From positions 1,587-65,586 of the IMG/VR virus record IMGVR_UViG_3300033463_000110: a DNA stretch of 64,000 bases; one strand, written 5' to 3'. This stretch comes from a virus (taxonomy: Duplodnaviria; Caudoviricetes). Position numbers and translations under genes: made by a program. Below are positions 1 to 64,000 of this stretch, piece after piece. The notes below the pieces were generated by a model. The model saw only the letters and a list, made by a program, of their open reading frames with translations. It made no database searches and had not been told where the DNA came from. Each line of letters starts with the position of its first letter. Position 1 is the first letter of the stretch.

Positions 1-2
1 TC

Positions 3-533
3 GTTCACAAGGGCGAGCTCGTCAAGAAGAACAAGTTTACTGGCGAGTACGTCTTTGACGAGGACAAGAAGGAGTCCGACGATGTTATCGGCTACATGGC
101 CTATATCAAACTCAACAACGGGTTTGAGAAGACGGTCTATTGGACCGTCGAAGAAGTTAAGGCCCACGCCCTACGATATTCGCAGACTTACAAGAAGGGC
201 TACGGTGTATGGAAGGACTCCTTTGACGCGATGGCGCTCAAGACCGTTCTCAAGAACCTTATCGTCAAGTATTGCCCGAAATCAGCAGAACTCCAGAAGG
301 CAATCGTGGACGACCAGACGGTGACGAACAAGGACAACGTTTCAACCTACGCCGACAACACCCCCGACGAGCAGCCGCAGGTCGAAGCCGCATCAGCGAA
401 GGAGAAGGCCGAGGCGGTGAAGGCACAGGTCGAAGCGACGAAGGCACGGCGCGGAAGCGCAAAGCCGGAAACCACGGTGGACAAGGAAACCGGGGAGGCC
501 CTTGATGACGATCTTCCGTTCGACAAGGAATAA
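3..533 (+). CDS. recT: RecT-family single-strand annealing protein (5' truncated by window)
   Basis: Frame is open from base 3. RecT-like C-terminal motifs (YWTVEEVKAHALRYSQTY, FDAMALKTV); adjacent to YqaJ exonuclease and SSB. Confidence 0.8.
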   Translation, partial: VHKGELVKKNKFTGEYVFDEDKKESDDVIGYMAYIKLNNGFEKTVYWTVEEVKAHALRYSQTYKKGYGVWKDSFDAMALKTVLKNLIVKYCPKSAELQKAIVDDQTVTNKDNVSTYADNTPDEQPQVEAASAKEKAEAVKAQVEATKARRGSAKPETTVDKETGEALDDDLPFDKE

Positions 534-538
534 CACCT

Positions 539-1471
539 ATGAAACCGATTATCATCAAGCCCAAGAGCCACGAAGATTGGCTCAAGGCAAGAGAAGCCGG
601 GGTGGGGGCATCGGAAGTGGCCGCCATCCTCGGCCTTTCCCCCTGGGAAACCCCCTTTTCCCTTTGGCTCAAGAAAACACACCAAGTTCCCCCGACCGAG
701 GAGACCGACGCCATGCGCCGGGGACACTACCTTGAAGATGCCGTGGTACAATGGTGGATGCACGAAACCGGGGAGCAAGTAATCAAGGCAAGCGCGGCTG
801 ATATTATCTACGTCCACCCCGATCACCCGTACATGAGAGTAACCCCGGACCGTATCGTGAAGGGACGCAAGAAAATCCTCGAAGTTAAGTCCACGGCAAT
901 CTCTATGGGCGAGACCATCCCGGATTACTACCTTGCACAAGTGACTTATCAAATGTACGTCACGGGCATCCATCAAGCGGAGCTAATCTACATTCAAGGC
1001 GGATTGACGTTCGGGCGGTTCATCGTCGAATATGACGAGGCGTTCGCGGAGTTTATTGCCGGGGAAGTCCAAAGGTTCTGGATTGAGAATGTTCTCGGCG
1101 GGAAGGAGCCCGACGCAATCAACGTCGCGGATTTGGCCGTAAAAGTCCCTAAATCGACGCCGGAGAAGTCAATCCAAGCCGACGATACCGCGCTTGCACA
1201 AATCGCCGAAATACGCGAAAAGAAGGCCCAATACGAGGCCCTGGGAAAAGAGATTGACTCCCTGCAAGATGCCCTGAAGTTATACATGACCGACTCCGAG
1301 GCAATCCTTGACGATACGGGCGCGACCCTTATTACCTGGAAATCCGGGAAGGACAAGACCACCTTCGACTCGAAGGCGTTTGCAAGCGATAACCCGGACA
1401 TGTACGCGAAGTATTGCCGCACCGTTCCGGGGGCGCGGACTTTCATTATCAAGAAACAAAAGGAGAAGTAA
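539..1471 (+). CDS. YqaJ-like viral recombinase exonuclease (lambda exo family)
   Basis: WLKAREAGVGASEVAAILGLSPW, TPDRI and LEVKS motifs; QVTYQM. Confidence 0.9.
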   Translation: MKPIIIKPKSHEDWLKAREAGVGASEVAAILGLSPWETPFSLWLKKTHQVPPTEETDAMRRGHYLEDAVVQWWMHETGEQVIKASAADIIYVHPDHPYMRVTPDRIVKGRKKILEVKSTAISMGETIPDYYLAQVTYQMYVTGIHQAELIYIQGGLTFGRFIVEYDEAFAEFIAGEVQRFWIENVLGGKEPDAINVADLAVKVPKSTPEKSIQADDTALAQIAEIREKKAQYEALGKEIDSLQDALKLYMTDSEAILDDTGATLITWKSGKDKTTFDSKAFASDNPDMYAKYCRTVPGARTFIIKKQKEK

Positions 1472-1472
1472 A

Positions 1473-1865
1473 ATGGCAGCATTGAACAGAGTAATGCTTA
1501 TCGGGCTGGTCGGCGGCGAGCCGGAGGCCCGCGAAGTGAACGGTGCAAAAGTGGTGACGTTCAGCGTCGCCACGACGGAGTATTTCAAGGACCGCAACGG
1601 GGAGGGAAAGGAACAGACGGAGTGGCACAAGGTCGTCGCGTGGAGACATACGGCGGACTATGCCGAAAGGGTGATCCACAAGGGATCGCAAATCTACGTC
1701 GAAGGGAAACTTCACACCCGGAAATGGACCGACCGGAACGGGGCGGAGAAGTACTCGACGGAGATAAGCGCGGACGACATCAAGGTCCTGGGGCGGAAGG
1801 CCGCCGACACGAACTCCGGCACAAGCACTAACAATATTGGCGCCTACGATGAGTCGCCGTTTTAA
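1473..1865 (+). CDS. ssb: single-stranded DNA-binding protein
   Basis: LNRVMLIGLVG, TEWHKVVAW, KGSQIYVEGKLHTRKW, acidic C-terminus ending PF. Start moved to ATG 1473 just after the upstream stop. Confidence 0.95.
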   Translation: MAALNRVMLIGLVGGEPEAREVNGAKVVTFSVATTEYFKDRNGEGKEQTEWHKVVAWRHTADYAERVIHKGSQIYVEGKLHTRKWTDRNGAEKYSTEISADDIKVLGRKAADTNSGTSTNNIGAYDESPF

Positions 1866-1873
1866 TACTACAC

Positions 1874-2881
1874 ATGCAATACGGCCTCCCATACAAGGGT
1901 TCAAAGACCAAGATTGCCGACGCAATCATTGAGCATCTCCCCCCGGCGAAAGTCCTTTACGACCTCTTTGCCGGGGGGTGTGCTATCACACACGCGGCCA
2001 TCCTTTCCGGTAAATGGAAGAAGATTGTAGCAAACGACATAAAGCCATACCCTGCCCTTTTTCGTGATGCCGCTCTTGGCAAGTACCAGAACGAGTACAA
2101 ATGGGTGAGCCGCGAGGAGTTCTTCGCAAGTGATGACCCTTTCGACAAGCTCATCTTCTCGTTCGGGAACGATTGCCGGACATACATCTACGGCGCGGAC
2201 ATCGAGCCGTGGAAGAAAGCCCTTCACTATGCCGTTTGCTTTCACGACTACGAGCCCATGCTGAAACTGTCCGGCAAGGACCTGTCCCCGATTGACTCAT
2301 GCAAGACGATGTATCAGCGACGTATCCGGGCCTACCAACTCCTCGGCGGAAAGCATGGCTGGTGGGAGGGCAAGGGGGTACACCTGGAAAACCTTGAACG
2401 GCTTGAACGTCTGCAAAATCTTATAAGCCTTGAACGCTTGCAGAACCTTGAACGGCTTGAACGCTTGCAGAACCTTGAACGGCTTGAACGCTTGCAGAAC
2501 CTTGAACGGCTTGAACGCTTGCAGAACCTTGAACGTCTTGAACGTCTGCAAAATCTCGACAGGCTGGAGGTGCGTCAAGGCAACTACTTCGACATTGAGA
2601 TTGACCCGGACTCGGTTATCTATCTCGATCCGCCCTACGCGAACACGAACGGCTACGGGACGAAACATAAATCCGACTTCGACTCGGAAAGGCTCTACGA
2701 TTGGATTGAGGCGCAATCCGTACCGGTCTATATCTCGGAATACGACATGCCGCGCGATCGGTTCGAGTGTATCTACGAGACGAAAGTGAACTCGCTTATC
2801 AACGCCGACCGTCCTACCGTGGCGACGGAAAGGCTCTTTGTCCCGAAAGGGCGACATTACCATAAAACGACTTTATTCTAA
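1874..2881 (+). CDS. orphan DNA adenine methyltransferase (Dam/D12-like) with internal tandem repeat
   Basis: LPYKGSK, DLFAGGCA (motif I), YLDPPY (motif IV). Confidence 0.88.
   Translation: MQYGLPYKGSKTKIADAIIEHLPPAKVLYDLFAGGCAITHAAILSGKWKKIVANDIKPYPALFRDAALGKYQNEYKWVSREEFFASDDPFDKLIFSFGNDCRTYIYGADIEPWKKALHYAVCFHDYEPMLKLSGKDLSPIDSCKTMYQRRIRAYQLLGGKHGWWEGKGVHLENLERLERLQNLISLERLQNLERLERLQNLERLERLQNLERLERLQNLERLERLQNLDRLEVRQGNYFDIEIDPDSVIYLDPPYANTNGYGTKHKSDFDSERLYDWIEAQSVPVYISEYDMPRDRFECIYETKVNSLINADRPTVATERLFVPKGRHYHKTTLF
2393..2554 (+). repeat. in-frame 27-nt tandem repeat encoding LERLERLQN
   Basis: CTTGAACGGCTTGAACGCTTGCAGAAC is exact at 2447, 2474 and 2501, with degenerate copies at 2393, 2429 (partial) and 2528. 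Confidence 0.95.
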
Positions 2882-2895
2882 ACGACTTTATTCTA

Positions 2896-3645
2896 ATGGA
2901 AACGACAAGCGCTGTCTATCGTGGCGATTGCATTGAGTGGTTGGAGGCGTATGACGGCGCACCAATCAAGCTCATTGTTACCGATCCGCCGTACACTCTT
3001 CCTTCTTGGTCCGGCGGCGGTTTTATGGACGAGTCAAAACGGGATTGGATAAGGGAGATGGACGTGGATAACTTGAGCCGTGGGTATTCCATCGAACGGT
3101 TCGCCGAACTCGCGGAGAAGGTGCAAGGTGGGAAAATCAACGTGTATTTCTTCTGCAACAAACTACAAATCCCCGACTATTTCCGGGCCTATGTAGAGCA
3201 ACGGAAATGCAAGTTTGACATTCTCATGTGGCACAAGACAAACGCCATGCCCACCTTCCACGGGAAGTACCTGACCGATACGGAGTACATCCTCTATTTC
3301 CGAAATGGGGGGGGGTGCAATCCAAAGACCTATGACGATGCAAAGACCTTCTGGCTTGCGGACATCAACCTCGCGGACAAAAAGAAATGGAAACACCCGA
3401 CGATCAAACCGCTTTCTATCGTGCGGACGCTTATACGCAATTCAAGCGAGCCTGGCGACATTGTTGCCGATCCATTCCTCGGAAGTGGCACGACGCGGGT
3501 TGCCGCCTTTTTTGAGGGGCGGAACTTCCTGGGTTGCGAACTCGATGAACGGTGGTTTTCGGTTCAAGAAGAAAGGTTCAAAAAAGAGTGTCACGGGGTG
3601 GAAGTGGTGAACGAGCATACCATTACCCAACAGACTCTCTTTTAG
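2896..3645 (+). CDS. orphan beta-class N6-adenine/N4-cytosine DNA methyltransferase
   Basis: TDPPY near the N-terminus, HPTIKP, and DPFLGSGTT (motif I) near the C-terminus. Confidence 0.9.
   Translation: METTSAVYRGDCIEWLEAYDGAPIKLIVTDPPYTLPSWSGGGFMDESKRDWIREMDVDNLSRGYSIERFAELAEKVQGGKINVYFFCNKLQIPDYFRAYVEQRKCKFDILMWHKTNAMPTFHGKYLTDTEYILYFRNGGGCNPKTYDDAKTFWLADINLADKKKWKHPTIKPLSIVRTLIRNSSEPGDIVADPFLGSGTTRVAAFFEGRNFLGCELDERWFSVQEERFKKECHGVEVVNEHTITQQTLF
3307..3315 (+). repeat. G9 homopolymer inside the beta-class MTase (currently in frame)
   Basis: AAT GGG GGG GGG TGC encodes NGGGC. Confidence 0.9.
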
Positions 3646-3661
3646 GTCAATACAAGTCAAT
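3646..3661. promoter_or_regulatory. recurrent GTCAATACAAGTCAAT motif (candidate operator)
   Basis: Identical 16-mer at 45810-45825 and, reversed, at 29617-29632. Variants at 39980, 40000, 45399 and 56468. Confidence 0.6.
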
Positions 3662-3691
3662 AAAAGTTGAAATGTATTGATTGTTCAGGGG

Positions 3692-3831
3692 TATCTTTGT
3701 GACGGTTCCTTTCGTGGCTGTTGGGAACGGACAATAAAATAAGACATATAGGCATCACGCCACAAGCATAGTTTTGCGCCCTTTCCTAACAGCCACCCTC
3801 GCAAGAGGAGGAAGGGGCGTAAAACTTTTTT
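3692..3831 (+). promoter_or_regulatory. Bacteroidetes -7 box (TATCTTTG) followed by an attenuator-like leader
   Basis: 18-bp stem 3770-3787/3809-3826 followed by a T run. 3714-3727 can alternatively pair with 3783-3796. Confidence 0.65.
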
Positions 3832-3844
3832 AACACTTGTGGCT

Positions 3845-4627
3845 ATGTGTAAAAAGACAACAATGGGGTACATCAAGTTATTCCGCAAAATCCAAGAGTG
3901 GGGATGGTATGATGACCCGAACACCCTCGCTCTTTGGGTTCACCTCCTCCTTGACGCCAACTGGAAAGAACGGAACGAATGGCACGGGGTGAACATCGAA
4001 AGAGGGTCTATGATAACCTCCGTGGCGAAGATCTCGACCAGCACCGGACTCACGGAAAGGCAAGTAAGAACCTGCCTCGGACACCTCGTTAAAACGGGGG
4101 AAATTAAGTTGGAAGCGACAAACAAATGGACAAAGATAACCATTTGTAAATACGATAGTTACCAGGGGTCTGACGAAGATGAGTGTCAAACAAATGACAA
4201 GCAAGCGACAAACAAACGACAAGCAACCGACAAGCAAACGACAACAATAGAAGAAGTAAAGAAGGAAAGAAGGGAAGACGTTAAGAAAGAAAAGAAAACC
4301 TCTAACGAGGTCAAAGAAAACTTGACGTTTCCGTTTACGTCCGAAAAGTTCATGGAAACATGGAACGCCCTCGTCAAGACCGAGAAGTGGAGAAAGAAAA
4401 CAACCCATGCGTTGCAACTCTCGCTTAATAAACTCGCCGCCTATGACGAGGACTTCGCTATCCTCCTGATGAACGACTCCATCGAAAACAACTGGCAAGG
4501 ACTTGTTTACGACAACACCGCAGAGAAGTACGACAAGTGGAAGGCCGCACGGCAAGTGACAACAAAGCCGGAAGCGAAAAAATCCAGACCGCTCTACACG
4601 TTCTCGTCCGGCGGTTTTGACTTTTGA
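3845..4627 (+). CDS. phage replication initiator / replisome organizer-like protein
   Basis: N-terminal GYIKLFRKIQEW...LWVHLLLDAN wHTH-like region, Q/K/T-rich linker, ENNWQGL C-terminal motif; upstream of primase-helicase. Confidence 0.7.
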   Translation: MCKKTTMGYIKLFRKIQEWGWYDDPNTLALWVHLLLDANWKERNEWHGVNIERGSMITSVAKISTSTGLTERQVRTCLGHLVKTGEIKLEATNKWTKITICKYDSYQGSDEDECQTNDKQATNKRQATDKQTTTIEEVKKERREDVKKEKKTSNEVKENLTFPFTSEKFMETWNALVKTEKWRKKTTHALQLSLNKLAAYDEDFAILLMNDSIENNWQGLVYDNTAEKYDKWKAARQVTTKPEAKKSRPLYTFSSGGFDF

Positions 4628-4643
4628 CAGAAACACATAAGAC

Positions 4644-5183
4644 ATGGAAGAAATTTGGAAAGAAATACCAGGGTATGAGGGCTTGTATGAGGTCTCAAGT
4701 TACGGAAGGGTTAAAAGCCTTCCAAGACTAAAAAAGACGAAAAGTTCATGCATGACAAAAACTCGCATATTGGCGCCACGCGCGGTTGGAGAAGGACGGG
4801 AATACCTTGCTGTTATTCTGTTTAACTCGAAACACGAAAGAAAACAATGGCGCATACATCGGCTTGTTGCCATAGCATTTATCCAGAACCCAAACGGATA
4901 TAGTGAGATAAATCATAAGGACGAAAATAAAGGGAACAATCGCGTTGAGAATTTAGAGTGGTGCTCTCGATCATATAACGTCACATACGGGACTGGAACC
5001 GAAAAGCGGAGACGCAACAATCGAACAAAGCCCATCGCCATGTTCGACGATGACGGGAACGAGATCGTGAGGTTTTTTTCTATCGCGGAAGGAGCCAGGC
5101 ATGTTGGGGTTAATCCGTCTTGTTTATCTCATGCGGAAGGAACAAACCGTCATATAAAAAAATACTTATGGAGGTTCTTATGA
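4644..5183 (+). CDS. NUMOD4/HNH homing endonuclease
   Basis: EIWKEIPGYEGLYEVSSYGRVKS, IHRLVA, INHKDENKGNNRVENLEW. Confidence 0.92.
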   Translation: MEEIWKEIPGYEGLYEVSSYGRVKSLPRLKKTKSSCMTKTRILAPRAVGEGREYLAVILFNSKHERKQWRIHRLVAIAFIQNPNGYSEINHKDENKGNNRVENLEWCSRSYNVTYGTGTEKRRRNNRTKPIAMFDDDGNEIVRFFSIAEGARHVGVNPSCLSHAEGTNRHIKKYLWRFL

Positions 5184-7219
5184 TTGACGAGGCAACAATA
5201 AGATGTTGGTGGGACACCTTCAAGGGAGATGGTTCATTAACCGAAATCCGCATTCTCGGAAAAGGGAAAACTACATACTCCGGCTATTTTTCCGACGTTG
5301 AGAGTATGGTTTCCGAAATAAAAAGATGCGAAACGTTTGGTGGCATCTATGCCACATTGAACGAAATAGACCCGGCTTGCAGCGGGCGGGAACAATCATC
5401 AAAAATCGTCAAGTCCCCGAAATCAACCACAAGCGACCCAGATATTGTTTCAAGGCGGTATGTCCTCATAGACTTTGATCCCAAGCGACCTTCGGACACC
5501 AACGCAACCGACGAGCAAGTTAAACTGGCCAATCAAAGAATGAAGGCCGTATATAGGTATCTCCGTGACCAGGGGTTCAGCGCACCCGTTGTCGCAGCAT
5601 CTGGAAACGGCTATCACCTGTATTACAAGATAAACCTTCCGAATAACACGGAAACGAGGTCAATCATTGAAAGGTTCTTGAAGGCACTGGATATGATGTT
5701 CGGAGACAATCTTGTAGATGTCGATACATCGGTGTTTAACGCGGCCCGTATTGTCAAAGTTATCGGAACAAAGTCGAACAAGGGAACAGATACTCCAGAA
5801 CGGCCACAACGGATGTCGAAGTTCGTACACATCCCGGAGCAAATCAACGAAACAACGATTGAATACTTTGAAAAAGTTGCTTCGGAGTTGCCAGGTCCTC
5901 CGGCCCCGACAAGGGAAAACGGGTATAGAACAGACAAGTTCGATGTCGATGATTTTTTGACCAGAAACAATATTGAGGTTAGTCGCAGATCGTATTTCAA
6001 CGGGGGCGAAAAAATAATACTTAAAGAGTGTCCGTTCAATGATAATCATCAAGACGCCGCGATTTTCGTGTTGAGTAACGGTGGAATATCGTTCAAGTGT
6101 TGGCATAACAGCTGTCAGCAATATCATTGGCGCGACGTCCTTTTGCATTACGAACCAGACTCATTCACAAGAAAAGACAAGGAGGAATACAGCCGAAGGA
6201 GGTCATACTATGGCGAACGCCAACCGAAGCAGATTGAGGTCGTGGACGAGGACAGCCGTGGAAAGAAATGGCTCTCGATGTCCGACGTGAAGTGGATCGA
6301 CCCGTCGAGCTATGTTTCCATCCCGTCCGGGATTATCCTCCTCGACCAAAAGATAATGGGTTTTACACTCGGCGACGTTACTATCCTTTCCGGGCTTTCC
6401 GGTTCGGGAAAGACAACCCTTCTCGACCACTTCATCCTCAACGCCGCACAACGCGGGTACAAGGTGGCCGCATGGTCCGGGGAACTCCAGGACTTCCGGT
6501 TCCAGGCTTGGCTCGACCAAATGGCCGCCGGGAAGTCACACGTCGTGCAGAAGTTCGGTTTCAACAACCTTTTCTACGTCCCCAAAGCCACCGCCGCAGT
6601 TATTAACGGCTGGCTCGACGGAAAGTTCTGGCTCTACAACAACGACTACGGGGCCGGGTTCGGGCAACTCTTTTCCGACATTAAGGAATGCATCGAGCAG
6701 AACGGTGTGCAACTGATCCTTCTTGACAACCTTATGGCTATGGACCTTGACGAACTGGACGGCGGGGAGAACGAACGCCAGACCAAACTCATTAAGGACT
6801 TGAAGGGGCTTGCTAAACAAGCAAACGTCCACATTATCCTCGTCTGCCACCCGCGCAAAGAACAGTCGTTCCAACTTCTCCGAAAGGAGTCCATCGCCGG
6901 AACCGCCAACCTTACAAACCTATGCGACAACCTTCTCATTTCTCACCGTGTAGGAAACGATTTTGAGAAACGGGCAACCGACTTCTTTGGCGCCGACTTC
7001 ATAAACGACTTGAAGGACGAGGATGGGAAATTCAAATACCAGCTTGTCCTGGAGGTTGCAAAGAACCGTTCCCTCGGTGTGGTGGACCAAATCATCGGAC
7101 TCTACTACGAGAACGAAACCCGCCGCATCAAGAACGAAATCGCCGAGAACGTCGTCTATGGGTGGATGGAAGAACCCGCACAAACGACACTTGATCCATA
7201 CGAAGATTTACCCTATTAA
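5180..7219 (+). CDS. primase-helicase fusion (N-terminal primase-like domain, C-terminal DnaB/RecA-type helicase)
   Basis: LIDFD and SGNGYHLY primase-like motifs, CPF...CWH Zn-like segment, Walker A GLSGSGKT, Walker B ILLDNL. ATG overlaps the HNH stop. Confidence 0.8.
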   Translation: MIDEATIRCWWDTFKGDGSLTEIRILGKGKTTYSGYFSDVESMVSEIKRCETFGGIYATLNEIDPACSGREQSSKIVKSPKSTTSDPDIVSRRYVLIDFDPKRPSDTNATDEQVKLANQRMKAVYRYLRDQGFSAPVVAASGNGYHLYYKINLPNNTETRSIIERFLKALDMMFGDNLVDVDTSVFNAARIVKVIGTKSNKGTDTPERPQRMSKFVHIPEQINETTIEYFEKVASELPGPPAPTRENGYRTDKFDVDDFLTRNNIEVSRRSYFNGGEKIILKECPFNDNHQDAAIFVLSNGGISFKCWHNSCQQYHWRDVLLHYEPDSFTRKDKEEYSRRRSYYGERQPKQIEVVDEDSRGKKWLSMSDVKWIDPSSYVSIPSGIILLDQKIMGFTLGDVTILSGLSGSGKTTLLDHFILNAAQRGYKVAAWSGELQDFRFQAWLDQMAAGKSHVVQKFGFNNLFYVPKATAAVINGWLDGKFWLYNNDYGAGFGQLFSDIKECIEQNGVQLILLDNLMAMDLDELDGGENERQTKLIKDLKGLAKQANVHIILVCHPRKEQSFQLLRKESIAGTANLTNLCDNLLISHRVGNDFEKRATDFFGADFINDLKDEDGKFKYQLVLEVAKNRSLGVVDQIIGLYYENETRRIKNEIAENVVYGWMEEPAQTTLDPYEDLPY

Positions 7220-7222
7220 GCC

Positions 7223-7360
7223 ATGCGAAAACTAATCCAAATCCTTACGGCCATAGACGCCCATTTAAGCGCTATCGCGGGGAGTATGGTGTACCTGTGC
7301 CATCTTGCCGAGAAAGTGGCCCAAAACGAAAATAAACGGCCATTGGAGGACAATCTATGA
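7223..7360 (+). CDS. hypothetical protein (45 aa)
   Basis: Read manually; tightly packed with an ATGA overlap to the next gene. Confidence 0.5.
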   Translation: MRKLIQILTAIDAHLSAIAGSMVYLCHLAEKVAQNENKRPLEDNL

Positions 7361-7545
7361 AACGGGAGCCGAGCGCCTTCTCCTATGTGAAGAACCTTGT
7401 CCCCGGCGAGGCCGTGACGATCCCCGGCGAAAAGCTCTACGCCGTCAAATGCGCCATCGCCTACATAGCCGAGGAATACGGGTGGGACCTGTCCATATCG
7501 ACCAACCAGGACGGGGAAACAATCATAGTGACGAGGAATGAGTGA
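7357..7545 (+). CDS. hypothetical protein
   Basis: ORF track; coupled overlap with neighbours. Confidence 0.6.
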   Translation: MKREPSAFSYVKNLVPGEAVTIPGEKLYAVKCAIAYIAEEYGWDLSISTNQDGETIIVTRNE

Positions 7546-7714
7546 AATGAGATACACCGTCACGATCTACTACCCCGGCAAGGGCCGTTACTCCGGCGGG
7601 GACAAGGTGTCCAGCCTTACCTTCCGCGACGAGAGGAAAGCCAGGGACTACTACACGGATATGCTTCTTCGCTACCCGAATTACAATGTTGAATTTTTAG
7701 AAAGCGAGATATGA
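7538..7714 (+). CDS. hypothetical protein (58 aa)
   Basis: Read manually (MSEMRYTVTIYYPG...); ATGA overlap with the next gene. Confidence 0.55.
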   Translation: MSEMRYTVTIYYPGKGRYSGGDKVSSLTFRDERKARDYYTDMLLRYPNYNVEFLESEI

Positions 7715-7845
7715 AATGGAAAGATAAGAACTTCGGCAAGAGTCCTTTCGACCCAGACTATGATGATAGTTTCGACAAGGACTTCGACTACGAGAAATAC
7801 TGCGAGGTGATGGAAGAACGAGAACAAGAAAAACGGGAGAAGTGA
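7711..7845 (+). CDS. small acidic hypothetical protein (44 aa)
   Basis: MKWKDKNFGKSPFDPDYDD...; stop overlaps the next ATG. Confidence 0.55.
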   Translation: MKWKDKNFGKSPFDPDYDDSFDKDFDYEKYCEVMEEREQEKREK

Positions 7846-8468
7846 TGGACTACGAAAAGAAATACAACGAGGCTCTGGAAGATATGAGGGTAATCTATCC
7901 CAACTTGAAGGGCGATGCAAAATTAGCGGTGGAACACGCTTTCCCCGAACTTGCAGAGAGCGAGGACGAGAGGATAAGGAAGGGTATTGTGGAAACAATT
8001 AAGCAATGCCCAGACACATTCCTTAATCCAAAGAATCGGGATGAGATGCTTGCCTACCTCGAAAAGCAGAAAGAGCAGAAGCCCGCTTGGAGCGAGGAAG
8101 ATAAACAATGGCTCAGTGAGGTTTACTTTGCGATAGACCATTCCATGTATTCCGAGGACGAAAGGCAAGCAATGAAGAAGTACATTGATTCTCTCCGTTC
8201 TCAATCCAAACCAACAGAGTGGAGCGAGGAGGACGAGAACAAGATTGAATCCATAAAGGGACTTATTACAACTGGTAGGTTTGCTGACACAAACACGATA
8301 AGGACTATATGGGAGTTACTTGATTCCCTCCGTCCCCAGCCTCAATGGAAGCCCAGCGAGGAGCAGATATATTCACTCGGAACCGTAGTGAAAGGTGCTG
8401 GCGATGTAAGCGTGGGGAGTGTTGGATATAATCTTAAATCACTTTACGAACAACTGAAAAGCCTATGA
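7845..8468 (+). CDS. hypothetical protein with WSEED-type helical repeats
   Basis: Repeats AWSEEDKQ, EWSEEDEN, QWKPSEEQ. Confidence 0.75.
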   Translation: MDYEKKYNEALEDMRVIYPNLKGDAKLAVEHAFPELAESEDERIRKGIVETIKQCPDTFLNPKNRDEMLAYLEKQKEQKPAWSEEDKQWLSEVYFAIDHSMYSEDERQAMKKYIDSLRSQSKPTEWSEEDENKIESIKGLITTGRFADTNTIRTIWELLDSLRPQPQWKPSEEQIYSLGTVVKGAGDVSVGSVGYNLKSLYEQLKSL

Positions 8469-8638
8469 CGGAGCAACTAATCGCTTGGGCGATAGCGCAG
8501 TTTGGAATACTGATGTTCCTTATTGGTTATTTCCTCGGCAGACATGAAGAAAGTAAATCAGGGTGCGGTGGAAACAAGACAATCAAAAATAGTTCTTGTG
8601 ATGTCCATTCTCCGCGACAGTCGCACCCTTTTAACTGA
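8465..8638 (+). CDS. small membrane protein
   Basis: Read manually (MTEQLIAWAIAQFGILMFLIGYFLG...); ATGA overlap. Confidence 0.55.
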   Translation: MTEQLIAWAIAQFGILMFLIGYFLGRHEESKSGCGGNKTIKNSSCDVHSPRQSHPFN

Positions 8639-8645
8639 AAAGCCT

Positions 8646-9077
8646 ATGAACACGATTGAAGCAATACGCAAGGAGATTGAACGACGAATACATAGCATAA
8701 AAAATTGCCCATTCATTACTGCGGAACTTGGAGCAAAGGAAAGGGAGATTGGAGAGGTTATGGCGTACAAGGACATCCTTTCCTTCCTCTCCACCCTTGA
8801 ATCGGAAAAGCCTGTACCGAATGACCTTGAAGAAGCGGCTATGAATTACATCGCACCAATTGAAAATGAGGATGGACTGAAGGTTATCAACTTCTCTGGG
8901 CAAGACATCGCAGATGCCTTCATCGCCGGAGCGAAATGGCAGAAGGAGCAGATGATGAAAGATGCGGTGGAAGTTCCGTTATACCTTGATGGAGATTTCT
9001 TGACCGTAGATTACAACTTCAAGGAACTTGGGTATAAGGATGGTGATGAGGTGAAACTGATTATTATCCGGCCCTAA
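8646..9077 (+). CDS. hypothetical protein
   Basis: ATG 8646 within ORF 8523-9077; DLEEAA...FIAGAKWQ motif. Confidence 0.7.
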   Translation: MNTIEAIRKEIERRIHSIKNCPFITAELGAKEREIGEVMAYKDILSFLSTLESEKPVPNDLEEAAMNYIAPIENEDGLKVINFSGQDIADAFIAGAKWQKEQMMKDAVEVPLYLDGDFLTVDYNFKELGYKDGDEVKLIIIRP

Positions 9078-9088
9078 ATGATTGAGAT

Positions 9089-9259
9089 ATGAAATATATC
9101 CACTATGACCGTGAATGGATAACAACCGACACCAAAGCCAAGCATTCCGACTTATGCGGAAAAGGATTCAAAGGATTTTGTACGGCGATACGGGTATGGC
9201 TCTGGTATCTCGGTCTTCCTGCACGGATTGCTTTCTATAAAACCCACGGCCCTAAATGA
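9089..9259 (+). CDS. hypothetical protein (56 aa) flanked by 13-bp direct repeats
   Basis: Read manually. CGGCCCTAAATGA at 9069-9081 and 9247-9259. Confidence 0.55.
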   Translation: MKYIHYDREWITTDTKAKHSDLCGKGFKGFCTAIRVWLWYLGLPARIAFYKTHGPK

Positions 9260-9358
9260 CAAAGAACAACGAAAACGGTGATTATTTGTCAAATTCTCAC
9301 AAAGACTTTGTAAGAATCCGACATATTTCGGCCCTAATTATCCGATACTTGAACAACG

Positions 9359-9505
9359 ATGGAAACAGTACAATTCATCCTTGACTATTTCTTCGGCAAC
9401 TTCTGGCACTACCTTGCCCTGCTCATCCTGCTCATAGCAGTTGGGCACAAGGGTAACTACATCGTACACGAAAATCATATACACAAGGAAGAAGATGAAG
9501 ACTAA
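9359..9505 (+). pseudogene. small membrane protein with an apparent +1 T frameshift
   Basis: Removing one T near 9388-9391 gives METVQFILDYFFGNFWHYLALLILLIAVGHKGNYIVHENHIHKEEDED, ending across the next start. Confidence 0.4.
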
Positions 9506-9665
9506 CTACCTACTCTGCCCCGGCGACGCTTGCCCGTTACGAATGACTTGCCAAAGACATCAGGCATGGCTCAATCGTGACGATGACGAAGAACCGGAGA
9601 TGAACCCGGACTATCACGAAGGGGAATGTATCTTTTACGAACAGCGAGAATACTATGGCGGATAA
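9495..9665 (+). CDS. small Cys-rich hypothetical protein
   Basis: CPGDACPLRMTCQR...EC pattern. Confidence 0.65.
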   Translation: MKTNYLLCPGDACPLRMTCQRHQAWLNRDDDEEPEMNPDYHEGECIFYEQREYYGG

Positions 9666-10170
9666 AAAGCAAAGCGTTATAAACGCAGTCGCGGCCAAAG
9701 CCGCTGACAAGGACATCCACTCGTCCTCAATTCCGAACGAGATAAAACTCATGGTTCAGATGGCTAACTCCACCTATGTTGTGGTGGAAGATGTGTTCAA
9801 CCGGATCAAGGGCGTGTACGCAAAGCACGGCTTCCGCCCCACCAACGACAACGAAATCCTCAAAGGTCTTACGGACTTCTGCAAGTGCGTCAAGGCGGCT
9901 GGGTATCATTTCTTCAACCGCATTGATCCTTTGATAACCGACGCCACCTTCTTCTCCGGGGACTATGAGGATGGTCTCACGGGCGCACAGCGGTACGATG
10001 CCTTCAATGGCGCGGCGAATATCGGGATAAGATTGCTGATGCTCTACGCCGACCGAATTTGCGATGAAGAAACCTACGGCAAACTGTTCAAGACTCTACG
10101 CCAGATGCCCACCAGGAACATCTTCTCGGACGAGGACATAGCAAGATTTACAAACAACGGGAAACGATGA
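9655..10170 (+). CDS. hypothetical protein
   Basis: 171-aa ORF in operon context. Confidence 0.75.
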   Translation: MADKKQSVINAVAAKAADKDIHSSSIPNEIKLMVQMANSTYVVVEDVFNRIKGVYAKHGFRPTNDNEILKGLTDFCKCVKAAGYHFFNRIDPLITDATFFSGDYEDGLTGAQRYDAFNGAANIGIRLLMLYADRICDEETYGKLFKTLRQMPTRNIFSDEDIARFTNNGKR

Positions 10171-10373
10171 CACTATTACTGATTATCTTCGCCATCGCCA
10201 CCTTCGCTTTATTGGCTTGGGTGATTATGAAAATGGAAGAACTCGACGATTACCAAGACAACCTCGACAAGTATTCCATCCACTTGGACGAGAGGGCGAA
10301 CAAACTCGCCAAATGGGAACAGGAACTCTTGGAGTGGGAAAAGGAGAAAAGCAATGAGAAGGGACTTGCTTAA
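10167..10373 (+). CDS. membrane-anchored coiled-coil hypothetical protein
   Basis: N-terminal hydrophobic helix; ATGA overlap. Confidence 0.65.
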   Translation: MTLLLIIFAIATFALLAWVIMKMEELDDYQDNLDKYSIHLDERANKLAKWEQELLEWEKEKSNEKGLA

Positions 10374-10815
10374 ACAAATGACATGGCAAGATGTCCAAGA
10401 GATTTGGTGGCAAACAGAACAAGTATTGCGGTCAATCCCAGATGAACCGGAGAAGTGGCCGGAGTGGGCTTTCAATACATCGACGCGGTTCAGTAAGGCC
10501 CTTGCAATCTTGCGTGACGAGAACGATGTCCCGCCTCCAATCGAAGAAAGATACCCGTCCGTCTTGAAAGCCGCCGAGCAAGCGACATCTTGGATGCTTA
10601 CCGACTCGCGGGAAAGGGAGAACACACTCATCCGTTCCTTCGTTGCCTACAAACTCCGTGAAGAAGGCTACTCCTATGCGGACATAGGCAAGATGATGAA
10701 ACGCGACCATTCAACGATTACCCACCTTGCAAATCGGATGCGGGACATGCTTTCCGTCCCCAATGCGTACAAGTGGGAGGTGCAACAATACAAGAGGTTT
10801 GAGGAAATGCTATGA
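10354..10815 (+). CDS. HTH protein with DnaA C-terminal-like motif
   Basis: YSYADIGKMMKRDHSTITH. Confidence 0.7.
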   Translation: MRRDLLKQMTWQDVQEIWWQTEQVLRSIPDEPEKWPEWAFNTSTRFSKALAILRDENDVPPPIEERYPSVLKAAEQATSWMLTDSRERENTLIRSFVAYKLREEGYSYADIGKMMKRDHSTITHLANRMRDMLSVPNAYKWEVQQYKRFEEML

Positions 10816-11036
10816 ACACGAATTGGCTTGACTTAATTAGGCAGGAAACCGTACACTTTGAACTGTACTACTCCAAGACAGTTGATTGGGTATTGAAGAT
10901 TTGGAAGAAAGGTTGTGCCGCCGATGGCTCCGACATTGAAATCTGCAACATCCAAGACACCGATGTAAACTATGTACTCGCGAAAGGCGAGGTGCTTTTC
11001 AAAGAGTGGCTGACCGAAAACAACGGAGGATATTGA
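10812..11036 (+). CDS. hypothetical protein
   Basis: ORF track; ATGA overlap. Confidence 0.65.
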   Translation: MNTNWLDLIRQETVHFELYYSKTVDWVLKIWKKGCAADGSDIEICNIQDTDVNYVLAKGEVLFKEWLTENNGGY

Positions 11037-11037
11037 A

Positions 11038-11274
11038 ATGGAAAACCCTTTTGTTAGTATTTACAGCATTAAGAGTGCTACAACATTTTATATCAACCTG
11101 AATCATATCGTACAAATTACCTTTGATGACGAACGCGGTCGTATAGGAATGGTTTATAATAATGGGCGATATGAAAACTTTGAGTTGAGCAAAGAGAAGG
11201 TTAAGATATATAATGATTACAAAAGCGATTACGAATTGACAAAGATCATAATCATAAACAAAATTAAATGCTAA
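11038..11274 (+). CDS. hypothetical protein (AT-rich)
   Basis: Last gene before the terminator; visibly lower GC than neighbours. Confidence 0.6.
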   Translation: MENPFVSIYSIKSATTFYINLNHIVQITFDDERGRIGMVYNNGRYENFELSKEKVKIYNDYKSDYELTKIIIINKIKC

Positions 11275-11314
11275 AAAGAGTCCCCGTCATCCGTGTGGGT
11301 GGCGGGGATTTTTT
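11274..11314. terminator. bidirectional intrinsic terminator between convergent units
   Basis: Stem TCCCCGTCATCC/GGGTGGCGGGGA (11281-11308) with an A run upstream and T6 downstream. Confidence 0.8.
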
Positions 11315-11316
11315 GT

Positions 11317-11706
11317 TTATCGGCAACCGAGTTGGCACACGACATCGGCAAAGGCCCTCATCGTGTCTCCGGCAAGATAGGCCGGGGTTTCTCCTTCAAG
11401 GTCAACGCCGAGTTCTCTTGCTATCGCAACGGCGAGGTGGTGTATCTCATGGACAAGCGTGTTTTGGAACTCTCCGCCGGATGTAGTCGGCCCGATGCAC
11501 ACCACGGCGCGGAAATACCTCGCGTTCGTGTAGGTGAACCCGGTATTCGGCTCTCCGCGTTCCATCAGGTCAACCGCTTGGTCTATGATACGCCTCGGCG
11601 CTTCCGCGTGACGGAGACAAGACACGATGCCCTCGATGTCGTACTTGGTCTCCGCGAACAAGAAGTCCACTATCCAACGCCCGATAGGTAAAACCCTGTG
11701 GATCAT
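11317..11706 (-). CDS. hypothetical protein with HExxH metallopeptidase-like motif
   Basis: VHEIHH...ETPAYL. Confidence 0.65.
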   Translation of the reverse strand: MIHRVLPIGRWIVDFLFAETKYDIEGIVSCLRHAEAPRRIIDQAVDLMERGEPNTGFTYTNARYFRAVVCIGPTTSGGEFQNTLVHEIHHLAVAIARELGVDLEGETPAYLAGDTMRAFADVVCQLGCR

Positions 11707-11712
11707 CTCTCC

Positions 11713-12090
11713 TTACATAAACGTTTCCCAGAATATCGGCTCACCCTTCGCACGGCAATCCACGACAAAATGGTCGAAAGCCTTTGTGTCACTCCCGTCG
11801 GGGTCGTCCACATAGTCCTTGACAAAAAGGGCAAGGTGTGCGTCATCCGTTATGGATGAACCCCAATAGTCGGCCTTCGCCATCGCGTGAACATACGCGG
11901 CGTTATAGCCCTTGTCGCGGTCAAGAGTAACCCCATTGGTACGCAGGAAATCCGACACCTGTTCTTTCGTCATAGGCGCGATCCGTTCCCCTTCGCGGGT
12001 TTCCATCATAGATACGGCCCACTCATAGAGTTTCTTGTTAAAGTTGCAACCGTATTGGTCGGTGTATTCTTCAAATGCGGTCATAATCAT
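11713..12090 (-). CDS. hypothetical protein
   Basis: ORF track; packed operon. Confidence 0.75.
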   Translation of the reverse strand: MIMTAFEEYTDQYGCNFNKKLYEWAVSMMETREGERIAPMTKEQVSDFLRTNGVTLDRDKGYNAAYVHAMAKADYWGSSITDDAHLALFVKDYVDDPDGSDTKAFDHFVVDCRAKGEPIFWETFM

Positions 12091-12127
12091 TGAAAATTAA
12101 AGGGGCGAGTCTCCCCGCCCCATCGTT

Positions 12128-12376
12128 CTACATGTAGCGGCCACGGCTGTCCCGGTAGCGACGCTCGGACATGTCGTCCCAATCGTGGTCGTCGCGGCGG
12201 TAATAGTTGCCACGGGAATTGTATCTTTCACCGTAGGAACTGCGCTCGGAGAACTGTTCCTTCATGTCCTCCCAGATGCCATAGGCTTCGGCGAGTCCGT
12301 GCTTCGCCATCTTCAGGCCTTCCTCAAAACGGCGGACATCACCGCTCCGTTCTGACAAGTCAATTATCCATCCCAT
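12128..12376 (-). CDS. small R/D-rich hypothetical protein
   Basis: Ends RRYRDSRGRYM. Confidence 0.7.
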   Translation of the reverse strand: MGWIIDLSERSGDVRRFEEGLKMAKHGLAEAYGIWEDMKEQFSERSSYGERYNSRGNYYRRDDHDWDDMSERRYRDSRGRYM

Positions 12377-12379
12377 TGT

Positions 12380-12922
12380 TTATTCCTCCTTGTTGTTTTT
12401 GTGGTTCTTGGGAATCCCCGCAGAGAGCAACCCGACCATTTGTTCGAGCCTTCCGTTCATTTCGGAGAGTTGCGCCTCAAGCTGGTTGATCTTCTGCGCT
12501 TGCTCGGCTTCAAGTTTCTTCTCCGGGTTCAGTTGCATAATCAGCGAAGGCCCTTTCTGGATCACCATTTCGTGATACGGCAACTGCGATTTGTACTGCT
12601 TCGAGTTACTGACGGCGGTTTCAACCTCACGGGTGACAAGGAGCCTGTCCGGGCTTACGAACCATCCCTTTTCCGGGTAGTTCGCCGAAACACTATTGAC
12701 CGGGAACTCGATGGATGTGCTTTCGTTTCCGATGTTGATGAAAACATCTACCACGAACCCCTGCATTACAAGGGCGGGGTTTGTCTGCGCGGCCTTCGAG
12801 ACGTGCGGTTGAGAGACGCTTGTAACACTCGCGGTACTCACGGAGAAGTCTTTCCGGTTGAAAACATAGAGGGCAGAACCCTGCGCAAGTTGGGTTGCAC
12901 CCTGCGGTATTCCGTTGAACAT
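12380..12922 (-). CDS. hypothetical protein with C-terminal coiled coil
   Basis: ORF track; packed operon. Confidence 0.75.
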   Translation of the reverse strand: MFNGIPQGATQLAQGSALYVFNRKDFSVSTASVTSVSQPHVSKAAQTNPALVMQGFVVDVFINIGNESTSIEFPVNSVSANYPEKGWFVSPDRLLVTREVETAVSNSKQYKSQLPYHEMVIQKGPSLIMQLNPEKKLEAEQAQKINQLEAQLSEMNGRLEQMVGLLSAGIPKNHKNNKEE

Positions 12923-12952
12923 AATGTTTGTTTGTTTTAAGATTGTTTGTTG

Positions 12953-13291
12953 TTAAACTGCGGTGTTGAGCAGTTGAAGCGTGTCTGCGAGTCTGTCATA
13001 GTACACAAGATAGACTCCTACTCCGGGCAAATCGGCAACCGTTAGATTGTCACCGCCCGCAAGTGTCACGTTGCTGGTAGTCCCCGCCATTGAAAAACGG
13101 ATAGGCAACGTAGCGGTAGTTCCTTCGGGAATAGCCTCGGCAAGATAGACGAGAATGAGTCCACGAAACGGTCTGGAGTTCCAATCCGGGTTGAACTTGA
13201 AATCAACCGTTGTGTCGGAAACGACCACGCTCTGTGCCTTGATGGTGGGGATGCCACGGATGTTCACATATTGATAAGGAAACACGGCCAT
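12953..13291 (-). CDS. hypothetical beta-rich protein
   Basis: ORF track. Confidence 0.75.
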   Translation of the reverse strand: MAVFPYQYVNIRGIPTIKAQSVVVSDTTVDFKFNPDWNSRPFRGLILVYLAEAIPEGTTATLPIRFSMAGTTSNVTLAGGDNLTVADLPGVGVYLVYYDRLADTLQLLNTAV

Positions 13292-13310
13292 AGCATTGTC
13301 CTCCTATCAA

Positions 13311-14210
13311 TTAACCCCAATACGAGCCGCCGGGAACGCCGTAGCCGTAACCGTAGCCGGGGCCGTAGAAACTGTTCATATACGGCGTGGTGGAAACGGC
13401 AACGAGGTTTGGATAATTGACGGTAGCCGTACTGGGGAGTTTGCACTTGATGTCATCCACTTCCTTGGCGATAGGAGCCAGCATCGCGGAAATCATGTTG
13501 GTCTGCCGGGCGTTGTCGGCCTCGTTGCGGAGCTGGGTGATGATGTCGGCCTGGGTGTCGATCTTGGACTGCATTTCGCGTTCCTTCACGGCGCAGAACT
13601 CCTGGACCATAGTGGTCTTGAGGTCGGCGATGGCATCCACGGTGCGCTGACCGTTTCCGTTGATGGCGCCGGAGAGGGCGTTGGTCTGGTTGAGCGTGGC
13701 GATCTGGTTCTCATAGCCCTGCGAGGTGACGAGCTGTTTCATGTCGCAGCAGCAGGAACACAGGCGCGAGGCAAGGTCGGCGTTGCCGGACTGGATCGCG
13801 TTCACGACCTGAAGGCCGCTCATGCCAACCTGGGATGCGACCTGTGCGATTGCACCCTGGACGGTGTTGATGCCGAGTTTGATGGAATCGACATCGGTGT
13901 TGAGCGTGGTAGCAAGGAGCCGCACATCCGCGTCCGTACCGTTGATGGCATTGAGAATGAGTTCGGCATTGTTGTTCGCCGTAGCCTGCGCCCCAAGCGA
14001 CGCAGCAGCAGCGCTACCGCCACCGAAACCACCACCAAAGCCGTTGCCCCATCCGCCAAAGAGTCCGGGGACGACACTACCGAGGAGAGCGCCCCAAAAG
14101 GCACTACCACCGTTCGCTCCGAAGAAACCGCCGTTGTTGTTCTGCCCGGCGAGGAAGTAGGGGAGCATGTTGTTCGCCTGATTGTCAGGCAAGTAGGAAA
14201 TGTCTGCCAT
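13311..14210 (-). CDS. Gly-rich hypothetical protein with CSCCC motif and coiled coil
   Basis: Start MADISYLPDN at 14210; Gly-rich hydrophobic N-terminus, RLCSCCCD, YGPGYGYG tail. Confidence 0.8.
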   Translation of the reverse strand: MADISYLPDNQANNMLPYFLAGQNNNGGFFGANGGSAFWGALLGSVVPGLFGGWGNGFGGGFGGGSAAAASLGAQATANNNAELILNAINGTDADVRLLATTLNTDVDSIKLGINTVQGAIAQVASQVGMSGLQVVNAIQSGNADLASRLCSCCCDMKQLVTSQGYENQIATLNQTNALSGAINGNGQRTVDAIADLKTTMVQEFCAVKEREMQSKIDTQADIITQLRNEADNARQTNMISAMLAPIAKEVDDIKCKLPSTATVNYPNLVAVSTTPYMNSFYGPGYGYGYGVPGGSYWG

Positions 14211-14355
14211 TTTCTCTAAAAGTTTAGTGTTAATAAAAAAGTACCAGCGACCCGTCGTGGATCGTTGGTACAAAGGTCGGCAGACAAAACTGCTCAAGTA
14301 TTATGGTAGGCGAATTAGTCCGAAGATGTTATATTTCAATATGATACACGCCTAT

Positions 14356-14658
14356 TCAATGCTTCTTCCTCCAAGATTGCGGCATCACCTTCAAGAAATT
14401 CTTGAACGAATAGTGTGTAATGTTTCGTTTCGGCTTCGCGGTCATGTTCCGCTTGATGACACCGTGAACGGCGGTCTTGGATTTCCCGAAATGCCTTGAC
14501 AACTCATCCACCGTAGCGGACACATCCATGTTCTCGGCGTATGCCTTATAGACCGCTTCAAGTTGCGACAACGGACAATTACCACTCTTTAATCTCTCGG
14601 TGAAGAACTCTAATACATCTAACGTGATTTGCTCCATTTCGTGAGAAGAATGTTCCAT
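14356..14658 (-). CDS. hypothetical protein with possible HTH
   Basis: TVDELSRHFGKSKTAVHGVI. Confidence 0.6.
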   Translation of the reverse strand: MEHSSHEMEQITLDVLEFFTERLKSGNCPLSQLEAVYKAYAENMDVSATVDELSRHFGKSKTAVHGVIKRNMTAKPKRNITHYSFKNFLKVMPQSWRKKH

Positions 14659-15049
14659 AGGCGAATAGGAAATACAAGAGTATGGTTACAATGATTGTTG
14701 CTTTGACGATGATTATTTGCTCCACCGTGAAAGGCGAAATATAAGTGTCGTACAAATCCACAAGTTGCGGGAGTATCGGTAGCGCACAAGCGAGACGATG
14801 CCATACGCAAAACCTTAACATCCACGAATAGACAAGATGCGCCACGACCACAAGCGGGGAGATAAAACAAAAGTAGTTTATGGCGGTGAGCATAGTCACG
14901 TTCTCCGAGAAGAACGCGAGGGAGAATACCACTAAAAATAGTAGATTATAGATGAACGGAGCAAGTTGGACGGCAAGCACTATCCTAACTTGCGAGTCTA
15001 TAATACTATTTAGTTTGAGACGGGATTGTCCTGATTTGTCCCTTTCCAT
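14579..15049 (-). CDS. multi-pass membrane hypothetical protein
   Basis: Several hydrophobic segments. Confidence 0.65.
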   Translation of the reverse strand: MERDKSGQSRLKLNSIIDSQVRIVLAVQLAPFIYNLLFLVVFSLAFFSENVTMLTAINYFCFISPLVVVAHLVYSWMLRFCVWHRLACALPILPQLVDLYDTYISPFTVEQIIIVKATIIVTILLYFLFAYGTFFSRNGANHVRCIRVLHREIKEW

Positions 15050-15161
15050 TCGTGTAAGTCATCGGCATAGCCTTCGGCGGCACGATCTTTACCGGCTTCG
15101 TAACCGGCAGTTTCGTGTAAGTAATCTGGCTCGGTGTAATCATAGTTGTTAAGATATTAAG

Positions 15162-15470
15162 TTAATGCACATTCCAGAAGGTGTTGGAGTAAACTTCATT
15201 GTAAGCCGACCAATCAGGATAGACCCAGATGATTTCAGGTGCGATTTCAAGATACGGCTTTGCAATATTGGGACGGCAAACAAGACCCATGCGACAGGAT
15301 ATTCCACCAACCCTTGTAAGTGATGAGGATATTCCTCCTCCAATCCTTATGAGTTCCGAAGAAACCCCTCCAACCCTCGCAAGGGATGACGATATTCCGC
15401 CATCATCTCTTGTGAGCGATGACGAAATTCCGCCACCGATCCGGCGCAAGGAACTTGACAGGCAACCCAT
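15162..15470 (-). CDS. hypothetical protein with GGISSSL(T/A)R repeats
   Basis: About five degenerate repeats, then a non-repetitive C-terminus. Confidence 0.65.
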   Translation of the reverse strand: MGCLSSSLRRIGGGISSSLTRDDGGISSSLARVGGVSSELIRIGGGISSSLTRVGGISCRMGLVCRPNIAKPYLEIAPEIIWVYPDWSAYNEVYSNTFWNVH

Positions 15471-15471
15471 A

Positions 15472-15813
15472 TTACCACTTCACGTTGAAAAAGTCGAACT
15501 TGTCAACCTCGTCGCGGATGCCGTCCGGGAAATCGGTGTCAGGAACATGCGCCGTGATGATAGCGGTAATGATTCCCTTCCCAAAATCTTTTGTGTCGAA
15601 GCATAGGAAGTAATTCGTTTTCTCAACCTCGACACCATCAACTGTTTCGGTTGTGGTCTCCGTAATTAGGTCACTCTTGTCGAAATGCATGGTTGTACTT
15701 CCCCGCTTGAGGTCTATCTCAAACTCATCCCGCGTCATGTCAAAGCCGGGAGAGTTGATTTCAACGATGAACTTAACCTCCGTTCCGTAAAATGAGCTAT
15801 CGTAAATCATCAT
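15472..15813 (-). CDS. hypothetical protein
   Basis: ORF track; packed. Confidence 0.7.
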   Translation of the reverse strand: MMIYDSSFYGTEVKFIVEINSPGFDMTRDEFEIDLKRGSTTMHFDKSDLITETTTETVDGVEVEKTNYFLCFDTKDFGKGIITAIITAHVPDTDFPDGIRDEVDKFDFFNVKW

Positions 15814-15969
15814 TTTGTTATAATGTTTTAATAGGTTTCTAAATCAAGCCGGACAACCGGGGGAGGAAGTAGTGAAAGAAAGGAAGTTGAATTGTATCGT
15901 GATAACCGTATATGATAGTGTCCATCCTCCCCAAGACCCGGTTGCCGTCGCGGTAGCATCCCGCCAACG

Positions 15970-16095
15970 CTAATCCGTACTTGTAATCGTCCAACCCTCA
16001 TGCCCGAAATTGATTGTACCAGCTATGTACGCGGACTCCCAATCCTCATACGGGCCGAGTGCTTCTTCACTTGAAGTTATAACCCAATAGTTCAT
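15970..16095 (-). CDS. hypothetical protein (41 aa)
   Basis: Read manually (MNYWVITSSEEALGPYEDW...); ATGA overlap with the lysin-like gene. Confidence 0.5.
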   Translation of the reverse strand: MNYWVITSSEEALGPYEDWESAYIAGTINFGHEGWTITSTD

Positions 16096-16556
16096 ACTAT
16101 CTCAATCGTTATTTCCTCGCCCTTGTCATAGGCGGATTTCATCTTCTTATACAACTTCTCGAAAGTCGCCTTGCTCTCGGTCAGCCGTCCGACTTTCGTG
16201 TTTTTCCCACAAAGCAGACACCCGGCGCTGTCGAGTGCGGAGTTCCCCGGATGGATCAAAATACCGTCAAATCCGGGAACATTTAAGAGTCTCGGCATCT
16301 TCCCTTGACATAGTTTCCAGTACCATGCAACCGCCGCGTACTTGGGAGATGTTACATTCATCGCTACCCCATAAGTCCCAGTCGGAATTGCCGTTTCCGC
16401 ATAGACCTTTCTTGATCTAATATATTCCGGGTGGTCGGATTGCTTTAAGCCACGGTCTCTGTCTTCGAGGACATTGCAGAAAAACACATCGTCCACATAA
16501 AGGCGACTGATCGTGTATGTCGCCTTTTTCCATTTTCTATCAACGAGCAGTTTCAT
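16092..16556 (-). CDS. DUF5675-family putative endolysin
   Basis: TISRLYVDDVFFCNVLED, TAIPTGTY, ILIHPGNS...GCLLCG; next to holin. Confidence 0.8.
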   Translation of the reverse strand: MKLLVDRKWKKATYTISRLYVDDVFFCNVLEDRDRGLKQSDHPEYIRSRKVYAETAIPTGTYGVAMNVTSPKYAAVAWYWKLCQGKMPRLLNVPGFDGILIHPGNSALDSAGCLLCGKNTKVGRLTESKATFEKLYKKMKSAYDKGEEITIEIV

Positions 16557-16560
16557 AGCA

Positions 16561-17112
16561 TCACTTTTTTGCGGTAAACCTTCCCTTGCTATCCCGCTTT
16601 TGCTTGGCTGGTTTCAGCACATCGTCGAAGGTAACATCATCGGTCACGATACCGAGTTTGCTACCAATCCAACGGGCTACGAATACGAGAACGGCACGGA
16701 GGAAGCCGAGCAACGAGAACTCAATGTCCTTCGTGCAGAGGTAGTTTCCGATAATTGAACCAATCTCATTAACATACACCAGACCGAGAGTAGCCCATTG
16801 TATCCAGTCTTGCTTGAACGCGACGGTCATAGATGATGCGATGATAATCCAGCATAGAAATTCAAAGCACTTGCCGACCGTACCACGCAAGGCACGGGAA
16901 AAGGTCACTCTATCTCCCTCGCGTTTGTACTTTTGGTATCTATGTTTAGCGGCCTTGACTCCAAACCAGAGGTCAAGGGCGACGAGGAATATCGCCGGAA
17001 TTAGGAATGGTATCATCGTTAGAACTGTTTTTTGTAGGAAAGCAACTGCGGCGGCGGTCACGCTACCTTCAATCACATCGCTTGCGAGAGTAATGTTACT
17101 TGGGTCTTTCAT
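16561..17112 (-). CDS. holin
   Basis: Several transmembrane helices, DLWFGVKA...RRT-like and EIGSI motifs; upstream of the lysin-like gene. Confidence 0.75.
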   Translation of the reverse strand: MKDPSNITLASDVIEGSVTAAAVAFLQKTVLTMIPFLIPAIFLVALDLWFGVKAAKHRYQKYKREGDRVTFSRALRGTVGKCFEFLCWIIIASSMTVAFKQDWIQWATLGLVYVNEIGSIIGNYLCTKDIEFSLLGFLRAVLVFVARWIGSKLGIVTDDVTFDDVLKPAKQKRDSKGRFTAKK

Positions 17113-17124
17113 GGCTCTTTGTTA

Positions 17125-17225
17125 TTTGGCATAATCATCGGATTTGTGTATCTTTGTTCCGCATACTAAAAACAAATGTTTTAGCAACCGGGACTTGTTG
17201 TGAAACACTCTCGGTTGTTTTTTTG
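17125..17225 (+). promoter_or_regulatory. Bacteroidetes promoter plus terminator hairpin upstream of the antisense HNH gene
   Basis: TTTG 17125, N20, TATCTTTG 17149; hairpin about 17184-17218 followed by a T run; second TATATTTG at 17238. Confidence 0.6.
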
Positions 17226-17271
17226 AGTCTTTTTTACTATATTTGTCTTGAACATAAAACTTTGATTTAGT

Positions 17272-17859
17272 ATGCAAGAACAAGAAATCTGGAAGCCCGT
17301 TGTGGGTTATGAGGGTTGGTACGAAGTTTCCTCTCTCGGTCGTGTCCGTTCAGTATCTCACACTCTTGATTGCGCTGGTCGTTTTAAGGTATTCCACAAA
17401 GGGAAGATATTAAAGCAACAAGCCAACATAAGATGGAGATATATGTCGGTCTATCTCTCAAAAAACGGGGAACGGAAAAGAGTCCGGGTAAACCGCATCG
17501 TTGCGATTGCTTTTCTTCCAAATCCAAACAATTTGCCAGAGGTAAACCATAAGGATGAAGATAGGCAGAATAACCGAGTTGACAATCTTGAATGGTGCGA
17601 CCGCCTCTATAACTCAAACTATGGTAACGCGAGGAAGAAGCAACAGGAGTCAGCAAGGAAGAACAAGAAGGGGCGTTGTTATCCAAAAGTGATAAATCAA
17701 TACACATTGGACGGGAAGTATATTGCCTCCTATTGTTCATCCCAAGAGGCGGCGAGAGCCGTGGGCCATCCGAATACGGGCAGTAGCATCCGAGCCTGTG
17801 CAAGAGGTGATAAACGATACAAACAAGCGGTCGGATACATTTGGAAATATACCGACTAA
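17272..17859 (+). CDS. NUMOD4/HNH homing endonuclease, antisense to the late operon
   Basis: EIWKPVVGYEGWYEVSSLGRVRS, VNHKDEDRQNNRVDNLEW, NUMOD1-like INQYTLDG tail. Confidence 0.92.
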   Translation: MQEQEIWKPVVGYEGWYEVSSLGRVRSVSHTLDCAGRFKVFHKGKILKQQANIRWRYMSVYLSKNGERKRVRVNRIVAIAFLPNPNNLPEVNHKDEDRQNNRVDNLEWCDRLYNSNYGNARKKQQESARKNKKGRCYPKVINQYTLDGKYIASYCSSQEAARAVGHPNTGSSIRACARGDKRYKQAVGYIWKYTD

Positions 17860-17901
17860 CAAGTTTTCTTGTTATTACCCCTTGTGTTTTCATAATCCAT
17901 T

Positions 17902-18192
17902 CTATTTAATCACCAACAGGGCGATGTTTCCAACCACCCAATAGGCGAGGTTTTCGTACCATTTCGGTTCGTAATCGAGGTCACAATCGGCAGTCTTATC
18001 ATGACGGATTCCAAGGGAGTAGGCCCACACATGAGCGGCCCACTCCCTCTTGATATTCGCATCGCTACGGGACCAAAGTCTGCATGACGGATGAAGGTTG
18101 CGAATCTTGTTCAACTCGCGGTCGAAATCCGACTTGTGAACAAAGCAAGAGTCAATCAACTTCACCCTGTCCGCGTAAATCTTGTACTTCAC
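17902..18192 (-). CDS. hypothetical protein
   Basis: GTG start at 18192 overlapping the upstream TGA. Confidence 0.6.
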   Translation of the reverse strand: MKYKIYADRVKLIDSCFVHKSDFDRELNKIRNLHPSCRLWSRSDANIKREWAAHVWAYSLGIRHDKTADCDLDYEPKWYENLAYWVVGNIALLVIK

Positions 18193-18455
18193 TTCTTGTC
18201 CTCCTTGTGCAATTCCTTGTACTTTTCGCTGTCCGGGTCGAATCTGCTCCCGTGATAGAAGAACTGGCTCAAGGTGTAGGCGAACACCTCCATGATGACG
18301 ATGATTACTCCCGTCATAACCACCCACTTTCCAATCTCCTCCCAGATGTTAGCCTCGATGACCTTGCCGAAACAGAGTCCGAAAACGAGCATAACGACGG
18401 CGGTAATGATGGCCGTCCAAAGCATAAAGCGCTTGCAGAAAGTTTTGATGTCCAT
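18189..18455 (-). CDS. two-TM membrane protein
   Basis: Two hydrophobic helices. Confidence 0.65.
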   Translation of the reverse strand: MDIKTFCKRFMLWTAIITAVVMLVFGLCFGKVIEANIWEEIGKWVVMTGVIIVIMEVFAYTLSQFFYHGSRFDPDSEKYKELHKEDKK

Positions 18456-18457
18456 AG

Positions 18458-20479
18458 TTATATAATTGATAATTCAGGGAAATCTTCAAACGCCCTCATC
18501 GCAAGGACTTTCGCTCCAGCAGCGGACGGATGCACCCCGTCGGAATACAACAACCCGGTGTTCCATACACCCTCCGATGTCGCTCCGACGGCATCGCAGA
18601 AATCAATCACCCTCTTTCCGAGCGATTTGACATAATTGTTGTATCCCGTCCTTTGTCGCGTGGGGACTGTCGGGATAGTCGCAAGGACAAGAGTGATTCC
18701 GTACTGCTCGCAAATAGCGACGACATCATCTATTACCGATTTCTGTTCGTCTGCGATAACATAGTTTCCACTTGTTCCGGTATCATTCGCCCCATTCATT
18801 CCAAGTGTCCATACAATGTATGATGGGATAAAACCAAGACCAAGGAGCGATACAAGGTCATCGTATGCACTACTCGAATTTTGCCCAGACATACTGTTCG
18901 CAAACCACTTGTCCATATTCCGAGCGGATGCGTAATACGGCCATCTTGAACTATCATCAAATGTGACATAACTGTCACCAAAAACCCATATCTTCTTGGT
19001 GAGGTCACGCGGGAAGAACGAAAGCGACACATCAATAGAACCAGATGTGTTTACATTGTGGATAAATGGCTTTCCCTTTCCCCACAACGAAAGTGTTTGC
19101 TCAAATGTGTTTCCATACTTGTCCATAAGCCGGAGAGTATTTGTTTCCGTGTTGCCGTCCCGCGTAGAATCAATCTCTACAAACATAGGGTCTGACAAAG
19201 TAAGACCGTGTTCATAAGTATCAACCTTCGTGGAACTTGTTAGGAAACGATACAATTCAATCTTGGTAGGAAGTATCTCAATCCAAGTTGAACCATAACT
19301 TCTTCCAACCGTACCAGACAATCCCACGCCGACACAGATGTCTTGAATCGTCCCAGAAATAACTGCCGATAACAAAGAGTTTTTTGAGACGTGGCAAACA
19401 CCAAGTCCAATGCTTGAGTTCACCGCAACCGTACCAGAATCTTTCCATCCCTTGAATGAATTACCACCCATCAATATTTCAACAACCTCGTCGGAAAGGT
19501 TAGCAAAGGATACTTGTTTATTCCTTAAAACGGGTGTATATCCACCAATAGGAGAATAAAGTTTGTAAGAAGTCCTTGATTGCCCCTTTTCAACTTGGAT
19601 GTCCTTGTCTATATTCTGTGTAAGGATGGATATACGAAGATACGCAGCGTTTGCGGGAGCCGTCAGTTGCTTTGTTCCTCCGGTTACGGCACTTGACGAT
19701 ATAAACGTCTTATTCGAGTCGTAGAAGCAATGGTAAACACTGGACGAACCGACACCGATGTCTCCTTGCCCACTTACATAGTAGTATTCACCACCGACGA
19801 CGGGGATATAATCGGAGGCTCTATAACTATTATTGTTTGTTTTAAGCTCACCGTTATTATTGAGATAACCGGGAGAAGAAATGGTTGAGATGTCAAAAAT
19901 GTTAGTCCCGTAGTCAATATCCAGTTTTCCCGCAACGTCTTCTTTTATTTCATGGGTATACCCATAAGCCGCATCGTATGCTTGATATGGCGATGCCGTA
20001 GTTCCCAGTTCTAATTGCACCGTAGGATAGCCGGTATTGCTATGTGCAAAACGCAGCCACTCGCATCCCGAAGGGATCGTGAAGGTAAGAGTGTTCAACG
20101 GAATAGAACTTACGAACACTTGTTTGTTGTTATAGAAACAAATGTAACTACTACTTGTCAATGCCGACCCGCTTCCATTATGAAGGCAATATGATTCACC
20201 GGGCGTAACCAAGATGAATGGAGAGCACCACCAGTTATTTGTCGTAGCCGTAGCAACGCCGGTATCGCTCAATGTGGCCTTCCACCCCTTGCTCCTGTCG
20301 TATAAGTTAACACCGGGAGCAACATCGAGTTTCTCGGCTTCAAGGCGTTTGTCCGGCGAGCCTAATTGACCGAGTTTTGTCTCAAGATTTACACCGTTTG
20401 AATCATACACGGCTCGTTCGTGGGTGTACGGGTAAATGTCCGTGTTTTGGTAGTCCTTGAGTTTTTGTATTTTTGCCAT
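18458..20479 (-). CDS. tail-associated SGNH/GDSL esterase with duplicated N-terminal beta modules
   Basis: VFGDS and DGVHP catalytic blocks; two similar N-terminal modules (SPFILVTPGESY / SDYIPVVGGEYY). Confidence 0.75.
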   Translation of the reverse strand: MAKIQKLKDYQNTDIYPYTHERAVYDSNGVNLETKLGQLGSPDKRLEAEKLDVAPGVNLYDRSKGWKATLSDTGVATATTNNWWCSPFILVTPGESYCLHNGSGSALTSSSYICFYNNKQVFVSSIPLNTLTFTIPSGCEWLRFAHSNTGYPTVQLELGTTASPYQAYDAAYGYTHEIKEDVAGKLDIDYGTNIFDISTISSPGYLNNNGELKTNNNSYRASDYIPVVGGEYYYVSGQGDIGVGSSSVYHCFYDSNKTFISSSAVTGGTKQLTAPANAAYLRISILTQNIDKDIQVEKGQSRTSYKLYSPIGGYTPVLRNKQVSFANLSDEVVEILMGGNSFKGWKDSGTVAVNSSIGLGVCHVSKNSLLSAVISGTIQDICVGVGLSGTVGRSYGSTWIEILPTKIELYRFLTSSTKVDTYEHGLTLSDPMFVEIDSTRDGNTETNTLRLMDKYGNTFEQTLSLWGKGKPFIHNVNTSGSIDVSLSFFPRDLTKKIWVFGDSYVTFDDSSRWPYYASARNMDKWFANSMSGQNSSSAYDDLVSLLGLGFIPSYIVWTLGMNGANDTGTSGNYVIADEQKSVIDDVVAICEQYGITLVLATIPTVPTRQRTGYNNYVKSLGKRVIDFCDAVGATSEGVWNTGLLYSDGVHPSAAGAKVLAMRAFEDFPELSII

Positions 20480-20529
20480 ATCGCTTGAAACTATTATGTT
20501 GGAATGTTCCCGCAAATGATCCGTGTCAT

Positions 20530-21609
20530 TTAAGTGGGGATGTTTCCGTTTTGGTCTAATTCAACGATTTTCGCCTTCCACGAACTCCAGTTTGTGGCCG
20601 CCTTATATGTCGCAGATGTGCCATAAGGGACATATATTGCGTTTACGTTGTTGTTTGTAAATGCGTATGTTCCGAGTGTCGGAGGAGATGTTGCTCGGAA
20701 GATGTACGTCGCCTTGCTACTGGATGATGCCGCGTTCTGGAAACAAGATCCCTCGATGGTAGCAACGGAAGCGGACACGTCCATCGAAGTGAGTGCGGAG
20801 CAATACTGGAAAGCATAGGAACCGATGCTCGTCACCTGATTGTGGAACATAACACTTGTTATTCCTATGCAACGCCGGAAGGCGGTGGTCTTTACCGCGG
20901 TGACGGAATCTGGGATTGTTACGGCGGTCACTTCCGTGTTGTTGATGTATAAGTGTATCCCGCTTGATGCGAAGGAAGGGCCTCCGTTCTCAGCCCAGGT
21001 ACATCCCAGCCAGACTGCGAGGCTCGGTACGTTGACCCTTGAAACGACGGAACACCCATTAAATGTGTTGTTGGTCGTACACGTAATGGAGTTTGTCAAC
21101 GTGATGGTCGCAAGTTTGGAGCATCCACGGAACGCCTGTTGTCCAAGAGTTGTTACGTTTTCGGGGATTGTGACGCTTTCAAGATTGCTACATCCATAGA
21201 ATGCGTTGTTCGGAATCTGCGAGAGACCCTTGAAGTAGGACAACTCGTCGAAGGACGTGATGCTGGTGTTGTTCCGGAACGTCGTGCCAAATTGTGAGTT
21301 CGTTACCTGGGATGCCTGGCTCGGCCTTATGCCAGTACCATCGCCCCAATTCGTCGCGCAAATCTGCCCGACGGTTGCGTCTGCGAAAACAATGTACGGC
21401 TCCTTGACTCCCTCTTGAGTTACTGTCAGTATTTTAGAGGACGAGGTGCCATGATGGGATGCTGTAAAAGTAATGCTTTTTGTCCTATCAATACTACCCG
21501 TGTTGGCATCGGAGGACATTTCTACGGTTTGGTCCCCCGATGCCGACGGGTAGGTCAAGTAGATATTGTCTCCACTCCCATCGCCCCACGGTATGGTGAC
21601 AACGGCCAT
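20530..21609 (-). CDS. BACON-like plus BspA-type leucine-rich repeat protein (putative adhesin/receptor binding)
   Basis: Repeats such as IPNNAFYGCSNLESVTIPENVTTLGQQAFRGCSKL. Confidence 0.85.
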   Translation of the reverse strand: MAVVTIPWGDGSGDNIYLTYPSASGDQTVEMSSDANTGSIDRTKSITFTASHHGTSSSKILTVTQEGVKEPYIVFADATVGQICATNWGDGTGIRPSQASQVTNSQFGTTFRNNTSITSFDELSYFKGLSQIPNNAFYGCSNLESVTIPENVTTLGQQAFRGCSKLATITLTNSITCTTNNTFNGCSVVSRVNVPSLAVWLGCTWAENGGPSFASSGIHLYINNTEVTAVTIPDSVTAVKTTAFRRCIGITSVMFHNQVTSIGSYAFQYCSALTSMDVSASVATIEGSCFQNAASSSSKATYIFRATSPPTLGTYAFTNNNVNAIYVPYGTSATYKAATNWSSWKAKIVELDQNGNIPT

Positions 21610-21612
21610 AGG

Positions 21613-22230
21613 TTAGGAGATGGTCCAGTTGGTGTTGGAGGATACGGTGACGGACTGCGCAGGAGTACCAGCAGCCGGGATGGTGATGGTGGTCGGGGAG
21701 ATCGTCAGGTAGGCGTCGCCAGCGGCCTGGGTAATAGTGCACGTAACGGCAGCAGAAGAACCACTGTTCGGAGTGACCGTCAACTGCGATGTCAGCGAAC
21801 TAATCGTGGTGTTCTCCGCGATGTTGGAGAACGTGATAGAGAACGTGTACTGTTGCGACGCGCCGGGGTCGCCCGTTATAGCCGTCCCATTGTTCGTGTT
21901 CACGGAGTTCGCCGTGTAGGAAGAAGGCAGGGTCAAGCCGATGCCATTAGTACCCGTAAGGGCGAAGGTCAACTTTGACGAGTTGGAAGTACCCGTGATG
22001 GTTAAAGTGCCACCCGTCTTGTCAACGGCGGCGGTTGCGGAATCAAAACTCACAAATTCCGTTTTACCTGATTGGATAACAGTAAGGGTCTTGCTCTCCA
22101 CGCCGGACGCGGAGAAGGTCGCGGTAGTCGTTCTCGCCTCGCGCCCGGTGTGAGCCGATGCGCTCCAAGAGACGGTATCGTTACCGTTACCACTTGTTTT
22201 GTTGGGACTTGCCCATGATGCGTATGCCAT
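21613..22230 (-). CDS. BACON/Ig-like virion protein
   Basis: SGNGNDTVSWSA...HTGREARTTTATF; ends VTVSSNTNWTIS. Confidence 0.7.
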   Translation of the reverse strand: MAYASWASPNKTSGNGNDTVSWSASAHTGREARTTTATFSASGVESKTLTVIQSGKTEFVSFDSATAAVDKTGGTLTITGTSNSSKLTFALTGTNGIGLTLPSSYTANSVNTNNGTAITGDPGASQQYTFSITFSNIAENTTISSLTSQLTVTPNSGSSAAVTCTITQAAGDAYLTISPTTITIPAAGTPAQSVTVSSNTNWTIS

Positions 22231-22264
22231 AGCTCTTGTTTATTAAATTGTTTTGTATGTTATG

Positions 22265-22732
22265 CTATATTGTTTCAACCACATCTCCGAGGAAACAAAC
22301 CGCACTTGAATTGGCCTTGCTTGACAAAGCGTTATTGACGAATGCTTTGTCCGCAAGCTGGTTCGATGATGTGGCGTCGGAAGGAATCTTCCCCTCAATA
22401 GTCCCAACACGCGAAGACACGCTTGCAAGCGCGGAAGCATCCGCCTTGCCGCTGATGGCGGATTCTATCCCCGATGAGATAGAATCCACATACGCCTTGT
22501 CCGCGAGTTTGTTGGATGTGGTGGCGGTTGAAGGTATCTTCGCCTCTACGCCACCGATCCGGCTGCTCAAGGCGGTTACGGATGTGGAGTCGGCCTTCGT
22601 GTCTATATCCGCTTCCGCCGTGTTCATGCGCGACTTCAATGCCGCGATGTCCGCCGTGTTGGTCGCCACCTGCGAGACGCGGTTGTCTATGGTCGCCCCG
22701 GAGTGTATGCTTGGATAGTCGTTTACTGCCAT
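22265..22732 (-). CDS. tail fibre-associated coiled-coil protein with internal duplication
   Basis: KIPSTATTSNKLADKAYV and KIPSDATSSNQLADKAFV. Confidence 0.6.
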   Translation of the reverse strand: MAVNDYPSIHSGATIDNRVSQVATNTADIAALKSRMNTAEADIDTKADSTSVTALSSRIGGVEAKIPSTATTSNKLADKAYVDSISSGIESAISGKADASALASVSSRVGTIEGKIPSDATSSNQLADKAFVNNALSSKANSSAVCFLGDVVETI

Positions 22733-22736
22733 AGCG

Positions 22737-23153
22737 TTATTCTTCTATGATTCCGCAGTCCTCAAGGAAAGCGATTTGTTCAAGGGTGATGTCCTCGGAA
22801 AAGTCGATTAGGGCGTCGATTTTCGCGGGGGATAGGTCAATGTCCACGGGCGCGGAGAAAATGTCCGAAATCGCCTTATTTGCGTCTTTCTCGGCATCGA
22901 GGTAATCGTCATGCCCGACCACTTTCTCCTGCTTGTCCCGGAAGGCTTGCACGGCCTTGAGTTCGTCCGCCCAATCGTCTTGGAACTTGCGGATGACCTC
23001 GCTTTTTTCGGCATCGGCATCCTTCGCCACCTTGCGGAGTGCGAGGTAGTCTTTGAGCAAGGTGGCTTTCGCTTCCTTGTCCGTGATGCGGTTGAGTTTG
23101 ATGCCGGAGAGTATCCCGGCGGCGGTGCTGATGTATGCGATGGATAGTTTCAT
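22737..23153 (-). CDS. hypothetical protein
   Basis: ATG 23153 (MKLSIAY). Confidence 0.7.
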   Translation of the reverse strand: MKLSIAYISTAAGILSGIKLNRITDKEAKATLLKDYLALRKVAKDADAEKSEVIRKFQDDWADELKAVQAFRDKQEKVVGHDDYLDAEKDANKAISDIFSAPVDIDLSPAKIDALIDFSEDITLEQIAFLEDCGIIEE

Positions 23154-23157
23154 ATCT

Positions 23158-24276
23158 TTATGGGGTAGGTGTAGGCGAGTCGTAATCTTCAATCTGGTTG
23201 TATGTGAACCGTATCACATTGTCGCCACTTGACGCGATGGTGATGAAATACGGATTGTTGCCCCGTGTGAGTCCCGTGAAACTCCCGGTAATCGTGTCGG
23301 TTGTGTCCGCGCCGATGGAGTAGTTCGATATGGTACGCGAAGTGACCACCGTTCCCGTGGCGGGGTTGTTTCCCTCGACGAGTTGGATGACGAGGGTAAG
23401 GCCGCTCTTTGCAAGCACGGTGTTGACGATTTCGACGGAGTAGTCTATGCGCGTGTTGGTGGAGTTCCACATGCCTTCCGGGTATGCGTACACGCCGGAT
23501 GAATTGGCGATAATCTGCAAGTTGATAGGCTCGAAACCCATAAGAGACACATACTTCCCATCGGACTCCGCGATGTCTTGGCGCAGCCTGATGGTGGAAA
23601 GGAACGGAACCATCTTCACGGTGCGCCCGGCCCAGTTCTGCATGTCCTCAAAGGTCACGGACAAACCTCCGCTACCAATCGTTTCCCCGGCGGCGAAGGT
23701 GTAGAGGCCGTTGTTTTGGAAATAGATGAAAGCACCGAAATACCAGTTGTTGAGGTCGATGCCGTCTATCTGCAAGTCGTCCACGCCGAGTTCGTAGTCC
23801 TCGCGGTAGAGGTCAACCCATTGCAGGACGAGTTTGTTCTCATAGTCGAGCATCGCGGTGTCGAACTCATAAGGCTCGAACGGGGGCGTTGCCCGCTTGT
23901 CGTACCCGTTGAAATCGAGGATGCGATACCATTCGTGGACTCCAGAGCCGCCGCCGTTCCTCCCACGCGGACGGAGATAGTCCCAGGGGAGGGTTCCGGC
24001 GAGGAGACGGTTGAAGAACGATCCGGATGTGGTGGGTTCGCCCGTCGCCGTGAAAATGGTGGTGGTCAGCCCGTGTTGCACATCCTTCCTGTCGGCAACG
24101 GACATGATGCCGAGTTTCCCGCTCCGCACGGGCTTGTACTTCGCCCACTTGTTTATCTCGACATTGGCGATGAGTGCGCCGATGTCGTTCCGCGAACTGC
24201 CGAAGAACGACTTGATGTCACCGATGGAGATGCCATAAGTCGAGGTAGTGTAAATGGTATTAGAGTTATAGGACAT
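23158..24276 (-). CDS. putative tail/virion protein
   Basis: INKWAKYKPV and YRILDFNGY motifs; follows the tail spike. Confidence 0.65.
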   Translation of the reverse strand: MSYNSNTIYTTSTYGISIGDIKSFFGSSRNDIGALIANVEINKWAKYKPVRSGKLGIMSVADRKDVQHGLTTTIFTATGEPTTSGSFFNRLLAGTLPWDYLRPRGRNGGGSGVHEWYRILDFNGYDKRATPPFEPYEFDTAMLDYENKLVLQWVDLYREDYELGVDDLQIDGIDLNNWYFGAFIYFQNNGLYTFAAGETIGSGGLSVTFEDMQNWAGRTVKMVPFLSTIRLRQDIAESDGKYVSLMGFEPINLQIIANSSGVYAYPEGMWNSTNTRIDYSVEIVNTVLAKSGLTLVIQLVEGNNPATGTVVTSRTISNYSIGADTTDTITGSFTGLTRGNNPYFITIASSGDNVIRFTYNQIEDYDSPTPTP

Positions 24277-24440
24277 TACCTTTCAAATTCTTCTTCGTTG
24301 TCCTTGTCGTCCTCCGGCTTTTCCACATTGCCGTTACCGACCCCGCCGGAAACACCGGGCTTGTCATCCACATACGGCTTCCTTGTAATGCAGATACCCA
24401 GCACTACGATTGCGATGATTGCGGCCAAGATGTAAATCAT
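24276..24440 (-). CDS. small membrane protein (54 aa)
   Basis: MIYILAAIAIVVLGICIT...; fills the gap between tail genes. Confidence 0.55.
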   Translation of the reverse strand: MIYILAAIIAIVVLGICITRKPYVDDKPGVSGGVGNGNVEKPEDDKDNEEEFER

Positions 24441-24452
24441 ATCCTTATGCGT

Positions 24453-27400
24453 TTAGTCGGTTAATCTCTTTTCCAATGCGATAATCCGTTCTTCGTGAGA
24501 TTGGATTGCGGAAATCTCGTAGGCGTGGAGCATCTGGTAGGCGAGGCTCTTGTACTCCTTGCCACCAACCATGAACGGGATGACGGACTCGACCTCCTGG
24601 GCCACGAACCCCGTGGCGGTCATGCCCTTGTTGGCGCCGGAGTTCCATTGCCAAACGGAAGGGTTGAGCGCCATAATCTTCTCGATGGCATCGGCCTTCG
24701 ACAAGGTGGTGATGTTCTCCTTCAATCGGCGGTCGGATGATGTGTTCCAAGACGACGCATAGGCGTTGTCAGAGAAATAGACATCGCCGTTCTGCACGTA
24801 CATCTTGTAGCCGGATGCACCGGAGTAACCGCCGACATAGATGCACCCACTCGAACTGTTACCGCCGAGGACGAGGTGGCGGGTGTTGTCCTGTATGTAG
24901 AGCCGATTAGATGCGTCGCGGATGCTGATATAACCCTGTTCCTTGACGATGGTAAGCCCGTTAATCGTACCCGTAAGGGCGATGTCGCTACTTATCGCGG
25001 AAAGGTTCGTAACCTTGAGGTTGGTGAATTTCTTTATGCCGGAGATGGCCTGCTCGGAGCTGTCCGTCGTTACGAAATTGATGTTCGACTGCCCGGCTAC
25101 TCCACCAGCCGCCACGAACCCGTCGGCATACAAGCCGATGGTTTGCCCCGTACCTTGCTTATAGGTGATATGCAACGCCTTCGCTCCGTCATCATACGCA
25201 AGACGCGCCTTGCCGATGTCGATGTAGGCATCATCGTTGACCTCTAAACCGACGCTCCTACCGGACTCATCATCAGTCCCGGAAAGATGCAACGCGATAG
25301 TGTTCGCGTCGTATGAAAGCTCCGCCGTACCGATGTAGAGGGTGGAGTTGTTTGACAAGGTAAGGTTGCGGGAGAAGTCGCCGTATGTGCCGTAGATGTT
25401 CGCAAAGCGCTTGTTCGCGGCACCGATACCGCAAGTGCCGTCCGAGTAGGGGTACAAGTACGCAGTCCGCAAAGTGATATTGGCCGATTGGAACGTCTTT
25501 GCGGATGTAATTATCTGCGAACTTCCAGACAAGGTTACATAAGCATCGGAAAGGCCCGAAATGTCCGATGCCGAAAGCGAGTCAAGGAAAGCCAAATCAC
25601 CAAGACCGGGAACGGACACGTTGCTCCCGGCTGTCCCGTTGACATACAAGCGGAGAGTTCCGTTCGCCGTTCCTTCGGCAAGAGTGACCGATGAAACACC
25701 GCCGCCACCGCCGGAAGAATATCCGTCAAGACAAAGCCTCTTGGTCGTGCCGTTGATCTTGACATCAACCGTGTTGTTCGTGTAAGTGGCCGTACCCCAG
25801 GCGACATCGTTGTAAAGGTAGGTGTCCGTCCCGTCAATCGTTATCTTCGCAATCCGGCTGACCTGGGCGGTCGTGTCGGCAAGGCTCTCAACGGAGACAT
25901 TGCTTCCACCACCACCGCTACCACTTCCGGCTCCTCCGGCTGCAACCCATCCCTCGGCCCAAAGACCAGCATAACGGGGATTGAGTTTGAGGGTGGGATT
26001 GTTGTCGATGGTCTCCACCACGAACCAATCAAGCGGCTGGCCGTTAATCGTAACGCCGTAGCCGGAACCCGTGGAGAGTTCGATGCCCTTGTCGCCGTAA
26101 ATCTTCAAGTGGTCGTCCGTGTCCTCATGGAGATAGGCGTAGTTGCCATCGCCGAGAAGGAGTTTTCGACCATAGTTCGCCGCGCCCTTCAATCGAAGGT
26201 CGCCGGACAACTCGCCACCCGTAAGGGGAAGGTAGAGGCCGGAAAGGGGAGGAATATCGGATGCGTCAAGCGAACTCTTGAAAGCAAGCGATCCAAGTCC
26301 TGGAACGGCCACATCGGAACCGGCAACGCCGTTGACCGTCAATTTGAGCGTTCCGTTGGCGGAACCGGCGGAGAGAACAACGGACGAGATGCCACCCGTT
26401 TGGGCGGCGGCAACCCAACCGTGCGCCGTGGTATAGACAAGCGCATCGCCTACGACCGCACCCGTACCATCGGCACGAAGGACACTCGACGAGTTGTGAT
26501 AAACGTCGGTGAGTTCACGAAGGTAGGACACGCCACCGCCACCACCGCCTTCATCTCCGACACCCCCGGCAGCAAGCCAACCGGGGACCCACAGGTTCTG
26601 GTATTGGGATTTGAGGGTGATGTTGCCGTCCTCGTCCAGCATGAAGAACGAGTCGCCGCCGGAAGAATAGGACTCCTCCGCTTGTGCCTCGGTGATGCTA
26701 CCCACGGACTTCGACACCGGGGCTTCCGCACCCTGCGAGTCCGTCCAGGTCTTTCTCTTTCGGTCGCGTAGAGTGACCTTGTAGGTCGGGATCGCAGCCT
26801 CGCCCTCGTTGATTACGATGGTGTCAACAAGGGCCGCGACAACCGAACCGCTACCATCGTCAAGGCGGATTTTCTCGCCGTGGGATGTGAGAAGGTACAC
26901 ATCGTTGCTCGTCTTGAAGTAGGATGTCGTGCCTTCCTCCGCCTCGATGAAATCCATGTCGAGAAGGGTCATGTACTCACCGCTACGGATCGTGCGGTTG
27001 TTCTCGACCATGAACTTCGCGTCTATGTCCGGGACGTATTGCCATCTCTCGGTCGCGGTGTCAAGGAGAAGGTCTTGCGCCGCTTGGAGAAGTTCGCCCT
27101 CCGCCATGCTGATGTAGAGTTCCGGCATGGCGATGTCCAATAGCACGAACTCGTCGCCGGGGTACTCATTGGATTGTCCGGCGTTTTCAAGCCCACGGAT
27201 AGGGTATTGCGTGTTCGGAAACCATTGGGAAAGCGACTCGTCCTCGGAACGGAAGCACTCAAGCACCCACGCATCGTTCTCCGCGTCATATTGGACATCT
27301 TTGATGGTGAACGAACGCCCGGTGCATTTGCCGGAACGCATGGCGATGGTCTTCCCTTCGCCCAGGGCGGCCTGTTCCCCGATGTCGAAACCGAGTTGCC

Positions 27401-29054
27401 GGAGCGTGATGGTGAAGGTCTTTTTCCTGCTCCATGCCGCCGAGAAGTTGAACCTCGGAGAGACGGAATAGGTATAGGAAATGTCCGTCGCGCTGTTGTT
27501 CATTATGAACAGCGACAGGAACACCCGGACAATATCGTTGACGGCGACTTCCGTATCCTTCGCCTTCGTGGACACGGTGCGGGTATGGAAAACACCGTTG
27601 TCATCAGGTGCGAGTTCAAAGAGTTGCCGCTTTACCTCGGTGAAGTCCGTGCCGTCGCCCTTCTGGATGGAAAGGGCGATATACACGCTCACATTGTCGC
27701 CCGTGGTCGTTATCGTTCCGTCCCCGGTCATGGACACATACAAGTCGGTCGCGCAGGTCTTCGTCATCTCGAAGGTGCGCATGGCGAGAACGACACTCGT
27801 ATTCGAGCCTCCTTCAAGCGTGTCGGAGTCGGTCATGTCGCCAAGCACCTCGGATGATTGGACGGAAGCGGACTTTCCCGCCATACCGACAAGGCCGCTA
27901 TCGAACGTCCCATCCACGGAAAGCACACGGTCAATCCTTTCGTAAGGGTTGGTATAGATGGAAGGGTTGGGGTAATAGTCGGCGTATTGTGAGCCTATCG
28001 CGTTACGGAGTTGACCGATGGTCTTGTTTCGGATGGACGGATAGATTTCGGGATATTCGCCACTACCGTCGAAATAGACGGTCGTAGGGCGAAGTCCGAG
28101 CCTCTGGATGGATGCGCCATCCTGAACATACGCTTTCGATGCATCCGGGAGATCGACGCCATCAACCTCGGTCGTACCCCAATTAGCAACGGGTATCATC
28201 AGGTTTTGGATGTCCACCGACTGCGCATCCTTGATGTTTTGGTTGTTGTACCATCCGGGGAGCATGTTCCGGGACGAACCATAGGCGAAGATGCGGTTTG
28301 CGAGTTCATCGGCGTTCGCCACCGTCCGGGTGATGGACTTCAATCCCTTCCCCTTGCCGTAGGCGTAAGTGCCGTAGTTCGCGTTGAGACCGCCCCCGCC
28401 GATGACGATGGTATCGGTGGGAGAGCCGTTCACCGACTCCACCTTGTATATCCAACCCACCTCCGGCCAAATCTCATAAACCTTGTCAAGACACTCAAGG
28501 ATATTCACCCCGGACACGGTGAAATCTCTCGCCTCGGCCATCAAGGTGGCCATCTCCGGCGACAAGCCTTCTTCGGTGGTGGCTACACGGACTTGCCACG
28601 TTCCAGCGCCGTACATGTCTTCAAGGCATGCTTGAAAGCGCCTTGCCAACCCGTCAACACCCTCGAAGGTCGATATGGACGGCTGGGTGGAGAAGTGGAT
28701 GCGGTTGTCGCCAGCCACAAGGTCGCGGAAGGGGCAGAACTCCAACATCTTCGACGCATCGTAGAGTTGGACGCTTTGGTACACGAAAGCCGCACCGTGA
28801 GAATACGGGCGGGCTTGTTTCTTGACCTGTGGGACGGAGTACATCTTATAGACGAACCCCGTGCGGGAATATATCGGGACAATCGTACCGTTGTCCTCAT
28901 AGCCCAAGTAACACCCGGTGCGGAAGTCGAGAACCGACGGGGAAGCGACCTCGCGGAACTCGACCATGCCCGGCTTCATATACTGCCCGGTGAAGGTCGG
29001 CGTTCCGGTGTAGAGCGCCGTCCCGTCCGGGGAATATATGGTGAACTTCGACAT
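24453..29054 (-). CDS. baseplate hub / tail spike with C-terminal S74-type intramolecular chaperone
   Basis: 1533 aa after the distal tail gene; C-terminal SSDRRLKENI...LNPSVWQW and a short coiled coil. Confidence 0.8.
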   Translation of the reverse strand: MSKFTIYSPDGTALYTGTPTFTGQYMKPGMVEFREVASPSVLDFRTGCYLGYEDNGTIVPIYSRTGFVYKMYSVPQVKKQARPYSHGAAFVYQSVQLYDASKMLEFCPFRDLVAGDNRIHFSTQPSISTFEGVDGLARRFQACLEDMYGAGTWQVRVATTEEGLSPEMATLMAEARDFTVSGVNILECLDKVYEIWPEVGWIYKVESVNGSPTDTIVIGGGGLNANYGTYAYGKGKGLKSITRTVANADELANRIFAYGSSRNMLPGWYNNQNIKDAQSVDIQNLMIPVANWGTTEVDGVDLPDASKAYVQDGASIQRLGLRPTTVYFDGSGEYPEIYPSIRNKTIGQLRNAIGSQYADYYPNPSIYTNPYERIDRVLSVDGTFDSGLVGMAGKSASVQSSEVLGDMTDSDTLEGGSNTSVVLAMRTFEMTKTCATDLYVSMTGDGTITTTGDNVSVYIALSIQKGDGTDFTEVKRQLFELAPDDNGVFHTRTVSTKAKDTEVAVNDIVRVFLSLFIMNNSATDISYTYSVSPRFNFSAAWSRKKTFTITLRQLGFDIGEQAALGEGKTIAMRSGKCTGRSFTIKDVQYDAENDAWVLECFRSEDESLSQWFPNTQYPIRGLENAGQSNEYPGDEFVLLDIAMPELYISMAEGELLQAAQDLLLDTATERWQYVPDIDAKFMVENNRTIRSGEYMTLLDMDFIEAEEGTTSYFKTSNDVYLLTSHGEKIRLDDGSGSVVAALVDTIVINEGEAAIPTYKVTLRDRKRKTWTDSQGAEAPVSKSVGSITEAQAEESYSSGGDSFFMLDEDGNITLKSQYQNLWVPGWLAAGGVGDEGGGGGGVSYLRELTDVYHNSSSVLRADGTGAVVGDALVYTTAHGWVAAAQTGGISSVVLSAGSANGTLKLTVNGVAGSDVAVPGLGSLAFKSSLDASDIPPLSGLYLPLTGGELSGDLRLKGAANYGRKLLLGDGNYAYLHEDTDDHLKIYGDKGIELSTGSGYGVTINGQPLDWFVVETIDNNPTLKLNPRYAGLWAEGWVAAGGAGSGSGGGGSNVSVESLADTTAQVSRIAKITIDGTDTYLYNDVAWGTATYTNNTVDVKINGTTKRLCLDGYSSGGGGGVSSVTLAEGTANGTLRLYVNGTAGSNVSVPGLGDLAFLDSLSASDISGLSDAYVTLSGSSQIITSAKTFQSANITLRTAYLYPYSDGTCGIGAANKRFANIYGTYGDFSRNLTLSNNSTLYIGTAELSYDANTIALHLSGTDDESGRSVGLEVNDDAYIDIGKARLAYDDGAKALHITYKQGTGQTIGLYADGFVAAGGVAGQSNINFVTTDSSEQAISGIKKFTNLKVTNLSAISSDIALTGTINGLTIVKEQGYISIRDASNRLYIQDNTRHLVLGGNSSSGCIYVGGYSGASGYKMYVQNGDVYFSDNAYASSWNTSSDRRLKENITTLSKADAIEKIMALNPSVWQWNSGANKGMTATGFVAQEVESVIPFMVGGKEYKSLAYQMLHAYEISAIQSHEERIIALEKRLTD

Positions 29055-29055
29055 A

Positions 29056-29571
29056 TCAAGCGGTTACTATCGAGCCGTTCTGCAATTTCATCTGTGTCAT
29101 CGGGTCATTGACCTTGAAATCCACCGTGAAGATGACGCGGGACATGCCATCCATCGTGTCATAGTCCCCCTCGCCGGGCATCTTGAACTCCGACAAACGG
29201 ACATGCCGGAAGCCGAAGCCCGTCCACCCGTCATAGGTGGAGAACTCGCCCCCGGACAGGAAATCCATGAAGTCGGTAATGCCCTCCTTGAGGTCAGAAA
29301 TCGCGGAAGTCTCGGTCGAACCCTTTGCGAACATCACGCACTCGGCCTTGAAGGTGAAAGCCTCGAAGAACATCTGCTCGGTGTATTCGTCATCGCCGTG
29401 TTCGTCCTTCCAATCGTTCTTGTAAGGCTCTTTCGGCTTGCGGAATGAAGGATAGTCGTGCGTCTTGACGATGACCGAGTAGATGGCTTTCACATCTACG
29501 GCTGATGAAGCCCCGTTCAACTGGATGTAGAACGGATGATATTCGCCTCGTATGGGTGGTACATATAGCAT
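29056..29571 (-). CDS. distal tail protein-like
   Basis: Directly after the tape measure; ends DFKVNDP. Start at MLYVPP. Confidence 0.65.
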   Translation of the reverse strand: MLYVPPIRGEYHPFYIQLNGASSAVDVKAIYSVIVKTHDYPSFRKPKEPYKNDWKDEHGDDEYTEQMFFEAFTFKAECVMFAKGSTETSAISDLKEGITDFMDFLSGGEFSTYDGWTGFGFRHVRLSEFKMPGEGDYDTMDGMSRVIFTVDFKVNDPMTQMKLQNGSIVTA

Positions 29572-29631
29572 TGCCTTGCAAGTATAGCAAGGCAAATGCG
29601 ATAAAAGGCAATTATTATTGACTTGTATTGA

Positions 29632-32600
29632 CTAATAGGACTCCACCCGGACGACCATCCCGCTTGTCCCCGGAGCTCCGATTACGGATTGCAGTTCGGC
29701 GAGGATGCTCTGGTTTGACTGCGCGATGTCGAAGTTCGTGGCGGCAATCTGGGCGAGGTGTTCGTTCAGCGTCGGGACGGATGATCCAAGCAGATTGATG
29801 CTTTCCCAACCCCTCTCCTGCATCATACGGATGGATGAAACATCGGCGCGGATCGCGTTGATGTAGGATGCGAGCAGGTTCGCGGTGTCCTCCGTGATTG
29901 ACTTGATGCCGGAACCGAGGGAGTTGCCCGTGTCCTCGTCGATGTTCATAAGACCCCTATCCTTGAAAGCCTCAATCATTCCGTTAATGGCGGGGGCGAG
30001 TGTTTCGCTTTCCTTTTGGATGTTGTCGGCAAAAACATCAAGCCAAGCGGCGTAGTCCTCCGGGGTCATTTCGCCGGTGGTGTATTTTCTCAAAGCGTCA
30101 TTCGCCTCGTCCTTGTACTTGCCGAGAATTTCCTCAAGGATATAGGATTGCAGGAAGGAACGGAGGATGGAGTCGCCGAGGTCGGCGAAGGTGTCCGAAA
30201 GGTCATCGACGGCGTTACCCATCCGCATGTAGTTGTCGATGAACTTGTCCGTCATGTCGGATGCGAGGTTGCCGAAAATGTCCTTCGTGGCCTCGTTTAT
30301 CTGCTCCATCGCGGCGGCGTAGTCCTCGGCGTATGCGATTGCGCCCTTGAGCCATTCTTCTGACCCCTTGTTCAACTTGCCGTATGTGTCAAGGACGGCC
30401 TGCAACAGTTGCGGGTTGAGATTGCCGTTCACGTCGGTCAGCTCCATATTGAACTCCTCCGCGAGTTCGCGCAAGTTCTTGAAATCGTGATGCAGACCAC
30501 CGATATAACTTTTTCTCGTGACAAAATTTGCATTTTCCGCAGGACCGTTATATTGGCCGTCATACCACATTTCGGTATTCTTTTCCTGTACTTTGCGGTA
30601 CTCAACCAAAGCATCGTTCAAATCACCCTGCCTTTTCGCAAGTTCGCCCAACCCTTCAACCGCGTTTCGGATACGGGCCGTGAAATCATCTCCAAACACT
30701 CCGCTTACACCATTTGAAAGGGTGTCCTGGAACGATGACCTTTGCGCCTCTATCCGTATGTCCTGTATCGCCTTTTCGAGTTGCCTTGCCTTTGTTTCCG
30801 CATCGACAAACGCCTGTGCGATACTGACAAGTCCACCGACAACCGCGCCAATCCATCCACCCTGGGCGAACCCGGCGGCGGCGTTCTTGGCGATGTTGGC
30901 AATCGTGGAAATGTTATCTGCAGCTTCCGTCAGTCCGGCATCCCCCGTAGCCTCACCGAGCTCACGGAAAGAGTCGGCAAGGGCGATGACCTGCGATGCG
31001 GCGTACTTCGCAAGTTTGCCGATTGCGTTCCTTTCCGAAAGTTTAAGTTCTTTAAGCCCCTTGTCAATGGCCGCTTTGATTTTGTCTCCCAGGGTGTCAA
31101 GCGTGAGGCCACTTTGTTTCGCGGCCTGCGCCATCTTTATCATGGACACGGTGGACTCGTCGAGCATGCTCGAAAGCATACCGAAATCGTCCTCGGTCAG
31201 TTCGCCGATGGTCATGCCCCACGAACCAAGAAGGCTCTCAATGTAGTCGAAATTACCCTCCCAACTCCGTTTGGCATCTTCACCAATGGCAATCAGTTCC
31301 TCGCGGAGGCGGCGTATCTGCCCAAGCGACTTCCCTGCAAGGTCGTCGAGGTTGACCCCACGGAGAAGGTACTGGTCTTTCAGGAACGATTGGGCGAGGT
31401 CGTTGATGCTCTCCTGCGCCTGCGCCCGGATGTACCCCTTTTCCGCATCCGCAAGTTCCTTGAGTTTCTCAATCTCCGCCGCTATCGCCTCGGCGTTGCC
31501 CTTGTGCGCCTCCTGCGCCTCCTTGACGGCCTTGAGGTACTTTTCATCGACCCCGCTGATCTTGGTGTTGTAGTCGGAGAACACCTTGCGGATGTCATAC
31601 TCGAAGCCGGTGCCGCCGAGGTTGAAGTCCTGCCCGGCCCACTCACGGAAGGTCTCCTGGTACTTCTCCAACGCCTTCTGCGCCTTGTCCGCCTCCTGTT
31701 TCGCCTTGATTACCTTGTTGACGGCATCAAGACCGAGGCTCGCCTCAATCCCGTCGGCAGCCTCCTTTCCTTCATCGCCCATCTTGCGGAGGCTTTCGAT
31801 AAGTTTCTCCAATTCTTCGTCAAGGCCTGACACATCCTTGCCCATGTTCTCGAACACCCATGCGCTTGCGGCATCCTCGCCGATGACGGGGGACAGTTTT
31901 TCGTATGCGGTCTTGTACTTCTCCAAAAGAGATATGTTCGCCCGGATGTCCGCGATGGCTTTCTTCCGGGCCTTGTCAGCGGCGCTTTCGCCCTTTCCAC
32001 GGTCGGTCGCACCCTCCTTGCCTCCGTTCCCAATATATCCCTCTAATTCGTTCTTCTTTTTAAGCAGCCGCTGTTTCATCTCATCATCATCGGATAGGCC
32101 CTTAATGATTTTATCTGCGGCATCGCGGGCTGCTTTTGCGCCCTTCGTGTCAAAGACAAGTCGCCATTCCTCAAGATAATTATTCGCGGCCACCTCGCCC
32201 TGCTCCGTCGAGTAGTTCGCCATAAAATCGGTCATGGTGGCCATCGTCGCGTCAATCGCATCAACTTGCTCATCCGCCGCCCGCCATTTCCTTGTTGCGC
32301 CCTTCGTGGCCCATTTGACGATTGGAACGGTGTTCGTAAGGAATTTGTACCACCCCTTTTCATCAACATCATCGTGGGTGTTTGCGGCAAATGCACTATC
32401 CCTCCATTTCTGCATTTCTTCGTTCACAACCTTCGCGGCTGCTTTCGCCGCCTTTTCCATGCTCATCCCGTCCCCAACGAGGTTGTTAACAATGCCCTCG
32501 AACTGTTCCTTGAATTGTTGTGTCAGGGCATCACTACCGATAACATCTTTCGTTCCCTGCGCCACGCGGTTGGCCCTGCTCGCCGCGAGGGATGTGGCGC

Positions 32601-33909
32601 GGACAATCTTCGTGAGCCAATCCACGATGTCCTTCATCGGCCCAGCGCTATCCCGGAAAGTCTGGATAAGACCCTCCCAAGCGGACTTCAAGAGGAGGGT
32701 GCTACCGTGAAGGGTGTTCAGCCGTTCGGACTGGATGTTCTTCAAGAGGCCATCGCTTTCCCTGACCTCCTTGTTTAGCCGCTTGATGTCATCCACGCCG
32801 TTGGCAAGGATAAGGAGCGCGGAACTCGCACGGGTGGAAACGAGTTTCGTGGCTTCGCCAGCCTCCAAGCCACGGTCGCGCATACCCTCCAATCCTCTCA
32901 CAAGGTCATCGAAGGTCTTGATGTTACCGCCCATCGCGGTCTGGAGCTTGCCGCCGGTCTTCGATAGTTCAAGCAAGACCTGGCGCAGACCCGTACCTGC
33001 CCTCGATGACTCCAACCCAGCATTGGTAAGGACGCCGAGGAGCGATGCCGTTTCCGCTATGTCAAGACCGATGGAGTGTGCGATTGCACCTACATACGGA
33101 AGGGACACCTTCAATTTCTCAAAGTCGAGCGCCGTCTTGTTGGTGGATGCTGTCAGTATTTCAAGCGTCCGGCGCATCTCTGTGGAGTGGAGACCGAACA
33201 TGCGAAGGGACGCACCGGCAAGGTTCGCGGCCTCCGGGAGGTTGGCACCGACGGCGGTTGCGAACTGCAACACGCTCGCCTGCATGTTTCGGATTTGCGG
33301 GATGTTGTAACCGAGTTTCGCAAGGGCGGTCTGCAATTCCGTCACCTGCGATGCAGTCCATTCCGTCGTGCGCCCGAGCATGAGGGCGTCGTTCGTCAAG
33401 ACCTCGATCTCCCGCCGCGACACCTGCATAATGGTTGCAAGGTTCGCGTTGGCCTGCTGGAACTCGCTTATCTTCTTGATGGCGGAGCCAATCGTCCGCG
33501 TGAACAGGCGGATGGCCGATATGATGCTCCACACGGTCGCGGAGAAACGAAGCCAGACACGGGTAAGGGAACTCCCCGTTCCGGTCAGCGATCCGGCGGA
33601 TTTCTCAATCGCCGTCTTGACCTTCTGCTGGGCGAGGGCGGTCTTTTCCGTCTCCGTCCGTACCTTCTGCTCCGCAAGCGCCTGTTTCGCCTTCGCCTCC
33701 GCGGTCTTCGCCGCCGCCTGGGCGAGTTTCTGCTCGTCAAGGTACGCGGTCTTTGAACCCGTGTTGATCTTGTTCTTCGCGTTGAGTATCTCCGTGAGGG
33801 ACGTGTTCAACTTCTTCGCAAGTTCGATGTCCTTCTGTACGGATTGCTCGAATTTCTTATCGTTGAGTATGACCTCAAAATTGAGGGAGTCGATGTTTCC
33901 AGCGGCCAT
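29632..33909 (-). CDS. tail tape measure protein
   Basis: 1425 aa, Ala-rich helical, TP901-like core (LGRTTEWTASQV, SRAGTGLRQV). Confidence 0.92.
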   Translation of the reverse strand: MAAGNIDSLNFEVILNDKKFEQSVQKDIELAKKLNTSLTEILNAKNKINTGSKTAYLDEQKLAQAAAKTAEAKAKQALAEQKVRTETEKTALAQQKVKTAIEKSAGSLTGTGSSLTRVWLRFSATVWSIISAIRLFTRTIGSAIKKISEFQQANANLATIMQVSRREIEVLTNDALMLGRTTEWTASQVTELQTALAKLGYNIPQIRNMQASVLQFATAVGANLPEAANLAGASLRMFGLHSTEMRRTLEILTASTNKTALDFEKLKVSLPYVGAIAHSIGLDIAETASLLGVLTNAGLESSRAGTGLRQVLLELSKTGGKLQTAMGGNIKTFDDLVRGLEGMRDRGLEAGEATKLVSTRASSALLILANGVDDIKRLNKEVRESDGLLKNIQSERLNTLHGSTLLLKSAWEGLIQTFRDSAGPMKDIVDWLTKIVRATSLAASRANRVAQGTKDVIGSDALTQQFKEQFEGIVNNLVGDGMSMEKAAKAAAKVVNEEMQKWRDSAFAANTHDDVDEKGWYKFLTNTVPIVKWATKGATRKWRAADEQVDAIDATMATMTDFMANYSTEQGEVAANNYLEEWRLVFDTKGAKAARDAADKIIKGLSDDDEMKQRLLKKKNELEGYIGNGGKEGATDRGKGESAADKARKKAIADIRANISLLEKYKTAYEKLSPVIGEDAASAWVFENMGKDVSGLDEELEKLIESLRKMGDEGKEAADGIEASLGLDAVNKVIKAKQEADKAQKALEKYQETFREWAGQDFNLGGTGFEYDIRKVFSDYNTKISGVDEKYLKAVKEAQEAHKGNAEAIAAEIEKLKELADAEKGYIRAQAQESINDLAQSFLKDQYLLRGVNLDDLAGKSLGQIRRLREELIAIGEDAKRSWEGNFDYIESLLGSWGMTIGELTEDDFGMLSSMLDESTVSMIKMAQAAKQSGLTLDTLGDKIKAAIDKGLKELKLSERNAIGKLAKYAASQVIALADSFRELGEATGDAGLTEAADNISTIANIAKNAAAGFAQGGWIGAVVGGLVSIAQAFVDAETKARQLEKAIQDIRIEAQRSSFQDTLSNGVSGVFGDDFTARIRNAVEGLGELAKRQGDLNDALVEYRKVQEKNTEMWYDGQYNGPAENANFVTRKSYIGGLHHDFKNLRELAEEFNMELTDVNGNLNPQLLQAVLDTYGKLNKGSEEWLKGAIAYAEDYAAAMEQINEATKDIFGNLASDMTDKFIDNYMRMGNAVDDLSDTFADLGDSILRSFLQSYILEEILGKYKDEANDALRKYTTGEMTPEDYAAWLDVFADNIQKESETLAPAINGMIEAFKDRGLMNIDEDTGNSLGSGIKSITEDTANLLASYINAIRADVSSIRMMQERGWESINLLGSSVPTLNEHLAQIAATNFDIAQSNQSILAELQSVIGAPGTSGMVVRVESY

Positions 33910-33915
33910 TTTTTG

Positions 33916-34352
33916 TTATTTGTTAAATAGTTCGTCTATCGTGTATCGAACATCATTTCCCGACGACCGCATCCTTTCCCGCATCCTCTTGTTCGCCTCC
34001 TCCTGGAGCTTGAACGCCCTGTCGTTGGGGTTGTATCTGTAATTCTCATCCGGCCCCCGTCTCTTGCCCTTCCGCTTTTTCTTGTCGCGAGAGTAAAGCG
34101 TGTGCGGAAGGTCTGCCTGCATCAGTTCTATCTGGGCGCAAGTCAGGATGCAACGGTATCCGAAGTTGCGTTCCCACCTTCCGAGCCTCCAACGGGGCCG
34201 TCCGTATTCTGGGAAGTCCTTGACGAAAGCCGCCTCGCTTCCGAAAGAAGTTCTGCTCGGTATCGCTCTGCTTCCCGTTTCGTCATCGTCATCCAATCCG
34301 TCCTCATATCCATCGAGTACGCCATAGTCCCGTAGTGGGCCAAAAGAGGTAG
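33916..34352 (-). CDS. tail assembly chaperone, -1 frame (gpT-like) portion
   Basis: Frame is open from the A9 slippery tract (34353-34361) to 33916 and is -1 relative to the upstream chaperone. Confidence 0.6.
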
Positions 34353-34715
34353 TTTTTTTTTACCCTCTTCAATGATGGGGACTATCTGCGTCTCGTTGTA
34401 CCTGTGCGCCAACCAGCGCCAATAAATGCCGTAAAAAAGCCGTATCTTGATGTCGTGGTTGAGTATCATCAGTGCGGCCTCCTTGAACGCGAAATACGGC
34501 TCTTTCGCAAGGTCTTTCAATACGTCCGAACCTTTCTCTATCTTCGCCGCCGCGAGGTCGCGTTCAATCCATACTTTCGTTATCCGCTCCATCGTGTATG
34601 GTTTCATCCAACGGAGACGGACACTCCTTTTCGTGCCTTTTATCGGTACTACCGACACCGAGTTCTCCACGATGTCCATGTACTCTTTCCTTTGCTCAAG
34701 GGTGGGCTGTTTCAT
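34143..34715 (-). CDS. tail assembly chaperone (gpG-like)
   Basis: Lies between the major tail gene and tape measure; contains GGT AAA AAA AAA CTA. Confidence 0.7.
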   Translation of the reverse strand: MKQPTLEQRKEYMDIVENSVSVVPIKGTKRSVRLRWMKPYTMERITKVWIERDLAAAKIEKGSDVLKDLAKEPYFAFKEAALMILNHDIKIRLFYGIYWRWLAHRYNETQIVPIIEEGKKKLPLLAHYGTMAYSMDMRTDWMTMTKREAERYRAELLSEARRLSSRTSQNTDGPVGGSEGGNATSDTVAS

Positions 34716-34732
34716 GGGATTGCTTTGTATTA

Positions 34733-34766
34733 AAAAGGGGCGGGGGCATTACACCCCGCCCCACGG
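34733..34766 (-). terminator. intrinsic terminator after the major tail protein
   Basis: GGGGCGGGG/CCCCGCCCC stem followed by a T run on the minus strand. Confidence 0.75.
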
Positions 34767-34793
34767 TTAGGTTTAAGTTCCCATAATGGGTGG

Positions 34794-35414
34794 TTAGGCG
34801 GTCGGAGCGGCGGTAGCCTTGAGAACCGCGAAGTCGCCAACCGGGTTGCCGTTCTTCGTGTACGGGTTCGGGAGGATGAAGCCCGTGAAGGAGAGGTACA
34901 GTGGGTTGGAGTTGTCGTCCTTCTTCGGCTTGGAAACGATGAGCTTCACATGCGGGAAGAGGATGGCGGTGTTCTTGGTCTCGGACTCGGCGAGGACCGT
35001 GACTTCCACGATGTTCGGGGTGGCCATAAAGCCCTTGCCCGTGTAGAAGGTGCCTTCAGCGCCCTTCACACCGGTCGGGGATGAGACGGTCCCGGCGGCG
35101 ATGGCGGAACCGGCATCGTAGAACTTCTCGAACAGGGCCTGCGCCTGGGACGGGATGTTGCCCGTCATGGTCCAGTTGCCGGACTTATCGATGGCCACGT
35201 CGATGACCTCACGGTGCTGGTCGATGCGGATGTCCGTGGAGGACGGATCGTCACAGGAGAGGTTGAACGTATCTTCCAGGGTGTAGAGCTGGTCGGCGGA
35301 GGAGAAGTCCAGGCCGCTGGTGATGTCCACGCCACCGGAGGCATAGTCCAGGATGGAAAGGCATGCGTTGCCGATATGGAGGTCGTCAAGCATTGCGTGG
35401 GTGAGAGTTGCCAT
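34794..35414 (-). CDS. major tail protein
   Basis: Position, size and beta-rich composition; own terminator. Confidence 0.75.
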   Translation of the reverse strand: MATLTHAMLDDLHIGNACLSILDYASGGVDITSGLDFSSADQLYTLEDTFNLSCDDPSSTDIRIDQHREVIDVAIDKSGNWTMTGNIPSQAQALFEKFYDAGSAIAAGTVSSPTGVKGAEGTFYTGKGFMATPNIVEVTVLAESETKNTAILFPHVKLIVSKPKKDDNSNPLYLSFTGFILPNPYTKNGNPVGDFAVLKATAAPTA

Positions 35415-35419
35415 AGTAT

Positions 35420-35815
35420 CTATACTGCTTTAATGTATAAACGAAAACTGATTATCCTTGCGTGAAATCCAAAGTCGTCGGGTGTGTCGCCCACTATGCG
35501 CGGGTGGCCATCTATGAGGAACTTACCTTCATTGGGCCATAGGGGGAGTCCCATAAGGGCCTTCTGCATGACGGACAACTTCTTCGAGTTCTTCATCTCC
35601 ATCACGTCCCTGGCGAAAAGGTGGATGGCTATCCGGCATTGGCCGAATGCGGCCTTGTCCGAAATGCCACCCGACACCTTCACCACGGCGAAGTCGGAAA
35701 TGGAGTCGTCCGTAACCTTCGGTCGGTTGTTCCAGACGTTGGTGGAAACCCCGAGTCCACGGACCGCATCCGATACGGCTTTCTCAATGTCGGTTATGTC
35801 GAAATCATTCATCAT
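35420..35815 (-). CDS. tail terminator-like protein
   Basis: Synteny in the head-tail joining block. Confidence 0.6.
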   Translation of the reverse strand: MMNDFDITDIEKAVSDAVRGLGVSTNVWNNRPKVTDDSISDFAVVKVSGGISDKAAFGQCRIAIHLFARDVMEMKNSKKLSVMQKALMGLPLWPNEGKFLIDGHPRIVGDTPDDFGFHARIISFRLYIKAV

Positions 35816-35817
35816 GG

Positions 35818-36279
35818 CTACATCGGTAAATTAGAAGCCGGGCCGGAGATGGGATTGAAAAACAACCGCCAGTTATCCCTGATGTCCTGCTCCGTGAGAA
35901 GGAGTATCCACTCCTCATAGTCCACAGCGAAATACATCGGCCCTTCACCCTTCATCGAGGCGAGGAGGATACCAACCCACCCGGTCTGCGACACGGTGCG
36001 AGACACCGCCATCATTTGCTGGTAGGCGTTACCCGTCCCATGCCTTCCGTCGTTCGTTTTCGAGGCAACGGCACGGCCATCGTGTAGGACGCACCAGCCG
36101 TAGGAGTTCTCCGTGGCCTTATGTACCCAATGCGTTGCATCGTGGAACGAAAGCGCCGCGAGCATCGCGTTCTCCATAAGGTCTTTCATACCCGCCTCGA
36201 TAACACGGTCCTTCGACCCGGAAAGGCGCGAGAAACCCCTCTTGATGACGGAATTGTTTTTCGACTCGTACTTGCCCAT
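35818..36279 (-). CDS. tail completion / HK97 gp10-like protein
   Basis: Synteny; ENSYGW and MYFAVDYE motifs. Confidence 0.55.
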   Translation of the reverse strand: MGKYESKNNSVIKRGFSRLSGSKDRVIEAGMKDLMENAMLAALSFHDATHWVHKATENSYGWCVLHDGRAVASKTNDGRHGTGNAYQQMMAVSRTVSQTGWVGILLASMKGEGPMYFAVDYEEWILLLTEQDIRDNWRLFFNPISGPASNLPM

Positions 36280-36689
36280 CAGTTCTTGATGTTGTCTATC
36301 CAGAGGTTCGTCCCCCAGTTATAGGTTGTCATCTTCACAACCTTCACACGGAAGGTGTGAACATAATCGGTCATAATGAGGATCGTCCCGGACGGGATGT
36401 CGGTCAAGAGCATGGGGCAGGAAATCTTGTAGTCCGCCACCCAGACCTCGCCGGATGTCTTCATACCACCGGTGGATGTCCGGTAGCCCCACGGCACTTC
36501 CTCGACGTACTCCGTCTGGAACGAGCCGTCGGCGTTGCGCGACGGGTTCCATTGCGGGTCGTACACAATCCTTTCGACTTGCATACTTCCCGTAACGGGG
36601 TTCCCATCCGCATCCGTGATGGGGAGTCCGTTCTCGTCGAGCCTTTCGACGAGTACCGTGAAGGTATGGGGCCAACGGGGGTTATACAT
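36279..36689 (-). CDS. head closure protein-like
   Basis: Start MYNPRWPHT overlapping the upstream stop; synteny. Confidence 0.6.
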   Translation of the reverse strand: MYNPRWPHTFTVLVERLDENGLPITDADGNPVTGSMQVERIVYDPQWNPSRNADGSFQTEYVEEVPWGYRTSTGGMKTSGEVWVADYKISCPMLLTDIPSGTILIMTDYVHTFRVKVVKMTTYNWGTNLWIDNIKN

Positions 36690-37063
36690 CAGTAGAGGTC
36701 TTTCATTCGGATTTTGGGGTTGGGATCGACGAACGGCTCGTCCCACTTGTCGTAGAGGTCTTTCGCCATCTGCATCAGGGCGTCACGGTTGATGACGTTC
36801 TTGATTGCGACGTAGTGGGTCCAGCCGCCGTCCGACTCTCCCTGGGTTCCCGACTTTACGGAAGAAACGGCGGCACCGAAATAAGTATCAGCGAGGATAA
36901 GGTCGCGAGTCCTTTCATCAACCTCCGCAACGGTGATCTCGTCATCATCGACGCCCCTGTGAAGGAGGGTCGCATAGATGAAATCATCGGAGAGGTCGAG
37001 GATAAGGTCGGTCTTTGCTTTCAGCCACCTTGCGATGGTCATGCTTTCTGCGATGCTTGCCAT
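36689..37063 (-). CDS. head-tail adaptor-like protein
   Basis: First gene after the capsid gene; GESDGGWTH motif. Confidence 0.6.
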   Translation of the reverse strand: MASIAESMTIARWLKAKTDLILDLSDDFIYATLLHRGVDDDEITVAEVDERTRDLILADTYFGAAVSSVKSGTQGESDGGWTHYVAIKNVINRDALMQMAKDLYDKWDEPFVDPNPKIRMKDLY

Positions 37064-37099
37064 TTCTTCCGTCGGATTACACGTTTGTCAAAGAGCTGA

Positions 37100-38266
37100 T
37101 TAGGCGTTCGGGAAGAGATACCACATGAACTGCGGCACGGACGGGATGACCAGGGAGGTCATTTCCGTGTTGTAGCTCTGGCACTTCTTCACATAGTCAA
37201 CGCCCACGGTGAGCAGGAGCTTGCCGCCGTAGAAGGAACCATACTGGCCACCTTCGATGGCGATAGGCTCGACGGTCTTGACGACACCGATCTGTCCGTC
37301 CGGGACATAGACCCAGACATCCTTCTCGAATGCGTTCACGTTGGACTTGACGAAAGCCTTTTCGGTCTTGTCAATGCTCTCGATGGGAACGAGGGAGTCA
37401 ATGGCCTTGATGGGCGCGTCAATGAGGGCCTCGAGGCGGGCTTTCAGCACATCGTAGGGCTGGATGCGGGCGTAAGCCAACTGTGAGGTGGAGTCGCTGG
37501 CCGGGAGCATCGAGGTGCCGATGACGGCGAGGACGGCGGGATGGGCGAGGCACTCCTTGAGGTAGTTGATTTCAACCTCGAAGTGGCCGCGAATACCCTT
37601 GTTGCGAGCGGCCTGGACAACGGCCTTGAGGTCGTTGATGGGGTCGGCGGCAGAGCCCTTGTTGGCGTCGGTGTGGGTGGAGGAAGTCCACCAGCGGGCG
37701 TTGTCCTGGAGAGTGGTCTTGTTCTCGGCGGGGATGTGGTAGTCGATGACGACGTTCTTGATACCCTTCGGGTTGTTGGTTGCGTTGATGGCGAACTTAC
37801 CCTTGGACACGGCCTGGTGACGCTGATAGGTCAGGGCGTTGGTGTGACCGCCGATGAGGTTGTCAACGGTGATGAAGAGTTGCTGGTAGGCGATGTCCGC
37901 GATCTGGGCGGCGGAAGTGGAACGCCGGTCCTCGATGAGCTTCATCTTGCGGAGCTTGTCCTCATTGAAGTATTCGACCTTCTTCATGCGCGGGATTTTG
38001 CCCGTGTAGGACTTGAAGCCCGGAGTGCCGTCCGGCAGGGCGGGGGAGTCGAGGTCGTAGTACTGCGCGGTGGCGTTGAGGCCGACCTCGCCGAACACCT
38101 GCTCAAAGGTGAAGTCCGTCTGCATGAACGGCTCAAATGCGAAACCGTCAAGCTGGAGGTTGTTGTACTTGAGCGCGAGGGTGTTGTCAAGGAAAGTCTG
38201 GATGCTCTCGCCCGGACCGAGGGCGCGGGAGAGAAGGTCGTAGAACTGAATGTTGTAGGTATCCAT
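37100..38266 (-). CDS. major capsid protein (lambda gpE-like)
   Basis: 388 aa; IDYHIP and DPINDL motifs; follows the decoration and scaffold genes. Confidence 0.85.
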   Translation of the reverse strand: MDTYNIQFYDLLSRALGPGESIQTFLDNTLALKYNNLQLDGFAFEPFMQTDFTFEQVFGEVGLNATAQYYDLDSPALPDGTPGFKSYTGKIPRMKKVEYFNEDKLRKMKLIEDRRSTSAAQIADIAYQQLFITVDNLIGGHTNALTYQRHQAVSKGKFAINATNNPKGIKNVVIDYHIPAENKTTLQDNARWWTSSTHTDANKGSAADPINDLKAVVQAARNKGIRGHFEVEINYLKECLAHPAVLAVIGTSMLPASDSTSQLAYARIQPYDVLKARLEALIDAPIKAIDSLVPIESIDKTEKAFVKSNVNAFEKDVWVYVPDGQIGVVKTVEPIAIEGGQYGSFYGGKLLLTVGVDYVKKCQSYNTEMTSLVIPSVPQFMWYLFPNA

Positions 38267-38292
38267 AGTGTTTTCTCCTATTCGTTAATGGG

Positions 38293-38991
38293 TTAGACAA
38301 GCACCTGAAGGACACCCGGAACAGCGGCCTTCATCTGGGCCTTGACGGGGGCGGAAGGAGTCAGTTCGACGAGCAGACCGCCGTGATGGTACATCACGAC
38401 AGCGCCGGTGGCGGCGATGGTGTAGTTGTTAGCGTCGCCTTCGAGGTCGCCGAAGTAGATGTCGTTGTAGAGATAGCCATTCGGCTTCACGGCGAGGCTC
38501 TTGGAAGAACCAGCGGCGGCGGCGGAAGACAGGGAGATGGCATCACCGGCGGAGAGGGAATCGACCGTGGCGGAGTGGGAGACCTTGACCTCGTAGCAAC
38601 CGGCGTTGTCGCCGGAGGTGAGAAGGTCAATGGAAGCAACTGCGGCGGCTTTACCAGTGGAGGTGAAAGCGGAGCCGACCTTCTGAACGAAGTCGCCCAC
38701 GGCGGGGACCGCACCGTTCATGTCCTTGATGATGATGGAGTCGGTGGTCACGGAAGTGCCGTCACCAGCGTTGAACGCCACCACTTCCCAAGCGAAGAAG
38801 GGCTTGATGATTTTGTCGGCGAGTTCGACCGGAGCGCCAGCGCCAAGGAAGAAGCCCTTGCTGGCATAAGCCTTGTCGAGAGTGCCACCCACGGGGACCG
38901 GGCCAACGAAGTCCAGCCACACGGGGACGTGGCTCTGGCCGGACTCATTGGCGGCGGAGCCAAACGTGTTGAATGTACTGAAAGTAGGCAT
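38293..38991 (-). CDS. head decoration protein-like
   Basis: Between scaffold and capsid; KPNGYLYNDI motif. Confidence 0.6.
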   Translation of the reverse strand: MPTFSTFNTFGSAANESGQSHVPVWLDFVGPVPVGGTLDKAYASKGFFLGAGAPVELADKIIKPFFAWEVVAFNAGDGTSVTTDSIIIKDMNGAVPAVGDFVQKVGSAFTSTGKAAAVASIDLLTSGDNAGCYEVKVSHSATVDSLSAGDAISLSSAAAAGSSKSLAVKPNGYLYNDIYFGDLEGDANNYTIAATGAVVMYHHGGLLVELTPSAPVKAQMKAAVPGVLQVLV

Positions 38992-39009
38992 GTTGTTAAT
39001 GATTAGGGA

Positions 39010-39669
39010 TTACTTGTCCTTCGGGGGAAGAAGACCCTGCTGCCGGAGGAAGTCGTTCTTGTGGGCGGTGGCTGATTTCGCATCGGCAAAAGCCTGCCCG
39101 CCGAGTCCAGGTACGGCCCCGTCACCGAACACCTCCTTGTAGGAGTCGTTGTATTCGGCCTTGAGCCTTGCGACCGCGTTGTCCTCCGTCTCGTCTTGTC
39201 CGAGGGTGAAACCCTTCATCGTGGACTTGAGGATACCGGAGTTCACGCATCCCTCCATCTTGAGCCTCGCCGTGATAGCGTCGCGGACAACCTTGTCCGC
39301 CTTCTCCCTGTCCTCCCTCTCGAAACGCTCCCGGAGAGTCTTCGCCCATTCGGGTTCCGGCATCTCTGCTGGTTTCGCGGGTTCTGGAGCGGGGTCGCCA
39401 CCATCCGGCTTCGGCGCGGGGTTCTTCTCCTTGTAGGCATCGAAGGCGCGTTGCAAGTCGGTCTTGTTGGAAATCTCCTTGTCACGCATCTTCATCAGTT
39501 CGTTTGCGATGAGTCCCATCGTTTCGGCATCAGCGGCAGCCGCCTCGATTTCATCCTCGCTTGTGACCGTCTTTTCTCTCGCCGTGGCAATCCGGTCGAT
39601 AGCCTCGTTGCTCAATCCAAAGCGCTGATACTTCGTCTTGAGCGCACTTGCGATGTTTTCTTTGAACAT
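39010..39669 (-). CDS. capsid scaffold protein
   Basis: LKTKYQRFGLSNEAI, EPEWAK motif, charged helical composition. Confidence 0.7.
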   Translation of the reverse strand: MFKENIASALKTKYQRFGLSNEAIDRIATAREKTVTSEDEIEAAAADAETMGLIANELMKMRDKEISNKTDLQRAFDAYKEKNPAPKPDGGDPAPEPAKPAEMPEPEWAKTLRERFEREDREKADKVVRDAITARLKMEGCVNSGILKSTMKGFTLGQDETEDNAVARLKAEYNDSYKEVFGDGAVPGLGGQAFADAKSATAHKNDFLRQQGLLPPKDK

Positions 39670-39792
39670 GTTTTCAATGAACTATTTAGGTTATGAAATA
39701 GCCCGAAGCGGAAATCCCCAACGGGACTTCTACTCCGGGCCTGGATGGTTATCAAGTAACTCTTGTTAGCCTCTATGTGCGCTCAAACGGCG

Positions 39793-39954
39793 CTATCGTA
39801 TGTCTTGCAATGCAATCTCGCTAATGCGCTTGCAATGCGGGCAACGGACGGAAAGGCGAAGCCGCCCGGAGAGTTCCTGAACCCTTACCGGGAACGGCTT
39901 TTTGCACAGGGGGCAGTTGATCTGCACCCCCTTGTTTTCCGCCTTTTCATCCAT
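39793..39954 (-). CDS. small Zn-finger protein (Mu Com-like)
   Basis: INCPLCKK...VRCPHCKRI in 53 aa. Confidence 0.65.
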   Translation of the reverse strand: MDEKAENKGVQINCPLCKKPFPVRVQELSGRLRLSVRCPHCKRISEIALQDIR

Positions 39955-40038
39955 ACACGGGCAAATATATCCTTTCCAAATCAATACACCCCAATAATTA
40001 TTGATTTGTATTGATACGAACTTCGCACCTTTGCGGTG

Positions 40039-41694
40039 ATGACGGATACTTCGGTCATAGACGAGCGCCAATATCTCGACCCCGTGTTCCTCCAATACGG
40101 GATGGAGGTGTATTCCACGGAGTACATCGACATGCTGCGGAAGGAGAACCTCGAACTCAAGCAGAAAGGCAAGCGTTCGTACAACCTCGTCCCCCAGGCG
40201 GGGTTCCAGGAGAAGGTGCTGACGAGCCTCGCGGACATCGTGATATGCGGCGGAGTTCGCGGCGCCGGAAAAACGGCTGTCGGTCTTATCGGCGGTTTCT
40301 ACTACGCCGACAACCCAGACGTGAACCTCTACGGCTTCCGCCGTTATGAGGCGGACGTCAAGCGAGGCATCTGGAAATCCTGTAAGCCCCTTTACCGTGG
40401 CTTCGCCAACTTCGCGGACACGTCCTTTGAGGCGAAGTTCTTCAACGGAAACGGCGCTACGATGAAAATGGAACACCTCGCCGACCTGTCGAAGGTGAAA
40501 GACCGTTTCCGTGGTGCGGAAATGCCGTACATCGTCATCGAGGAGCTCGCGGAGTTCACGAAGGAGTCGATGTCCGTCATCTTCGATTTGATAGGATCGA
40601 ACCGAAGCACCGCCGGTGTCCGCCCCCGTTTCATCTGCACCTGCAACCCCGTAGGGCGATCCAACAAACTGCGCTGGTTCCTCGAATGGTGGATAGACCC
40701 GGAGACGGACGAGGCCATACCCGCCCGGTCCGGCAAGATACGCTACTTCTGCCGTTATGGTGAGGACGTCATGGAAATCGCCTGGGGAGACACCCCGGAG
40801 GAGGTCTATGCCAACCCAAACGCCAAAAGGAAGATACAATCCCTGACAGACAACGCCGATGAGGACTACGCGAACTTCATCACTTCGGTCACTTTCATAG
40901 ACGGCGACTTCGCGGAGAACAAGATACTCCAGGTGTCCGACCCGAAGTATATGAACCGCATATCGTCCGGCGGATCGAAATCGGTCATCAACGACATCCG
41001 TGGCGTATGGCGGGACGTTGATGACACGGGAGCGCTGATCTCCATGTCCGACATGAACCGTTTCTTCGAAAACGCGCCACAGGTGAACGGAGTGCGGTGC
41101 GGGGGAGGGGACATCGCCCTCCGCGACGACTGGCTCGTCCTCTGGGCGATGGACGGCATGCACATCATCGACCTTTTTGCCAAGCGGTACGTCACATCCG
41201 AAGACGTAGTTCCTATCATCCTCGGTTTCCTGAAAAAGAACGACATACCGAAAGAGAACTTCGCCTTCGATGTGAACGGCATCGGAAACTGGCTCAAGCA
41301 GAGCGAGGACATGCGCGGGTGCTTCGGTTTCGACAACAAGGCACCGGCGAAGGACAAGACATCATACAACACCAGGAAATCCGAGTGCGCCGGTATGCTT
41401 GTGGACGCCATCCAGAACGGGCAGCTATCCATCGAGGAGAGCATTCTCCGGCAGACGTACACGGAGAAAAGGATACCGTTCACGGTCCGGGACAAGCTCG
41501 TAGAGGAAAGGATCGCCATCAAGTGGAAAGAGGACGAGAACCCCAAGGCGCTAATCAAGAAATCCGATATGAAGGCGCTGATAGGACATTCACCGGACTG
41601 GATTGAGGCCCTCCTGTACTGCCTCGACCGCGTGGACAACGCCAAGCGGACCCGCAAGGTGCGCCGTGGCAACTGGAGCTACTTTGGAATGTAG
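40039..41694 (+). CDS. terminase large subunit
   Basis: PQAGFQE, Walker A GGVRGAGKT, Walker B IVIEEL, CTCNP coupling motif, nuclease GGDIA and HSPDW. Confidence 0.92.
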   Translation: MTDTSVIDERQYLDPVFLQYGMEVYSTEYIDMLRKENLELKQKGKRSYNLVPQAGFQEKVLTSLADIVICGGVRGAGKTAVGLIGGFYYADNPDVNLYGFRRYEADVKRGIWKSCKPLYRGFANFADTSFEAKFFNGNGATMKMEHLADLSKVKDRFRGAEMPYIVIEELAEFTKESMSVIFDLIGSNRSTAGVRPRFICTCNPVGRSNKLRWFLEWWIDPETDEAIPARSGKIRYFCRYGEDVMEIAWGDTPEEVYANPNAKRKIQSLTDNADEDYANFITSVTFIDGDFAENKILQVSDPKYMNRISSGGSKSVINDIRGVWRDVDDTGALISMSDMNRFFENAPQVNGVRCGGGDIALRDDWLVLWAMDGMHIIDLFAKRYVTSEDVVPIILGFLKKNDIPKENFAFDVNGIGNWLKQSEDMRGCFGFDNKAPAKDKTSYNTRKSECAGMLVDAIQNGQLSIEESILRQTYTEKRIPFTVRDKLVEERIAIKWKEDENPKALIKKSDMKALIGHSPDWIEALLYCLDRVDNAKRTRKVRRGNWSYFGM

Positions 41695-41717
41695 AACGAA
41701 TTAAAATACACAATGAC

Positions 41718-43238
41718 ATGAGACTCATACCCTCCATAGGGAAGATGACCCCGGAGCAGATAATGCGGAAACGCCCGTTCGCGGTCCCCGTCCCCTCCGG
41801 CGTCGTCGGGGCCGCCCCCATCATCAATCCCGCAACCGCCTATGCCGTGCCACTCGACAACGTGGCGCGGGAGCTGCGAACCCAATCCGACTTCCTGCGA
41901 GAGTACCACACCACCTCGCACAAGATCAACTCCATCAAGTATTACCCGAACACGATGTACGTCAACCGCGAGACGGGCGCGTACCAGGCGAAGGTCCGCA
42001 GCCGGATAGCCATCGGCTTCCAGGAACGCATCCTGACCAAGCGAAAGGAGGCGCTCCTCGGCAACAACGTCGGGATGAAACTCATCTCCGGGGCCACGGA
42101 CAAGGCGATGATAGACCGGCTCGCCTTCCTCCGGGAAGGGTGGGAGGACAAGGATATGGAGGTAGCCGTGAACGCCGCCATCGAGTCCGACTACATGACC
42201 GGCGACGCGGCGGTGTACGTCTATATGGATGAGGGAAAGGTGCGCTGGAGGGTGTTCTCGTTCAAGGACGGGGATGTTCTCTATCCGCATTACGACACCC
42301 TCACCGGAGACCTTACCCTCTTCGGAAGGCTCTACACCCAGACGGACTGGGACGGGAACGCGAGGATGTATCTCGACGTCGTGGACAAGACCCATTTCGT
42401 GACCTACGCGCAGAAGGAGGACAACGAAGGGTGGGACATGGAAGGCTCGCCGGTCCCGCACGGCTTCCCATTCTGCCCCGTCGCCTACCACCGTTCCGAG
42501 GAGGGGCCGGTGTGGAGCGCGTCGCAGTCGCTCATCGACGGGTACGAGGTGGCGATCTCGCAGTTCTCCGAGAACAACGCCGCCTACGCCCTCCGCATAC
42601 TCTACACATTGGGCGGCGACTTCGAGGTAATGTCCAACGTGGACGGCACCCCCTCCCGCATCGACTCCATAGACCCCAACGCGAAGGTGGGCTTCCTCGA
42701 ACCCGCGCAAGGCGCGGACGGGGCGTTCACCGCCCAGCTCGCCATCATGGAGAAGAACATCATGCGTGGCTCCTTCGCCGTCGAAACCCCGGAGATCAAG
42801 TCCGGCGCGGACATGTCATCCCGGACGGTCAAGATGCTGTTCGCGGACTCCTACCTCAAGGCGCTTTCCGACTCGATGGAGTACCAGCCGTTCCTCAACA
42901 GGGTGGCGTACCTTTTCAAGTTCGGCTATTTCCTCGAGAAAGGCCGCGTGAACGAAGTGGAGTCTTTCAACATCAAGACCTATCTCGACCCGTTCATCTT
43001 CCTCTCCGAGAACGACGTCATATCCGCCATCCAGATGCTCGTCACGTCCGGGTGCATGTCGAGAAAGACCGCAACGGAACTGGCGTACAACATCGGATAC
43101 TCATCCCCGGATGAGGTGAACCGCATCCTCCAGGAGGCGCACGACGAACTTGTTGCGGCGGAAACGGCGGGACAAGTCACACAGACGGCGCGACGCGCAA
43201 ATCCGGTAGCGGAAAGCAGGGTCAATGGCGGTCAGTAA
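41718..43238 (+). CDS. portal protein (SPP1 gp6-like)
   Basis: 506 aa after TerL; HGFPFCPVAY, IDGYE and SRKTA motifs. Confidence 0.85.
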   Translation: MRLIPSIGKMTPEQIMRKRPFAVPVPSGVVGAAPIINPATAYAVPLDNVARELRTQSDFLREYHTTSHKINSIKYYPNTMYVNRETGAYQAKVRSRIAIGFQERILTKRKEALLGNNVGMKLISGATDKAMIDRLAFLREGWEDKDMEVAVNAAIESDYMTGDAAVYVYMDEGKVRWRVFSFKDGDVLYPHYDTLTGDLTLFGRLYTQTDWDGNARMYLDVVDKTHFVTYAQKEDNEGWDMEGSPVPHGFPFCPVAYHRSEEGPVWSASQSLIDGYEVAISQFSENNAAYALRILYTLGGDFEVMSNVDGTPSRIDSIDPNAKVGFLEPAQGADGAFTAQLAIMEKNIMRGSFAVETPEIKSGADMSSRTVKMLFADSYLKALSDSMEYQPFLNRVAYLFKFGYFLEKGRVNEVESFNIKTYLDPFIFLSENDVISAIQMLVTSGCMSRKTATELAYNIGYSSPDEVNRILQEAHDELVAAETAGQVTQTARRANPVAESRVNGGQ

Positions 43239-43989
43239 CGAAAGGCTCGTTTCCGGGGCCGCCGCTTTCCGTGGGGATGCATCGCGGGAGTTCGACCGCG
43301 CGGTGCAAGCCCTCCTTGCCCTTGTATGGGCCAAAAGAGTCCCAACGACGGACTTTCGTTTTGCGGACGACGCGGAACTCGACTCGGAGGCGAACGCCGT
43401 TCTGCGGGGACTTTCCGACACGCTCGTTGAAAGGGCGAAGGCAAGGGCCGAGGCCATCATCCGTGAGTCGCTTCCGGAATACGATTTCGGCGATGAATGG
43501 GATGAAGATTGGGACGCTGTGGATGACGAGGATGGAACGACGCTTCTTTGGCGTTTCGACATGGAAGGCTCACACTTGAAGGATTTGTTGGAAATATGGA
43601 TAGCCCTTGCGGTTGCCTACGACATTTCAAAATCCGAACTCCGGGTGCAGATCTCCCGCTATCTCAACAACCCATATTCATCTCCGCTTTGGGGGCGCGT
43701 CCCGAAGGGCGCGTTGTCGTGGGGACGCGGTTACTCGAAGAACATCCTCGAGCAAATCACGGTCATCGGCCAGAACGCGATAGTGGGTGCCACCCGCCGC
43801 GCGGAGCAGCGTGGAGAAAGGCGGAATGGCGCGACCTACTATATCCGGCGTCGCGGAAGCGGTTACGATTGCGATGTGTGCGACGACCTCGCCGGTTATC
43901 CCATACCGATTGAGGAGCCGTTCTACATTCCGCACTCAAGGTGTATGTGTTACCCCGAATATCACAACGGACCGATACCCAATGTTTAA
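43225..43989 (+). CDS. minor head / MuF-like morphogenesis protein
   Basis: After portal; C-terminal CDVCDDL...PHSRCMC. Confidence 0.7.
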   Translation: MAVSNERLVSGAAAFRGDASREFDRAVQALLALVWAKRVPTTDFRFADDAELDSEANAVLRGLSDTLVERAKARAEAIIRESLPEYDFGDEWDEDWDAVDDEDGTTLLWRFDMEGSHLKDLLEIWIALAVAYDISKSELRVQISRYLNNPYSSPLWGRVPKGALSWGRGYSKNILEQITVIGQNAIVGATRRAEQRGERRNGATYYIRRRGSGYDCDVCDDLAGYPIPIEEPFYIPHSRCMCYPEYHNGPIPNV

Positions 43990-44383
43990 GTTCAACCCCA
44001 AGCACAAGTTCAACAACAAGAAGATGGAGACCCCTGACGGGACGTTCGACTCGAAAGGGGAGTGGGAGAGGTGGCTGTTCTTGAAGGAGGCCCTCAAAAA
44101 CGGCCAAATAAGCGACCTTCGCCGCCAGGTCAAGTACACCCTCATCCCGACCCAATACCGCACGGAAATAGTACACTTAAAGACCAAAGACAAGGAGGTT
44201 CAAAGGGTCGCGGAAAGGGAGATAACATACACGGCGGATTTCGTCTATGAGAAGGACGGGGAAACGGTGGTGGAAGATTTCAAGGGGTTCCCGAACGACC
44301 GTTGGCCGCTCAAGAAGGCGATGATGCTCTATTTCCACGGGGTTGCGATACGCGAAGTGAAAAAACCGACCGAGCCGATTTGA
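43982..44383 (+). CDS. DUF1064-family nuclease-like protein
   Basis: KFNNKK, FDSKGE, ISDLRRQVKY, YTADFVY, VEDFKG. Confidence 0.85.
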   Translation: MFKFNPKHKFNNKKMETPDGTFDSKGEWERWLFLKEALKNGQISDLRRQVKYTLIPTQYRTEIVHLKTKDKEVQRVAEREITYTADFVYEKDGETVVEDFKGFPNDRWPLKKAMMLYFHGVAIREVKKPTEPI

Positions 44384-44478
44384 TTTACTCGCGGAAATGC
44401 GTATCTTTGTTGCGGCGCAGTGATTGTGCTACATAACTCAAAAGGTTTGGTCCCGCCCGTCAGGCGGGGCCTTTTTTA
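44379..44478 (+). promoter_or_regulatory. promoter TTTG-N19-TATCTTTG followed about 40 nt later by a terminator hairpin
   Basis: TTTG 44379-44382, TATCTTTG 44402-44409, GGTCCCGCC/GGCGGGGCC plus T6 at 44449-44476. Confidence 0.6.
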
Positions 44479-44787
44479 GTTCGCGGCTTTCTTCTCGTCG
44501 TCCTTCTTCCCCGCGACCGACTCCGGGTCTATCCCGTTCGTCCTCATCCACGCGGTCATCCGGCGGTAGCGCACAAGGAGTGTGTCCAGGGCCTCGAACG
44601 CCTGGGGCATCGGCGTCGCGTCAATCGTCTCGTCGTGCATCGTGTAGCGGGGGATCTCCGGCATGGCACAGGCGAGGATGACGTGTTCGGCGAAGCGCTC
44701 GTACTTGCAGAGCATGTTCTCCGCGTCGAGCGCCTGGGCGAAAACCTCGTCCAGCCCCGTAATCTCAATCGTCGGCTTGTCTTTCAT
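44476..44787 (-). CDS. hypothetical protein
   Basis: ORF track. Confidence 0.65.
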   Translation of the reverse strand: MKDKPTIEITGLDEVFAQALDAENMLCKYERFAEHVILACAMPEIPRYTMHDETIDATPMPQAFEALDTLLVRYRRMTAWMRTNGIDPESVAGKKDDEKKAAN

Positions 44788-44856
44788 TGTTCATCAGTTC
44801 TTGTCTTTCTATATATAACCTACGATAACGCATTGACAACCAATTCGGGTGGGCGT

Positions 44857-45063
44857 TTACAGTTTCTCTATTTCTTCATCAATTTCTCCCAACTCACGCT
44901 CCGCGATGGCAACGATTTCCGGCAACCATTGTGTCGGAACCGTCAAGTTCGTCGTCCCGAAACGATTGTTCTCGTAACGGGAACGCATCGTGAGGATGGA
45001 CGCCTTCAAGTCGTCGCGCCTCGCATACAGGCGACAGACGAGCTTCGCTTTCTCTATTTCCAT
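44857..45063 (-). CDS. hypothetical protein
   Basis: ORF track. Confidence 0.6.
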   Translation of the reverse strand: MEIEKAKLVCRLYARRDDLKASILTMRSRYENNRFGTTNLTVPTQWLPEIVAIAERELGEIDEEIEKL

Positions 45064-45086
45064 ATCGTTGTATTTTAGTGAGTTAT

Positions 45087-45377
45087 CTATCCGTCAATCT
45101 CCACCTTCTCGAAGATGGAGGCGCGGTCAACAAACCAGACGTTCTTCCCGTCCATCCGGTCCCAGGAGGAGCATTGGATGTCGTTGCAGTTGAGCATCAC
45201 CGTCTCGCCGTTTATCACTTTCCTCCCGCGAGAGAACCAACACCCCTTGCAGGCCGCCGAAACGCTCGCCACACGGGGCCTTCGGACGCATACGAGCCGA
45301 ACCCCGTACCTTGTGAACTCCTCCCCTATGGGAACATACCGGGTGGGGAGCCCGTCGAAATTATAGTTACCATCCAT
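45087..45377 (-). CDS. Cys-containing hypothetical protein
   Basis: CKGCWF...CNDIQCSSWDRMDGKNVWF. Confidence 0.65.
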   Translation of the reverse strand: MDGNYNFDGLPTRYVPIGEEFTRYGVRLVCVRRPRVASVSAACKGCWFSRGRKVINGETVMLNCNDIQCSSWDRMDGKNVWFVDRASIFEKVEIDG

Positions 45378-45511
45378 GACCGCAAAGATAAATAGAAAAT
45401 CAATACAAGCCAATAAAGATTGATGCTTATTGACCGAAAAATGTTAACAAAAACTTGCCGTAGTGAAAACAAAACTTTATCTTTGCACGAAATGTAAAAT
45501 TTATTTGAGTT

Positions 45512-45805
45512 ATGGACATCAAAGAAAACGTGCGCTATATCCTCGAAAAGCGCGGAATGACACAGGTTGACCTCGCGAGAACACTCGGTGTATCGAAAAC
45601 GGCGGTAGGATACTACCTCCGGGGGAACATCACAATCGGGAACTTGCAGAAGATCGCCGACGCCCTTAACACCACCGTCGAAACCATCGTCTCCGAAACG
45701 CCCCTCTACGCCAAACACGAACCTATCCAAGAGAAGGGGAGAGTCACCACCACCACCCTGACATGCCCCCACTGCGGAAAGGAAATCACCATCATCGCAA
45801 AGTAG
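45512..45805 (+). CDS. Cro/C1-type HTH regulator with C-terminal CxxC
   Basis: MTQVDLARTLGVSKTAV, LQKIADAL, TCPHCGK; own promoter TATCTTTG at 45478. Confidence 0.88.
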   Translation: MDIKENVRYILEKRGMTQVDLARTLGVSKTAVGYYLRGNITIGNLQKIADALNTTVETIVSETPLYAKHEPIQEKGRVTTTTLTCPHCGKEITIIAK

Positions 45806-45854
45806 GCAAGTCAATACAAGTCAATCTTTGTTTGCTCGTTTTTGTCTTTTTTGC

Positions 45855-45956
45855 TAACTTCGTAGCCGAACGACGAACAAGGACATATACGGGGAGACCC
45901 GACAACAAGACCCTGGCATCATTGTCGTCGTTCGATGCCGGGGTCTTTTGTTTTTA
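45855..45956 (+). promoter_or_regulatory. attenuator-like leader of the HNH gene
   Basis: Stem 45907-45920/45934-45947 plus T-rich tail. 45867-45876 is the exact complement of 45925-45934. Confidence 0.55.
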
Positions 45957-45962
45957 TGAGGC

Positions 45963-46583
45963 ATGAGCAAAAACTCACAAATCGAGATGCTGGCGCGGGT
46001 AATCGCACTTGCCCTGTCGGACGGCGACACACAAAGGGCGGAAGAAATCATCGCATGGGCAGCTTCCGGCAAGACCGAAAAGACCGAGAAGAAACCAAGA
46101 GACCGAACCGCAACGTTCGTAAAAAAGTACCTTTCTCCAAACGCGCCCTATGACAAGGAGAAGATCGAACGTTTTATAAACCAAAACATTGTTAAAACGC
46201 CGAACGGAGTTGATTTTCAAGTGGTGAGAAACAGGATTGGGAATATGCCGTATGCGGATTTTCTTAAAACGATCTACTGGCGCGGCCTGTCGCTTTTTGT
46301 CAAACGACGGGACGGGTGGAAATGCACCGAGTGTGGCTCAACGGAGAGGGTTGAGGTACATCACAAAACCTATGAGAACCACGGGGCGGAAATCATCCAT
46401 CTTGAGGACATGACAACCCTTTGTGAGAAATGCCACAAGAAGGCCCACGGAAGAAACGAGGAGAAAGAAAAGAAGGGACAAGCACAGACAACAGCAATGC
46501 CGACGGCACCGAGACCGAGGAGGAAACCCAAAACCGGGTCGGCGCTTTCGTTGGCGGACATCCTGGGAGACAATAATTCCTAA
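45963..46583 (+). CDS. HNH endonuclease domain protein
   Basis: RDGWKCTECG...VEVHHKTY...TTLCEKCHKKAH. Confidence 0.85.
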   Translation: MSKNSQIEMLARVIALALSDGDTQRAEEIIAWAASGKTEKTEKKPRDRTATFVKKYLSPNAPYDKEKIERFINQNIVKTPNGVDFQVVRNRIGNMPYADFLKTIYWRGLSLFVKRRDGWKCTECGSTERVEVHHKTYENHGAEIIHLEDMTTLCEKCHKKAHGRNEEKEKKGQAQTTAMPTAPRPRRKPKTGSALSLADILGDNNS

Positions 46584-46586
46584 CCC

Positions 46587-46868
46587 GTGGAAACGTACAT
46601 CAAGCTCTACGACTCCATCCTTTCACTCGACCTCCCCTGGGACGAACGCATCGCCCTTGCCCTTATCCGACAAATGACCGAACCCGGCGACGGCTTCTGG
46701 GCCGGGTACAAAGCCCTGGCCGAACGACTCCATATCCCCAAGTCACGGTGCAAGGCAATCATCCAACACCTCGCACAAATCGGCGCGGTCGAAATCACAC
46801 ACGAAACAATCCTCAAAAAATCACGCATCGTCATCCGAACAAAAACACACTTTTTCGACAAAAAGTGA
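46587..46868 (+). CDS. small winged-helix protein
   Basis: GYKALAERLHIPKSRCKAIIQHL; GTG start. Confidence 0.6.
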   Translation: METYIKLYDSILSLDLPWDERIALALIRQMTEPGDGFWAGYKALAERLHIPKSRCKAIIQHLAQIGAVEITHETILKKSRIVIRTKTHFFDKK

Positions 46869-47424
46869 CTCGCGCATGCGCTCGCCAGCGTGTTACGATA
46901 CGCGTGGGTGCGAGTATTACAAGATATAATATATCTAATCACTTTCTTTTTTTGAGAGTACACTAAGAGATGATAAACCGAGAGAGATAAATCTCTCTCT
47001 GCCAACTTTTCTTTTTTTGTTTTGGACGTTAAAACTACAAAATGCTATATCTTGCAAAAACGCCCTTTTAAGACGCTTTCTCCTCGCAAGACGATAAATC
47101 CCTCGTCCAATGTGAGAAAACGCGCCAAAACGCCTTAAAACGCCCAAAGAAACGAAATCACGACAACGAGTCAAAACCGTCAAGCGAAATGACAACGAAA
47201 TCACGCTTAAAGCATGGTAAATAAAAAAATTTAGTAAGGGGCGAAGGGGACAAAGAAAAAAAAGAAAAACAAAAAGTTTGAGAGGACACACCCCGCCCGT
47301 CGTTCGCCCCTACTTTCCCCCCCGCCCCCCCCGCTCAGCCCGTCGCTCGTGAGTCGTTTTTCGGTCCCGTCCCGGCGCCCGTTCCGTCGGTTACATTATA
47401 CCCTATATTGTAACCTTTTCCGGG

Positions 47425-47943
47425 CTATTTTTTACCCTTTTCCCGGGCTTTTTGGTACAGTGGGCAGTCAGTACATGCCTGCGGAAGGTACGCGCGTACA
47501 GTCCGCCCTTCCCGCGCGGCGTCCCGGTCCGCTTTTTGCGCCTGGATAATTACTTTCAATGCATCCAGCGCCTCCCCTGGATCATCCGCCGTGTTTACTA
47601 ATTCATTTAGTTTGGCCTGCTGTGCCGCCGGGCTGGAATAATCCACGAATTTAGAATTTTTCAAAATAGGCGTTTTTTCTGCGCGGACACGATCCTCCCC
47701 CTGTTCCGCCCTTTGTGCCTGTTCCATTTCTTTTTTTCGTTTTTCCAGGTCCTGGCAAAGGTTAGTAATTTTTTCCATCCCCTTCCATTTTGAGACGGTA
47801 TTACGATTTATATCGTAAACTTGTTTATCTTTTATACCGTCGGCTATTGCATACAGGAGTGTCCAGTCCTGGCACCCGCCGAAAACATGGTAATAAACGG
47901 CGGCTATTTCGCCCGGGGTTAGTCGTTTGTTAATAAGGGCCAT
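47425..47943 (-). CDS. hypothetical protein, possible terminase small subunit
   Basis: N-terminal helical DNA-binding-like region (NRNTVSKWK), helical oligomerisation-like region, CTDC tail. No other TerS candidate was seen. Confidence 0.45.
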   Translation of the reverse strand: MALINKRLTPGEIAAVYYHVFGGCQDWTLLYAIADGIKDKQVYDINRNTVSKWKGMEKITNLCQDLEKRKKEMEQAQRAEQGEDRVRAEKTPILKNSKFVDYSSPAAQQAKLNELVNTADDPGEALDALKVIIQAQKADRDAAREGRTVRAYLPQACTDCPLYQKAREKGKK

Positions 47944-48351
47944 TTGTGCAGCGTTTTGGCACAAATATAGTGCTTTTCGTGGACCTTTGCAAAGGGTTAA
48001 AAATACCCTTTTGGTCAGCCTTACAAAAAGATGCTCGTAACTGCTTGAAAATACGATACTTATAGCGATATTTTTACTTTTATCGAATTACGATAATTTT
48101 GCCTACAATCGACGATCGCCCTGCGGCTGGTACAATGATACATTTTTCAAATTTGAGTCGAAATACAAACGTTTGTACGGGCTTTTTCAATTTTTTGTAT
48201 TATGTTGGTACGGTTAAAAAAGATTTTTACCTTGTTTTGGGGTGGAAATAGCCTACAAAGATAGCCCCGGATTGACTGCGCCGGGCGCCGCCGTTCCGGG
48301 TGATGCTGTTCCGGTCCGCCAGTGTCAGCCTGCATACCCGCGCCCGCTTAC

Positions 48352-48860
48352 ATGCGTACATGCATGAGCCCTTTGGTCAGGTCCGCGCCCCTGGGGCTGG
48401 ACGTCCGCCGCCCGTGTCGATCCCTTCCTTCCGTCGGTCCGGACCTTTGCGCCCGCCCGGGGTTATGCGTACACGGGTGCAGGCATTATGCGTACATGCG
48501 TACACGCGTGAGGGTGTCTTGCAATCCGTTCCGGGGGAAATGTTGATACATGCCCGCAAAGGGCATTTATTTTGCTTTTGGCGGCATTTCGGACAAAATA
48601 CGATAAATCCCTCGGAAATGCACCCGGGGCGAAATACGGCCTATTTCCGCGCCCTTTTCGCGTATCGTTCCCGGGCGCCCTGGAAAATAGCCCTATTTCT
48701 AAAAATTTTTCATTACTCACGGACGGCGGGATTTTTTGGCTCGAAAAAACTTTTAACCATAAAGCCAAATTTTTTTGTTTTGAAAATCGGCCTTCTATGC
48801 ACCCAGGAGGCCGTTTTTGCGCTTTTTTCGTTACTCACTGAAAAAAACTTTTAACCATAA
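48352..48860. repeat. short direct repeats in the non-coding region
   Basis: ATGCGTACA at 48352, 48465, 48488 and 48496; AAAAAACTTTTAACCATAA at 48744 and 48842. Confidence 0.7.
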
Positions 48861-48871
48861 GGTAAAATATA

Positions 48872-48903
48872 TTTGCACGGTTAAATGAAATATTGTAACT
48901 TTG
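48872..48903 (+). promoter_or_regulatory. Bacteroidetes sigma-70 promoter for the early array
   Basis: TTTG 48872-48875, N20, TAACTTTG 48896-48903. Confidence 0.8.
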
Positions 48904-48909
48904 CCCTCG

Positions 48910-49340
48910 GAAGGTCCGGAAAACCGGAAACGGAACACGGCCTGCCTGACACGACGGAAAGCAACGCCGATGTGCGAAAAAAGCCGGAAACGGTCGCGAA
49001 ACGTTTACGCCGCGTGGGAGGCCTAATTGACTGGCCCGGCCTACATTAAGACAGCGAGCCATCCGACGGCGTGAGCCGGGGTGCATGGAAAAAGTTGCTT
49101 TTCCACGCTGGGAACCGAAATGCAACCCGCTTCGATCGTGGATTATTCCACGATAACACGGGACCGAAAACACGGGCTTTTGTTTTGCCCGGTCCGACGT
49201 CCCCGCGCGACAACTCAAAAAGTTAGATTTAGTTTGTTTTCATTTCCGCCCGGGGTTGCAATCGTGCAGCCCCGGTTAATCGTTCAAACATTGACACGTT
49301 TTTACGGTTCCATGTTAAACAATCTAAAATCTTTTGAGTT
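48910..49340 (+). ncRNA. candidate structured leader RNA (about 430 nt)
   Basis: Several hairpins between the promoter and first ATG, e.g. ATCGTGGA-ttat-TCCACGAT and CCGGGGTTGCA-atcg-TGCAGCCCCGG; no credible ORF. Confidence 0.4.
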
Positions 49341-50543
49341 ATGAAAAAACAAAACATTATTAACTGCTACATTGACGGTAAAAAATCCGCCATCGCGATC
49401 GTCGAAGACGTTATTTATCTGATGAGCCATTGTTCCAAATGGGACGGCGGCATCCACCTGAATAACATGCTCGGCTGGAAATACGCCAAACGTGTCTGCG
49501 CCGTCGGTCCGCACAATTACGCGCCCGCCATGGTCCCGGGGTATATTAAAGAAATACTCTTCGACTTTTGCGGGATTGACGCGCAGCAGGTTATTGTCGA
49601 GGGTACGCCGGAATTTGACGCGATCCGCGCAAATATCCGCCGCTGCCCGGGCCGCACCCGGACGGGAAAACGGACCGCCGCGACGGAACCGGAACCGACA
49701 ACGGAACCGGAACCGATCGACGAGCAGCCCGCCGCCCCCGCGCCCGTTGTCAATGAACCCGCCCCCGCCCCGGCCATGAAGCCCGGCGAGATCATGCATG
49801 AAAAGTACATGAAAATTCGCGGGATCATTGATAACCCGTACCTGCCCTGCGCCGCCTATCTTTATGGTCCTGCGGGGTCCGGGAAAAATCATATCTGCGA
49901 ACAGCTCGCCCGGGATTTTGGCCTGGAGTTTTACTATCAAAATTCCGTAACTGACGAGTATAAGTTAAACGGATTTATTGACGGCGCCGGGCGGTATCAT
50001 GAAACGGAATTTTACCGCGCTTTCAAAAACGGCGGCCTGTTCATGTTGGACGAGCTCGACGCCTCCTGCGCCGATACGCTCGTAACCCTGAACGCTGCCC
50101 TGACAAACGGTTATTTCACTTTTCCCGTCGGACGTATCAAGATGCACCCTAATTTCAAATGTATTGCCGCTGGCAATACCTGCGGGCGGGGTGCAACGGA
50201 GGAATATACCGGGCGGACGGTTATCGACGCCGCCTCGTTAAATAGGTTCGTTCCGGTCCGTTTCGGATATTGTGAAGCGATCGAAAACAAGCTCGCCGGG
50301 GGCCGCGCGGATATTCTGGAATTTATCCGGGACCTGCGGAACAGCGCCCGGGCGGCAGGTATTCATATTGTGCTCGGGTATCGTAACATCCAGCGCCTGG
50401 CGGCGTTCATGAAGATGCCCGAAACATTTACAACGGCGGAGGCCGTCGAATACGCCGTGACGGGCGGGTATGATACCGACGAGATCAACATCCTGCGCGG
50501 GGGGCTGCGTTACAAAAACAACGTTTTCGCCCTGGCCATGTAG
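49341..50543 (+). CDS. MoxR/CbbQ/CobS-like AAA+ ATPase with N-terminal domain and Pro/Glu linker
   Basis: Walker A GPAGSGK, Walker B FMLDELD, HPNFKCIAAGN, arginine finger SLNRF. Confidence 0.85.
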   Translation: MKKQNIINCYIDGKKSAIAIVEDVIYLMSHCSKWDGGIHLNNMLGWKYAKRVCAVGPHNYAPAMVPGYIKEILFDFCGIDAQQVIVEGTPEFDAIRANIRRCPGRTRTGKRTAATEPEPTTEPEPIDEQPAAPAPVVNEPAPAPAMKPGEIMHEKYMKIRGIIDNPYLPCAAYLYGPAGSGKNHICEQLARDFGLEFYYQNSVTDEYKLNGFIDGAGRYHETEFYRAFKNGGLFMLDELDASCADTLVTLNAALTNGYFTFPVGRIKMHPNFKCIAAGNTCGRGATEEYTGRTVIDAASLNRFVPVRFGYCEAIENKLAGGRADILEFIRDLRNSARAAGIHIVLGYRNIQRLAAFMKMPETFTTAEAVEYAVTGGYDTDEINILRGGLRYKNNVFALAM

Positions 50544-50603
50544 CAACACATCCCGCCGCCCGGGGGACCGGGGGCGGGGTGCCAAATCTTAAATTTTTGA
50601 GTT

Positions 50604-51437
50604 ATGAGTAAAGATGTTTTTTATTGCAAATCCTTCCCTAATCTTGCAGCGTTTTACGCCTATTTGGACGGCGCTCCGGCAAATGAAAAATTTGCGGGGC
50701 GGCGCCTTGAAAGCGAAACGGGGACGCGATCGTTTACGGGTACGGAGTCGTATTTCCAGGCAAATGAATATTTGCTCCGGGGGGACGCCGACAGCGCCGA
50801 AATGATTAAAAAAGCCCTTCTGACAAAGGTTAAAAGGGCCACGGGGACCGGAACGAAAAACCGACAAATAAACGCCGTCTGCGGGGGCCATGTAAACGTC
50901 CCCGCGATGCTCGTCGGCCTTCCCAAATCCATGAAACGGACCGAAAAAATCCATTATCAAAACGGATCGAAGGTCCTTTCAATTTGCTACAATAACAACG
51001 CCTCGGCGGGTTATTCGGCAAAGGATAAGGCGGAAGTTTCCGCAGCGCTTGTTTCGGCGGTCATGGCCCTGGAAAACAAAGGTTATCGGATCAACCTGTA
51101 CGCCTCCTGCGCCGCTTATGAACCCCTGCGCGGGGGCGGGCGGGAATACGTCGCTAACTTTGTCAAAGTGAAGGACAGCGGCCAGTACATGGACCTGAAA
51201 AAACTCGCGTACCCGCTTGTAAATCCTTCCTTCCAGCGCCGTCATGCGTTCCGGTTCCGTGAAACGATGCCGGGGCTCAAGGGCGGCTGGCCCGGGGGCT
51301 ATGGTTACTCGGTAACGGACGCCGCGACCGTCGAAAAACTTGCACGGGAAGCAGGACTGAACATCAAAAAGATTGTAACCTTTTACGAGCTGGAAGGTAT
51401 GGACGCCGAAAAGATCGCGGAACGGTTACTATCTTAA
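50604..51437 (+). CDS. VWA/CobT-like partner of the AAA+ ATPase
   Basis: Adjacent to the AAA+ gene; degenerate MIDAS-like NNNASAG, ALENKGYRINL, VKVKD...LAY. Confidence 0.6.
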   Translation: MSKDVFYCKSFPNLAAFYAYLDGAPANEKFAGRRLESETGTRSFTGTESYFQANEYLLRGDADSAEMIKKALLTKVKRATGTGTKNRQINAVCGGHVNVPAMLVGLPKSMKRTEKIHYQNGSKVLSICYNNNASAGYSAKDKAEVSAALVSAVMALENKGYRINLYASCAAYEPLRGGGREYVANFVKVKDSGQYMDLKKLAYPLVNPSFQRRHAFRFRETMPGLKGGWPGGYGYSVTDAATVEKLAREAGLNIKKIVTFYELEGMDAEKIAERLLS

Positions 51438-51503
51438 TCCTCGCCACGTCCCCGGGGGCCTGACCGCCGCCGGGGGCGCCAAAACAACCTAAATATTTGA
51501 GTT

Positions 51504-51767
51504 ATGCGTACTTTGAAAATCAAATCCCGCGAATACGCGCGGGCGGCGAAATTCGTTATCATCAACGACAACTGCCTCTCCTGGGGCCTGGGTGCCATCG
51601 ACGTGGACGAGTGGAAGCTCTACGACATGCAGATCGGGGACTGGTACAGCCACGAAAACATCTACTCCGGCTACATGGAAAAGTTCGAGGCATACGCCGT
51701 GGAAATGCTCGTGAGGGGCGGGGTGCCCGCGAGCGAGATCGTCATTTCCGGGGCCATCGACCGATAA
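51504..51767 (+). CDS. hypothetical protein (cassette)
   Basis: Starts at GAGTTATG. Confidence 0.75.
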   Translation: MRTLKIKSREYARAAKFVIINDNCLSWGLGAIDVDEWKLYDMQIGDWYSHENIYSGYMEKFEAYAVEMLVRGGVPASEIVISGAIDR

Positions 51768-51845
51768 CACGCGCCGACAACGGGCACGGCCCCCTGACCG
51801 GGGCCGTGTTCGCCAAACGTCTAACCTTATTAAAATTTTTGAGTT

Positions 51846-52337
51846 ATGGAAACAACCACGAAAACAGTCAATCCGTTTGCAAATGCAATCCGTCCGGGAG
51901 TCCGCGCCTACGCAAAGATGGCCGGGGGCTTGCTCCAGTACGCCGCCTGCATCGAGCGGGCCTTCGAGCGCGAAATGGCAACCCGGGCCACCTTCTGGGG
52001 CCGGGAGTACAAGCGGCTCACGACCTTCGCCAACGACTTCGCCATCGCGGAGTGTTTCGGGGATGATGCCATCCTCGACACATACAAGCGGGCGGTCCGG
52101 GAGTGGATCGGGAACTACAAGTACATGACCGAGCTCATCATGGTCCTCAACTGGTTCTGCTGGTTCTGGAACGACTGCGACAAACGCGACCTTGAACTTT
52201 CCCGCCTCTACACCGACCTCTATTATGAGGCCCGGGACGCCTTCGATGAGTTCTACGACACGAAGGAGGACGACCCGGACGACGTGAGGGAGAAAAAGGC
52301 CGTGGCATGCCGGTACTACTTCGAGTGTACCGACTAA
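51846..52337 (+). CDS. hypothetical protein, aromatic-rich helical (cassette)
   Basis: Starts at GAGTTATG. Confidence 0.8.
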   Translation: METTTKTVNPFANAIRPGVRAYAKMAGGLLQYAACIERAFEREMATRATFWGREYKRLTTFANDFAIAECFGDDAILDTYKRAVREWIGNYKYMTELIMVLNWFCWFWNDCDKRDLELSRLYTDLYYEARDAFDEFYDTKEDDPDDVREKKAVACRYYFECTD

Positions 52338-52442
52338 AAGCGAAAAGCAAAGGAGCGGGGGGGGGTATCCCTTCCAGACGGAAAAAGGGGGCGGGGGCCT
52401 GGTAAGCGCCCGCCCCCTCAAAAATCTAAAATTTAATGAGTT

Positions 52443-52919
52443 ATGGAAATTATCGGTTCTTTATTCGCAATCCTCGCGGGGCTGGCCATCGCCGCCCTGC
52501 TGAAAATGATCGACCCGCCACGGAAAGTCGCCCCGGAAATAGCCGAAAACGGCGATTTAGGCGACTTTCCCGAACCGGACGAAGATCGGGTACATGAGAT
52601 CGTGAAAGCCGCTTATCTTGACCTAAAAAGGCAAAGGGCGGTATCTCACGGGCCGTGGCTCGCCGCGCTCCTGGACGGGGGCGCCGGGTTCTTCTTCACC
52701 GGGACCGTGGACAAATGGGGCCGGGGGCGGGCGGAGCAAGAGTGGCGGCGGGTGGAGCCCGCCGTGGCCCTCACCGCCGTCCGCTGGACCATCCGCGAAC
52801 TCCTCGCCGCGCCCGTGTCCTACGACAAGGACGGGAACGAGATGCCCCGCCGGACGTTCAACCTCGACGTCCTGCGCCGGGCGGAGTCCGAACTTGCGAA
52901 CATGGAGGAGGGGGCCTGA
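52443..52919 (+). CDS. membrane-anchored hypothetical protein (cassette)
   Basis: N-terminal TM helix; starts at GAGTTATG. Confidence 0.75.
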   Translation: MEIIGSLFAILAGLAIAALLKMIDPPRKVAPEIAENGDLGDFPEPDEDRVHEIVKAAYLDLKRQRAVSHGPWLAALLDGGAGFFFTGTVDKWGRGRAEQEWRRVEPAVALTAVRWTIRELLAAPVSYDKDGNEMPRRTFNLDVLRRAESELANMEEGA

Positions 52920-52959
52920 CCGCGCCCTCCTTCGCTACGAAACCATTAAATTTTGAGTT

Positions 52960-53034
52960 ATGTTTTGGATCATTGTTCCCATGTTCGTTTTCTGCGCCGC
53001 CCTGCAACTGTGGGACCGCGACAATGCCGCCTAA
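52960..53034 (+). CDS. 24-aa hydrophobic microprotein (cassette)
   Basis: MFWIIVPMFVFCAALQLWDRDNAA, starting exactly at a hairpin plus GAGTTATG element; absent from the ORF track. Confidence 0.6.
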   Translation: MFWIIVPMFVFCAALQLWDRDNAA

Positions 53035-53112
53035 AACGGCCTACAATGAAACGAAATGCCCGGGCGGGGGTGATACCCTACCCGGGCGCGAAAACCCTTA
53101 AATTTTTGAGTT

Positions 53113-53361
53113 ATGGCTAAAACAATTTACTTTATCGTGATGGACACGACGAAAGACCGCGAGGACCCTTATCAGATGAGGTTTTACGAGGAAAAAGCGT
53201 TAAACGACATATCCGGGTATCTTCGCGGAGTTGCAAAGACACATAAGACGGATATTTCGTCTTTGAGGCTTTTCATCGCGCCGGATAGGGAAACATGGAA
53301 ACGCATGTGGAACGAGTTTTCGGCCCGCGTGGATTATTCCCGATACGGCGATATTGTCTAA
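53113..53361 (+). CDS. hypothetical protein (cassette)
   Basis: Starts at GAGTTATG. Confidence 0.75.
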   Translation: MAKTIYFIVMDTTKDREDPYQMRFYEEKALNDISGYLRGVAKTHKTDISSLRLFIAPDRETWKRMWNEFSARVDYSRYGDIV

Positions 53362-53430
53362 AACAAACATGGGCCGGGAGTCCTGACCGACTCCCCGCCC
53401 GCCAAAACAAACCCTTAAAATCTTTGAGTT

Positions 53431-53796
53431 ATGATTACTACATCCGACCTTTTCAAGATGGCCTATGAAGGCTCGTTCTACACCATCATCGGCTGCGGCG
53501 GTTCCATCCAGGACTGGAAGGACGGCTACAACAACCTCCTCGCGGAGAAGAAAATCGGCAAGCCGAGCGCCTGGTATCAGTTCACCGGGGCGGACATGAA
53601 CGCCGAGTACGGACTCACCGGGAACAATGCGTACCCGGACAACCTCCGGTTCCTGTGCTTTCCCCTGGACGGGCTCGACGTTGCGCGGCTCGCGATGTTC
53701 AAGCTCCTTGCGGGGGATCGTTGGTTCGACGACATCGTGGACAACAACCTCCGCCGCGAGGAAGAACAACAGGAGCGGGCGGCCCTGGCCGACTGA
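53431..53796 (+). CDS. hypothetical protein (cassette)
   Basis: Starts at GAGTTATG; DRWFDDIVDNN motif. Confidence 0.8.
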   Translation: MITTSDLFKMAYEGSFYTIIGCGGSIQDWKDGYNNLLAEKKIGKPSAWYQFTGADMNAEYGLTGNNAYPDNLRFLCFPLDGLDVARLAMFKLLAGDRWFDDIVDNNLRREEEQQERAALAD

Positions 53797-53868
53797 CGAA
53801 AAGACACAAGAGGGTGCGCCCCCGACCGGGCGCATCTTCTCCAAAATCATTTCTAAATCTTTTGAGTT

Positions 53869-54210
53869 ATGGACAATATCGTAAACAAACCCGTAAGGAC
53901 ATCCTCCGACATCGTTTCGCTTATCTATGAAACCGGGATGCTCACGCCGTTCCACAAAGACGCTTACTTGTTCTTTGACGATAATAACGTGCTCTGCGCC
54001 CGCGACAACGCAACGCAGTTCGCCTATGTGAAAAGACGGACGGGCGACCCCACGCCAACCCTGGAAGAAATCGAGTTCTGCAAAGGATTGAAGAAGGTTG
54101 CCGAATACTCAAGCCGACTTTCTTTCATGGACTTTATCATCATGTGCGGGGGCTCCCATTATTCCTTTGCCACGGAAAAGGTAGAGGGGCCGGGACCGAA
54201 TGGGTTCTAA
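53869..54210 (+). CDS. hypothetical protein (cassette)
   Basis: Starts at GAGTTATG. Confidence 0.75.
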   Translation: MDNIVNKPVRTSSDIVSLIYETGMLTPFHKDAYLFFDDNNVLCARDNATQFAYVKRRTGDPTPTLEEIEFCKGLKKVAEYSSRLSFMDFIIMCGGSHYSFATEKVEGPGPNGF

Positions 54211-54282
54211 AAAGGAACGAAGGGCGGGGGCCGATACCTCCCGCCTTTTGCCAATGTTCAACCAATTAAATCTAAATGAGTT

Positions 54283-54477
54283 ATGTATCAAATCACGCTT
54301 ACCAAAGAACAGTTTGACCTCTTGAGCGAGTGCGTACTTGGCACCATCGACTCCCTGCGGAAACTATGGGAGGCGATGCCCATCACAAGCGGGCGCGTCG
54401 GCATCCAGGAGCAAATCATCCGGTGCAACGACATCATGCGCGAACTTTCCAAAGTTTACGAGGAGGACGAGGCATGA
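54283..54477 (+). CDS. hypothetical protein (cassette)
   Basis: Starts at GAGTTATG. Confidence 0.7.
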   Translation: MYQITLTKEQFDLLSECVLGTIDSLRKLWEAMPITSGRVGIQEQIIRCNDIMRELSKVYEEDEA

Positions 54478-54665
54478 GAAACGAGAAGGCAAAGGTGGGG
54501 GAAATTATCAAGATAGTGGCCCTCGACGATCCCTACGACAAGACCTATCCCGGGCGCGTTGGAACGGTCGAGTACATCGACTCGCTGGGCCAGCTGCACG
54601 GGACCTGGGGAGGCCTCGCGGTTATCCCCGAAGTAGATAGTTACACAATCATCAAACACGCTTGA
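54474..54665 (+). CDS. DUF4314-like SH3-fold small protein
   Basis: GTVEYIDSLGQLHGTWGGLAVIPEVD; ATGA overlap. Confidence 0.75.
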   Translation: MRNEKAKVGEIIKIVALDDPYDKTYPGRVGTVEYIDSLGQLHGTWGGLAVIPEVDSYTIIKHA

Positions 54666-54667
54666 TT

Positions 54668-54871
54668 ATGGCAAAAGAAGTAACGAAAGACAACCTTTCT
54701 TCCTACGCGAAAGAACACCTGCACGACACCGCATCCGCAGTCACCGCCGGGATACTCGACGCAAAGACGGCACGGGGTCACGTCCGCGAACTGTTTTACC
54801 TTTCCGCGACCTTCGGGCTCGGCCTCCAGGAGGAGGCGCGGGCCATCATCAAGGAGATGGAAAAGAAGTAA
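54668..54871 (+). CDS. hypothetical protein
   Basis: ATG 54668. Confidence 0.65.
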   Translation: MAKEVTKDNLSSYAKEHLHDTASAVTAGILDAKTARGHVRELFYLSATFGLGLQEEARAIIKEMEKK

Positions 54872-54927
54872 GAGCAAAGGCCGGGCGGGGGGCGATACCT
54901 CCCCGGCCTTCCAACCCCTTTTGAGTT

Positions 54928-55137
54928 ATGAGTATCAAGCAATCCATTACCGAGGCCGTGGCCCGTGGTGCCGTGGCCGTCTGGACCAAAGCCGACCATC
55001 GGCGGATGGAGGTGGGCCGGGGCATCAATGGCTACCGGGTTGCCTTCTCCACCGGGAACACCTACTTGTACGGCCACACGGGGCTCTCCCTCCGCGAGGC
55101 CGTGTCCATCGCTAACCGTTGGGTACTCTCCCATTGA
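54928..55137 (+). CDS. hypothetical protein (cassette)
   Basis: Starts at GAGTTATG. Confidence 0.7.
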   Translation: MSIKQSITEAVARGAVAVWTKADHRRMEVGRGINGYRVAFSTGNTYLYGHTGLSLREAVSIANRWVLSH

Positions 55138-55206
55138 CACGGGGGCGGCTCCCCGACACGGAACCGCCCTTTCCAATTTTGAATTATTCTAAATACCTGT
55201 TTAGTT

Positions 55207-55419
55207 ATGACTACCACACTTATCCATTGCCGGGACCGGCAAGTGTTCGATGCTGTTGCAAGAGAACTTACCGATTGGAGAACGGAATACACCGTACTCC
55301 CACAGGCTTTTCAGTTCATCCTCCCAGGGAGCAGTATCTTTGGTGTACGGCAGTTCCTTGATGCAAGGAGCGTCAACACGGCAAACATCTTCTTCTATAC
55401 AACGGAGGAGGATGACTGA
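55207..55419 (+). CDS. hypothetical protein (cassette)
   Basis: Starts at TTTAGTTATG. Confidence 0.7.
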   Translation: MTTTLIHCRDRQVFDAVARELTDWRTEYTVLPQAFQFILPGSSIFGVRQFLDARSVNTANIFFYTTEEDD

Positions 55420-55473
55420 TGGGTTGTCCGGCTTGACCGCCGGATGATCCGCCAAACCAAAAATTTTAGAGTT

Positions 55474-56304
55474 ATGAGAACACTACAGGAAGCCATCAAC
55501 AAGATGGAAAACCGGGGAGGGGCTGGCGCCTCGCTCCGCAAGCATTTCGCATCCGTCGGCATCCGCGAGTGGGGCGACATCAACCGCGCCGCGCTTTACG
55601 ACTTCGCCGACCACCTCCGCGACTCCGTTGCGCCCGGCACCGCAAAGACCATCTGTGCATACGCAAAAAGCCTGTTCCACCGCTACGAGGATGACGTGAA
55701 ACTCCCGGCGGGATGGGAGGGCATCCTCCAGGCGAAGGGGGACCGGACGCGGGGAACCTACCTCACCCCGGCGGAACTGAAACAACTCGAAGCCGTCGAA
55801 ACGAAATCCGACACCGAACGGATCGTCCTCGTCGAGGCCCTTATCGAAGCCTACACGGGGGCGCGTATTAGCGACGTGCAGACGTTCACGGAGGAGAACT
55901 TCCGCGACGGGTTCCTTACCTACACCTCCCAAAAGACAAAAGTCACGGCCACCATTCCCGTAAGCGAAAAGACGCGGGGGTGGATACGGTACGCACAGGA
56001 ACACCGGGCGGACGAGCCTACCCTCATGAGCCGCAACCGCATCATCCGCCGCCTTTGCAAGCGGGCCGGTATCGACGCGCCCGTAAAGACGCGCCGGGGC
56101 GGGGTGGAACGGGTCACGCCGAAATGGGAGGCGGCATCGAGCCATGCGTTCCGCCGTTCGGCGGCATCCAACCTTATCGCGGCGGGGGCATCCCTCAACG
56201 ACGCGAAACTCTGCCTCGGCCACACCTCCACGGCCATGACCGAGCGCTATGTGGTCTGCACACGCCCGAACCTTTCCGCGAAGGCGATGGCGTATTTCAT
56301 GTGA
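55474..56304 (+). CDS. tyrosine recombinase lacking an arm-binding domain (276 aa)
   Basis: YTGARISD (R), QKT (K), HAFRR, LGHTS...ERY; starts at GAGTTATG. Confidence 0.9.
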   Translation: MRTLQEAINKMENRGGAGASLRKHFASVGIREWGDINRAALYDFADHLRDSVAPGTAKTICAYAKSLFHRYEDDVKLPAGWEGILQAKGDRTRGTYLTPAELKQLEAVETKSDTERIVLVEALIEAYTGARISDVQTFTEENFRDGFLTYTSQKTKVTATIPVSEKTRGWIRYAQEHRADEPTLMSRNRIIRRLCKRAGIDAPVKTRRGGVERVTPKWEAASSHAFRRSAASNLIAAGASLNDAKLCLGHTSTAMTERYVVCTRPNLSAKAMAYFM

Positions 56305-56332
56305 TTGTGCCAAACCACGGCACAAAAGAAAG

Positions 56333-56372
56333 AAAAGGGGCTGGGGTACTTCGGTATCTCCGCCCCTTTTTT
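56333..56372 (+). terminator. intrinsic terminator with UUCG loop
   Basis: GGGGCTGGGGTAC-ttcg-GTATCTCCGCCCC followed by T6. Confidence 0.75.
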
Positions 56373-56488
56373 GTGCCTTAAAGTCCCGTATTTCGCATTA
56401 TCTTTCAAAAAACGACTAATCCCTTGCGGAAAAATTTTGGCGGTCCGAAATCAATTCTTATCTTTGCATCAATCAAAGTCAATACAAA

Positions 56489-56631
56489 TTTGCTATTGTT
56501 GATTTTGATTGCGTACCTTTGCCCTGTACCGAGGGCGAAACGGTGCGCCGACATAGCAAGATAGTGATACCGCAAGGTTGAAACTATAAAGTCCGCATCA
56601 GTTGTTCGCCCCAGCCGATGCGGAATTTTTT
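56489..56631 (+). ncRNA. candidate small RNA of about 100 nt
   Basis: TTTG-N21-TACCTTTG (56489-56521), hairpins, terminator TCCGCATC/GATGCGGA plus T6; second promoter at 56436-56466. Confidence 0.35.
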
Positions 56632-57030
56632 GTATAAGCATCGGTTATGGCCGCCCAAGCCGAGCGAACTGGCCGACGGGGATAAGGTACGAGCAAATAG
56701 GTCTTTGAGAACGAAAGGACTTACGCCGGTTCACCTTCCGAAAAACAAAGAACCCATACCCACGAAGTCGTGCGCCAGGAGCAGGCGGGGACAAAACAAG
56801 TGGGAGCAACCGTTACCCATAGGACTCCCGACCTTCAACTTACCCGCCCGGCACGATGGACTCCCAACACGGGTGAGGGGGAAAGGCACGGTCCCACCGC
56901 CGACCGAGAACGCCTTTTCGGGAAACAAGTTCTCAAAGTGTGACATTTCTTTTTTTTTTAGGGATGTAGCCTTATCCGCCGAAAACTCGCGCCGCACAGA
57001 GTTGAAGGGATATAAGGGAGGCGGTATTGT

Positions 57031-58182
57031 CTATTTGAAAAAATCCGCGCCCGACAATCTCTCCACCGCCTGTTCCTTTGAAATCCGAAGGTATCTTTCA
57101 AATGCAGAAATGCTCTTGTGCCCCGATGCGAACATACAATCCCGGACTGGTACGCCGGAAAGGTAAAGGGCGGTCAATGCGGAGCGCCTGAATGTGTGGC
57201 TCTGCACCATTTCCCAGCGGTAGGTGGGCGATCCGTCCTTCTTCCTCCTGGACTTCGGAAGTTCCACAACGCCGTCTATCCCGGACTCCCTCGCAATCGT
57301 CTTGATATACCGGTTGAAGACAACCTGGTTCACCTCCGGGGCTTTCCCGCCGTTGCGCTCCAGCAGAAGAACAAGACGGGGGGATGCCGGGAGTACAACC
57401 TTGTCGTCCGTCTTTTTCTGCACAAACTCCAGCTTGCCGTCCCGAATGTTGTCCGTGGTCAGACGTGAGTAGTCGGAGAACCTGGCGGCGGAGTAGTAGC
57501 CGACGAGGGCGAGGTCGCGTACCTTCCCGTACAACTCGTTTCGTGGGTTGTATTGCCACAACAGTTCAATCTCGTCGGCGGTCAGCGCGATTGCCTCCGT
57601 CTGTTCCTTCTTTGATTGGAACTCCCGGAAATCCTGGTTGGTGTGGTATTTCAACTTGTACCCTTCGTGCATGACGACCTTGAGCCTCGCGCCGATGTTC
57701 CACCGGTAGTTCACCGAATAACCTTCGTCCTCCATTTTCCTTTGGAGGCGAAACCAATAGGCGGAGTCTATCCCGTCCCAATTCTCTTTCCGGCCCATGA
57801 GCCTTGCCACAACCCTGACGGCAAGGGCGCGTTGCCTCTGCGACGATGACGGCCTGTTTCCCCAACTCTCAAAGTATTCCCAGAAGGTCGGGACGTGGCC
57901 CGCCCGCACCACCTTCGTTTCATCGCCAGTGACGGCGTAGTGGATTGCGTTAAGAACGTCCTCCTCGGTACGGGCGGACACCTCCCTTTCGGTCAAACGG
58001 GAGTGGATGGTAAGCAAATCGCGGAGTACGCGGCGGTCCTTGCATTTCGCCTTGATGGACTTCGCGCCGGAGTCCCACAGGGCTGGGTCGGTCGTGAGTC
58101 CGGTCGCTTTCCGATACTGCTTTCCGTTATGAGTGGCGGAAATTCGGATTGAATTTTTGTGGATTGTGAACGTGTGCTGCAT
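57031..58182 (-). CDS. phage integrase (tyrosine recombinase with arm-binding N-terminus)
   Basis: N-terminal QYRKATGLTTDPALWD, ARFSD, QKKT, HTFRR, SGHKS...ERY. Confidence 0.92.
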   Translation of the reverse strand: MQHTFTIHKNSIRISATHNGKQYRKATGLTTDPALWDSGAKSIKAKCKDRRVLRDLLTIHSRLTEREVSARTEEDVLNAIHYAVTGDETKVVRAGHVPTFWEYFESWGNRPSSSQRQRALAVRVVARLMGRKENWDGIDSAYWFRLQRKMEDEGYSVNYRWNIGARLKVVMHEGYKLKYHTNQDFREFQSKKEQTEAIALTADEIELLWQYNPRNELYGKVRDLALVGYYSAARFSDYSRLTTDNIRDGKLEFVQKKTDDKVVLPASPRLVLLLERNGGKAPEVNQVVFNRYIKTIARESGIDGVVELPKSRRKKDGSPTYRWEMVQSHTFRRSALTALYLSGVPVRDCMFASGHKSISAFERYLRISKEQAVERLSGADFFK

Positions 58183-58215
58183 AACTTCGTAAAGGTAATA
58201 ATTATGTTGTTTCGG

Positions 58216-58431
58216 TTAGCCCACGGTGGGCTAAAATATGCAAAAAATTCTTTGTAAGTTGCTAAAAATTCTTTTCGTTGCTCTTTCAAAAACCGCATTA
58301 CGACGCGCTGAAATGCCGTTTTAAGCCACTGCGACGGGTGCTTGGTTTTTATGCGCTCACCTCCACGGATACCCCTTTCAGCGTTGCCTGGAAGGGGTTT
58401 TTCGTATCCCGTGGGCTAAAAAGTGGGCTAA
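58216..58431. promoter_or_regulatory. candidate attP with arm-type repeats
   Basis: GTGGGCTAA at 58226, 58411 and 58423, inverted at 58216-58224; directly upstream of the integrase. Confidence 0.5.
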
Positions 58432-58742
58432 CTCTTTTCGGCGAGTCTTTCGACCATCGCGGCAAGCAACCTTACGGCATTTTCCAAAGCCTCAAGCCGG
58501 GCTATCACCTCGCTTTTCTCCCTTTCTTCCATAAGCGGCGCACCGTCTCCCGTGTAAAGCCAATCGCGGGAAACGGTCGGAAACGCCCCTAAAATGCGCT
58601 CAAAGTAAAAAGACGGGTTCCCTTTCCCATTACGGACGCGGGATAGAACATCGGGCCTTATTCCGGCCTTCAACGCGAAGGCGCGGGCATTGTTCCCGGC
58701 AAGGACTTTAATGAGATAGTCGAGGCGTTCGTGTTCGTTCAT
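58428..58742 (-). CDS. Cro/C1-type HTH protein
   Basis: NNARAFALKAGIRPDVLSRV, C-terminal coiled coil. Confidence 0.75.
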   Translation of the reverse strand: MNEHERLDYLIKVLAGNNARAFALKAGIRPDVLSRVRNGKGNPSFYFERILGAFPTVSRDWLYTGDGAPLMEEREKSEVIARLEALENAVRLLAAMVERLAEKS

Positions 58743-58743
58743 G

Positions 58744-59400
58744 TCAGTCGAGGGTTATCGCCCCGTTCACCAGGGCTATCTGGATGATGTCGTCGGTCGG
58801 CACATCGAAGGGGGCGTACTCCGTGTTGTCCGAAACGCACTTGATGTACCCATCCTTCTCCGACGGATGGACGCGCTTTATCATAATCCCCTGGCTCCGG
58901 GTCAGGATCACATACGCCCGGTTCCATTGTAGAAAATATAGGTTGTCGAGGGCCACCTTCTTGCATGCCACGATGTCCCCGCCGTTGTACTTCGGCACCA
59001 TGCTATCTCCCTTCACGCGGATTAGGAAATCGGAGTTCTTGAACTCGGAAACCGTATAGAAATCTTCTATCCGTTCATCGTCGTATGATGGTAAGCCCGG
59101 ACCGGCGAAAGCCTCCGCCGGGATAAGCGGAAGGGAGTGTGCGGAAGGAGAAGGGGGTGGGGTGGGGGTGGTGCTGGTAAGCATTTCGCCTTCACCGGCC
59201 ATAAGCCATTTGGGAGAAATCCCCAAATCGGAGGAAAGAATAGCGTACAAAAGCGGGTATCCAGGTGCGCTTCTTTTTCCGCCGATAATGTCTTTAAGCG
59301 AGGACACGTCCTTGCCGATCCGTCGGCAGAACTCCGACTTGTTTCCGCCGCAAATCGCGTCTATGGCGCGTTGTAGCCTGTCCTGAATATTGCTGTCCAT
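58744..59400 (-). CDS. CI-like repressor (HTH plus S24 peptidase)
   Basis: NKSEFCRRIG HTH, VKGDSMVP, IMIKRV. Confidence 0.92.
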   Translation of the reverse strand: MDSNIQDRLQRAIDAICGGNKSEFCRRIGKDVSSLKDIIGGKRSAPGYPLLYAILSSDLGISPKWLMAGEGEMLTSTTPTPPPSPSAHSLPLIPAEAFAGPGLPSYDDERIEDFYTVSEFKNSDFLIRVKGDSMVPKYNGGDIVACKKVALDNLYFLQWNRAYVILTRSQGIMIKRVHPSEKDGYIKCVSDNTEYAPFDVPTDDIIQIALVNGAITLD

Positions 59401-59440
59401 AACTCAAATTGTTTGTGTAAGGTCGGCACAAAAGACGGGC

Positions 59441-59516
59441 GGAAACTTCCTAAAAAAATTTATTTGCGAAATTCTCCTAAAAAGTTTTGGTGGTTCGGGA
59501 AATTCTCCTAACTTTG
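59441..59516 (+). promoter_or_regulatory. lytic promoter with repeated operator-like sites
   Basis: TTTG-N19-TAACTTTG (59486-59516); GAAATTCTCCTAA at 59468 and 59499, GGAAACTTCCTAA at 59441. Confidence 0.75.
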
Positions 59517-60049
59517 CAATCGGGTTTGATAACTAACTAACACCCGAAGGCAAAGAAAGCGGGGAGCAAAATCCCTTACAATCCGCCCGTGAAAACATTT
59601 AGCACTTGTTTCAAAGGCAAATTTAGGAAAAACTCCCCGCTTTTCAAAACAATCGGAAAGATAACTAACCCGATAGTACATTGACGAGCTGATGGTATGC
59701 CGCGACCTACGACAAAGAGGCGGCTGCGGTCCTGGGGTTAAGCCGAATTTTCCCCTACGACTTAATACGATGCTATCCCTTGCGGATTTGACGATGGGTG
59801 CGAGAATACGGTCCCGCGCTTGATAATGAAACTTGGGAGGAAAATAGAGACAAGGTGGGCGACAGAAACGACCCTAAAAGAACTACTACGATATACAAGG
59901 TATAAGATAGGTATAAATATCGAACCCGCGCAAAGTGATTATCATGCGCCGCCGAGGGCGACGACGAAGGGATGCAAGGGAAGATAGAAACGGAAGGATC
60001 GGGGGCGGTTCCCGGTTGCTTCCGCCATTTCATTTTTATCAATTCTCAA

Positions 60050-60274
60050 ATGGACATCAAGAAAATTACTGACCTTATCGCCGACAAGAAATGGACGGCG
60101 ATGCTTGCGGAACTCCCGGAGGGGGAGCATACCCTCCCGTTTGAAAGCGTTGATGATATTAAGTCCTGCAAGGCGATTGCCTACTCGATCAATTCAGACC
60201 GGACCGGGCGACGCTACACCTTCAACGTGGACAAGGCAGAAAGGACGGCGGTTGTAAAAGTAGAAGTCCTATGA
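60050..60274 (+). CDS. hypothetical protein
   Basis: ATG 60050; ATGA overlap with the next gene. Confidence 0.65.
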   Translation: MDIKKITDLIADKKWTAMLAELPEGEHTLPFESVDDIKSCKAIAYSINSDRTGRRYTFNVDKAERTAVVKVEVL

Positions 60275-60522
60275 CCGAACACATCTGCGAGGCCCTATGC
60301 AACCTGGCCCTGCGCCTCGAACATTCCGTGAACGAGCTTGAAATCGCCAAAAAAAAGAACTACGATAACATCCTTATTTCCTGCAACGAGGCCGCCCGGC
60401 ACCTGGGATGCACATCGTCCACCGTGACGCGGATGCTCAAGGAGGGGAGGCTTCATCGGGTTGCAATAGGGGGCAGCACGGGCATACGCCTGTCGGAGAT
60501 CCTGGAACTGAAAACGCCGTGA
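60271..60522 (+). CDS. excisionase-like HTH protein
   Basis: ISCNEAARHLGCTSSTVTRMLKEGRL. Confidence 0.75.
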   Translation: MTEHICEALCNLALRLEHSVNELEIAKKKNYDNILISCNEAARHLGCTSSTVTRMLKEGRLHRVAIGGSTGIRLSEILELKTP

Positions 60523-60917
60523 GGCGGCTACGGCCCGCAGGGACTGTGCGCCACACCACGAACCGCCGAGCTTTCACGCCATGATAAATTGTTGTTTTGT
60601 TGTTCTATTCGAATACGCTATTCCATTGGTAACGGCCCCGTCTTGGCGGCTCACGGGGCTTTCTTACGAACATTATGTTCAACCCACAATATGCGCCGGA
60701 AAGGACGGCGCGGGGTGCAAGTCCCCATTATGTATGTTTCGGTTCGATTTCCGCCGGGCATCCGTGTCCGGCGAATGGGAGGGTAGTCCAAGTGGTAGAG
60801 ATACGGAGCGGAAGGTGAAACACGCATCCGGGATGTGGTTTTCGAGTACCACCCCTTCCACCAACATCCGAAATATCGGGGGTTGAAAACACAATTCATA
60901 TTAGTTTTTGGGCTATC

Positions 60918-60953
60918 CATCCTTCGCCGTGAGGTGCGGGATGGTTTTTTTCT
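60918..60953 (+). terminator. intrinsic terminator
   Basis: CCATCC...GGATGG stem followed by T8. Confidence 0.6.
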
Positions 60954-60979
60954 TGAAACAACCTTTCAATGAGTTATAT

Positions 60980-61159
60980 ATGAAAAAGAAACTACCAACC
61001 ATCCTCGGTGGACTCTGCATCACGGCAATCCTCTTTGCCTGCTGCATCACCGACCAGAACGGCGACCCTTGCGCCGTGAACTATGTCTTACTGGCCCTTG
61101 CCACGGCACTCGGCATCGGCTCTAAAATAACGGAAAAGAAATATGGACAACTTCGCTAA
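60980..61159 (+). CDS. small two-TM protein
   Basis: MKKKLPTILGGLCITAILFA... Confidence 0.65.
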   Translation: MKKKLPTILGGLCITAILFACCITDQNGDPCAVNYVLLALATALGIGSKITEKKYGQLR

Positions 61160-61412
61160 ACAAGCCTTCGAGGACGCGCTCGAACAGCAGACCGAACGGG
61201 AGTTCGAGGCGTGGATGAAATTCTCCGACAAGGACTTCATGGTTACGACAATGACCGTCATCGCGCGGATCGGGTTGGAAAAGGTAAACAACCTTTGCGG
61301 TGCGGTTATCAAGGCCGGACAAGCGGACACCCTCGCAGAGTACGCACACGGCCTTATGATGTTGGCCTTCCATGCCGGGTACAAGGCGAGGAGTGAGGAG
61401 GTCGGGAAATGA
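61143..61412 (+). CDS. hypothetical protein
   Basis: ORF track; overlaps neighbours. Confidence 0.65.
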   Translation: MDNFAKQAFEDALEQQTEREFEAWMKFSDKDFMVTTMTVIARIGLEKVNNLCGAVIKAGQADTLAEYAHGLMMLAFHAGYKARSEEVGK

Positions 61413-62005
61413 CACCACCCAACAAGATCGTCCTGACCGAAGAACAGGTGGCGTGGCTGAAAGACAACTACGCCACCACACTCAATGACGCCATCCGCAA
61501 GCACCTCGGAATTAGTATGCGTACCCTCAACCGCTTCGCAAAGACACTCGGACTTTCCAAAGACCCCGTTACCATCGAAAGACTCCGGTGCGAAAGAATT
61601 GCCGTAGAAGCCCACAAACGCGCCCTCTTGGGGAAGTATAAGGCCCACCCGGAGAACGGCCTTAAAACAAGGTTTAAGACCGGCTACAAGGCGCGGGAAC
61701 GGTTCGGCGAGGAGAAGTTCGCGGAGATGCACCGGAAGACCGTGGAGACAAGGAGAAAGACCTACATCGAGGAACGGGCGAGGGTAACATTCGGACTCCC
61801 GCAACGGACGAGGATGCGGGTGACAAGGCAACCGAGGCAGAAGATATACCAGCGATATTATTTGAAGAAACTCGGCTATATCCTGGACGAAGCCAACAAC
61901 ATCGCCTATTGGACGGAAAGCACGACACGGGCCGTAAAACTGGAGGCGATGCCGAGAAAATATTACTCATTCAAACCCTATCAAGATGGATTGGAAATAC
62001 ACTAA
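61409..62005 (+). CDS. basic HTH-containing hypothetical protein
   Basis: IRKHLGISMRTLNRFAKTLGL. Confidence 0.7.
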   Translation: MTPPNKIVLTEEQVAWLKDNYATTLNDAIRKHLGISMRTLNRFAKTLGLSKDPVTIERLRCERIAVEAHKRALLGKYKAHPENGLKTRFKTGYKARERFGEEKFAEMHRKTVETRRKTYIEERARVTFGLPQRTRMRVTRQPRQKIYQRYYLKKLGYILDEANNIAYWTESTTRAVKLEAMPRKYYSFKPYQDGLEIH

Positions 62006-62687
62006 CGAAAACCCGCTGAAAGTGGTCACGCTCTGTTCAGGCTACGACTCGCAACTCATGGCCATCCGCAACCTCGGAATTCCCTATGAGTGCATCGGCT
62101 GGAGCGAGATTGACAAGTACGCGATCCGCGCCCACGATGCGGTGTTCCCCGAGATTGCAGACCGCAACCTGGGCGACATGACGAAGATTGATTGGAGCAA
62201 GGTTGAGGACTTCGACTTGCTCTTTTATTCCACACCCTGCACGGACTTTTCAAATGCCGGAAAACAGGCCGGTGGCGAGGAAGGCTCCGGCACCCGTTCG
62301 TCCATCCTCTGGTGGACGCGGTATGCAATCCTTGAAAAGAAACCGAAATACCTTATCATGGAGAACGTGAAGGCCCTCGTCTCCAGCAAGTTCATCACCC
62401 TTTTCCGTAAGTGGCTGGACGAGCTTACCTCCTACGGCTACACGAACTTCTGCCAGGTGCTGAACGCGAAGGACTACGGCATCCCGCAGAACCGCGAACG
62501 GATCTTCGTCGTTTCCATCCTCGGCGACGCCTGGTTCTCCTTTCCCCAGCCGCAGGAACTAAAACTCCGGCTCAAGGACATGCTTGAGGACAAGGTGGAC
62601 GAGAAGTACTACTTGCCACAAGACAAGGTAAACCAATTCATCGAACAGTTGGACGATGACAAGAAGGCTCTCATTGATTCCGATTAA
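61986..62687 (+). CDS. C5 cytosine methyltransferase catalytic core (motifs I-VIII only; split gene)
   Basis: TLCSGYDS (I), SEID (II), STPCTDFS (IV), MENV (VI), PQNRERIF (VIII). Stops just after KYYL; motifs IX-X are not in the window. Confidence 0.9.
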   Translation: MDWKYTNENPLKVVTLCSGYDSQLMAIRNLGIPYECIGWSEIDKYAIRAHDAVFPEIADRNLGDMTKIDWSKVEDFDLLFYSTPCTDFSNAGKQAGGEEGSGTRSSILWWTRYAILEKKPKYLIMENVKALVSSKFITLFRKWLDELTSYGYTNFCQVLNAKDYGIPQNRERIFVVSILGDAWFSFPQPQELKLRLKDMLEDKVDEKYYLPQDKVNQFIEQLDDDKKALIDSD

Positions 62688-62873
62688 CACGGATAGGGGG
62701 GGGTATGCAGAACGATTATAGCCGGATATTTCAAGATGGGTTTCACGAATTTCACTCGGGAGTTTCTCGGAAAGAAAGACGGCTTTACAAAGACCGGCGT
62801 ACTTGAAATATATGAAGATTGCATTTGCAAGCCGCAACCCGGAGAAGAACTACGGGAAGGCGGCATGGAGTGA
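62656..62873 (+). other. TRD-like module 1, out of frame at G8 (62696-62703); G9 restores the frame
   Basis: Restored: MTRRLSLIPINTDRGGVCRTIIAGYFKMGFTNF...TGVLEIYE...; paralogous to module 3. Confidence 0.7.
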
Positions 62874-62966
62874 GGTGGCCGGTACGATACTCGCGACCGA
62901 CTACAAGGCCCCCCCCTATGCCTGATTGTCTATGAAAAAGATAGTTCCGATAAACACGACTGCTGA
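62812..62966 (+). other. TRD-like module 2, out of frame at C8 (62909-62916); C9 restores the frame
   Basis: Restored: MKIAFASRNPEKNYGKAAWSEVAGTILATDYKAPPLCLIVYE... Confidence 0.65.
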
Positions 62967-63127
62967 CGGGTGCGCCTTCACCATCGTAACCAGATACGAA
63001 GGCCGGGCCTATCTCAAGTCCATGACTGGGGGGGGGGGGCGGGTATTACCCATGCACGGGAGTAATCGTAATTTATGATGGACGAGAGGATATTGAAAAT
63101 CAAATTTCCGAGGGAGAAACGGAGTGA
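62932..63127 (+). other. TRD-like module 3, out of frame at G12 (63028-63039); G11 restores the frame
   Basis: Restored: MKKIVPINTTADGCAFTIVTRYEG...GGYYPCTGVIVIYD... Confidence 0.7.
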
Positions 63128-63321
63128 CGGGCTTTCCGTCTATCCGTACAACTTCCTTCCGTATGCCCCCCCCCCGGAACTGCGCTTTCGACTCATACCG
63201 GGGGACGGTCGGCTTCGACGTATTCCCTTTTGCGGTCACGACCAGGATCTCCGCCAGCCAGGAGGTTTTCATAAAGGTATATGAGGATATGGACTATCCC
63301 GATGAAGGGCAAGGGGCATGA
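63075..63321 (+). other. TRD-like module 4, out of frame at C10 (63166-63175); C9 restores the frame
   Basis: Restored: ...PYAPPRNCAFDSYRGTVGFDVFPFAVTTRISASQEVFIKVYE... Confidence 0.65.
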
Positions 63322-63439
63322 GGTAACGGCGCGGAACATCGCGAAAGGCGAACCGCACGAACTTTCAAGGCCGCTTACCACGGACGAGTGGGACAACGCA
63401 TTACTGATTGAATATGGCGAGGATTCTCCCGACGCTTGA
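63281..63439 (+). CDS. TRD-like module 5 (in frame, no homopolymer)
   Basis: MRIWTIPMKGKG...LSRPLTTDEWDNALLIEYG... Confidence 0.6.
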   Translation: MRIWTIPMKGKGHEVTARNIAKGEPHELSRPLTTDEWDNALLIEYGEDSPDA

Positions 63440-63614
63440 GGCCATGCTTCTGGACGGCACGATCCCGATTAGGGGGGGGGCATGGATAGACATTTACAAC
63501 CACTCCGCGAACGGCGAGATAGCCGGGACGATCCACACGCGGATAAGTCACGGAAACTATTGGTATGTCACCGAACTTGAAGATACCGCAGGCGGTAAAG
63601 AAAGGCTACATTGA
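63414..63614 (+). CDS. TRD-like module 6 (in frame with G9 at 63472-63480)
   Basis: MARILPTL...IRGGAWIDIYNHSANGEIAGTIHTRISHGNYWYV... Confidence 0.7.
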   Translation: MARILPTLEAMLLDGTIPIRGGAWIDIYNHSANGEIAGTIHTRISHGNYWYVTELEDTAGGKERLH

Positions 63615-63766
63615 CTGCCCCCCCCCAAGGGGTTTTCGACTGGGCCTACCCGAAAAGCAAATTGAGGCGGGCGAGGGTGCAGGGGAACGGGAACATCTGC
63701 CCGGCCATCACCTGCTCGCCGGAACTGTATTACTATGAAGGAGTCGAAGAAAGGATTGATGTTTAA
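63565..63766 (+). other. TRD-like module 7, out of frame at C9 (63618-63626); C8 restores the frame
   Basis: Restored: MSPNLKIPQAVKKGYIDCPPQGVFDWAYPKSKLRRARVQGNGNICPAITCSPELYYYE... Confidence 0.75.
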
Positions 63767-63936
63767 GAGCCAGTTCGTGCCGGTATGGGGGGGGGCTTTA
63801 CTGCGATATCAGCAACAACCCGTCCTTCAAGTCTGGGGCGAAAGGATTGCCTGGTTTGTCCAGGGCAATCAAGGCCGAGATGCACGACGCAGCCGTGTGT
63901 GTAGAATATGAAACAAAGGAAAGGACTGATTTATAA
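63735..63936 (+). other. TRD-like module 8, out of frame at G9 (63787-63795); G8 restores the frame
   Basis: Restored: MKESKKGLMFKSQFVPVWGGLYCDISNNPSFKSG...LSRAIKAEMHDAAVCVEYE... Confidence 0.7.
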
Positions 63937-64000
63937 GGGCCGGTTCTGGCCACTCTGGGGGGGGGGGGGGGGGCAAAAAAAACAATTCCGACAACTTAAA
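63908..64000 (+). other. TRD-like module 9 (3' truncated) with G17 (63957-63973) and A8
   Basis: MKQRKGLIYKGRFWPLWGGG..., N-terminus paralogous to module 8. Phase cannot be judged. Confidence 0.55.

Follow-up and report, generated by a model that had tools for sequence, protein, structure and literature searches.

A framed array of small genes

Why should a phage repeat the same hairpin and the same short sequence ahead of nearly every gene in a run of small genes, and does this element act in the RNA or serve a recombinase as its site? The question is raised by a temperate siphovirus of gut or rumen Bacteroidota, of which a stretch of 64,000 nucleotides (referred to as the window) was analysed. 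About 15 small genes on the plus strand (49341..56304) are joined here by the same two-part linker, that is a hairpin followed by a promoter-like start box. The array opens with genes for a CobS-like AAA_5 ATPase (49341-50543) and a DUF7192 protein (50604-51437) and ends with a tyrosine recombinase gene (55474-56304), which the initial annotation had rightly described as intact and which encodes 276 amino acids. Twelve small ORFans lie in between, also on the plus strand, among them an ORF of 24 codons (52960-53034). Neither hairpin nor start motif accompanies the genes at 54474-54665 and about 54669-54871, both of which overlap adjacent genes. Of the 107 cargo proteins, 102 lack a Pfam family. 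Our main data set consists of 139 non-redundant units from 16 loci, namely this phage and 15 related metagenomic loci.

We favour the reading, at a probability of roughly 0.5, that each unit is a composite linker, made up of an RNA hairpin and a -7-like start box, which separates exchangeable, mostly one-gene ORFan cassettes of an accessory block.

The array has a frame of its own. Two canonical Bacteroidota sigma-A -7 boxes, TATATTTG and TAACTTTG (48867..48904, plus strand), which are preceded by a U-tract terminator (48788-48823), likely constitute its outer promoter, and a canonical box is present 443-474 nt upstream of array gene 1 in seven of eight relatives. A non-coding leader of about 440 nt (48905..49340, plus strand) precedes gene 1. 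Its ORFs on both strands show no conservation in seven relatives, and its fold has a z-score of -2.1; a hairpin with an AATCG-type loop (49250-49275) and the palindrome TGTTAAACA (49313-49321) are conserved in relatives. At the other end, a canonical hairpin with U tract forms the closing terminator (56333..56373, plus strand), and a U-tract terminator is located 3' of the recombinase gene in 9 of 13 relatives. No terminators were found inside the array, and the junction hairpin is confined to internal junctions, being absent before the first and after the last gene.

A strict RNA hairpin at the internal junctions

A GC hairpin with a stem of 10-14 bp had been reported 15-30 nt ahead of each of 13 gene starts. 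This applies to 12 of them, whereas the start at 49341 has no such hairpin and is preceded by a different one (loop ATCG) 65 nt upstream. At the 12 starts, the hairpins end 17-35 nt before the ATG, and their stems in the window are more uniform than claimed (12-13 bp). The recurring loops CTGACC, CCGACC, TTGACC, GATACC-type and CCGACAC are present where they had been placed, and CCAA(A) rather than a U tract follows the hairpins.

A covariance model, as proposed in the initial annotation, was trained on the relatives only and recovers these junctions: it yields 12 matches in the window, all on the plus strand and all at array junctions (50546-55458), 11 of them with E values of at most 8e-4. 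The strongest are the hairpins with loop CTGACC at 51778..51819 (41.2 bits) and 51444..51485 (39.9 bits; 13-bp stem, tail CCAAAA). These are followed by 53054..53095 (GTGATA, 37.5 bits), 53806..53847 (CCGACC, 37.2 bits), 53367..53408 (CTGACC, 36.6 bits) and 52900..52941 (CTGACC, 36 bits), the latter with a loop in which the gene at 52443-52919 has its TGA stop codon. The hairpin ahead of the recombinase gene (55417..55458, TTGACC) scores 34.6 bits and that at 52383..52425 (CTGGTAA) 33.9 bits. Lower scores were obtained at 55137..55179 (CCGACAC, 23.7 bits), 54874..54917 (GATACC-type loop, 22.7 bits) and 54215..54257 (CCGATAC, followed by the palindrome TGTTCAACC; 22.1 bits), and the first junction, 50546..50588, has an atypical loop, GGGGACC (15.3 bits, E 0.08). 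The model found no match in 1.05 Mb of unrelated loci, and an Rfam search returned no family matching the hairpin. The strict hairpin is a new RNA motif.

Across the 139 units, its fixed form is a 13-bp stem, a 6-nt loop N-U-G-A-Y-M and CCAA directly 3' of the stem. The arms measure 13 nt in 95 and 12-14 nt in 129 of these units. In the 93 units whose loop has 6 nt, loop positions 2-4 are U in 88, G in 92 and A in 82 cases, the first two bases 3' of the stem are C (91/93) and A (87/93), and pair 13 is formed in 84% of cases but pair 14 in 5%. The hairpin begins 0-12 nt past the upstream stop codon, and its distance to the ATG peaks at 22-25 nt.

It had also been noted that the stems vary in sequence yet keep pairing, and the relatives reveal strong covariation. 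Paired cells amount to 92.2% as compared to 58.5% after shuffling and 48-55% in slid controls, and double-sided stem changes number 331 versus 98 in the shuffled set. Although 86 of 93 5' arms are distinct, arms pair with their own partner at 12.0 of 13 positions and with a swapped one at 7.5. The stems contain 186 G·U pairs (G·T in DNA) but 38 A·C pairs, a ratio of about five to one, which identifies the sense-strand RNA as the folding species. Thus, of the two readings put forward initially, an RNA element or attC-like recombination sites, the former is supported as regards the level of action of the element, by strand bias, covariation, fixed length, loop and tail, and the missing U tract.

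What might this RNA do? In agreement with the view that the hairpins are not standard intrinsic terminators, at least five T within 8 nt after the stem occur in only 3/139 units, and ordinary termination is not the role that we propose. Most likely, the hairpin serves as a 3' mark or protection for each cistron. Fixed length, UGA loop and CCAA tail are unaccounted for by a mere stabiliser hairpin, and the conserved loop, of U-turn type by its sequence, and length imply a specific binder, most likely a protein or RNP that reads the hairpin.

Such a binder is also what one would expect if each nascent hairpin acted like boxB, recruiting an antitermination or elongation factor that keeps RNA polymerase reading through the array, and the long structured leader ahead of the array would suit this idea. 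The commonest loop, CUGACC, is one purine away from the phi21 boxB hexaloop CUAACC, which adopts a GNRA-like UMAC turn with a C-C closing pair and binds the N peptide (PDB 1NYB; PMC12550061); six loop bases, a U as the second of them and a frame of C...C or G...A are shared with that structure. However, the likeness is restricted to the loop: there are 12-21 sites per operon instead of one or two, stems of 13 bp instead of about 5-7 bp, and no terminators within the array to overcome, and we identified no boxA, no N-like or convincing arginine-rich small protein, and no NusG- or Q-type family. We therefore consider a boxB-like role improbable.

Still less credible, in our estimation, is that the hairpins are tRNA-like minihelices of 12-13 bp with 3' (N)CCA, which RNase P would cut or tRNA enzymes would handle, thereby punctuating the transcript. 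The acceptor-plus-T-arm of tRNA indeed forms a 12-13 bp helix followed by CCA, and in tRNA-His the outermost pair is -1:73 and the next one G1-C72. Read in this way, the G-C found one pair in from the stem base in 71/93 units would correspond to G1-C72. However, the 6-nt loop is not a T-loop, the base 5' of the stem is mostly A and not U, the base favoured by RNase P at this position, and formation of the outermost pair in 84% of the units leaves no free discriminator. ARAGORN and Rfam searches gave no tRNA-like match.

A promoter-like start box directly ahead of the ATG

The 3' half of the linker is an A/T-rich box that ends with TTTGAGTT directly before the ATG. The initial annotation had listed 13 starts with this motif, and all 13 indeed have (G/T)AGTTATG. 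Nine carry the exact sequence TTTGAGTTATG, while variants are found at 52443 and 54283 (AATGAGTTATG), 55207 (GTTTAGTTATG) and 55474 (TTAGAGTTATG). A representative box, TAAATTTTTGAGTT-ATG, spans 50587..50606; the others end at 49343, 51506, 51848, 52445, 52962, 53115, 53433, 53871, 54285, 54930, 55209 and 55476, all on the plus strand. In the 64-kb window, 12 exact copies of the 11-mer are present, and allowing up to two mismatches gives 31 occurrences as compared to 13.6 ± 3.7 in shuffled sequence (31 reached in 0/100 shuffles). Beyond the array, the motif is present at 45512 (plus strand), 44434 (minus strand) and 59400 (minus strand, at the repressor start). In addition, an inverted box without ATG, TAAATCTAAC-TTTTTGAGTT, lies at 49209..49232 on the minus strand. 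Such an inverted copy is found 115-125 nt upstream of array gene 1 in 8/8 relatives, even in two whose gene-1 start lacks GAGTT, and hence is not merely an anti-start pairing partner.

In the logo of the 139 units, G-5 (129), T-6 (109), T-7 (97) and T-8 (82) precede AGTT and the ATG, placing TTTG at -8 to -5; the full TTTG is present in 69/139 units. The sigma-A -7 element of Bacteroidota is reported to span -12 to -5 and to leave 4-5 nt before the start site (PMC6847099; PMC9723704). The TTTG is thus in register with a -7 element that would begin the mRNA at the AUG, and we infer that transcripts begun there would start at the AUG or a few bases from it. Such leaderless internal starts would supplement a read-through operon, as a single canonical promoter with its long leader and a single canonical terminator enclose the array. 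TTTG-N4-5-ATG starts, but not AGTT, are also seen in BI-TP1, a distant cultured Bacteroides phage. However, the canonical T-12 A-11 is found in 0/139 boxes (A-12 in 115/139), while canonical TAnnTTTG promoters exist elsewhere in the same phages, e.g. about 20-27 nt upstream of an HTH gene in 6/6 relatives. The start boxes may therefore be weak promoters, factor-dependent ones or none. Moreover, the invariance of AGTT is unaccounted for by a -7 box alone.

Were they no promoters, the array would be a plain operon transcribed from the canonical upstream promoter only, with hairpin plus CCAA as RNase processing site. A host or phage RNase would cut at the hairpin base, leaving every cistron with a hairpin at its 3' end and about 20 nt of 5' UTR, and the TAAAT...GAGUU-AUG box would act on the mRNA, as A-rich ribosome-binding region or cleavage site. 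Parallels would be the T7 early operon, processed by RNase III, and pre-crRNA, processed by Cas6, where hairpins likewise separate the cistrons or units of a single transcript; stable monocistronic pieces could result. The conserved outer promoter and terminator, the lack of T-12 A-11, the restriction of hairpins to internal junctions and the sense-strand fold all fit such an operon. Moreover, the hairpin-to-ATG distance nearly equals the length typical of 5' UTRs in Bacteroides, about 23 nt (PMC7366714), and A-13 and A-12, the best-kept upstream bases of the box, recall the A-rich motif that is reported as non-SD signal of Bacteroidetes, at a distance of about 7-9 nt to the start (PMC6028130). 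The motif copy at 45512 belongs to a 5' UTR and has a canonical box upstream of it, a placement that suits a role on the mRNA. On the other hand, position -3 is invariably G, whereas initiation is known to be promoted by A-3 (PMC6847099), and translation is not known to make use of a TTTG at precisely -8 to -5. The inverted box without ATG is kept in 8/8 relatives, and BI-TP1 shares the TTTG geometry and not AGTT. A classical RNase III site would need stems longer than 13 bp, and the stems, unlike CRISPR repeats, differ in sequence; we found no candidate RNase, and cleavage is putative. We regard a plain processed operon as possible, yet as less probable than the composite linker.

Exchange of cassettes at the linkers

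The idea underlying the initial proposal, namely one-gene cassettes that can be exchanged and have the element at their borders, holds among the relatives. Between these, ORFan genes are gained, lost or replaced by others, and the junctions lie within the linkers, as exemplified by an exact one-cassette indel (L057 versus L099), a second one-cassette indel (L155 versus L098) and an ORF-only replacement (L167 versus L099). Gene content differs widely, and shared genes are mostly collinear. The interval from -75 to +6 around a motif ATG accounts for 22 of 32 homology-block ends, as against an expectation of about 6; such a clustering between genes would also arise by selection against broken genes.

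That the hairpins are attC-type single-stranded DNA sites at which the terminal recombinase excises and inserts cassettes is, in our judgement, highly improbable. As in integrons with their IntI, attI and attC, mostly promoterless-looking one-gene cassettes stand on one strand, each with a 3' imperfect palindrome kept in structure rather than sequence, next to an outer promoter and a tyrosine recombinase, which every complete array found encodes. Cassette content varies, L098 has one extra cassette flanked by a duplicated hairpin, and a folded top DNA strand would tolerate G·T wobble too. However, there is no fixed crossover, as breakpoints fall in at least two different places of the unit (at the ATG, in the spacer or at the 5' edge of the hairpin). 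Nor are the hairpins built like attC: the arms are equal at 13 nt each, with no R''/R' pairing, R/L boxes or fixed extrahelical bases, and GAGTT is located 17-39 nt outside the stem. The recombinase gene lies distally on the same strand, like an ordinary cassette. Its product does not match the integron-integrase model, gives weak Xer-type matches, has IntI4 as its weakest PDB match (55 residues), and with 276 residues leaves no room for the IntI-specific insertion; it is a generic Xer-like enzyme. BI-TP1 encodes a homologue (33% identical) in the same position after a ParA-like gene and has no such hairpins, which suggests a resolvase-type job.

For the composite linker, homologous recombination at the repeat is the likely mechanism, rather than site-specific recombination. 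The linkers, direct repeats of 60-80 bp, would be joints for gain, loss and replacement of cassettes, probably through the phage's own short-homology recombination system, i.e. a RecT annealase (3-533, plus strand, cut by the window edge) and a YqaJ-like exonuclease (539-1471, plus strand). This would follow the logic of the closest known system, the cassettes with promoter-early stem-loops (PeSLs) of T4-type phages such as RB49 and phi1 (Arbiol et al. 2010, PMC2839356; Comeau et al. 2014, PMC4122927). There, too, a G-then-C-rich stem-loop directly past the upstream ORF is followed by A/T-rich sequence and by a box of promoter type ahead of the next ORF. This composite is repeated between small ORFan genes of a hypervariable block, and relatives differ by indels and replacements with crossovers inside the motif, with no need for a dedicated recombinase. 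The present array, known from its sequence, differs in host phylum and in belonging to a temperate siphovirus rather than a lytic myovirus. It has a -7-like box against the ATG in place of -35/-10 and Shine-Dalgarno elements, and lies inside one canonical promoter-terminator frame; PeSL stem-loops were shown to terminate, whereas the hairpin here has fixed 13 bp, a UGAY loop, a CCAA tail and no U tract. Accessory genes with their own flanking signals by the integrase end of the genome also recall morons, the promoter-gene-terminator units of temperate phages near the attachment site. Here, however, the downstream hairpin is not a factor-independent terminator, and one uniform module is repeated across more than 12 consecutive genes.

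Hairpin units ahead of the array genes

The initial annotation had described a GC hairpin and a shared start motif ahead of almost every gene of the array that ends with a tyrosine recombinase (49341-56304, plus strand), and this observation is confirmed and extended here. All 13 gene starts that it listed carry (G/T)AGTTATG just upstream of or at the ATG, with exact TTTGAGTTATG in nine of them. A hairpin of the common type precedes 12 of the 13, but the first gene has a different hairpin, located within a long non-coding leader. Two further array genes (54474 and ~54669), which overlap their neighbours, carry neither hairpin nor start box. A pattern scan combined with protein scans of IMG/VR and JGI metagenomes returned no fewer than 18 related loci that share this architecture, with up to 21 units per array, a unit being the linker ahead of a gene with its hairpin, CCAA tail and start box (G/T)AGTTATG. 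Public metagenomes contained 210 homologues of the recombinase, many on contigs of 57-72 kb, and a 49%-identical one resides on one 387-kb bacterial contig. The resulting set comprises 139 non-redundant units, of which the 93 with a 6-nt loop were used for detailed hairpin statistics.

Of the 139 units, 95 have stem arms of 13 nt, and 129 fall within 12-14 nt. Among the six-loop units, pairing amounts to 84-100% over pairs 1-13 and drops to 5% at pair 14, and the loop takes the form N-U-G-A-Y-M, its U, G and A being present in 88, 92 and 82 of 93 units, respectively. The bases directly 3' of the stem are C, C, A and A (91, 66, 87 and 79 of 93, respectively), and the base 5' of it is A in 68. 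G prevails in the 5' arm and C/U in the 3' arm, with G·U as the commonest pair at position 11; the stem base follows the pattern NGGG...YYCN and is succeeded by CCAA, with GAGTT lying unpaired 17-39 nt downstream. The distance from hairpin end to ATG is likewise 17-39 nt in relatives and window, peaking at 22-25 nt.

To describe the hairpin independently of the window, we used a covariance model (CM R1) built from relatives only. In the window it has 12 matches, all on the plus strand and one per internal junction, each followed by (G/T)AGTTATG 17-35 nt downstream, and none elsewhere at E <0.1. Covariation is strong across relatives. In a gapless alignment of 85 hairpins from relatives only, 92.2% of the cells are paired as compared to 58.5% after shuffling and 48-55% with the partner slid, a percentage that is somewhat inflated because units were chosen by their best hairpin. 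Double-sided changes are present at all 13 pairs, with 331 such cells versus 98. The 5' arms are distinct in 86 of 93 units; within a unit, the two arms form pairs at 12.0 of 13 positions, as against 7.5 for arms swapped between units. Unrelated loci of viruses and Bacteroidota (1.05 Mb) gave no match to the model, nor did Bacteroides phage BI-TP1. Rfam returned nothing at gathering score over the 64 kb, and only chance-level matches at E up to 1 between 44 and 60 kb.

G·T pairs outnumber A·C pairs five to one (186 versus 38), from which it follows that selection acts on the sense-strand fold. This points to a fold that acts in the mRNA rather than as a DNA cruciform, and the earlier proposal of an RNA element is upheld as far as the level of action is concerned. 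Judged from its sequence, the hairpin half of the unit is a new, tightly defined sense-strand RNA motif with 139 instances and without an Rfam family.

Position of the hairpin relative to stop codons and known elements

In most units the stop codon of the upstream gene is found 0-12 nt 5' of the stem. In 20 of 135 units, including the one at 52917-52919 in the window, the upstream gene ends at the loop UGA itself, so that a terminating ribosome has to melt the 5' arm. A general role of the loop TGA as in-frame back-up stop was dismissed, as frame counts of 33:21:20 are not significant. Neither can the unit be read as an upstream promoter element: the loop, taken as a -35 hexamer (TTGACC), lies 21-35 nt from the A/T box, a spacing too long and too variable for such an element, and the position of CCAAA tracks the hairpin and not the ATG, which speaks against a -33 element.

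The initial annotation had held that the hairpins are not standard intrinsic terminators, and this stands: a U tract follows in only 3 of 139 units, and no canonical plus strand terminator is located at the junctions. A classical hairpin with U tract is present directly after the last array gene in 9 of 13 relatives. A tRNA-like minihelix is characterized by a 12-bp coaxial helix, a 7-nt T-loop, a free discriminator and CCA. The 12-13 bp helix followed by CCA fits the minihelix in length, but the 6-nt N-UGA-Y-M loop is no T-loop, pair 13 is formed in 84%, and neither ARAGORN nor Rfam gave a match; the hairpin is not a tRNA, and a tRNA-like identity is unlikely. Antitermination sites of the nut/boxB type consist of a short hairpin with a GNRA-like loop and a boxA, are served by an arginine-rich N protein, and occur once or twice per operon. 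The sites described here number 12 per operon and have 13-bp stems, the search for an N-like arginine-rich protein produced only off-frame artefacts, and similarity is confined to the loop. No sigma factor, NusG-type protein, antiterminator or RNase was found among 25 of the 38 matched Pfam families. The commonest loop, CUGACC, is one base apart from the hexaloop CUAACC of phi21 boxB, which adopts a GNRA-like turn and binds N peptide (PMC12550061). By this analogy, a protein-binding turn in CUGACC is a lead, which does not extend to membership of the boxB family.

A hairpin with constant length, loop and tail suggests a recognition partner. To our knowledge, Bacteroidota RNA biology does without Hfq, ProQ and the use of Shine-Dalgarno sequences. 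We tentatively propose, at a probability of about 0.3, that the UGAY hairpin with its CCAA tail may be the site of a dedicated RNA-binding or RNA-cutting factor that punctuates the operon into insulated one-gene messages, and that the linker may also serve as a DNA joint for gene capture. If true, the unit would represent a plug-and-play expression standard, by which a captured ORFan is correctly expressed in a host without Shine-Dalgarno signals. A hairpin that is a processing or insulating site would also provide a natural cistron insulator.

Two further elements were seen within the linkers. At the 108-nt junction 52338-52442, the standard unit is preceded by an additional small hairpin, formed on a G9 run (52357-52365). 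Some units carry a near-palindrome TGTTnAAC(A/C) between CCA tail and start box (49313-49321 and 54255-54263 in the window); it is always present at the first array gene and in many units of relatives, and is a candidate operator, perhaps of the conserved HTH_3 regulator encoded at 45512-45805.

The array is framed as one transcription unit

In seven of eight relatives, the first array gene is preceded at 443-474 nt by a canonical -7 box. The window has two, at 48867 and 48897, right after a U-tract terminator (region 48788-49340). The ~440 nt between canonical boxes and first gene are non-coding and structured; the ORFs that can be drawn in this leader (48835-49086, minus strand; 49120-49344, plus strand) are not conserved. 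Canonical boxes are almost absent from the interior of arrays (0-2 per 4-8 kb). With an outer promoter box and a terminal terminator, the array is therefore framed as one transcription unit, in which internal starts, if any, would be nested. The leader of the window also contains the hairpin of the other type (49250-49275), whose stem has 11 bp (relatives, 9-11 bp) and whose loop is of the form AATCG, AATACG or AATCCG. This type is kept ahead of the first array gene in the window and in the related loci L001, L096, L056/L155 and L020.

The start box resembles a -7 element

Aligned on the ATG, the 139 units yield the logo A-13 A-12 A-11 T Y T-8 T-7 T-6 G-5 A G T T ATG, with A-11 in 85 units, T-8 in 82, T-7 in 97, T-6 in 109 and T-12 in 16. 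The T-12 is nearly invariant in host promoters. TTTG occupies -8 to -5 in 69 of 139 units, in a register matching the sigma-A -7 element, which has the consensus TAnnTTTG at 4-5 nt from the start site in Bacteroidota (PMC6847099) and spans -12 to -5 with the same spacing in Flavobacterium (PMC6847099, PMC9723704). With TTTG at -8 to -5 and the A of the ATG at +1, a leaderless mRNA would therefore result, and the start box may, by this likeness, be an internal leaderless promoter. In favour of such a promoter, G-5 is kept in 129 units (93%), and an inverted copy that lacks the ATG is found 115-125 nt upstream of the first gene in all eight relatives, including two phages whose gene-1 start has lost GAGTT. 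Moreover, 3 of 13 starts in the syntenic block of the cultured, distantly related phage BI-TP1 read TTTG-N4-5-ATG, albeit with different bases at -4 to -1. However, TTTG is present in only half of the units, position -12 is A in 115 of 139, and T-12 A-11 occurs in none, so that no unit combines TA with TTTG. Canonical boxes do exist elsewhere in these phages: in six of six relatives, one precedes the HTH regulator gene by ~20-27 nt, and the motif copy at 45512 in the window falls within the 5' UTR of that gene. Leaderless mRNAs are rare in Bacteroidota, accounting for 3.7-5.5% (PMC7366714, PMC9723704).

Translation starts in Bacteroidota usually have an A-rich non-Shine-Dalgarno signal 7-9 nt upstream (PMC6028130). 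A-13 to A-11 of the start box fits this signal, but the favoured A-3 (PMC6847099) is absent. If the start box is an internal leaderless promoter, it would offer a compact expression part for Bacteroides engineering.

The inverted copy of the start box lies at 49209-49232 (minus strand) in the window and at the same place in L001, L096, L155, L167, L099, L020 and L057. Two roles are conceivable: it could drive an antisense or non-coding RNA as a divergent promoter, or pair with the start region of the first gene; in the predicted fold its partner is 49322-49340.

Cassettes are exchanged at the linkers

Comparison of the relatives shows that array content varies, with cassettes gained, lost and replaced. 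The genes that relatives have in common mostly keep their order, apart from one apparent swap (L098 versus L099). By protein clustering, the arrays share few anchors (an AAA ATPase, DUF7192, a protein of 158 aa, one pair of genes and the recombinase), and largely unique cargo makes up the remainder. Between L057 and L099, one gene with one hairpin has been gained or lost precisely, the junction lying within ~25 identical bases of the start box. L098 differs from L155 by an extra cassette between two near-identical hairpins. In L167 and L099, only the ORF is replaced, with the start box as left border and the 5' edge of the next hairpin as right border.

Across five pairs of loci, 22 of 32 homology-block ends fall within -75 to +6 of the motif ATG, a zone that makes up ~18% of the average cassette, and cluster at +2 to +4, -6 to -38 and -54 to -69, with the ATG and the 5' hairpin edge as sites of accumulation. 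The breakpoints that had been expected if the hairpins were attC-like sites for the recombinase are thus found in the linker, but at several points and not at one. Several crossover points per linker is the pattern that homologous recombination gives. Cassettes would accordingly be exchanged by homologous recombination at the repeated linkers, and the phage encodes RecT and an adjoining YqaJ-like exonuclease (3-1471, left end of the window).

The attC-like reading did not survive on other counts either. An integron has an IntI with its own family model and an extra domain, attC sites with R''-L''/L'-R' boxes, extrahelical bases and GTTRRRY at the stem base, and a single crossover point. The terminal recombinase of 276 aa is intact, as had been noted, with the full catalytic set, but its family matches are weak ones of Xer type (in NCBIfam, sub-threshold Xer models only), and IntI4 (2a3v) is its weakest PDB match (E 2.6e-4 over 55 residues). 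The hairpins have equal 13-nt arms without fixed bulges, and GAGTT is outside the stem. A fixed crossover is likewise at odds with the L167/L099 replacement, which ends just 5' of the hairpin. An extended inverted repeat or invertible segment around the array was also considered and rejected, as there are only two short and mostly unconserved palindromes. A homologue of the recombinase in BI-TP1 (33% identity) is likewise encoded last, convergent with the integrase and after a ParA-like gene, in a region without hairpin units. A resolvase-type role is more likely than one in cassette capture, and the recombinase looks like one more cassette of the array. The BI-TP1 block (locus L171 in our collection; 39839-48437, plus strand), which ends in this small recombinase, has the same layout as the window, and three of its starts share CACCCTTTAAA-N-TTTG-N4-5-ATG. 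The LoVEphage group likewise has this layout and starts of the form TTTG-N4-5-ATG.

A closer parallel is provided by the promoter-early stem-loop (PeSL) cassettes of T4-type phages, whose recombination mechanism has been shown experimentally in RB49 and phi1 (PMC2839356). As in PeSL, a stem-loop and then a promoter-type box stand ahead of the next ORF in repeated fashion, here 12 times in the window. The array also shares with PeSL regions the hyperplastic ORFan content and the indels and replacements that cross over inside the motif. PeSL cassettes are further characterized by a strong early promoter, a terminating or attenuating stem-loop and mini-circles that form between adjacent motifs. 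By analogy, the unit is best filed as a PeSL-type linker cassette in a new variant. Linker-mediated cassette shuffling, known in lytic T4-type phages, would thereby be extended to temperate siphoviruses of gut and rumen Bacteroidota, a major but little-studied group.

For 102 of 107 array proteins no Pfam family was found, the remainder falling into AAA_5, DUF7192, GP88, DUF4314 and Phage_TreK. Median length is 88 aa. With >100 families of small unknown proteins beside a lysogeny module, the cargo represents a candidate pool of host-takeover or anti-defence functions. Hydrophobic ORFs of ~24 codons fill whole cassette slots with their own hairpin and start box (52960-53034 in the window; L155 7396, L001 8642, L096 6536 and L161 1699).

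Phage, host and flanking DNA

The window, which represents 64 kb of a 65.6-kb single-contig virus record, codes for terminase, portal, major head protein and tape-measure protein and, on the minus strand, for a 383-aa integrase (57031-58182) and a CI-like S24 repressor (58744-59400). Head and tail genes together with integrase and CI-like repressor therefore identify a temperate siphovirus. Several lines point to Bacteroidota as the probable host: Shine-Dalgarno sequences are absent from most window genes, canonical TAnnTTTG boxes are present at regulatory genes, and BACON and BspA-type LRR domains are encoded. The closest named phages by terminase (32% identity) are Bacteroides phage LoVEphage, Bacteroides phage BI-TP1 and Phocaeicola phage PV4-TP1, and the wider family of the small recombinase is almost confined to Bacteroidota genomes, with Rikenella and Rikenellaceae at the top. 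GenBank phages have no DNA similarity to the window. Integrated prophage copies were not found in 185,579 species genomes, which returned only distant recombinases (<=35% identity), nearly all from Bacteroidota.

The two short palindromes, TTGTGC(C)-N7-9-GGCACAA at 47944-47964 and 56305-56325, flank 8.3 kb of DNA in which the array is contained. In the window as in L097 and L150, the right-hand palindrome comes immediately after the stop codon of the recombinase gene; most relatives are without either. Between recombinase and integrase there is a 600-nt non-coding gap (56440-57030) with canonical -7 boxes TATCTTTG at ~56458 and TACCTTTG at ~56517 and a U-tract hairpin near 56590-56630; it has no Rfam match. 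The gap possibly harbours a small RNA gene, with the attachment site probably close to it.

Follow-up and report, generated by a model that had tools for sequence, protein, structure and literature searches.

Multispecific C5-methyltransferases (C5-MTases) of Bacillus phages are single polypeptides with several TRDs of ~40-60 aa lined up one after another between motifs VIII and IX, and all of these TRDs are always present. SSR contingency loci in MTase genes provide one switch per enzyme and are found on bacterial chromosomes, mostly in N6-adenine MTases. We know of no C5-MTase composed of three pieces. The Bacillus phage enzymes M.SPRI, M.Phi3TI, M.Rho11sI and M.H2I were reportedly characterized by Guenthert & Reiners in 1987, Wilke et al. 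in 1988 and Lange et al. in 1991 (cited in PMC8936443). M.AquI and M.EcoHK31I are two-chain C5-MTases, and fragments of M.SssI complement each other across the variable region (PMC3404938). In M.EcoHK31I the small chain can supply part of the small domain in trans (PMC3404938). Phase-variable Type III mod genes are a phasevarion example of SSR contingency loci (PMC6902483), and hsdS invertons are a means of specificity diversification in Type I R-M systems (PMC7672463). No description of arrays such as the one reported here was found in the published literature searched.

The window, which is the whole 64,000-nt stretch of phage DNA analyzed in this study, ends at the end of its contig, and the array resumes at the contig start (L002). 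The inferred joining of the contig 3' end to the contig start rests on a 12-nt overlap, homology and synteny. The two halves of the module that is cut by the contig ends, when joined, are together 57% identical to module 10 of locus L011. The phage has been called temperate and assigned to the rumen, and two tyrosine recombinase genes are located ~5-6 kb upstream of the array. The following features were identified:

61986 to 62687, + strand: C5-MTase core (alpha), motifs I-VIII, 233 aa, PF00145 match
62656 to 62873, + strand: putative TRD minigene M1, G8 at 62696-62703, frame restored by +1 nt
62812 to 62966, + strand: putative TRD minigene M2, C8 at 62909-62916, frame restored by +1 nt
62932 to 63127, + strand: putative TRD minigene M3, G12 at 63028-63039, frame restored by -1 nt
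63075 to 63321, + strand: putative TRD minigene M4, C10 at 63166-63175, frame restored by -1 nt
63281 to 63439, + strand: putative TRD minigene M5, tract-free, intact
63414 to 63614, + strand: putative TRD minigene M6, G9 at 63472-63480, in frame
63565 to 63766, + strand: putative TRD minigene M7, C9 at 63618-63626, frame restored by -1 nt
63735 to 63936, + strand: putative TRD minigene M8, G9 at 63787-63795, frame restored by -1 nt
63908 to 64000, + strand: 5' part of putative TRD minigene M9, G17 at 63957-63973, cut by the contig end, with the rest in L002:1-108
L002, ATG at 87: putative TRD minigene M10, G9
L002, ATG at 234: putative TRD minigene M11, G10, in frame
L002, ATG at 373: putative TRD minigene M12, C8
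L002, ATG at 550: putative TRD minigene M13, G8, in frame
L002, Met at 688, stop at 985-987: motif IX-X piece (beta), PF00145 match

The alpha ORF matches PF00145 with an E-value of 5.8e-47 over profile positions 2-214 of 324; the initial annotation had placed the end of the core after motif VIII. Its translation contains PCTDFS, ENV (motif VI) and QNRER (motif VIII), and the catalytic Pro-Cys of motif IV is included. Alpha terminates with TAA, and the first tract begins 8 nt downstream of this stop. Identity of alpha is 61-91% to 12 relatives and 53-91% across relatives that keep the architecture. A motif IX-X ORF had been expected beyond base 64000 and was found at the contig start, where L002:688-984 matches PF00145 profile positions 269-323 with RIRKLTPREC and AGNSIVV in the translation. 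In this genome M13 is fused in frame to IX-X, forming an ORF of 145 aa (L002:550-987). A conserved Met directly before RIRKLTP opens beta and is kept in 12 of 14 loci, and the other frames close upstream of this Met hold stops in the relatives compared. Motifs I-VIII and motifs IX-X of the PF00145 family are thus both present, the latter on a separate ORF, and methyl transfer to C5 of cytosine is inferred from the sequence.

Between alpha and the IX-X piece are 13 overlapping mini-ORFs of about 40-70 codons each, 12 of which carry a G or C tract of 8-17 nt. The initial annotation had counted at least nine modules; the array is larger once the contig start is added, and the coordinates of the core and the nine module ATGs all hold on recheck. 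Rechecking also reproduced the eight tract lengths in the window (G8, C8, G12, C10, G9, C9, G9 and G17), the frame states (M1-M4, M7 and M8 off by one base, M6 in frame, M5 tract-free and M9 cut) and the motifs shared by module pairs 1/3, 4/6 and 8/9. M8 and M9 are paralogues (family D1). Of the 12 modules with a tract, nine are out of frame here; four of them would need +1 nt and five -1 nt to be restored. Every module is bounded by a separate ATG and stop, and the context of the start is rich in A. The ATG lies one base inside the Tyr-Glu/Asp terminus of the preceding module, with a T-ATG-A consensus, and every junction is a +1 frame change located outside any homopolymer. Tracts are placed on Gly or Pro codons in all twelve modules. 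Elsewhere in the window, across 62.7 kb, G/C runs of at least 8 nt occur just three times.

Several other readings of the array were considered and were rejected or judged unlikely. One continuous ORF, named earlier as an outcome that would point to an assembly artefact, is excluded by corrections of both signs and by the +1 shift that each junction still needs, away from homopolymers, after tract correction. Reassignment of TGA does not account for the array either, as read-through makes the 5' halves nonsense and TAA, TAG and TGA all serve as stops. We consider a polyprotein made by programmed +1 frameshifting unlikely, since 13 shifts in a row at T-ATG-A would be required, each junction has an ATG and an A-rich context, and L016 has a stop directly after the junction. 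A shufflon or inverton was rejected for lack of inverted or long direct repeats.

TRD identity could be demonstrated for seven of the 13 modules (M1, M2, M3, M6, M7, M10 and M13). The M6 family profile matched 116 clusters, 65 of them of at most 80 aa, and members of this family are also embedded in full-length C5-MTases, within the variable region (P0090 residues 235-282 and P0079 residues 225-273). Absence of TRD similarity would have refuted the proposal made in the initial annotation; frame-restored M1, M2, M3, M7 and M10 all align across their own tracts to variable regions of multi-TRD chains, with P0016 as the partner of M1, P0028 of M3 (across the tract) and P0071 of M7. M13 aligns to the TRD of M.MpeI. 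No match was found for M4, M5, M8, M9, M11, M12 and M13 in a 12-protein set of long chains, a set too small to be meaningful. Single mini-proteins M5, M6 and M11 had no match in Pfam, which is expected because they represent variable region. The AF2 model of M6 has a pLDDT of 79.8 and only short secondary-structure elements, and no match to it was found in the PDB by Foldseek. A predicted complex of alpha, the IX-X piece and M6 scored 0.02 without controls, which speaks neither for nor against binding. As judged from sequence comparison, the modules are TRDs, and probably stand-alone ones.

The same layout was detected in at least 14 related rumen/gut phage and prophage loci. One of these, L083, is read as a prophage; it is located within a 268-kb contig belonging to a Bacteroidia MAG from the rumen and points to Bacteroidia as the host group. 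Two others, L016, with ~15 modules, and L022, share the layout of overlapping mini-ORFs but lack tracts, and all of their mini-ORFs are intact. Tract-free modules within tract-bearing arrays are intact in 13 of 13 cases (p = 6e-7). Orthologues of M5 in L004, L005, L006, L007 and L011 are all tract-free and align unbroken. Tract-free intact arrays, the 13 intact modules and the 65 small-protein clusters of the M6 family together form the basis on which the mini-ORFs are predicted to be real genes. Orthologous modules have tracts at differing sites, made of G or C, or have mixed Gly codons instead, and in M7 orthologues the tract is at different positions or absent; the apparent explanation is repeated gain of tracts. 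In contigs from related phages, some modules are skipped or exchanged for others. The last TRD, adjoining IX-X, is out of frame in seven relatives, and IX-X is a free-standing ORF in L009 and L014. Homologues at greater distance, such as L097 (618 aa) and P0079 (505 aa), combine 5-7 tandem TRDs of these families in one chain, and we regard single-chain multi-TRD enzymes as the putative ancestral form.

Our comparison of tract lengths between samples rests on Logan contigs and not on raw reads. In X1 and X2, a pair of runs from a single sample that may be the source sample, the contigs agree with the window in six tract lengths and show no difference. Contigs of X3 and X4, which come from other studies, have indels at six of the eight tracts and just one compensating pair elsewhere. 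The M1 tract is G9 and in frame in X3; the M3 tract is G8 in X3 and G6 in X4; the M7 tract is C7 in X3 and C8 in X4; and the M6 and M8 tracts are both G8 in X4. For M2, contigs with C9 and C10 (at 62908) are both present in X4, a metagenome, so strains cannot be separated from switching. Uniform lengths, which would have counted against phase variation, were thus not found, and orthologues in related phages carry other lengths as well (M1 in L003 is G9, M4 in L011 is C8, both in frame). Of the refuting outcomes named in the initial annotation, none of those open to computation was observed. Part of the differences between samples could be due to strain difference or homopolymer sequencing error. 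Of the criteria for a contingency locus, a coding homopolymer that sets the reading frame is present in 12 of 13 modules, and tract polymorphism with conserved flanks is seen in the X3 and X4 contigs and in the L011 orthologues, which differ in tract length.

Among 59 tract-bearing modules from eight assemblies, the three frame states occur at 20:20:19. No frameshifts or stops were identified outside tracts in 68 modules. Per-module dN/dS is 0.00-0.29 at a dS of about 1, in both module halves. M2 compared with L011 has a dN/dS of 0.12, and values are 0.02 for M3 and 0.04 for M4 (with its orthologue in L011). Modules that are OFF in both compared genomes have a dN/dS of 0.15 (dN 0.19, dS 1.27). 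By these ratios, both halves of the modules are under purifying selection, and this includes modules OFF in both members of a compared pair. Of the 59 modules, 41 are open in the frame that runs to the junction TGA, compared with 49% for control coding sequence (p ~0.001). This enrichment is modest, and a three-state design is a possibility raised for exploration only.

We consider it likely, with a good deal still inferred, that the modules are stand-alone TRD subunits, each with its own slipped-strand switch, made by relay translation and working in trans on a scaffold formed by alpha and the IX-X piece; assembly, activity and specificity are all inferences. A multispecific C5-MTase would here be dismantled into separately translated parts, namely alpha, 13 TRD mini-proteins and beta. 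The T-ATG-A overlap at each junction suggests that ribosomes may terminate and re-initiate in relay along the array. Slippage in a tract would shift the 3' half of a module among three frames and turn that TRD ON or OFF, and switching one module would leave its neighbours and the IX-X piece untouched. ON TRDs would dock in trans on the alpha-beta scaffold and each would add one methylation specificity, so that each specificity is probably switched on and off separately. Action in trans is implied by the out-of-frame last TRD in seven relatives, the free IX-X of L009 and L014 and the conserved pre-IX Met, without binding data. Sibling phages may carry differing 5mC patterns as a hedge against classical and methylation-dependent restriction systems of their hosts. 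Opinion is evenly balanced on the fuller design of a three-component C5-MTase with free ~50-aa TRDs as exchangeable specificity subunits, 12 switches giving up to 2^12 methylation states per phage lineage and a T-ATG-A relay that maintains expression of downstream modules and the IX-X piece irrespective of upstream states.

The even distribution of frame states would also arise if tract length were irrelevant, for example with slippage at the RNA level. The tracts may then act via transcriptional slippage or ribosomal frameshifting, and all TRDs would always be made at a low dose whatever the DNA length. Uniform 20:20:19 states do fit an unselected tract length, and strong purifying selection on OFF modules fits as well. 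We nevertheless find this unlikely: DNA tract lengths vary between samples, so heritable variation exists with or without such slippage, and the tract-free L016 and L022 show that modules work without a slippage device. Efficient transcriptional slippage is known mainly from A/T runs. A further possibility is sequencing or assembly error, as long G/C homopolymers are error-prone, Logan contigs often terminate at tracts and this contig itself breaks at G17. If true tracts were all in frame, the locus would be a constitutive kit of TRD minigenes without switching. This is improbable given the mixed corrections (+1 in four modules, -1 in five), the exact repetition of six window tract lengths in the X1/X2 Logan assemblies and the equal frequency of the three states in 59 modules, because a systematic error would bias them one way.

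Two further explanations concern the history and use of the modules. With nine of 12 tract-bearing modules out of frame here and single-chain ancestors in existence, the array might be taken for a decaying remnant of a single-chain multispecific methyltransferase whose modules are pseudogene fragments. This is scarcely credible in view of dN/dS values of 0.00-0.29 at a dS of about 1, the 68 modules without a frameshift or stop outside tracts, the 13 of 13 intact tract-free modules and an architecture retained across relatives with 53-91% identical cores. A silent cassette library, from which modules are copied or recombined into the site beside IX-X so that only the last, fused TRD is used, is very improbable too, if somewhat less so. 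Each module has its own ATG, stop and A-rich start context, no inverted or long direct repeats are present in or around the array, in-frame deletion products are ruled out by the junction frames, and seven relatives have an out-of-frame last module; what speaks for the library is the in-frame fusion of that module to IX-X in this genome, the two tyrosine recombinase genes ~5-6 kb upstream and the skipped or replaced modules in contigs of related phages. Separately switched TRD subunits acting in trans remain our preferred reading.

Should a common catalytic scaffold indeed be programmed by free TRD mini-proteins, the enzyme would have a quaternary design new to C5-methyltransferases, with the TRDs in the role that HsdS plays in Type I systems. 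No phase-variable epigenetic system described so far would then be more combinatorial, and this one is found in a phage instead of a bacterium. Such a system would explain how temperate rumen/gut phages cope with diverse host restriction, including methylation-dependent systems that penalise constitutive multispecific methylation, and its small, portable DNA-recognition modules could serve as a natural collection from which to build targeted 5mC writers. In viromes, gene prediction fragments or overlooks these arrays and assemblies break at them, so that phage methylation potential is underestimated.

The locus resembles the Bacillus phage enzymes in having tandem TRDs between motifs VIII and IX, one catalytic core, a phage origin and a presumed anti-restriction role. 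At least two tandem TRDs in this position, as in SPR-type enzymes, are present with 13 modules, whereas core and TRDs do not share one polypeptide as they do in SPR-type enzymes, given the +1 frame change, ATG and stop at the junctions. Unlike in those enzymes, each TRD is its own frame-shifted overlapping ORF, mostly switched by a homopolymer, and IX-X has its own start. The parallel with M.AquI drawn in the initial annotation stands for the outer pieces, alpha and IX-X, and fails for the rest. As in M.AquI alpha/beta, motifs I-VIII on alpha (233 aa) are apart from IX-X on the M13-IX-X chain (145 aa), and the M.AquI-type layout of a I-VIII chain plus a chain with distal variable region and IX-X is found here, while the equivalent beta fusion is out of frame in seven relatives. 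M.AquI and M.EcoHK31I have two chains and one specificity, whereas up to 15 chains are predicted here, with the TRD mostly free of both partners. Like phasevarions, the locus has an intragenic repeat whose length shifts the frame, with reversible ON/OFF control of a methylation specificity, although reversibility and specificity are inferred in our case. It differs from them in 12 independent switches within one phage enzyme, which gate specificity modules and not the catalytic subunit. In contrast to hsdS invertons, where a recombinase inverts half-genes, there are no inverted repeats here, and both the enzyme class and the switching mechanism differ. What the proposed system would share with HsdS is a separate specificity subunit combined with a constant catalytic subunit, which would result in mixed specificities in the population.

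The initial annotation placed nine module ATGs and eight homopolymer tracts behind a C5-methyltransferase core, all of which were confirmed by sequence inspection, and it proposed looking for a motif IX-X part past base 64000. The last base of the window is also the last base of the 65,586-bp virus contig, and this part is present at the contig start (L002). The complete locus comprises the core, 13 modules (M1-M13) and the IX-X piece:

61986-62687, + strand: C5-methyltransferase core, N-terminal two thirds (PF00145 positions 2-214 of 324, E 5.8e-47)
L002, first 990 bases, in order: 3' half of M9, M10 (G9), M11 (G10), M12 (C8), M13 (G8), IX-X part
Motif IX-X part, within these 990 bases after M13: PF00145 positions 269-323, with RIRKLTPREC and AGNSIVV

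The PC, ENV and QNRER motifs are visible in the translation of the core ORF, whose stop lies 8 nt upstream of the G8 run. Contig end and contig start have 12 nt in common, and joining the two halves of M9 gives a sequence with 57% identity to one module in the related locus L011, where the neighbours are the same. From this overlap and this match we infer that the genome is circular or circularly permuted and that the G17 tract is where the assembly broke. Base composition does not account for the clustering of the tracts, since eight G/C runs of at least 8 fall within the 1.3 kb of the array and only three in the rest of the window (62.7 kb).

Frames were analyzed by a three-frame read and a small parser of modules. 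Each module consists of a 5' part starting at its own ATG, a tract (none in M5) and a 3' part ending in hydrophobic-Tyr-Glu/Asp, and the following ATG in every case starts one base into the Tyr codon at the preceding module's end. At 68 junctions from five phages, T precedes the ATG in 56 and A follows it in 58, and the sequence after the ATG is A-rich, encoding Met-Lys-Lys-like starts. The frame changes by +1 at every junction, independently of homopolymers, so that no correction of tract lengths could produce a single long ORF. The case that would have refuted the initial annotation, tract lengths giving one continuous ORF, is therefore not met. Frame states of the modules are as follows:

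In frame: M6, M11, M13; without tract: M5
One additional nt required: M1, M2, M10, M12
One nt fewer required: M3, M4, M7, M8, M9

The proposal that the modules resemble target-recognition domains (TRDs) is supported by homology. A profile search of 1.84 billion proteins with the M6 family returned 116 clusters, 65 of them proteins of at most 80 aa. The M6 segment also occurs in the variable region (residues 235-282) of a complete 344-aa C5-methyltransferase, P0090, immediately before motif IX, and immediately after motif VIII in P0079, a 505-aa protein with five tandem TRDs. M13 together with the IX-X piece can be aligned with residues 296-389 of M.MpeI, a methyltransferase of solved structure, and restored M1, M2, M3, M7 and M10 align, tract included, to variable regions of long multi-TRD chains. 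Because these alignments run across the tracts, they validate the restored frames. A model of the M6 mini-protein (pLDDT 79.8, from a 69-row alignment) had no fold match in the PDB. In the isolate genome of Pumilibacter intestinalis (L097), one 618-aa polypeptide combines about seven TRDs with a core that shares 47% identity with the window core. Since the modules match TRDs of complete and multi-TRD C5-methyltransferases, the array is interpreted as a multispecific enzyme taken apart. Intermediate forms were also detected, namely beta chains that lack the catalytic core and join at least two tandem TRDs to motifs IX-X (L020:1005-1499; P0003, P0016, P0028, P0071 and P0082).

Five arrays were parsed fully and three partly; in these, every one of the 13 tract-free modules is intact, and outside the tracts no module is interrupted by a frameshift or a stop. 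A comparison of the window phage with L011 gives dN/dS values of 0.00-0.29 for individual modules, and 0.15 at dS 1.27 for those out of frame in both genomes. Pseudogene decay is contradicted by the absence of such lesions and by these ratios, and both module halves are evidently kept as coding sequence. The 59 tract-bearing modules are distributed 20:20:19 over the three possible frames; RNA- or ribosome-level slippage on the tracts would likewise yield a 1:1:1 distribution, and we cannot exclude its contribution.

A sequencing or assembly artefact is unlikely, as corrections are needed in both directions and tract lengths are reproducible: six of the window lengths recur exactly in Logan contigs, which are assembled from sequencing runs, for a single bovine-gut sample sequenced in two runs. 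In contigs of two further studies, six of the eight tracts show indels, and the only indels elsewhere form one compensating pair.

Tract changes relative to the window
M1: G8 to G9
M2: C8 to C9 and C10 (both in one run)
M3: G12 to G8 and G6
M6: G9 to G8
M7: C9 to C8 and C7
M8: G9 to G8

Several of these between-sample changes would flip a module on or off by frame. The modules could also be read as a cassette library, yet there are no repeats, and it does not fit that every module has its own start and stop. We take the evidence to favor tracts as switches rather than damage. The expected variability of tract length holds between contigs of different samples; only contigs were used, and heterogeneity within a lineage is not covered.

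Tract arrays of 0.5-3 kb lie between core and IX-X piece in at least 14 loci, with relatives' cores 53-91% identical and as many as 17 tracts in L004 and 15 in L011. L083, located on a 268-kb contig from a rumen Bacteroidia MAG, is read as a prophage; its IX-X ORF (L083:6374-6888) appears to begin inside motif IX (TPREAFRLMG, no RIRK ahead), so this copy is possibly damaged. Two loci, L016 with about 15 modules and L022 with 5, consist of the same kind of overlapping mini-ORFs, each ending in Tyr-Glu-Asp-stop, all intact and without homopolymers. Comparable orthologues have GGG-GGG or CCC-CCC in tract phages, whereas L016 has mixed Gly codons or other residues. In one module family, the run consists of C in two phages and, at the same position, of G in a third; two further phages have a G-run some 20 codons downstream, and L016 has none. 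Because orthologous modules differ in tract base, site and presence, repeated acquisition of tracts is inferred. When window 62812-64000 plus L002:1-690 was compared with L011:6828-9368, the M3, M4, M6 and M11 proteins were 94-100% identical (M11 at dS 0.28), and core and IX-X piece only 67-68%. This pattern suggests that phages have exchanged either TRD cassettes or the constant parts.

Additional genes in this genome include:

Window 2896-3645, + strand: N6_N4_Mtase (PF01555, E 4e-26), a second DNA methyltransferase, with an in-frame G9 tract (3307-3315) on Gly codons
L002:993-3999 (partly window 1-2414), immediately 3' of the IX-X piece: winged-HTH protein (PF14090), RecT (PF03837), YqaJ exonuclease (PF09588), D12 N6-adenine methyltransferase (PF02086)
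About 55759-56253, + strand, and 57073-57585, - strand: tyrosine recombinase genes (PF00589), 294 and 394 codons

The N6_N4_Mtase may be phase-variable too, and together with the D12 and C5 enzymes it brings the phage's DNA methyltransferases to three, all within about 6 kb. Given its two tyrosine recombinase genes, the phage is probably temperate; no inverted repeats linking these genes to the methyltransferase array were found. A G9 tract (52357-52365) and a C7 and C8 pair (47317-47332) lie between ORFs and are possible promoter-region tracts.

In the window genome the last module, M13, is fused in frame to the IX-X piece. Seven relatives (L003, L004, L006, L007, L010, L011, L013) have their last module out of frame, and the IX-X piece is a free-standing ORF in L009 and L014. 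Of 14 loci, 12 retain a Met immediately before the motif IX arginines; an A-rich stretch lies ahead of this Met, as do, in most cases, other-frame stops within 4-60 nt. With the last module out of frame or the IX-X piece free-standing, the only route to a working enzyme in most of these phages would be the core, the IX-X piece and any free TRDs that are in frame; strong purifying selection on all parts argues that such an enzyme exists. We think that the TRDs act in trans, although trans-acting subunits remain to be shown, there being no binding or activity data. Established precedents are two-chain C5-methyltransferases and enzymes cut in the variable region whose fragments complement each other (PMC3404938). 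Our full-text literature search found no description of free TRD mini-genes or per-TRD switches. To our knowledge, a three-part C5-methyltransferase has not been established. The ingredients are all known, namely multispecific phage C5-methyltransferases, split C5-methyltransferases and homopolymer phase variation, and the window core with its M13-IX-X chain would form a pair like that of M.AquI.

Follow-up and report, generated by a model that had tools for sequence, protein, structure and literature searches.

The TATG junctions that separate the small open reading frames of a tandem array in this temperate phage are likely to be overlapping translation starts, and the array itself a polycistronic series of recognition-domain (TRD) mini-genes belonging to a split, multispecific phage C5 cytosine methyltransferase. 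We infer both initiation at the junction ATGs and the methylation specificities of the TRD modules from sequence. Thirteen modules of 51–82 codons each sit between a methyltransferase head and a tail carrying motifs IX–X, and 11 of the 13 contain a G or C tract of 8–17 nt.

The window, by which we mean the whole stretch of DNA that was analysed, is 64,000 nt long and covers bases 1587–65586 of a 65,586-base contig. An integrase with an arm-binding domain (57031–58182, minus strand) and an S24 repressor (58744–59400, minus strand) mark the phage as temperate. The array leaves the window at position 64000 and resumes at contig position 1, and a 12-nt overlap joins the final bases of the contig to its first, as in circular permutation; together these indicate that the phage genome is circular or circularly permuted and was cut inside the array. 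Modules 10–13 and motifs IX–X lie beyond the window, at contig positions 1–987 (locus L081), where the 13th and last module is fused to motifs IX–X. The parts of the system within the window are as follows.

61986–62687, plus strand: head of the C5 cytosine methyltransferase, motifs I–VIII, 233 aa, ending in TAA at 62685–62687; PF00145, E 5.8e-47, profile positions 2–214 of 324
62655–62658, plus strand: core junction GATG, on an Asp codon of the head, with the ATG of module 1 one base on (read from the sequence)
62656–62873, plus strand: module 1, a TRD mini-gene; G8 tract at 62696–62703; OFF, +1 needed; ortholog L001_M1
62812–62966, plus strand: module 2; TATG at 62811; C8 tract at 62909–62916; OFF, +1 needed; ortholog L004_M3
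62932–63127, plus strand: module 3; TATG at 62931; G12 tract at 63028–63039; OFF, −1 needed; ORF stop TGA at 63076
63075–63321, plus strand: module 4; TATG at 63074; C10 tract at 63166–63175; OFF, −1 needed; ORF stop TGA at 63282; orthologs L009_M4 and L002_M4
63281–63439, plus strand: module 5; TATG at 63280; tract-less, intact 52-aa ORF
63414–63614, plus strand: module 6; TATG at 63413; G9 tract at 63472–63480; ON
63565–63766, plus strand: module 7; TATG at 63564; C9 tract at 63618–63626; OFF, −1 needed; ORF stop TGA at 63736
63735–63936, plus strand: module 8; TATG at 63734; G9 tract at 63787–63795; OFF, −1 needed; ORF stop TGA at 63909; ortholog L002_M8
63908–64000, plus strand: module 9, N-terminal part; TATG at 63907; G17 tract at 63957–63973; leaves the window

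The motifs of the head are readable in order (LCSGYDS, TPCTDFS, ENV and QNRER for motifs I, IV, VI and VIII), and it starts in turn at a GATG(+1), sharing 20 nt with the ORF before it. About 1.9 kb 3′ of the head, a separate ORF at contig positions 550–987 of L081 carries motifs IX (RxLTPxE) and X (GNS). The stretch L081:550-984 matches PF00145 profile positions 269–291, the C-terminus of the profile, and the product of module 13 with motifs IX–X (M13-IX-X) aligns with residues 296–389 of M.MpeI (4DKJ). Unlike the usual form of a C5 methyltransferase, the PF00145 motifs here do not lie on a single polypeptide. In the present assembly, 9 of the 13 modules are out of frame: M1, M2, M10 and M12 are each short by one base, and M3, M4, M7, M8 and M9 are each long by one base, the G17 length of M9 being unreliable because this tract lies at the contig end. 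M6, M11 and M13 are in frame (ON), and M5 is tract-less and intact.

An earlier sequence-only reading of the window had listed the GATG at the core and the eight TATG sites given above; all of these coordinates are correct, and at every site the ATG of the next module lies one base inside the in-frame TAT codon of the preceding module (GAT at the core). The circular contig carries the rest of the array at its start, so the junctions extend beyond those first listed: five further TATG junctions lie at contig positions 1–560 (L081), and the total is 13, comprising 12 TATG and one GATG. When restored to frame, the modules overrun the next ATG by 23–62 nt (7–20 codons, stop included) in Glu/Asp-rich tails, as had been described. 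Each restored module ends in a hydrophobic strand, then Tyr, then Glu or Asp, as in EIYED, IVYEKD, VIYDGR, KVYED, IEYGE, YWYVTE, YYYEG, VEYET, VEYED, ILYEE, VLYEE and EIYET. The acidity of the tails comes from the next module, whose Lys/Arg-rich start (ATG AAG AAA..) is read as Glu/Asp in the frame of the preceding one. When 30 M6-family members are aligned, conservation halts right after ..YVTE, and the tails are therefore unconstrained by-products rather than functional parts.

Codon usage argues that this geometry did not arise by chance. In the long ORFs of the genome, Tyr is encoded by 313 TAC and 208 TAT codons, a TAT share of 40%, whereas 12 of 12 junction Tyr codons are TAT (chance probability about 2e-5). 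Only 13% of in-frame Tyr codons in the genome are followed by G as TATG, and in only 3 of 149 ORFs outside the array does an in-frame TATG in the C-terminal part begin a +1 ORF of 40 codons or more. We propose that the last β-strand of a module, where a hydrophobic residue precedes Glu/Asp, would set this pattern: TAT GAN doubles as ATG A.. (Met-Lys/Arg) in the +1 frame and as TGA in the +2 frame, and Tyr would be near-invariant because it is the sole strand-compatible residue among the four NAT codons able to carry a +1 ATG. The five bases TATGA in this way encode Tyr-Glu/Asp in one frame (A), an ATG start in the second (B) and a TGA stop in the third (C). At the start of module 7, no third-frame TGA occurs because the junction there is TATGT.

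A scan with the head protein matched many phage contigs, of which at least 18, with 53–91% head identity, share the same build, in which a head with its own stop precedes an array of mini-ORFs and a separate IX–X piece. Automatic calling yielded 150 junctions in 18 related loci. TATG(+1) accounts for 106 of these, and a further 23 carry the +1 ATG on a different NAT codon (15 GATG, 6 AATG and 2 CATG), so that 129 of the 150 are in +1 phase; three are ATGA stop/start overlaps, and the remaining 18 show other offsets or short gaps, some of them errors of the caller. The caller took a TATG start whenever one was available among the in-frame ATGs, and it fused some 8–10 frameshifted modules with their neighbours, as seen by eye; in this genome most junctions had one candidate start ATG and none more than three. 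The junction had been described as invariant. Across the homologous arrays the +1 offset is conserved and the phase is far from random, though neither the phase nor the TATG itself is strictly invariant. An ATG is present at every kind of junction in the relatives, including those on Asp, Asn and His codons, the ATGA overlaps and the gapped ones. Two of the arrays, L014 (15 modules) and L020 (7 modules), contain no homopolymer tract and keep the same junction, typically ..YED followed by a stop with an 11-nt overlap; the geometry therefore belongs to the split array itself and is not tied to the switches.

The surroundings of the junction ATGs are also those of starts. GC content around the 150 ATGs falls to 0.30–0.43 between positions −15 and +19, against 0.52–0.60 in the flanks, and such an AT-rich trough reads as the usual mark of an initiation region. 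Bacteroidota use an AT-rich start signature rather than a Shine-Dalgarno sequence, and a Bacteroidota host is presumed here from the integrase type. The second residue of the module is Lys or Arg in 83 of the 150 cases.

A search with M6 through 1.8 billion representative proteins returned 50 relatives, about 35 of them stand-alone proteins of 43–110 aa. Nine longer relatives were scanned against Pfam and all nine carry the PF00145 C-terminus, two of them below the curated cut-off. In P0003, P0033, P0038 and P0043, several TRDs are chained in frame, and the joins read ..VTE-PKII.. and lack a Met. P0043 is 31–32% identical to the rho11s and H2 enzymes (E 7e-14 and 2e-13), and in a scan of viral contigs it matched only another split array. 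To judge from their sequences, the TRD families occur in two forms, the known covalent chain and the overlapping cistrons described here. The more distant relatives with these families linked in frame (P0003, P0038 and P0043) make the covalent chain the known working form, which counts against separate cistrons.

These chained homologs also lend weight to a different reading of the junction, in which programmed +1 recoding at or near UAU-G, by quadruplet reading or by a shift within the overlap, would yield one classical multispecific polypeptide; TATG read as a four-base codon would link the frames exactly. The sequence-only reading had named recoding as an alternative, and we consider it improbable. 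The conserved element is the ATG and not a shift site, as GATG, AATG, CATG, ATGA and gapped junctions all retain it, and the chained homologs have no Met at the corresponding position. Overlaps span 8–80 nt, with a variable distance to the stop and no common slippery motif or stimulator. Moreover, tRNA-Tyr is unable to re-pair on AUG, a mispairing excluded by established codon-anticodon rules, and a scan of the window found no tRNA gene and no Rfam element in the phage. The AT-rich trough at the junctions is, again, typical of starts.

If the junction ATGs are starts, a frameshift in one G or C tract would truncate that module only, and the later modules and the essential IX–X piece would still be translated. 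Switching would be non-polar because each module has its own ATG, set in an AT-rich, low-structure stretch, and each small gene can probably be turned ON or OFF without silencing the rest. The handling of the two other frames is relevant to this proposal. Frame B is the one translated when a tract lacks one base, and a hand check found it closed in each of the 11 tract-bearing modules here, where synonymous-codon randomisation predicts 6.5 to be open; none of 2,000 randomisations matched the observation. Six of the frame-B stops lie 6–12 nt before the next ATG. A closed frame B keeps a frameshifted module from fusing to its neighbour. The corresponding count in relatives, 0 of 62, is biased, since an open frame B makes the caller join the frameshifted module to its neighbour.

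Frame C, read when the tract is one base long, gives a different picture. The ORFs of M3, M4, M7 and M8 (62926–63078, 63075–63284, 63565–63738 and 63735–63911) do end at the TGA of TATGA, as had been noted from the sequence, and M9 shares their one-base-too-long state; M1, M2, M10 and M12, being one base short, do not. In 10 of 11 modules here frame C stays open as far as the junction or further, against 5.1 expected under a synonymous-codon null that is itself too low for this frame, given that ordinary genes of this phage show 0.50 observed to 0.40 expected. No enrichment of frame-C openness was found in the relatives (33 of 62 against 28.7 expected). The upstream stop overlaps the downstream start only when an OFF module is one base too long (9 of 11 modules here) and at 3 of 150 junctions in the relatives, whereas in the ON state it lies 23–62 nt beyond the next ATG.

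The sequence-only reading had taken the ATGA overlap to be the device by which an OFF module hands ribosomes to the next start and keeps switching non-polar. Of that account, an own ATG for each module and non-polarity are both supported; the ATGA hand-over as a selected purpose is not, because NATGA is equally frequent after tract-less modules (31 of 37) and tract-bearing ones (67 of 82), because tract-less arrays share the junction and because frame C is not enriched in relatives. We also considered ATGA as a selected terminator of the OFF state and rejected it on the same NATGA and frame-C counts. The four OFF modules that are one base short here stop elsewhere. The TGA is best seen as a by-product of Tyr-Glu/Asp and Met-Lys/Arg using the same bases, useful in this genome but not selected for that use.

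Comparison with orthologs bears on whether the out-of-frame modules are alive. Each module has orthologs that align over both of its halves in the restored frame, and these differ in tract length and state, some of them being tract-less. The M1 ortholog L001_M1 is 78% identical and in frame with a G9 tract, where M1 has G8 and is OFF; the M2 ortholog L004_M3 is in frame with C9, where M2 has C8 and is OFF; and M4, OFF with C10, has in-frame orthologs with C8 (L009_M4) and C9 (L002_M4). L002_M8 is 88% identical to M8 and carries G7, where M8 has G9 and is OFF. In the closest relative, L082, which shares 94% nucleotide identity over M5–M7, the M6 tract is G10 and OFF where it is G9 and ON here, and the M2 tract is C10 rather than C8. 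Tract length thus gives ON and OFF alleles among close relatives, as is expected of phase-variable genes. Pattern scans for near-identical contigs, from which tract polymorphism could be read directly, found none. Pooled dN/dS is 0.13 before the tract (N-parts) and 0.19 after it (C-parts) at dS of about 1, in a set that includes module pairs OFF in both genomes compared. The modules that are OFF in this genome are under purifying selection and are not decaying.

How the TRD products would reach the catalytic framework is suggested by the arrangement of the tail. In L007 the IX–X piece begins at a TATG junction, without a TRD; in L012 it forms an 83-aa ORF behind an inserted HNH gene, again without a TRD; and in L082 the M13-type TRD is a free mini-gene ending in ..VVYEE. 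With no TRD on either half in these three loci, the TRDs must act in trans there, if the enzyme works at all. We propose that TRD products of about 45–80 aa would act together with the head (motifs I–VIII) and the tail piece (motifs IX–X), and recognition in trans is probably how the domains of this array function. A conserved Met stands just before motif IX (MAKIYRIRKLTP) here and in eight relatives, and L005 has MKRYRIRKLT at that place; in this genome the 10 nt upstream of this Met include stops in both other frames, one TAG and one TAA. The Met and its flanking stops indicate that the IX–X piece could still be made with M13 out of frame, which is the state of M13 in L001, L004 and L009.

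In the sequence alignment with M.MpeI, a free TRD ends after the strand ahead of the turn into motif IX, and that turn seems a plausible place for the cut. For free M6, AlphaFold gives a mean pLDDT of 73.5, with a confident N-terminal half and a weak C-terminal half; a half-confident model of this kind is compatible with folding on a partner, but does not demonstrate it. The free modules have no Pfam match, comparison of single modules with solved structures returned nothing significant, and we found no biochemical precedent for a C5 methyltransferase that uses a free TRD of some 50 aa. We regard as evenly balanced the fuller proposition that the free polypeptides of 45–80 aa are exchangeable specificity subunits of a three-part C5 cytosine methyltransferase, each with its own homopolymer switch, and that the TATGA junction lets the switches act independently and the modules swap as cassettes.

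Exchange of modules is suggested by where homology ends. In DNA comparisons of the array with its relatives, 34 of 71 homology-block ends fall no more than 8 nt from a junction ATG, where 10% would be expected (P 1.6e-15), and module order and content vary among the relatives. The clustering indicates that the junctions are also cassette seams, and the data support them as seams of module exchange over evolutionary time. Recombinational fusion of cassettes at TATG, which had been raised as an alternative to initiation, accordingly stands as an evolutionary process, in which role it is compatible with initiation at the junction ATGs. A stronger version would make the array a silent bank, in which only the module beside motifs IX–X is used and the others are donors moved in by recombination at the junctions. 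The same block ends and the varying order and content of modules would fit such a bank, which we nonetheless judge quite unlikely: the sequence shared at junctions amounts to just TATGA(A/G), too short for a recombinase site or gene conversion, and silent copies would need neither an ATG of their own nor a maintained hypermutable tract nor a closed frame B. The IX–X piece, moreover, stands without any TRD in L007 and L012, and all modules are under purifying selection.

It is very improbable that the array is a decaying multispecific methyltransferase gene, or a product of homopolymer assembly errors, with ATGs present by chance: nine of 13 modules are out of frame in the assembly, the contig breaks in the G17 tract and the ends of many related contigs lie in such arrays or directly after them, but dN/dS stays at 0.13–0.19, the +1 phase is kept across loci down to 53–60% head identity, junction Tyr codons are uniformly TAT where the genome uses it at 40%, and tract errors could not create the junction offsets, which do not lie at homopolymers. 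The earlier preference for design over decay thus holds, on the conserved phase and on the selection acting on OFF modules.

Read as overlapping starts in a split TRD array, the junctions belong to a system that combines known kinds of enzyme, namely multispecific, split and phase-variable methyltransferases. The Bacillus phage multispecific C5 methyltransferases M.SPRI, M.Phi3TI, M.Rho11sI and M.H2I (Wilke et al. 1988; Lange et al. 1991; both in the reference list of PMC8936443) are likewise phage-borne, with one catalytic framework and short tandem TRDs between motifs VIII and IX. Their TRDs form a contiguous run within one polypeptide, whereas here each TRD is its own overlapping cistron with a +1 offset and its own ATG, the head and tail are separate, and up to about 18 modules occur, mostly with a G/C homopolymer tract. 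Division of the framework itself has precedent: M.AquI consists of an α-subunit with motifs I–VIII and a β-subunit with the distal variable region and motifs IX–X, M.EcoHK31I has motif IX on a small second polypeptide, and natural two-piece C5 enzymes, together with fragment complementation, show that splitting is tolerated (PMC3404938). As in M.AquI and M.EcoHK31I, motifs I–VIII and IX–X are here on different polypeptides, with the split within the variable region; in enzymes of that type the polypeptides must assemble, and part of the small domain can come in trans from a small peptide. Those are two-subunit enzymes of one specificity, in contrast to the up to 14 cistrons found here, with 12 free TRD cistrons between the halves and, in L007 and L012, TRDs on neither half.

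The switches resemble those of phasevarions, in which homopolymer or repeat tracts lie in mod or other methylase genes of Neisseria, Haemophilus, Helicobacter and Campylobacter (for example PMC3936762 and PMC6789123). In both, tract length varies among close relatives, and here, as in phasevarion methylases, a coding G/C homopolymer sets the frame. A phasevarion switches a whole bacterial enzyme, whereas in this phage enzyme there is one tract per specificity module and the effect would be kept local by the overlapping starts. Translationally coupled overlapping genes of the ATGA or TAATG type, such as hsdM–hsdS of EcoKI (PMC3510504), similarly place the next start inside the end of the previous cistron, and ATGA itself appears in the one-base-long OFF state and at some junctions of the relatives. 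Unlike those genes, the array has a long overlap in the ON state (23–62 nt), an overlapped codon that is nearly always Tyr and a junction repeated up to about 17 times. We found no published description of a split, overlapping-TRD architecture in full-text literature searches.

The junction amounts to compact triple-frame coding, with five bases providing a structural residue, a start and a stop, in up to about 17 repeats. If the mini-genes are separately translated and their products act in trans, C5 methyltransferases can draw their specificity from small detachable subunits, which would give m5C enzymes a separate specificity subunit akin to that of Type I systems. Up to 2^11 methylation patterns would then be possible, in principle, among the progeny of one phage. 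Annotation would change as well, since ORFs of about 50 aa are routinely missed or labelled as pseudogene debris, and the modules would constitute a natural toolkit of portable m5C recognition modules. For the phage itself, this arrangement would suggest a temperate inhabitant of the gut or rumen that hedges between the restriction systems of its hosts, and possibly also against methylation-dependent restriction systems, by shuffling and toggling its protective methylation.

The methyltransferase head (motifs I–VIII) is tightly packed against the genes that precede it, the nearest being an ORF of unknown function:

61409-62005, ORF of 198 aa, unknown function, immediately upstream of the head
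61986-62687 (+), head, motifs I–VIII

The head start codon at 61986 forms a GATG(+1) junction, in which the ATG lies one base inside an Asp codon, and overlaps the 198-aa ORF by 20 nt; the start of that ORF in turn overlaps 61143-61412 in an ATGA. These overlapping starts make the whole block a single, tightly coupled operon. At the other end of the enzyme, a conserved internal Met (MAKIYRIRKLTP) directly precedes motif IX, both at L081:670-690, the contig-start locus that carries the rest of the array, and in relatives. In this genome, each of the two remaining frames has a stop no more than 10 nt upstream of this Met, from which the IX–X piece would still be producible with the last module out of frame.

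The array runs into the contig break point, a G17 tract followed by A8 (window 63957-64000). This end meets the contig start (L081:1-20) in an overlap of 12 nt, TTCCGACAACTT, with a mismatch of 3 nt, so that the contig closes on itself. Among related contigs, too, many end inside or shortly past their own arrays, as would be expected if assemblies were broken by tract heterogeneity.

Split loci also occur in other phages. In one related array (L012), an HNH endonuclease ORF lies between the last TRD mini-gene and a stand-alone IX–X piece, and looks like a homing-type insertion at a module junction:

L012:8111-8533, HNH endonuclease ORF, 140 aa

A more distant phage (IMGVR_UViG_3300021399_000164; L163:900-3600) carries a split array with TATG junctions that is nearly without tracts. 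Streptococcus phage MM1 1998 (DQ113772; L164) is a phage case of a two-polypeptide C5 enzyme known from annotation, which places a C5 methyltransferase 'beta subunit' in another frame within the 'alpha subunit' gene.

Homopolymers are also present outside the array:

window 3307, G9
window 47317-47332, C7 and C8, one base between
window 52357, G9

Such G/C homopolymers may be switches of other phage genes. In the M6 family, most of 30 aligned stand-alone mini-proteins from unrelated metagenomes have Arg-Gly-Gly where the tract lies, so that the Gly-Gly site encoded by the G tract may be of old origin and widely distributed across this TRD family.
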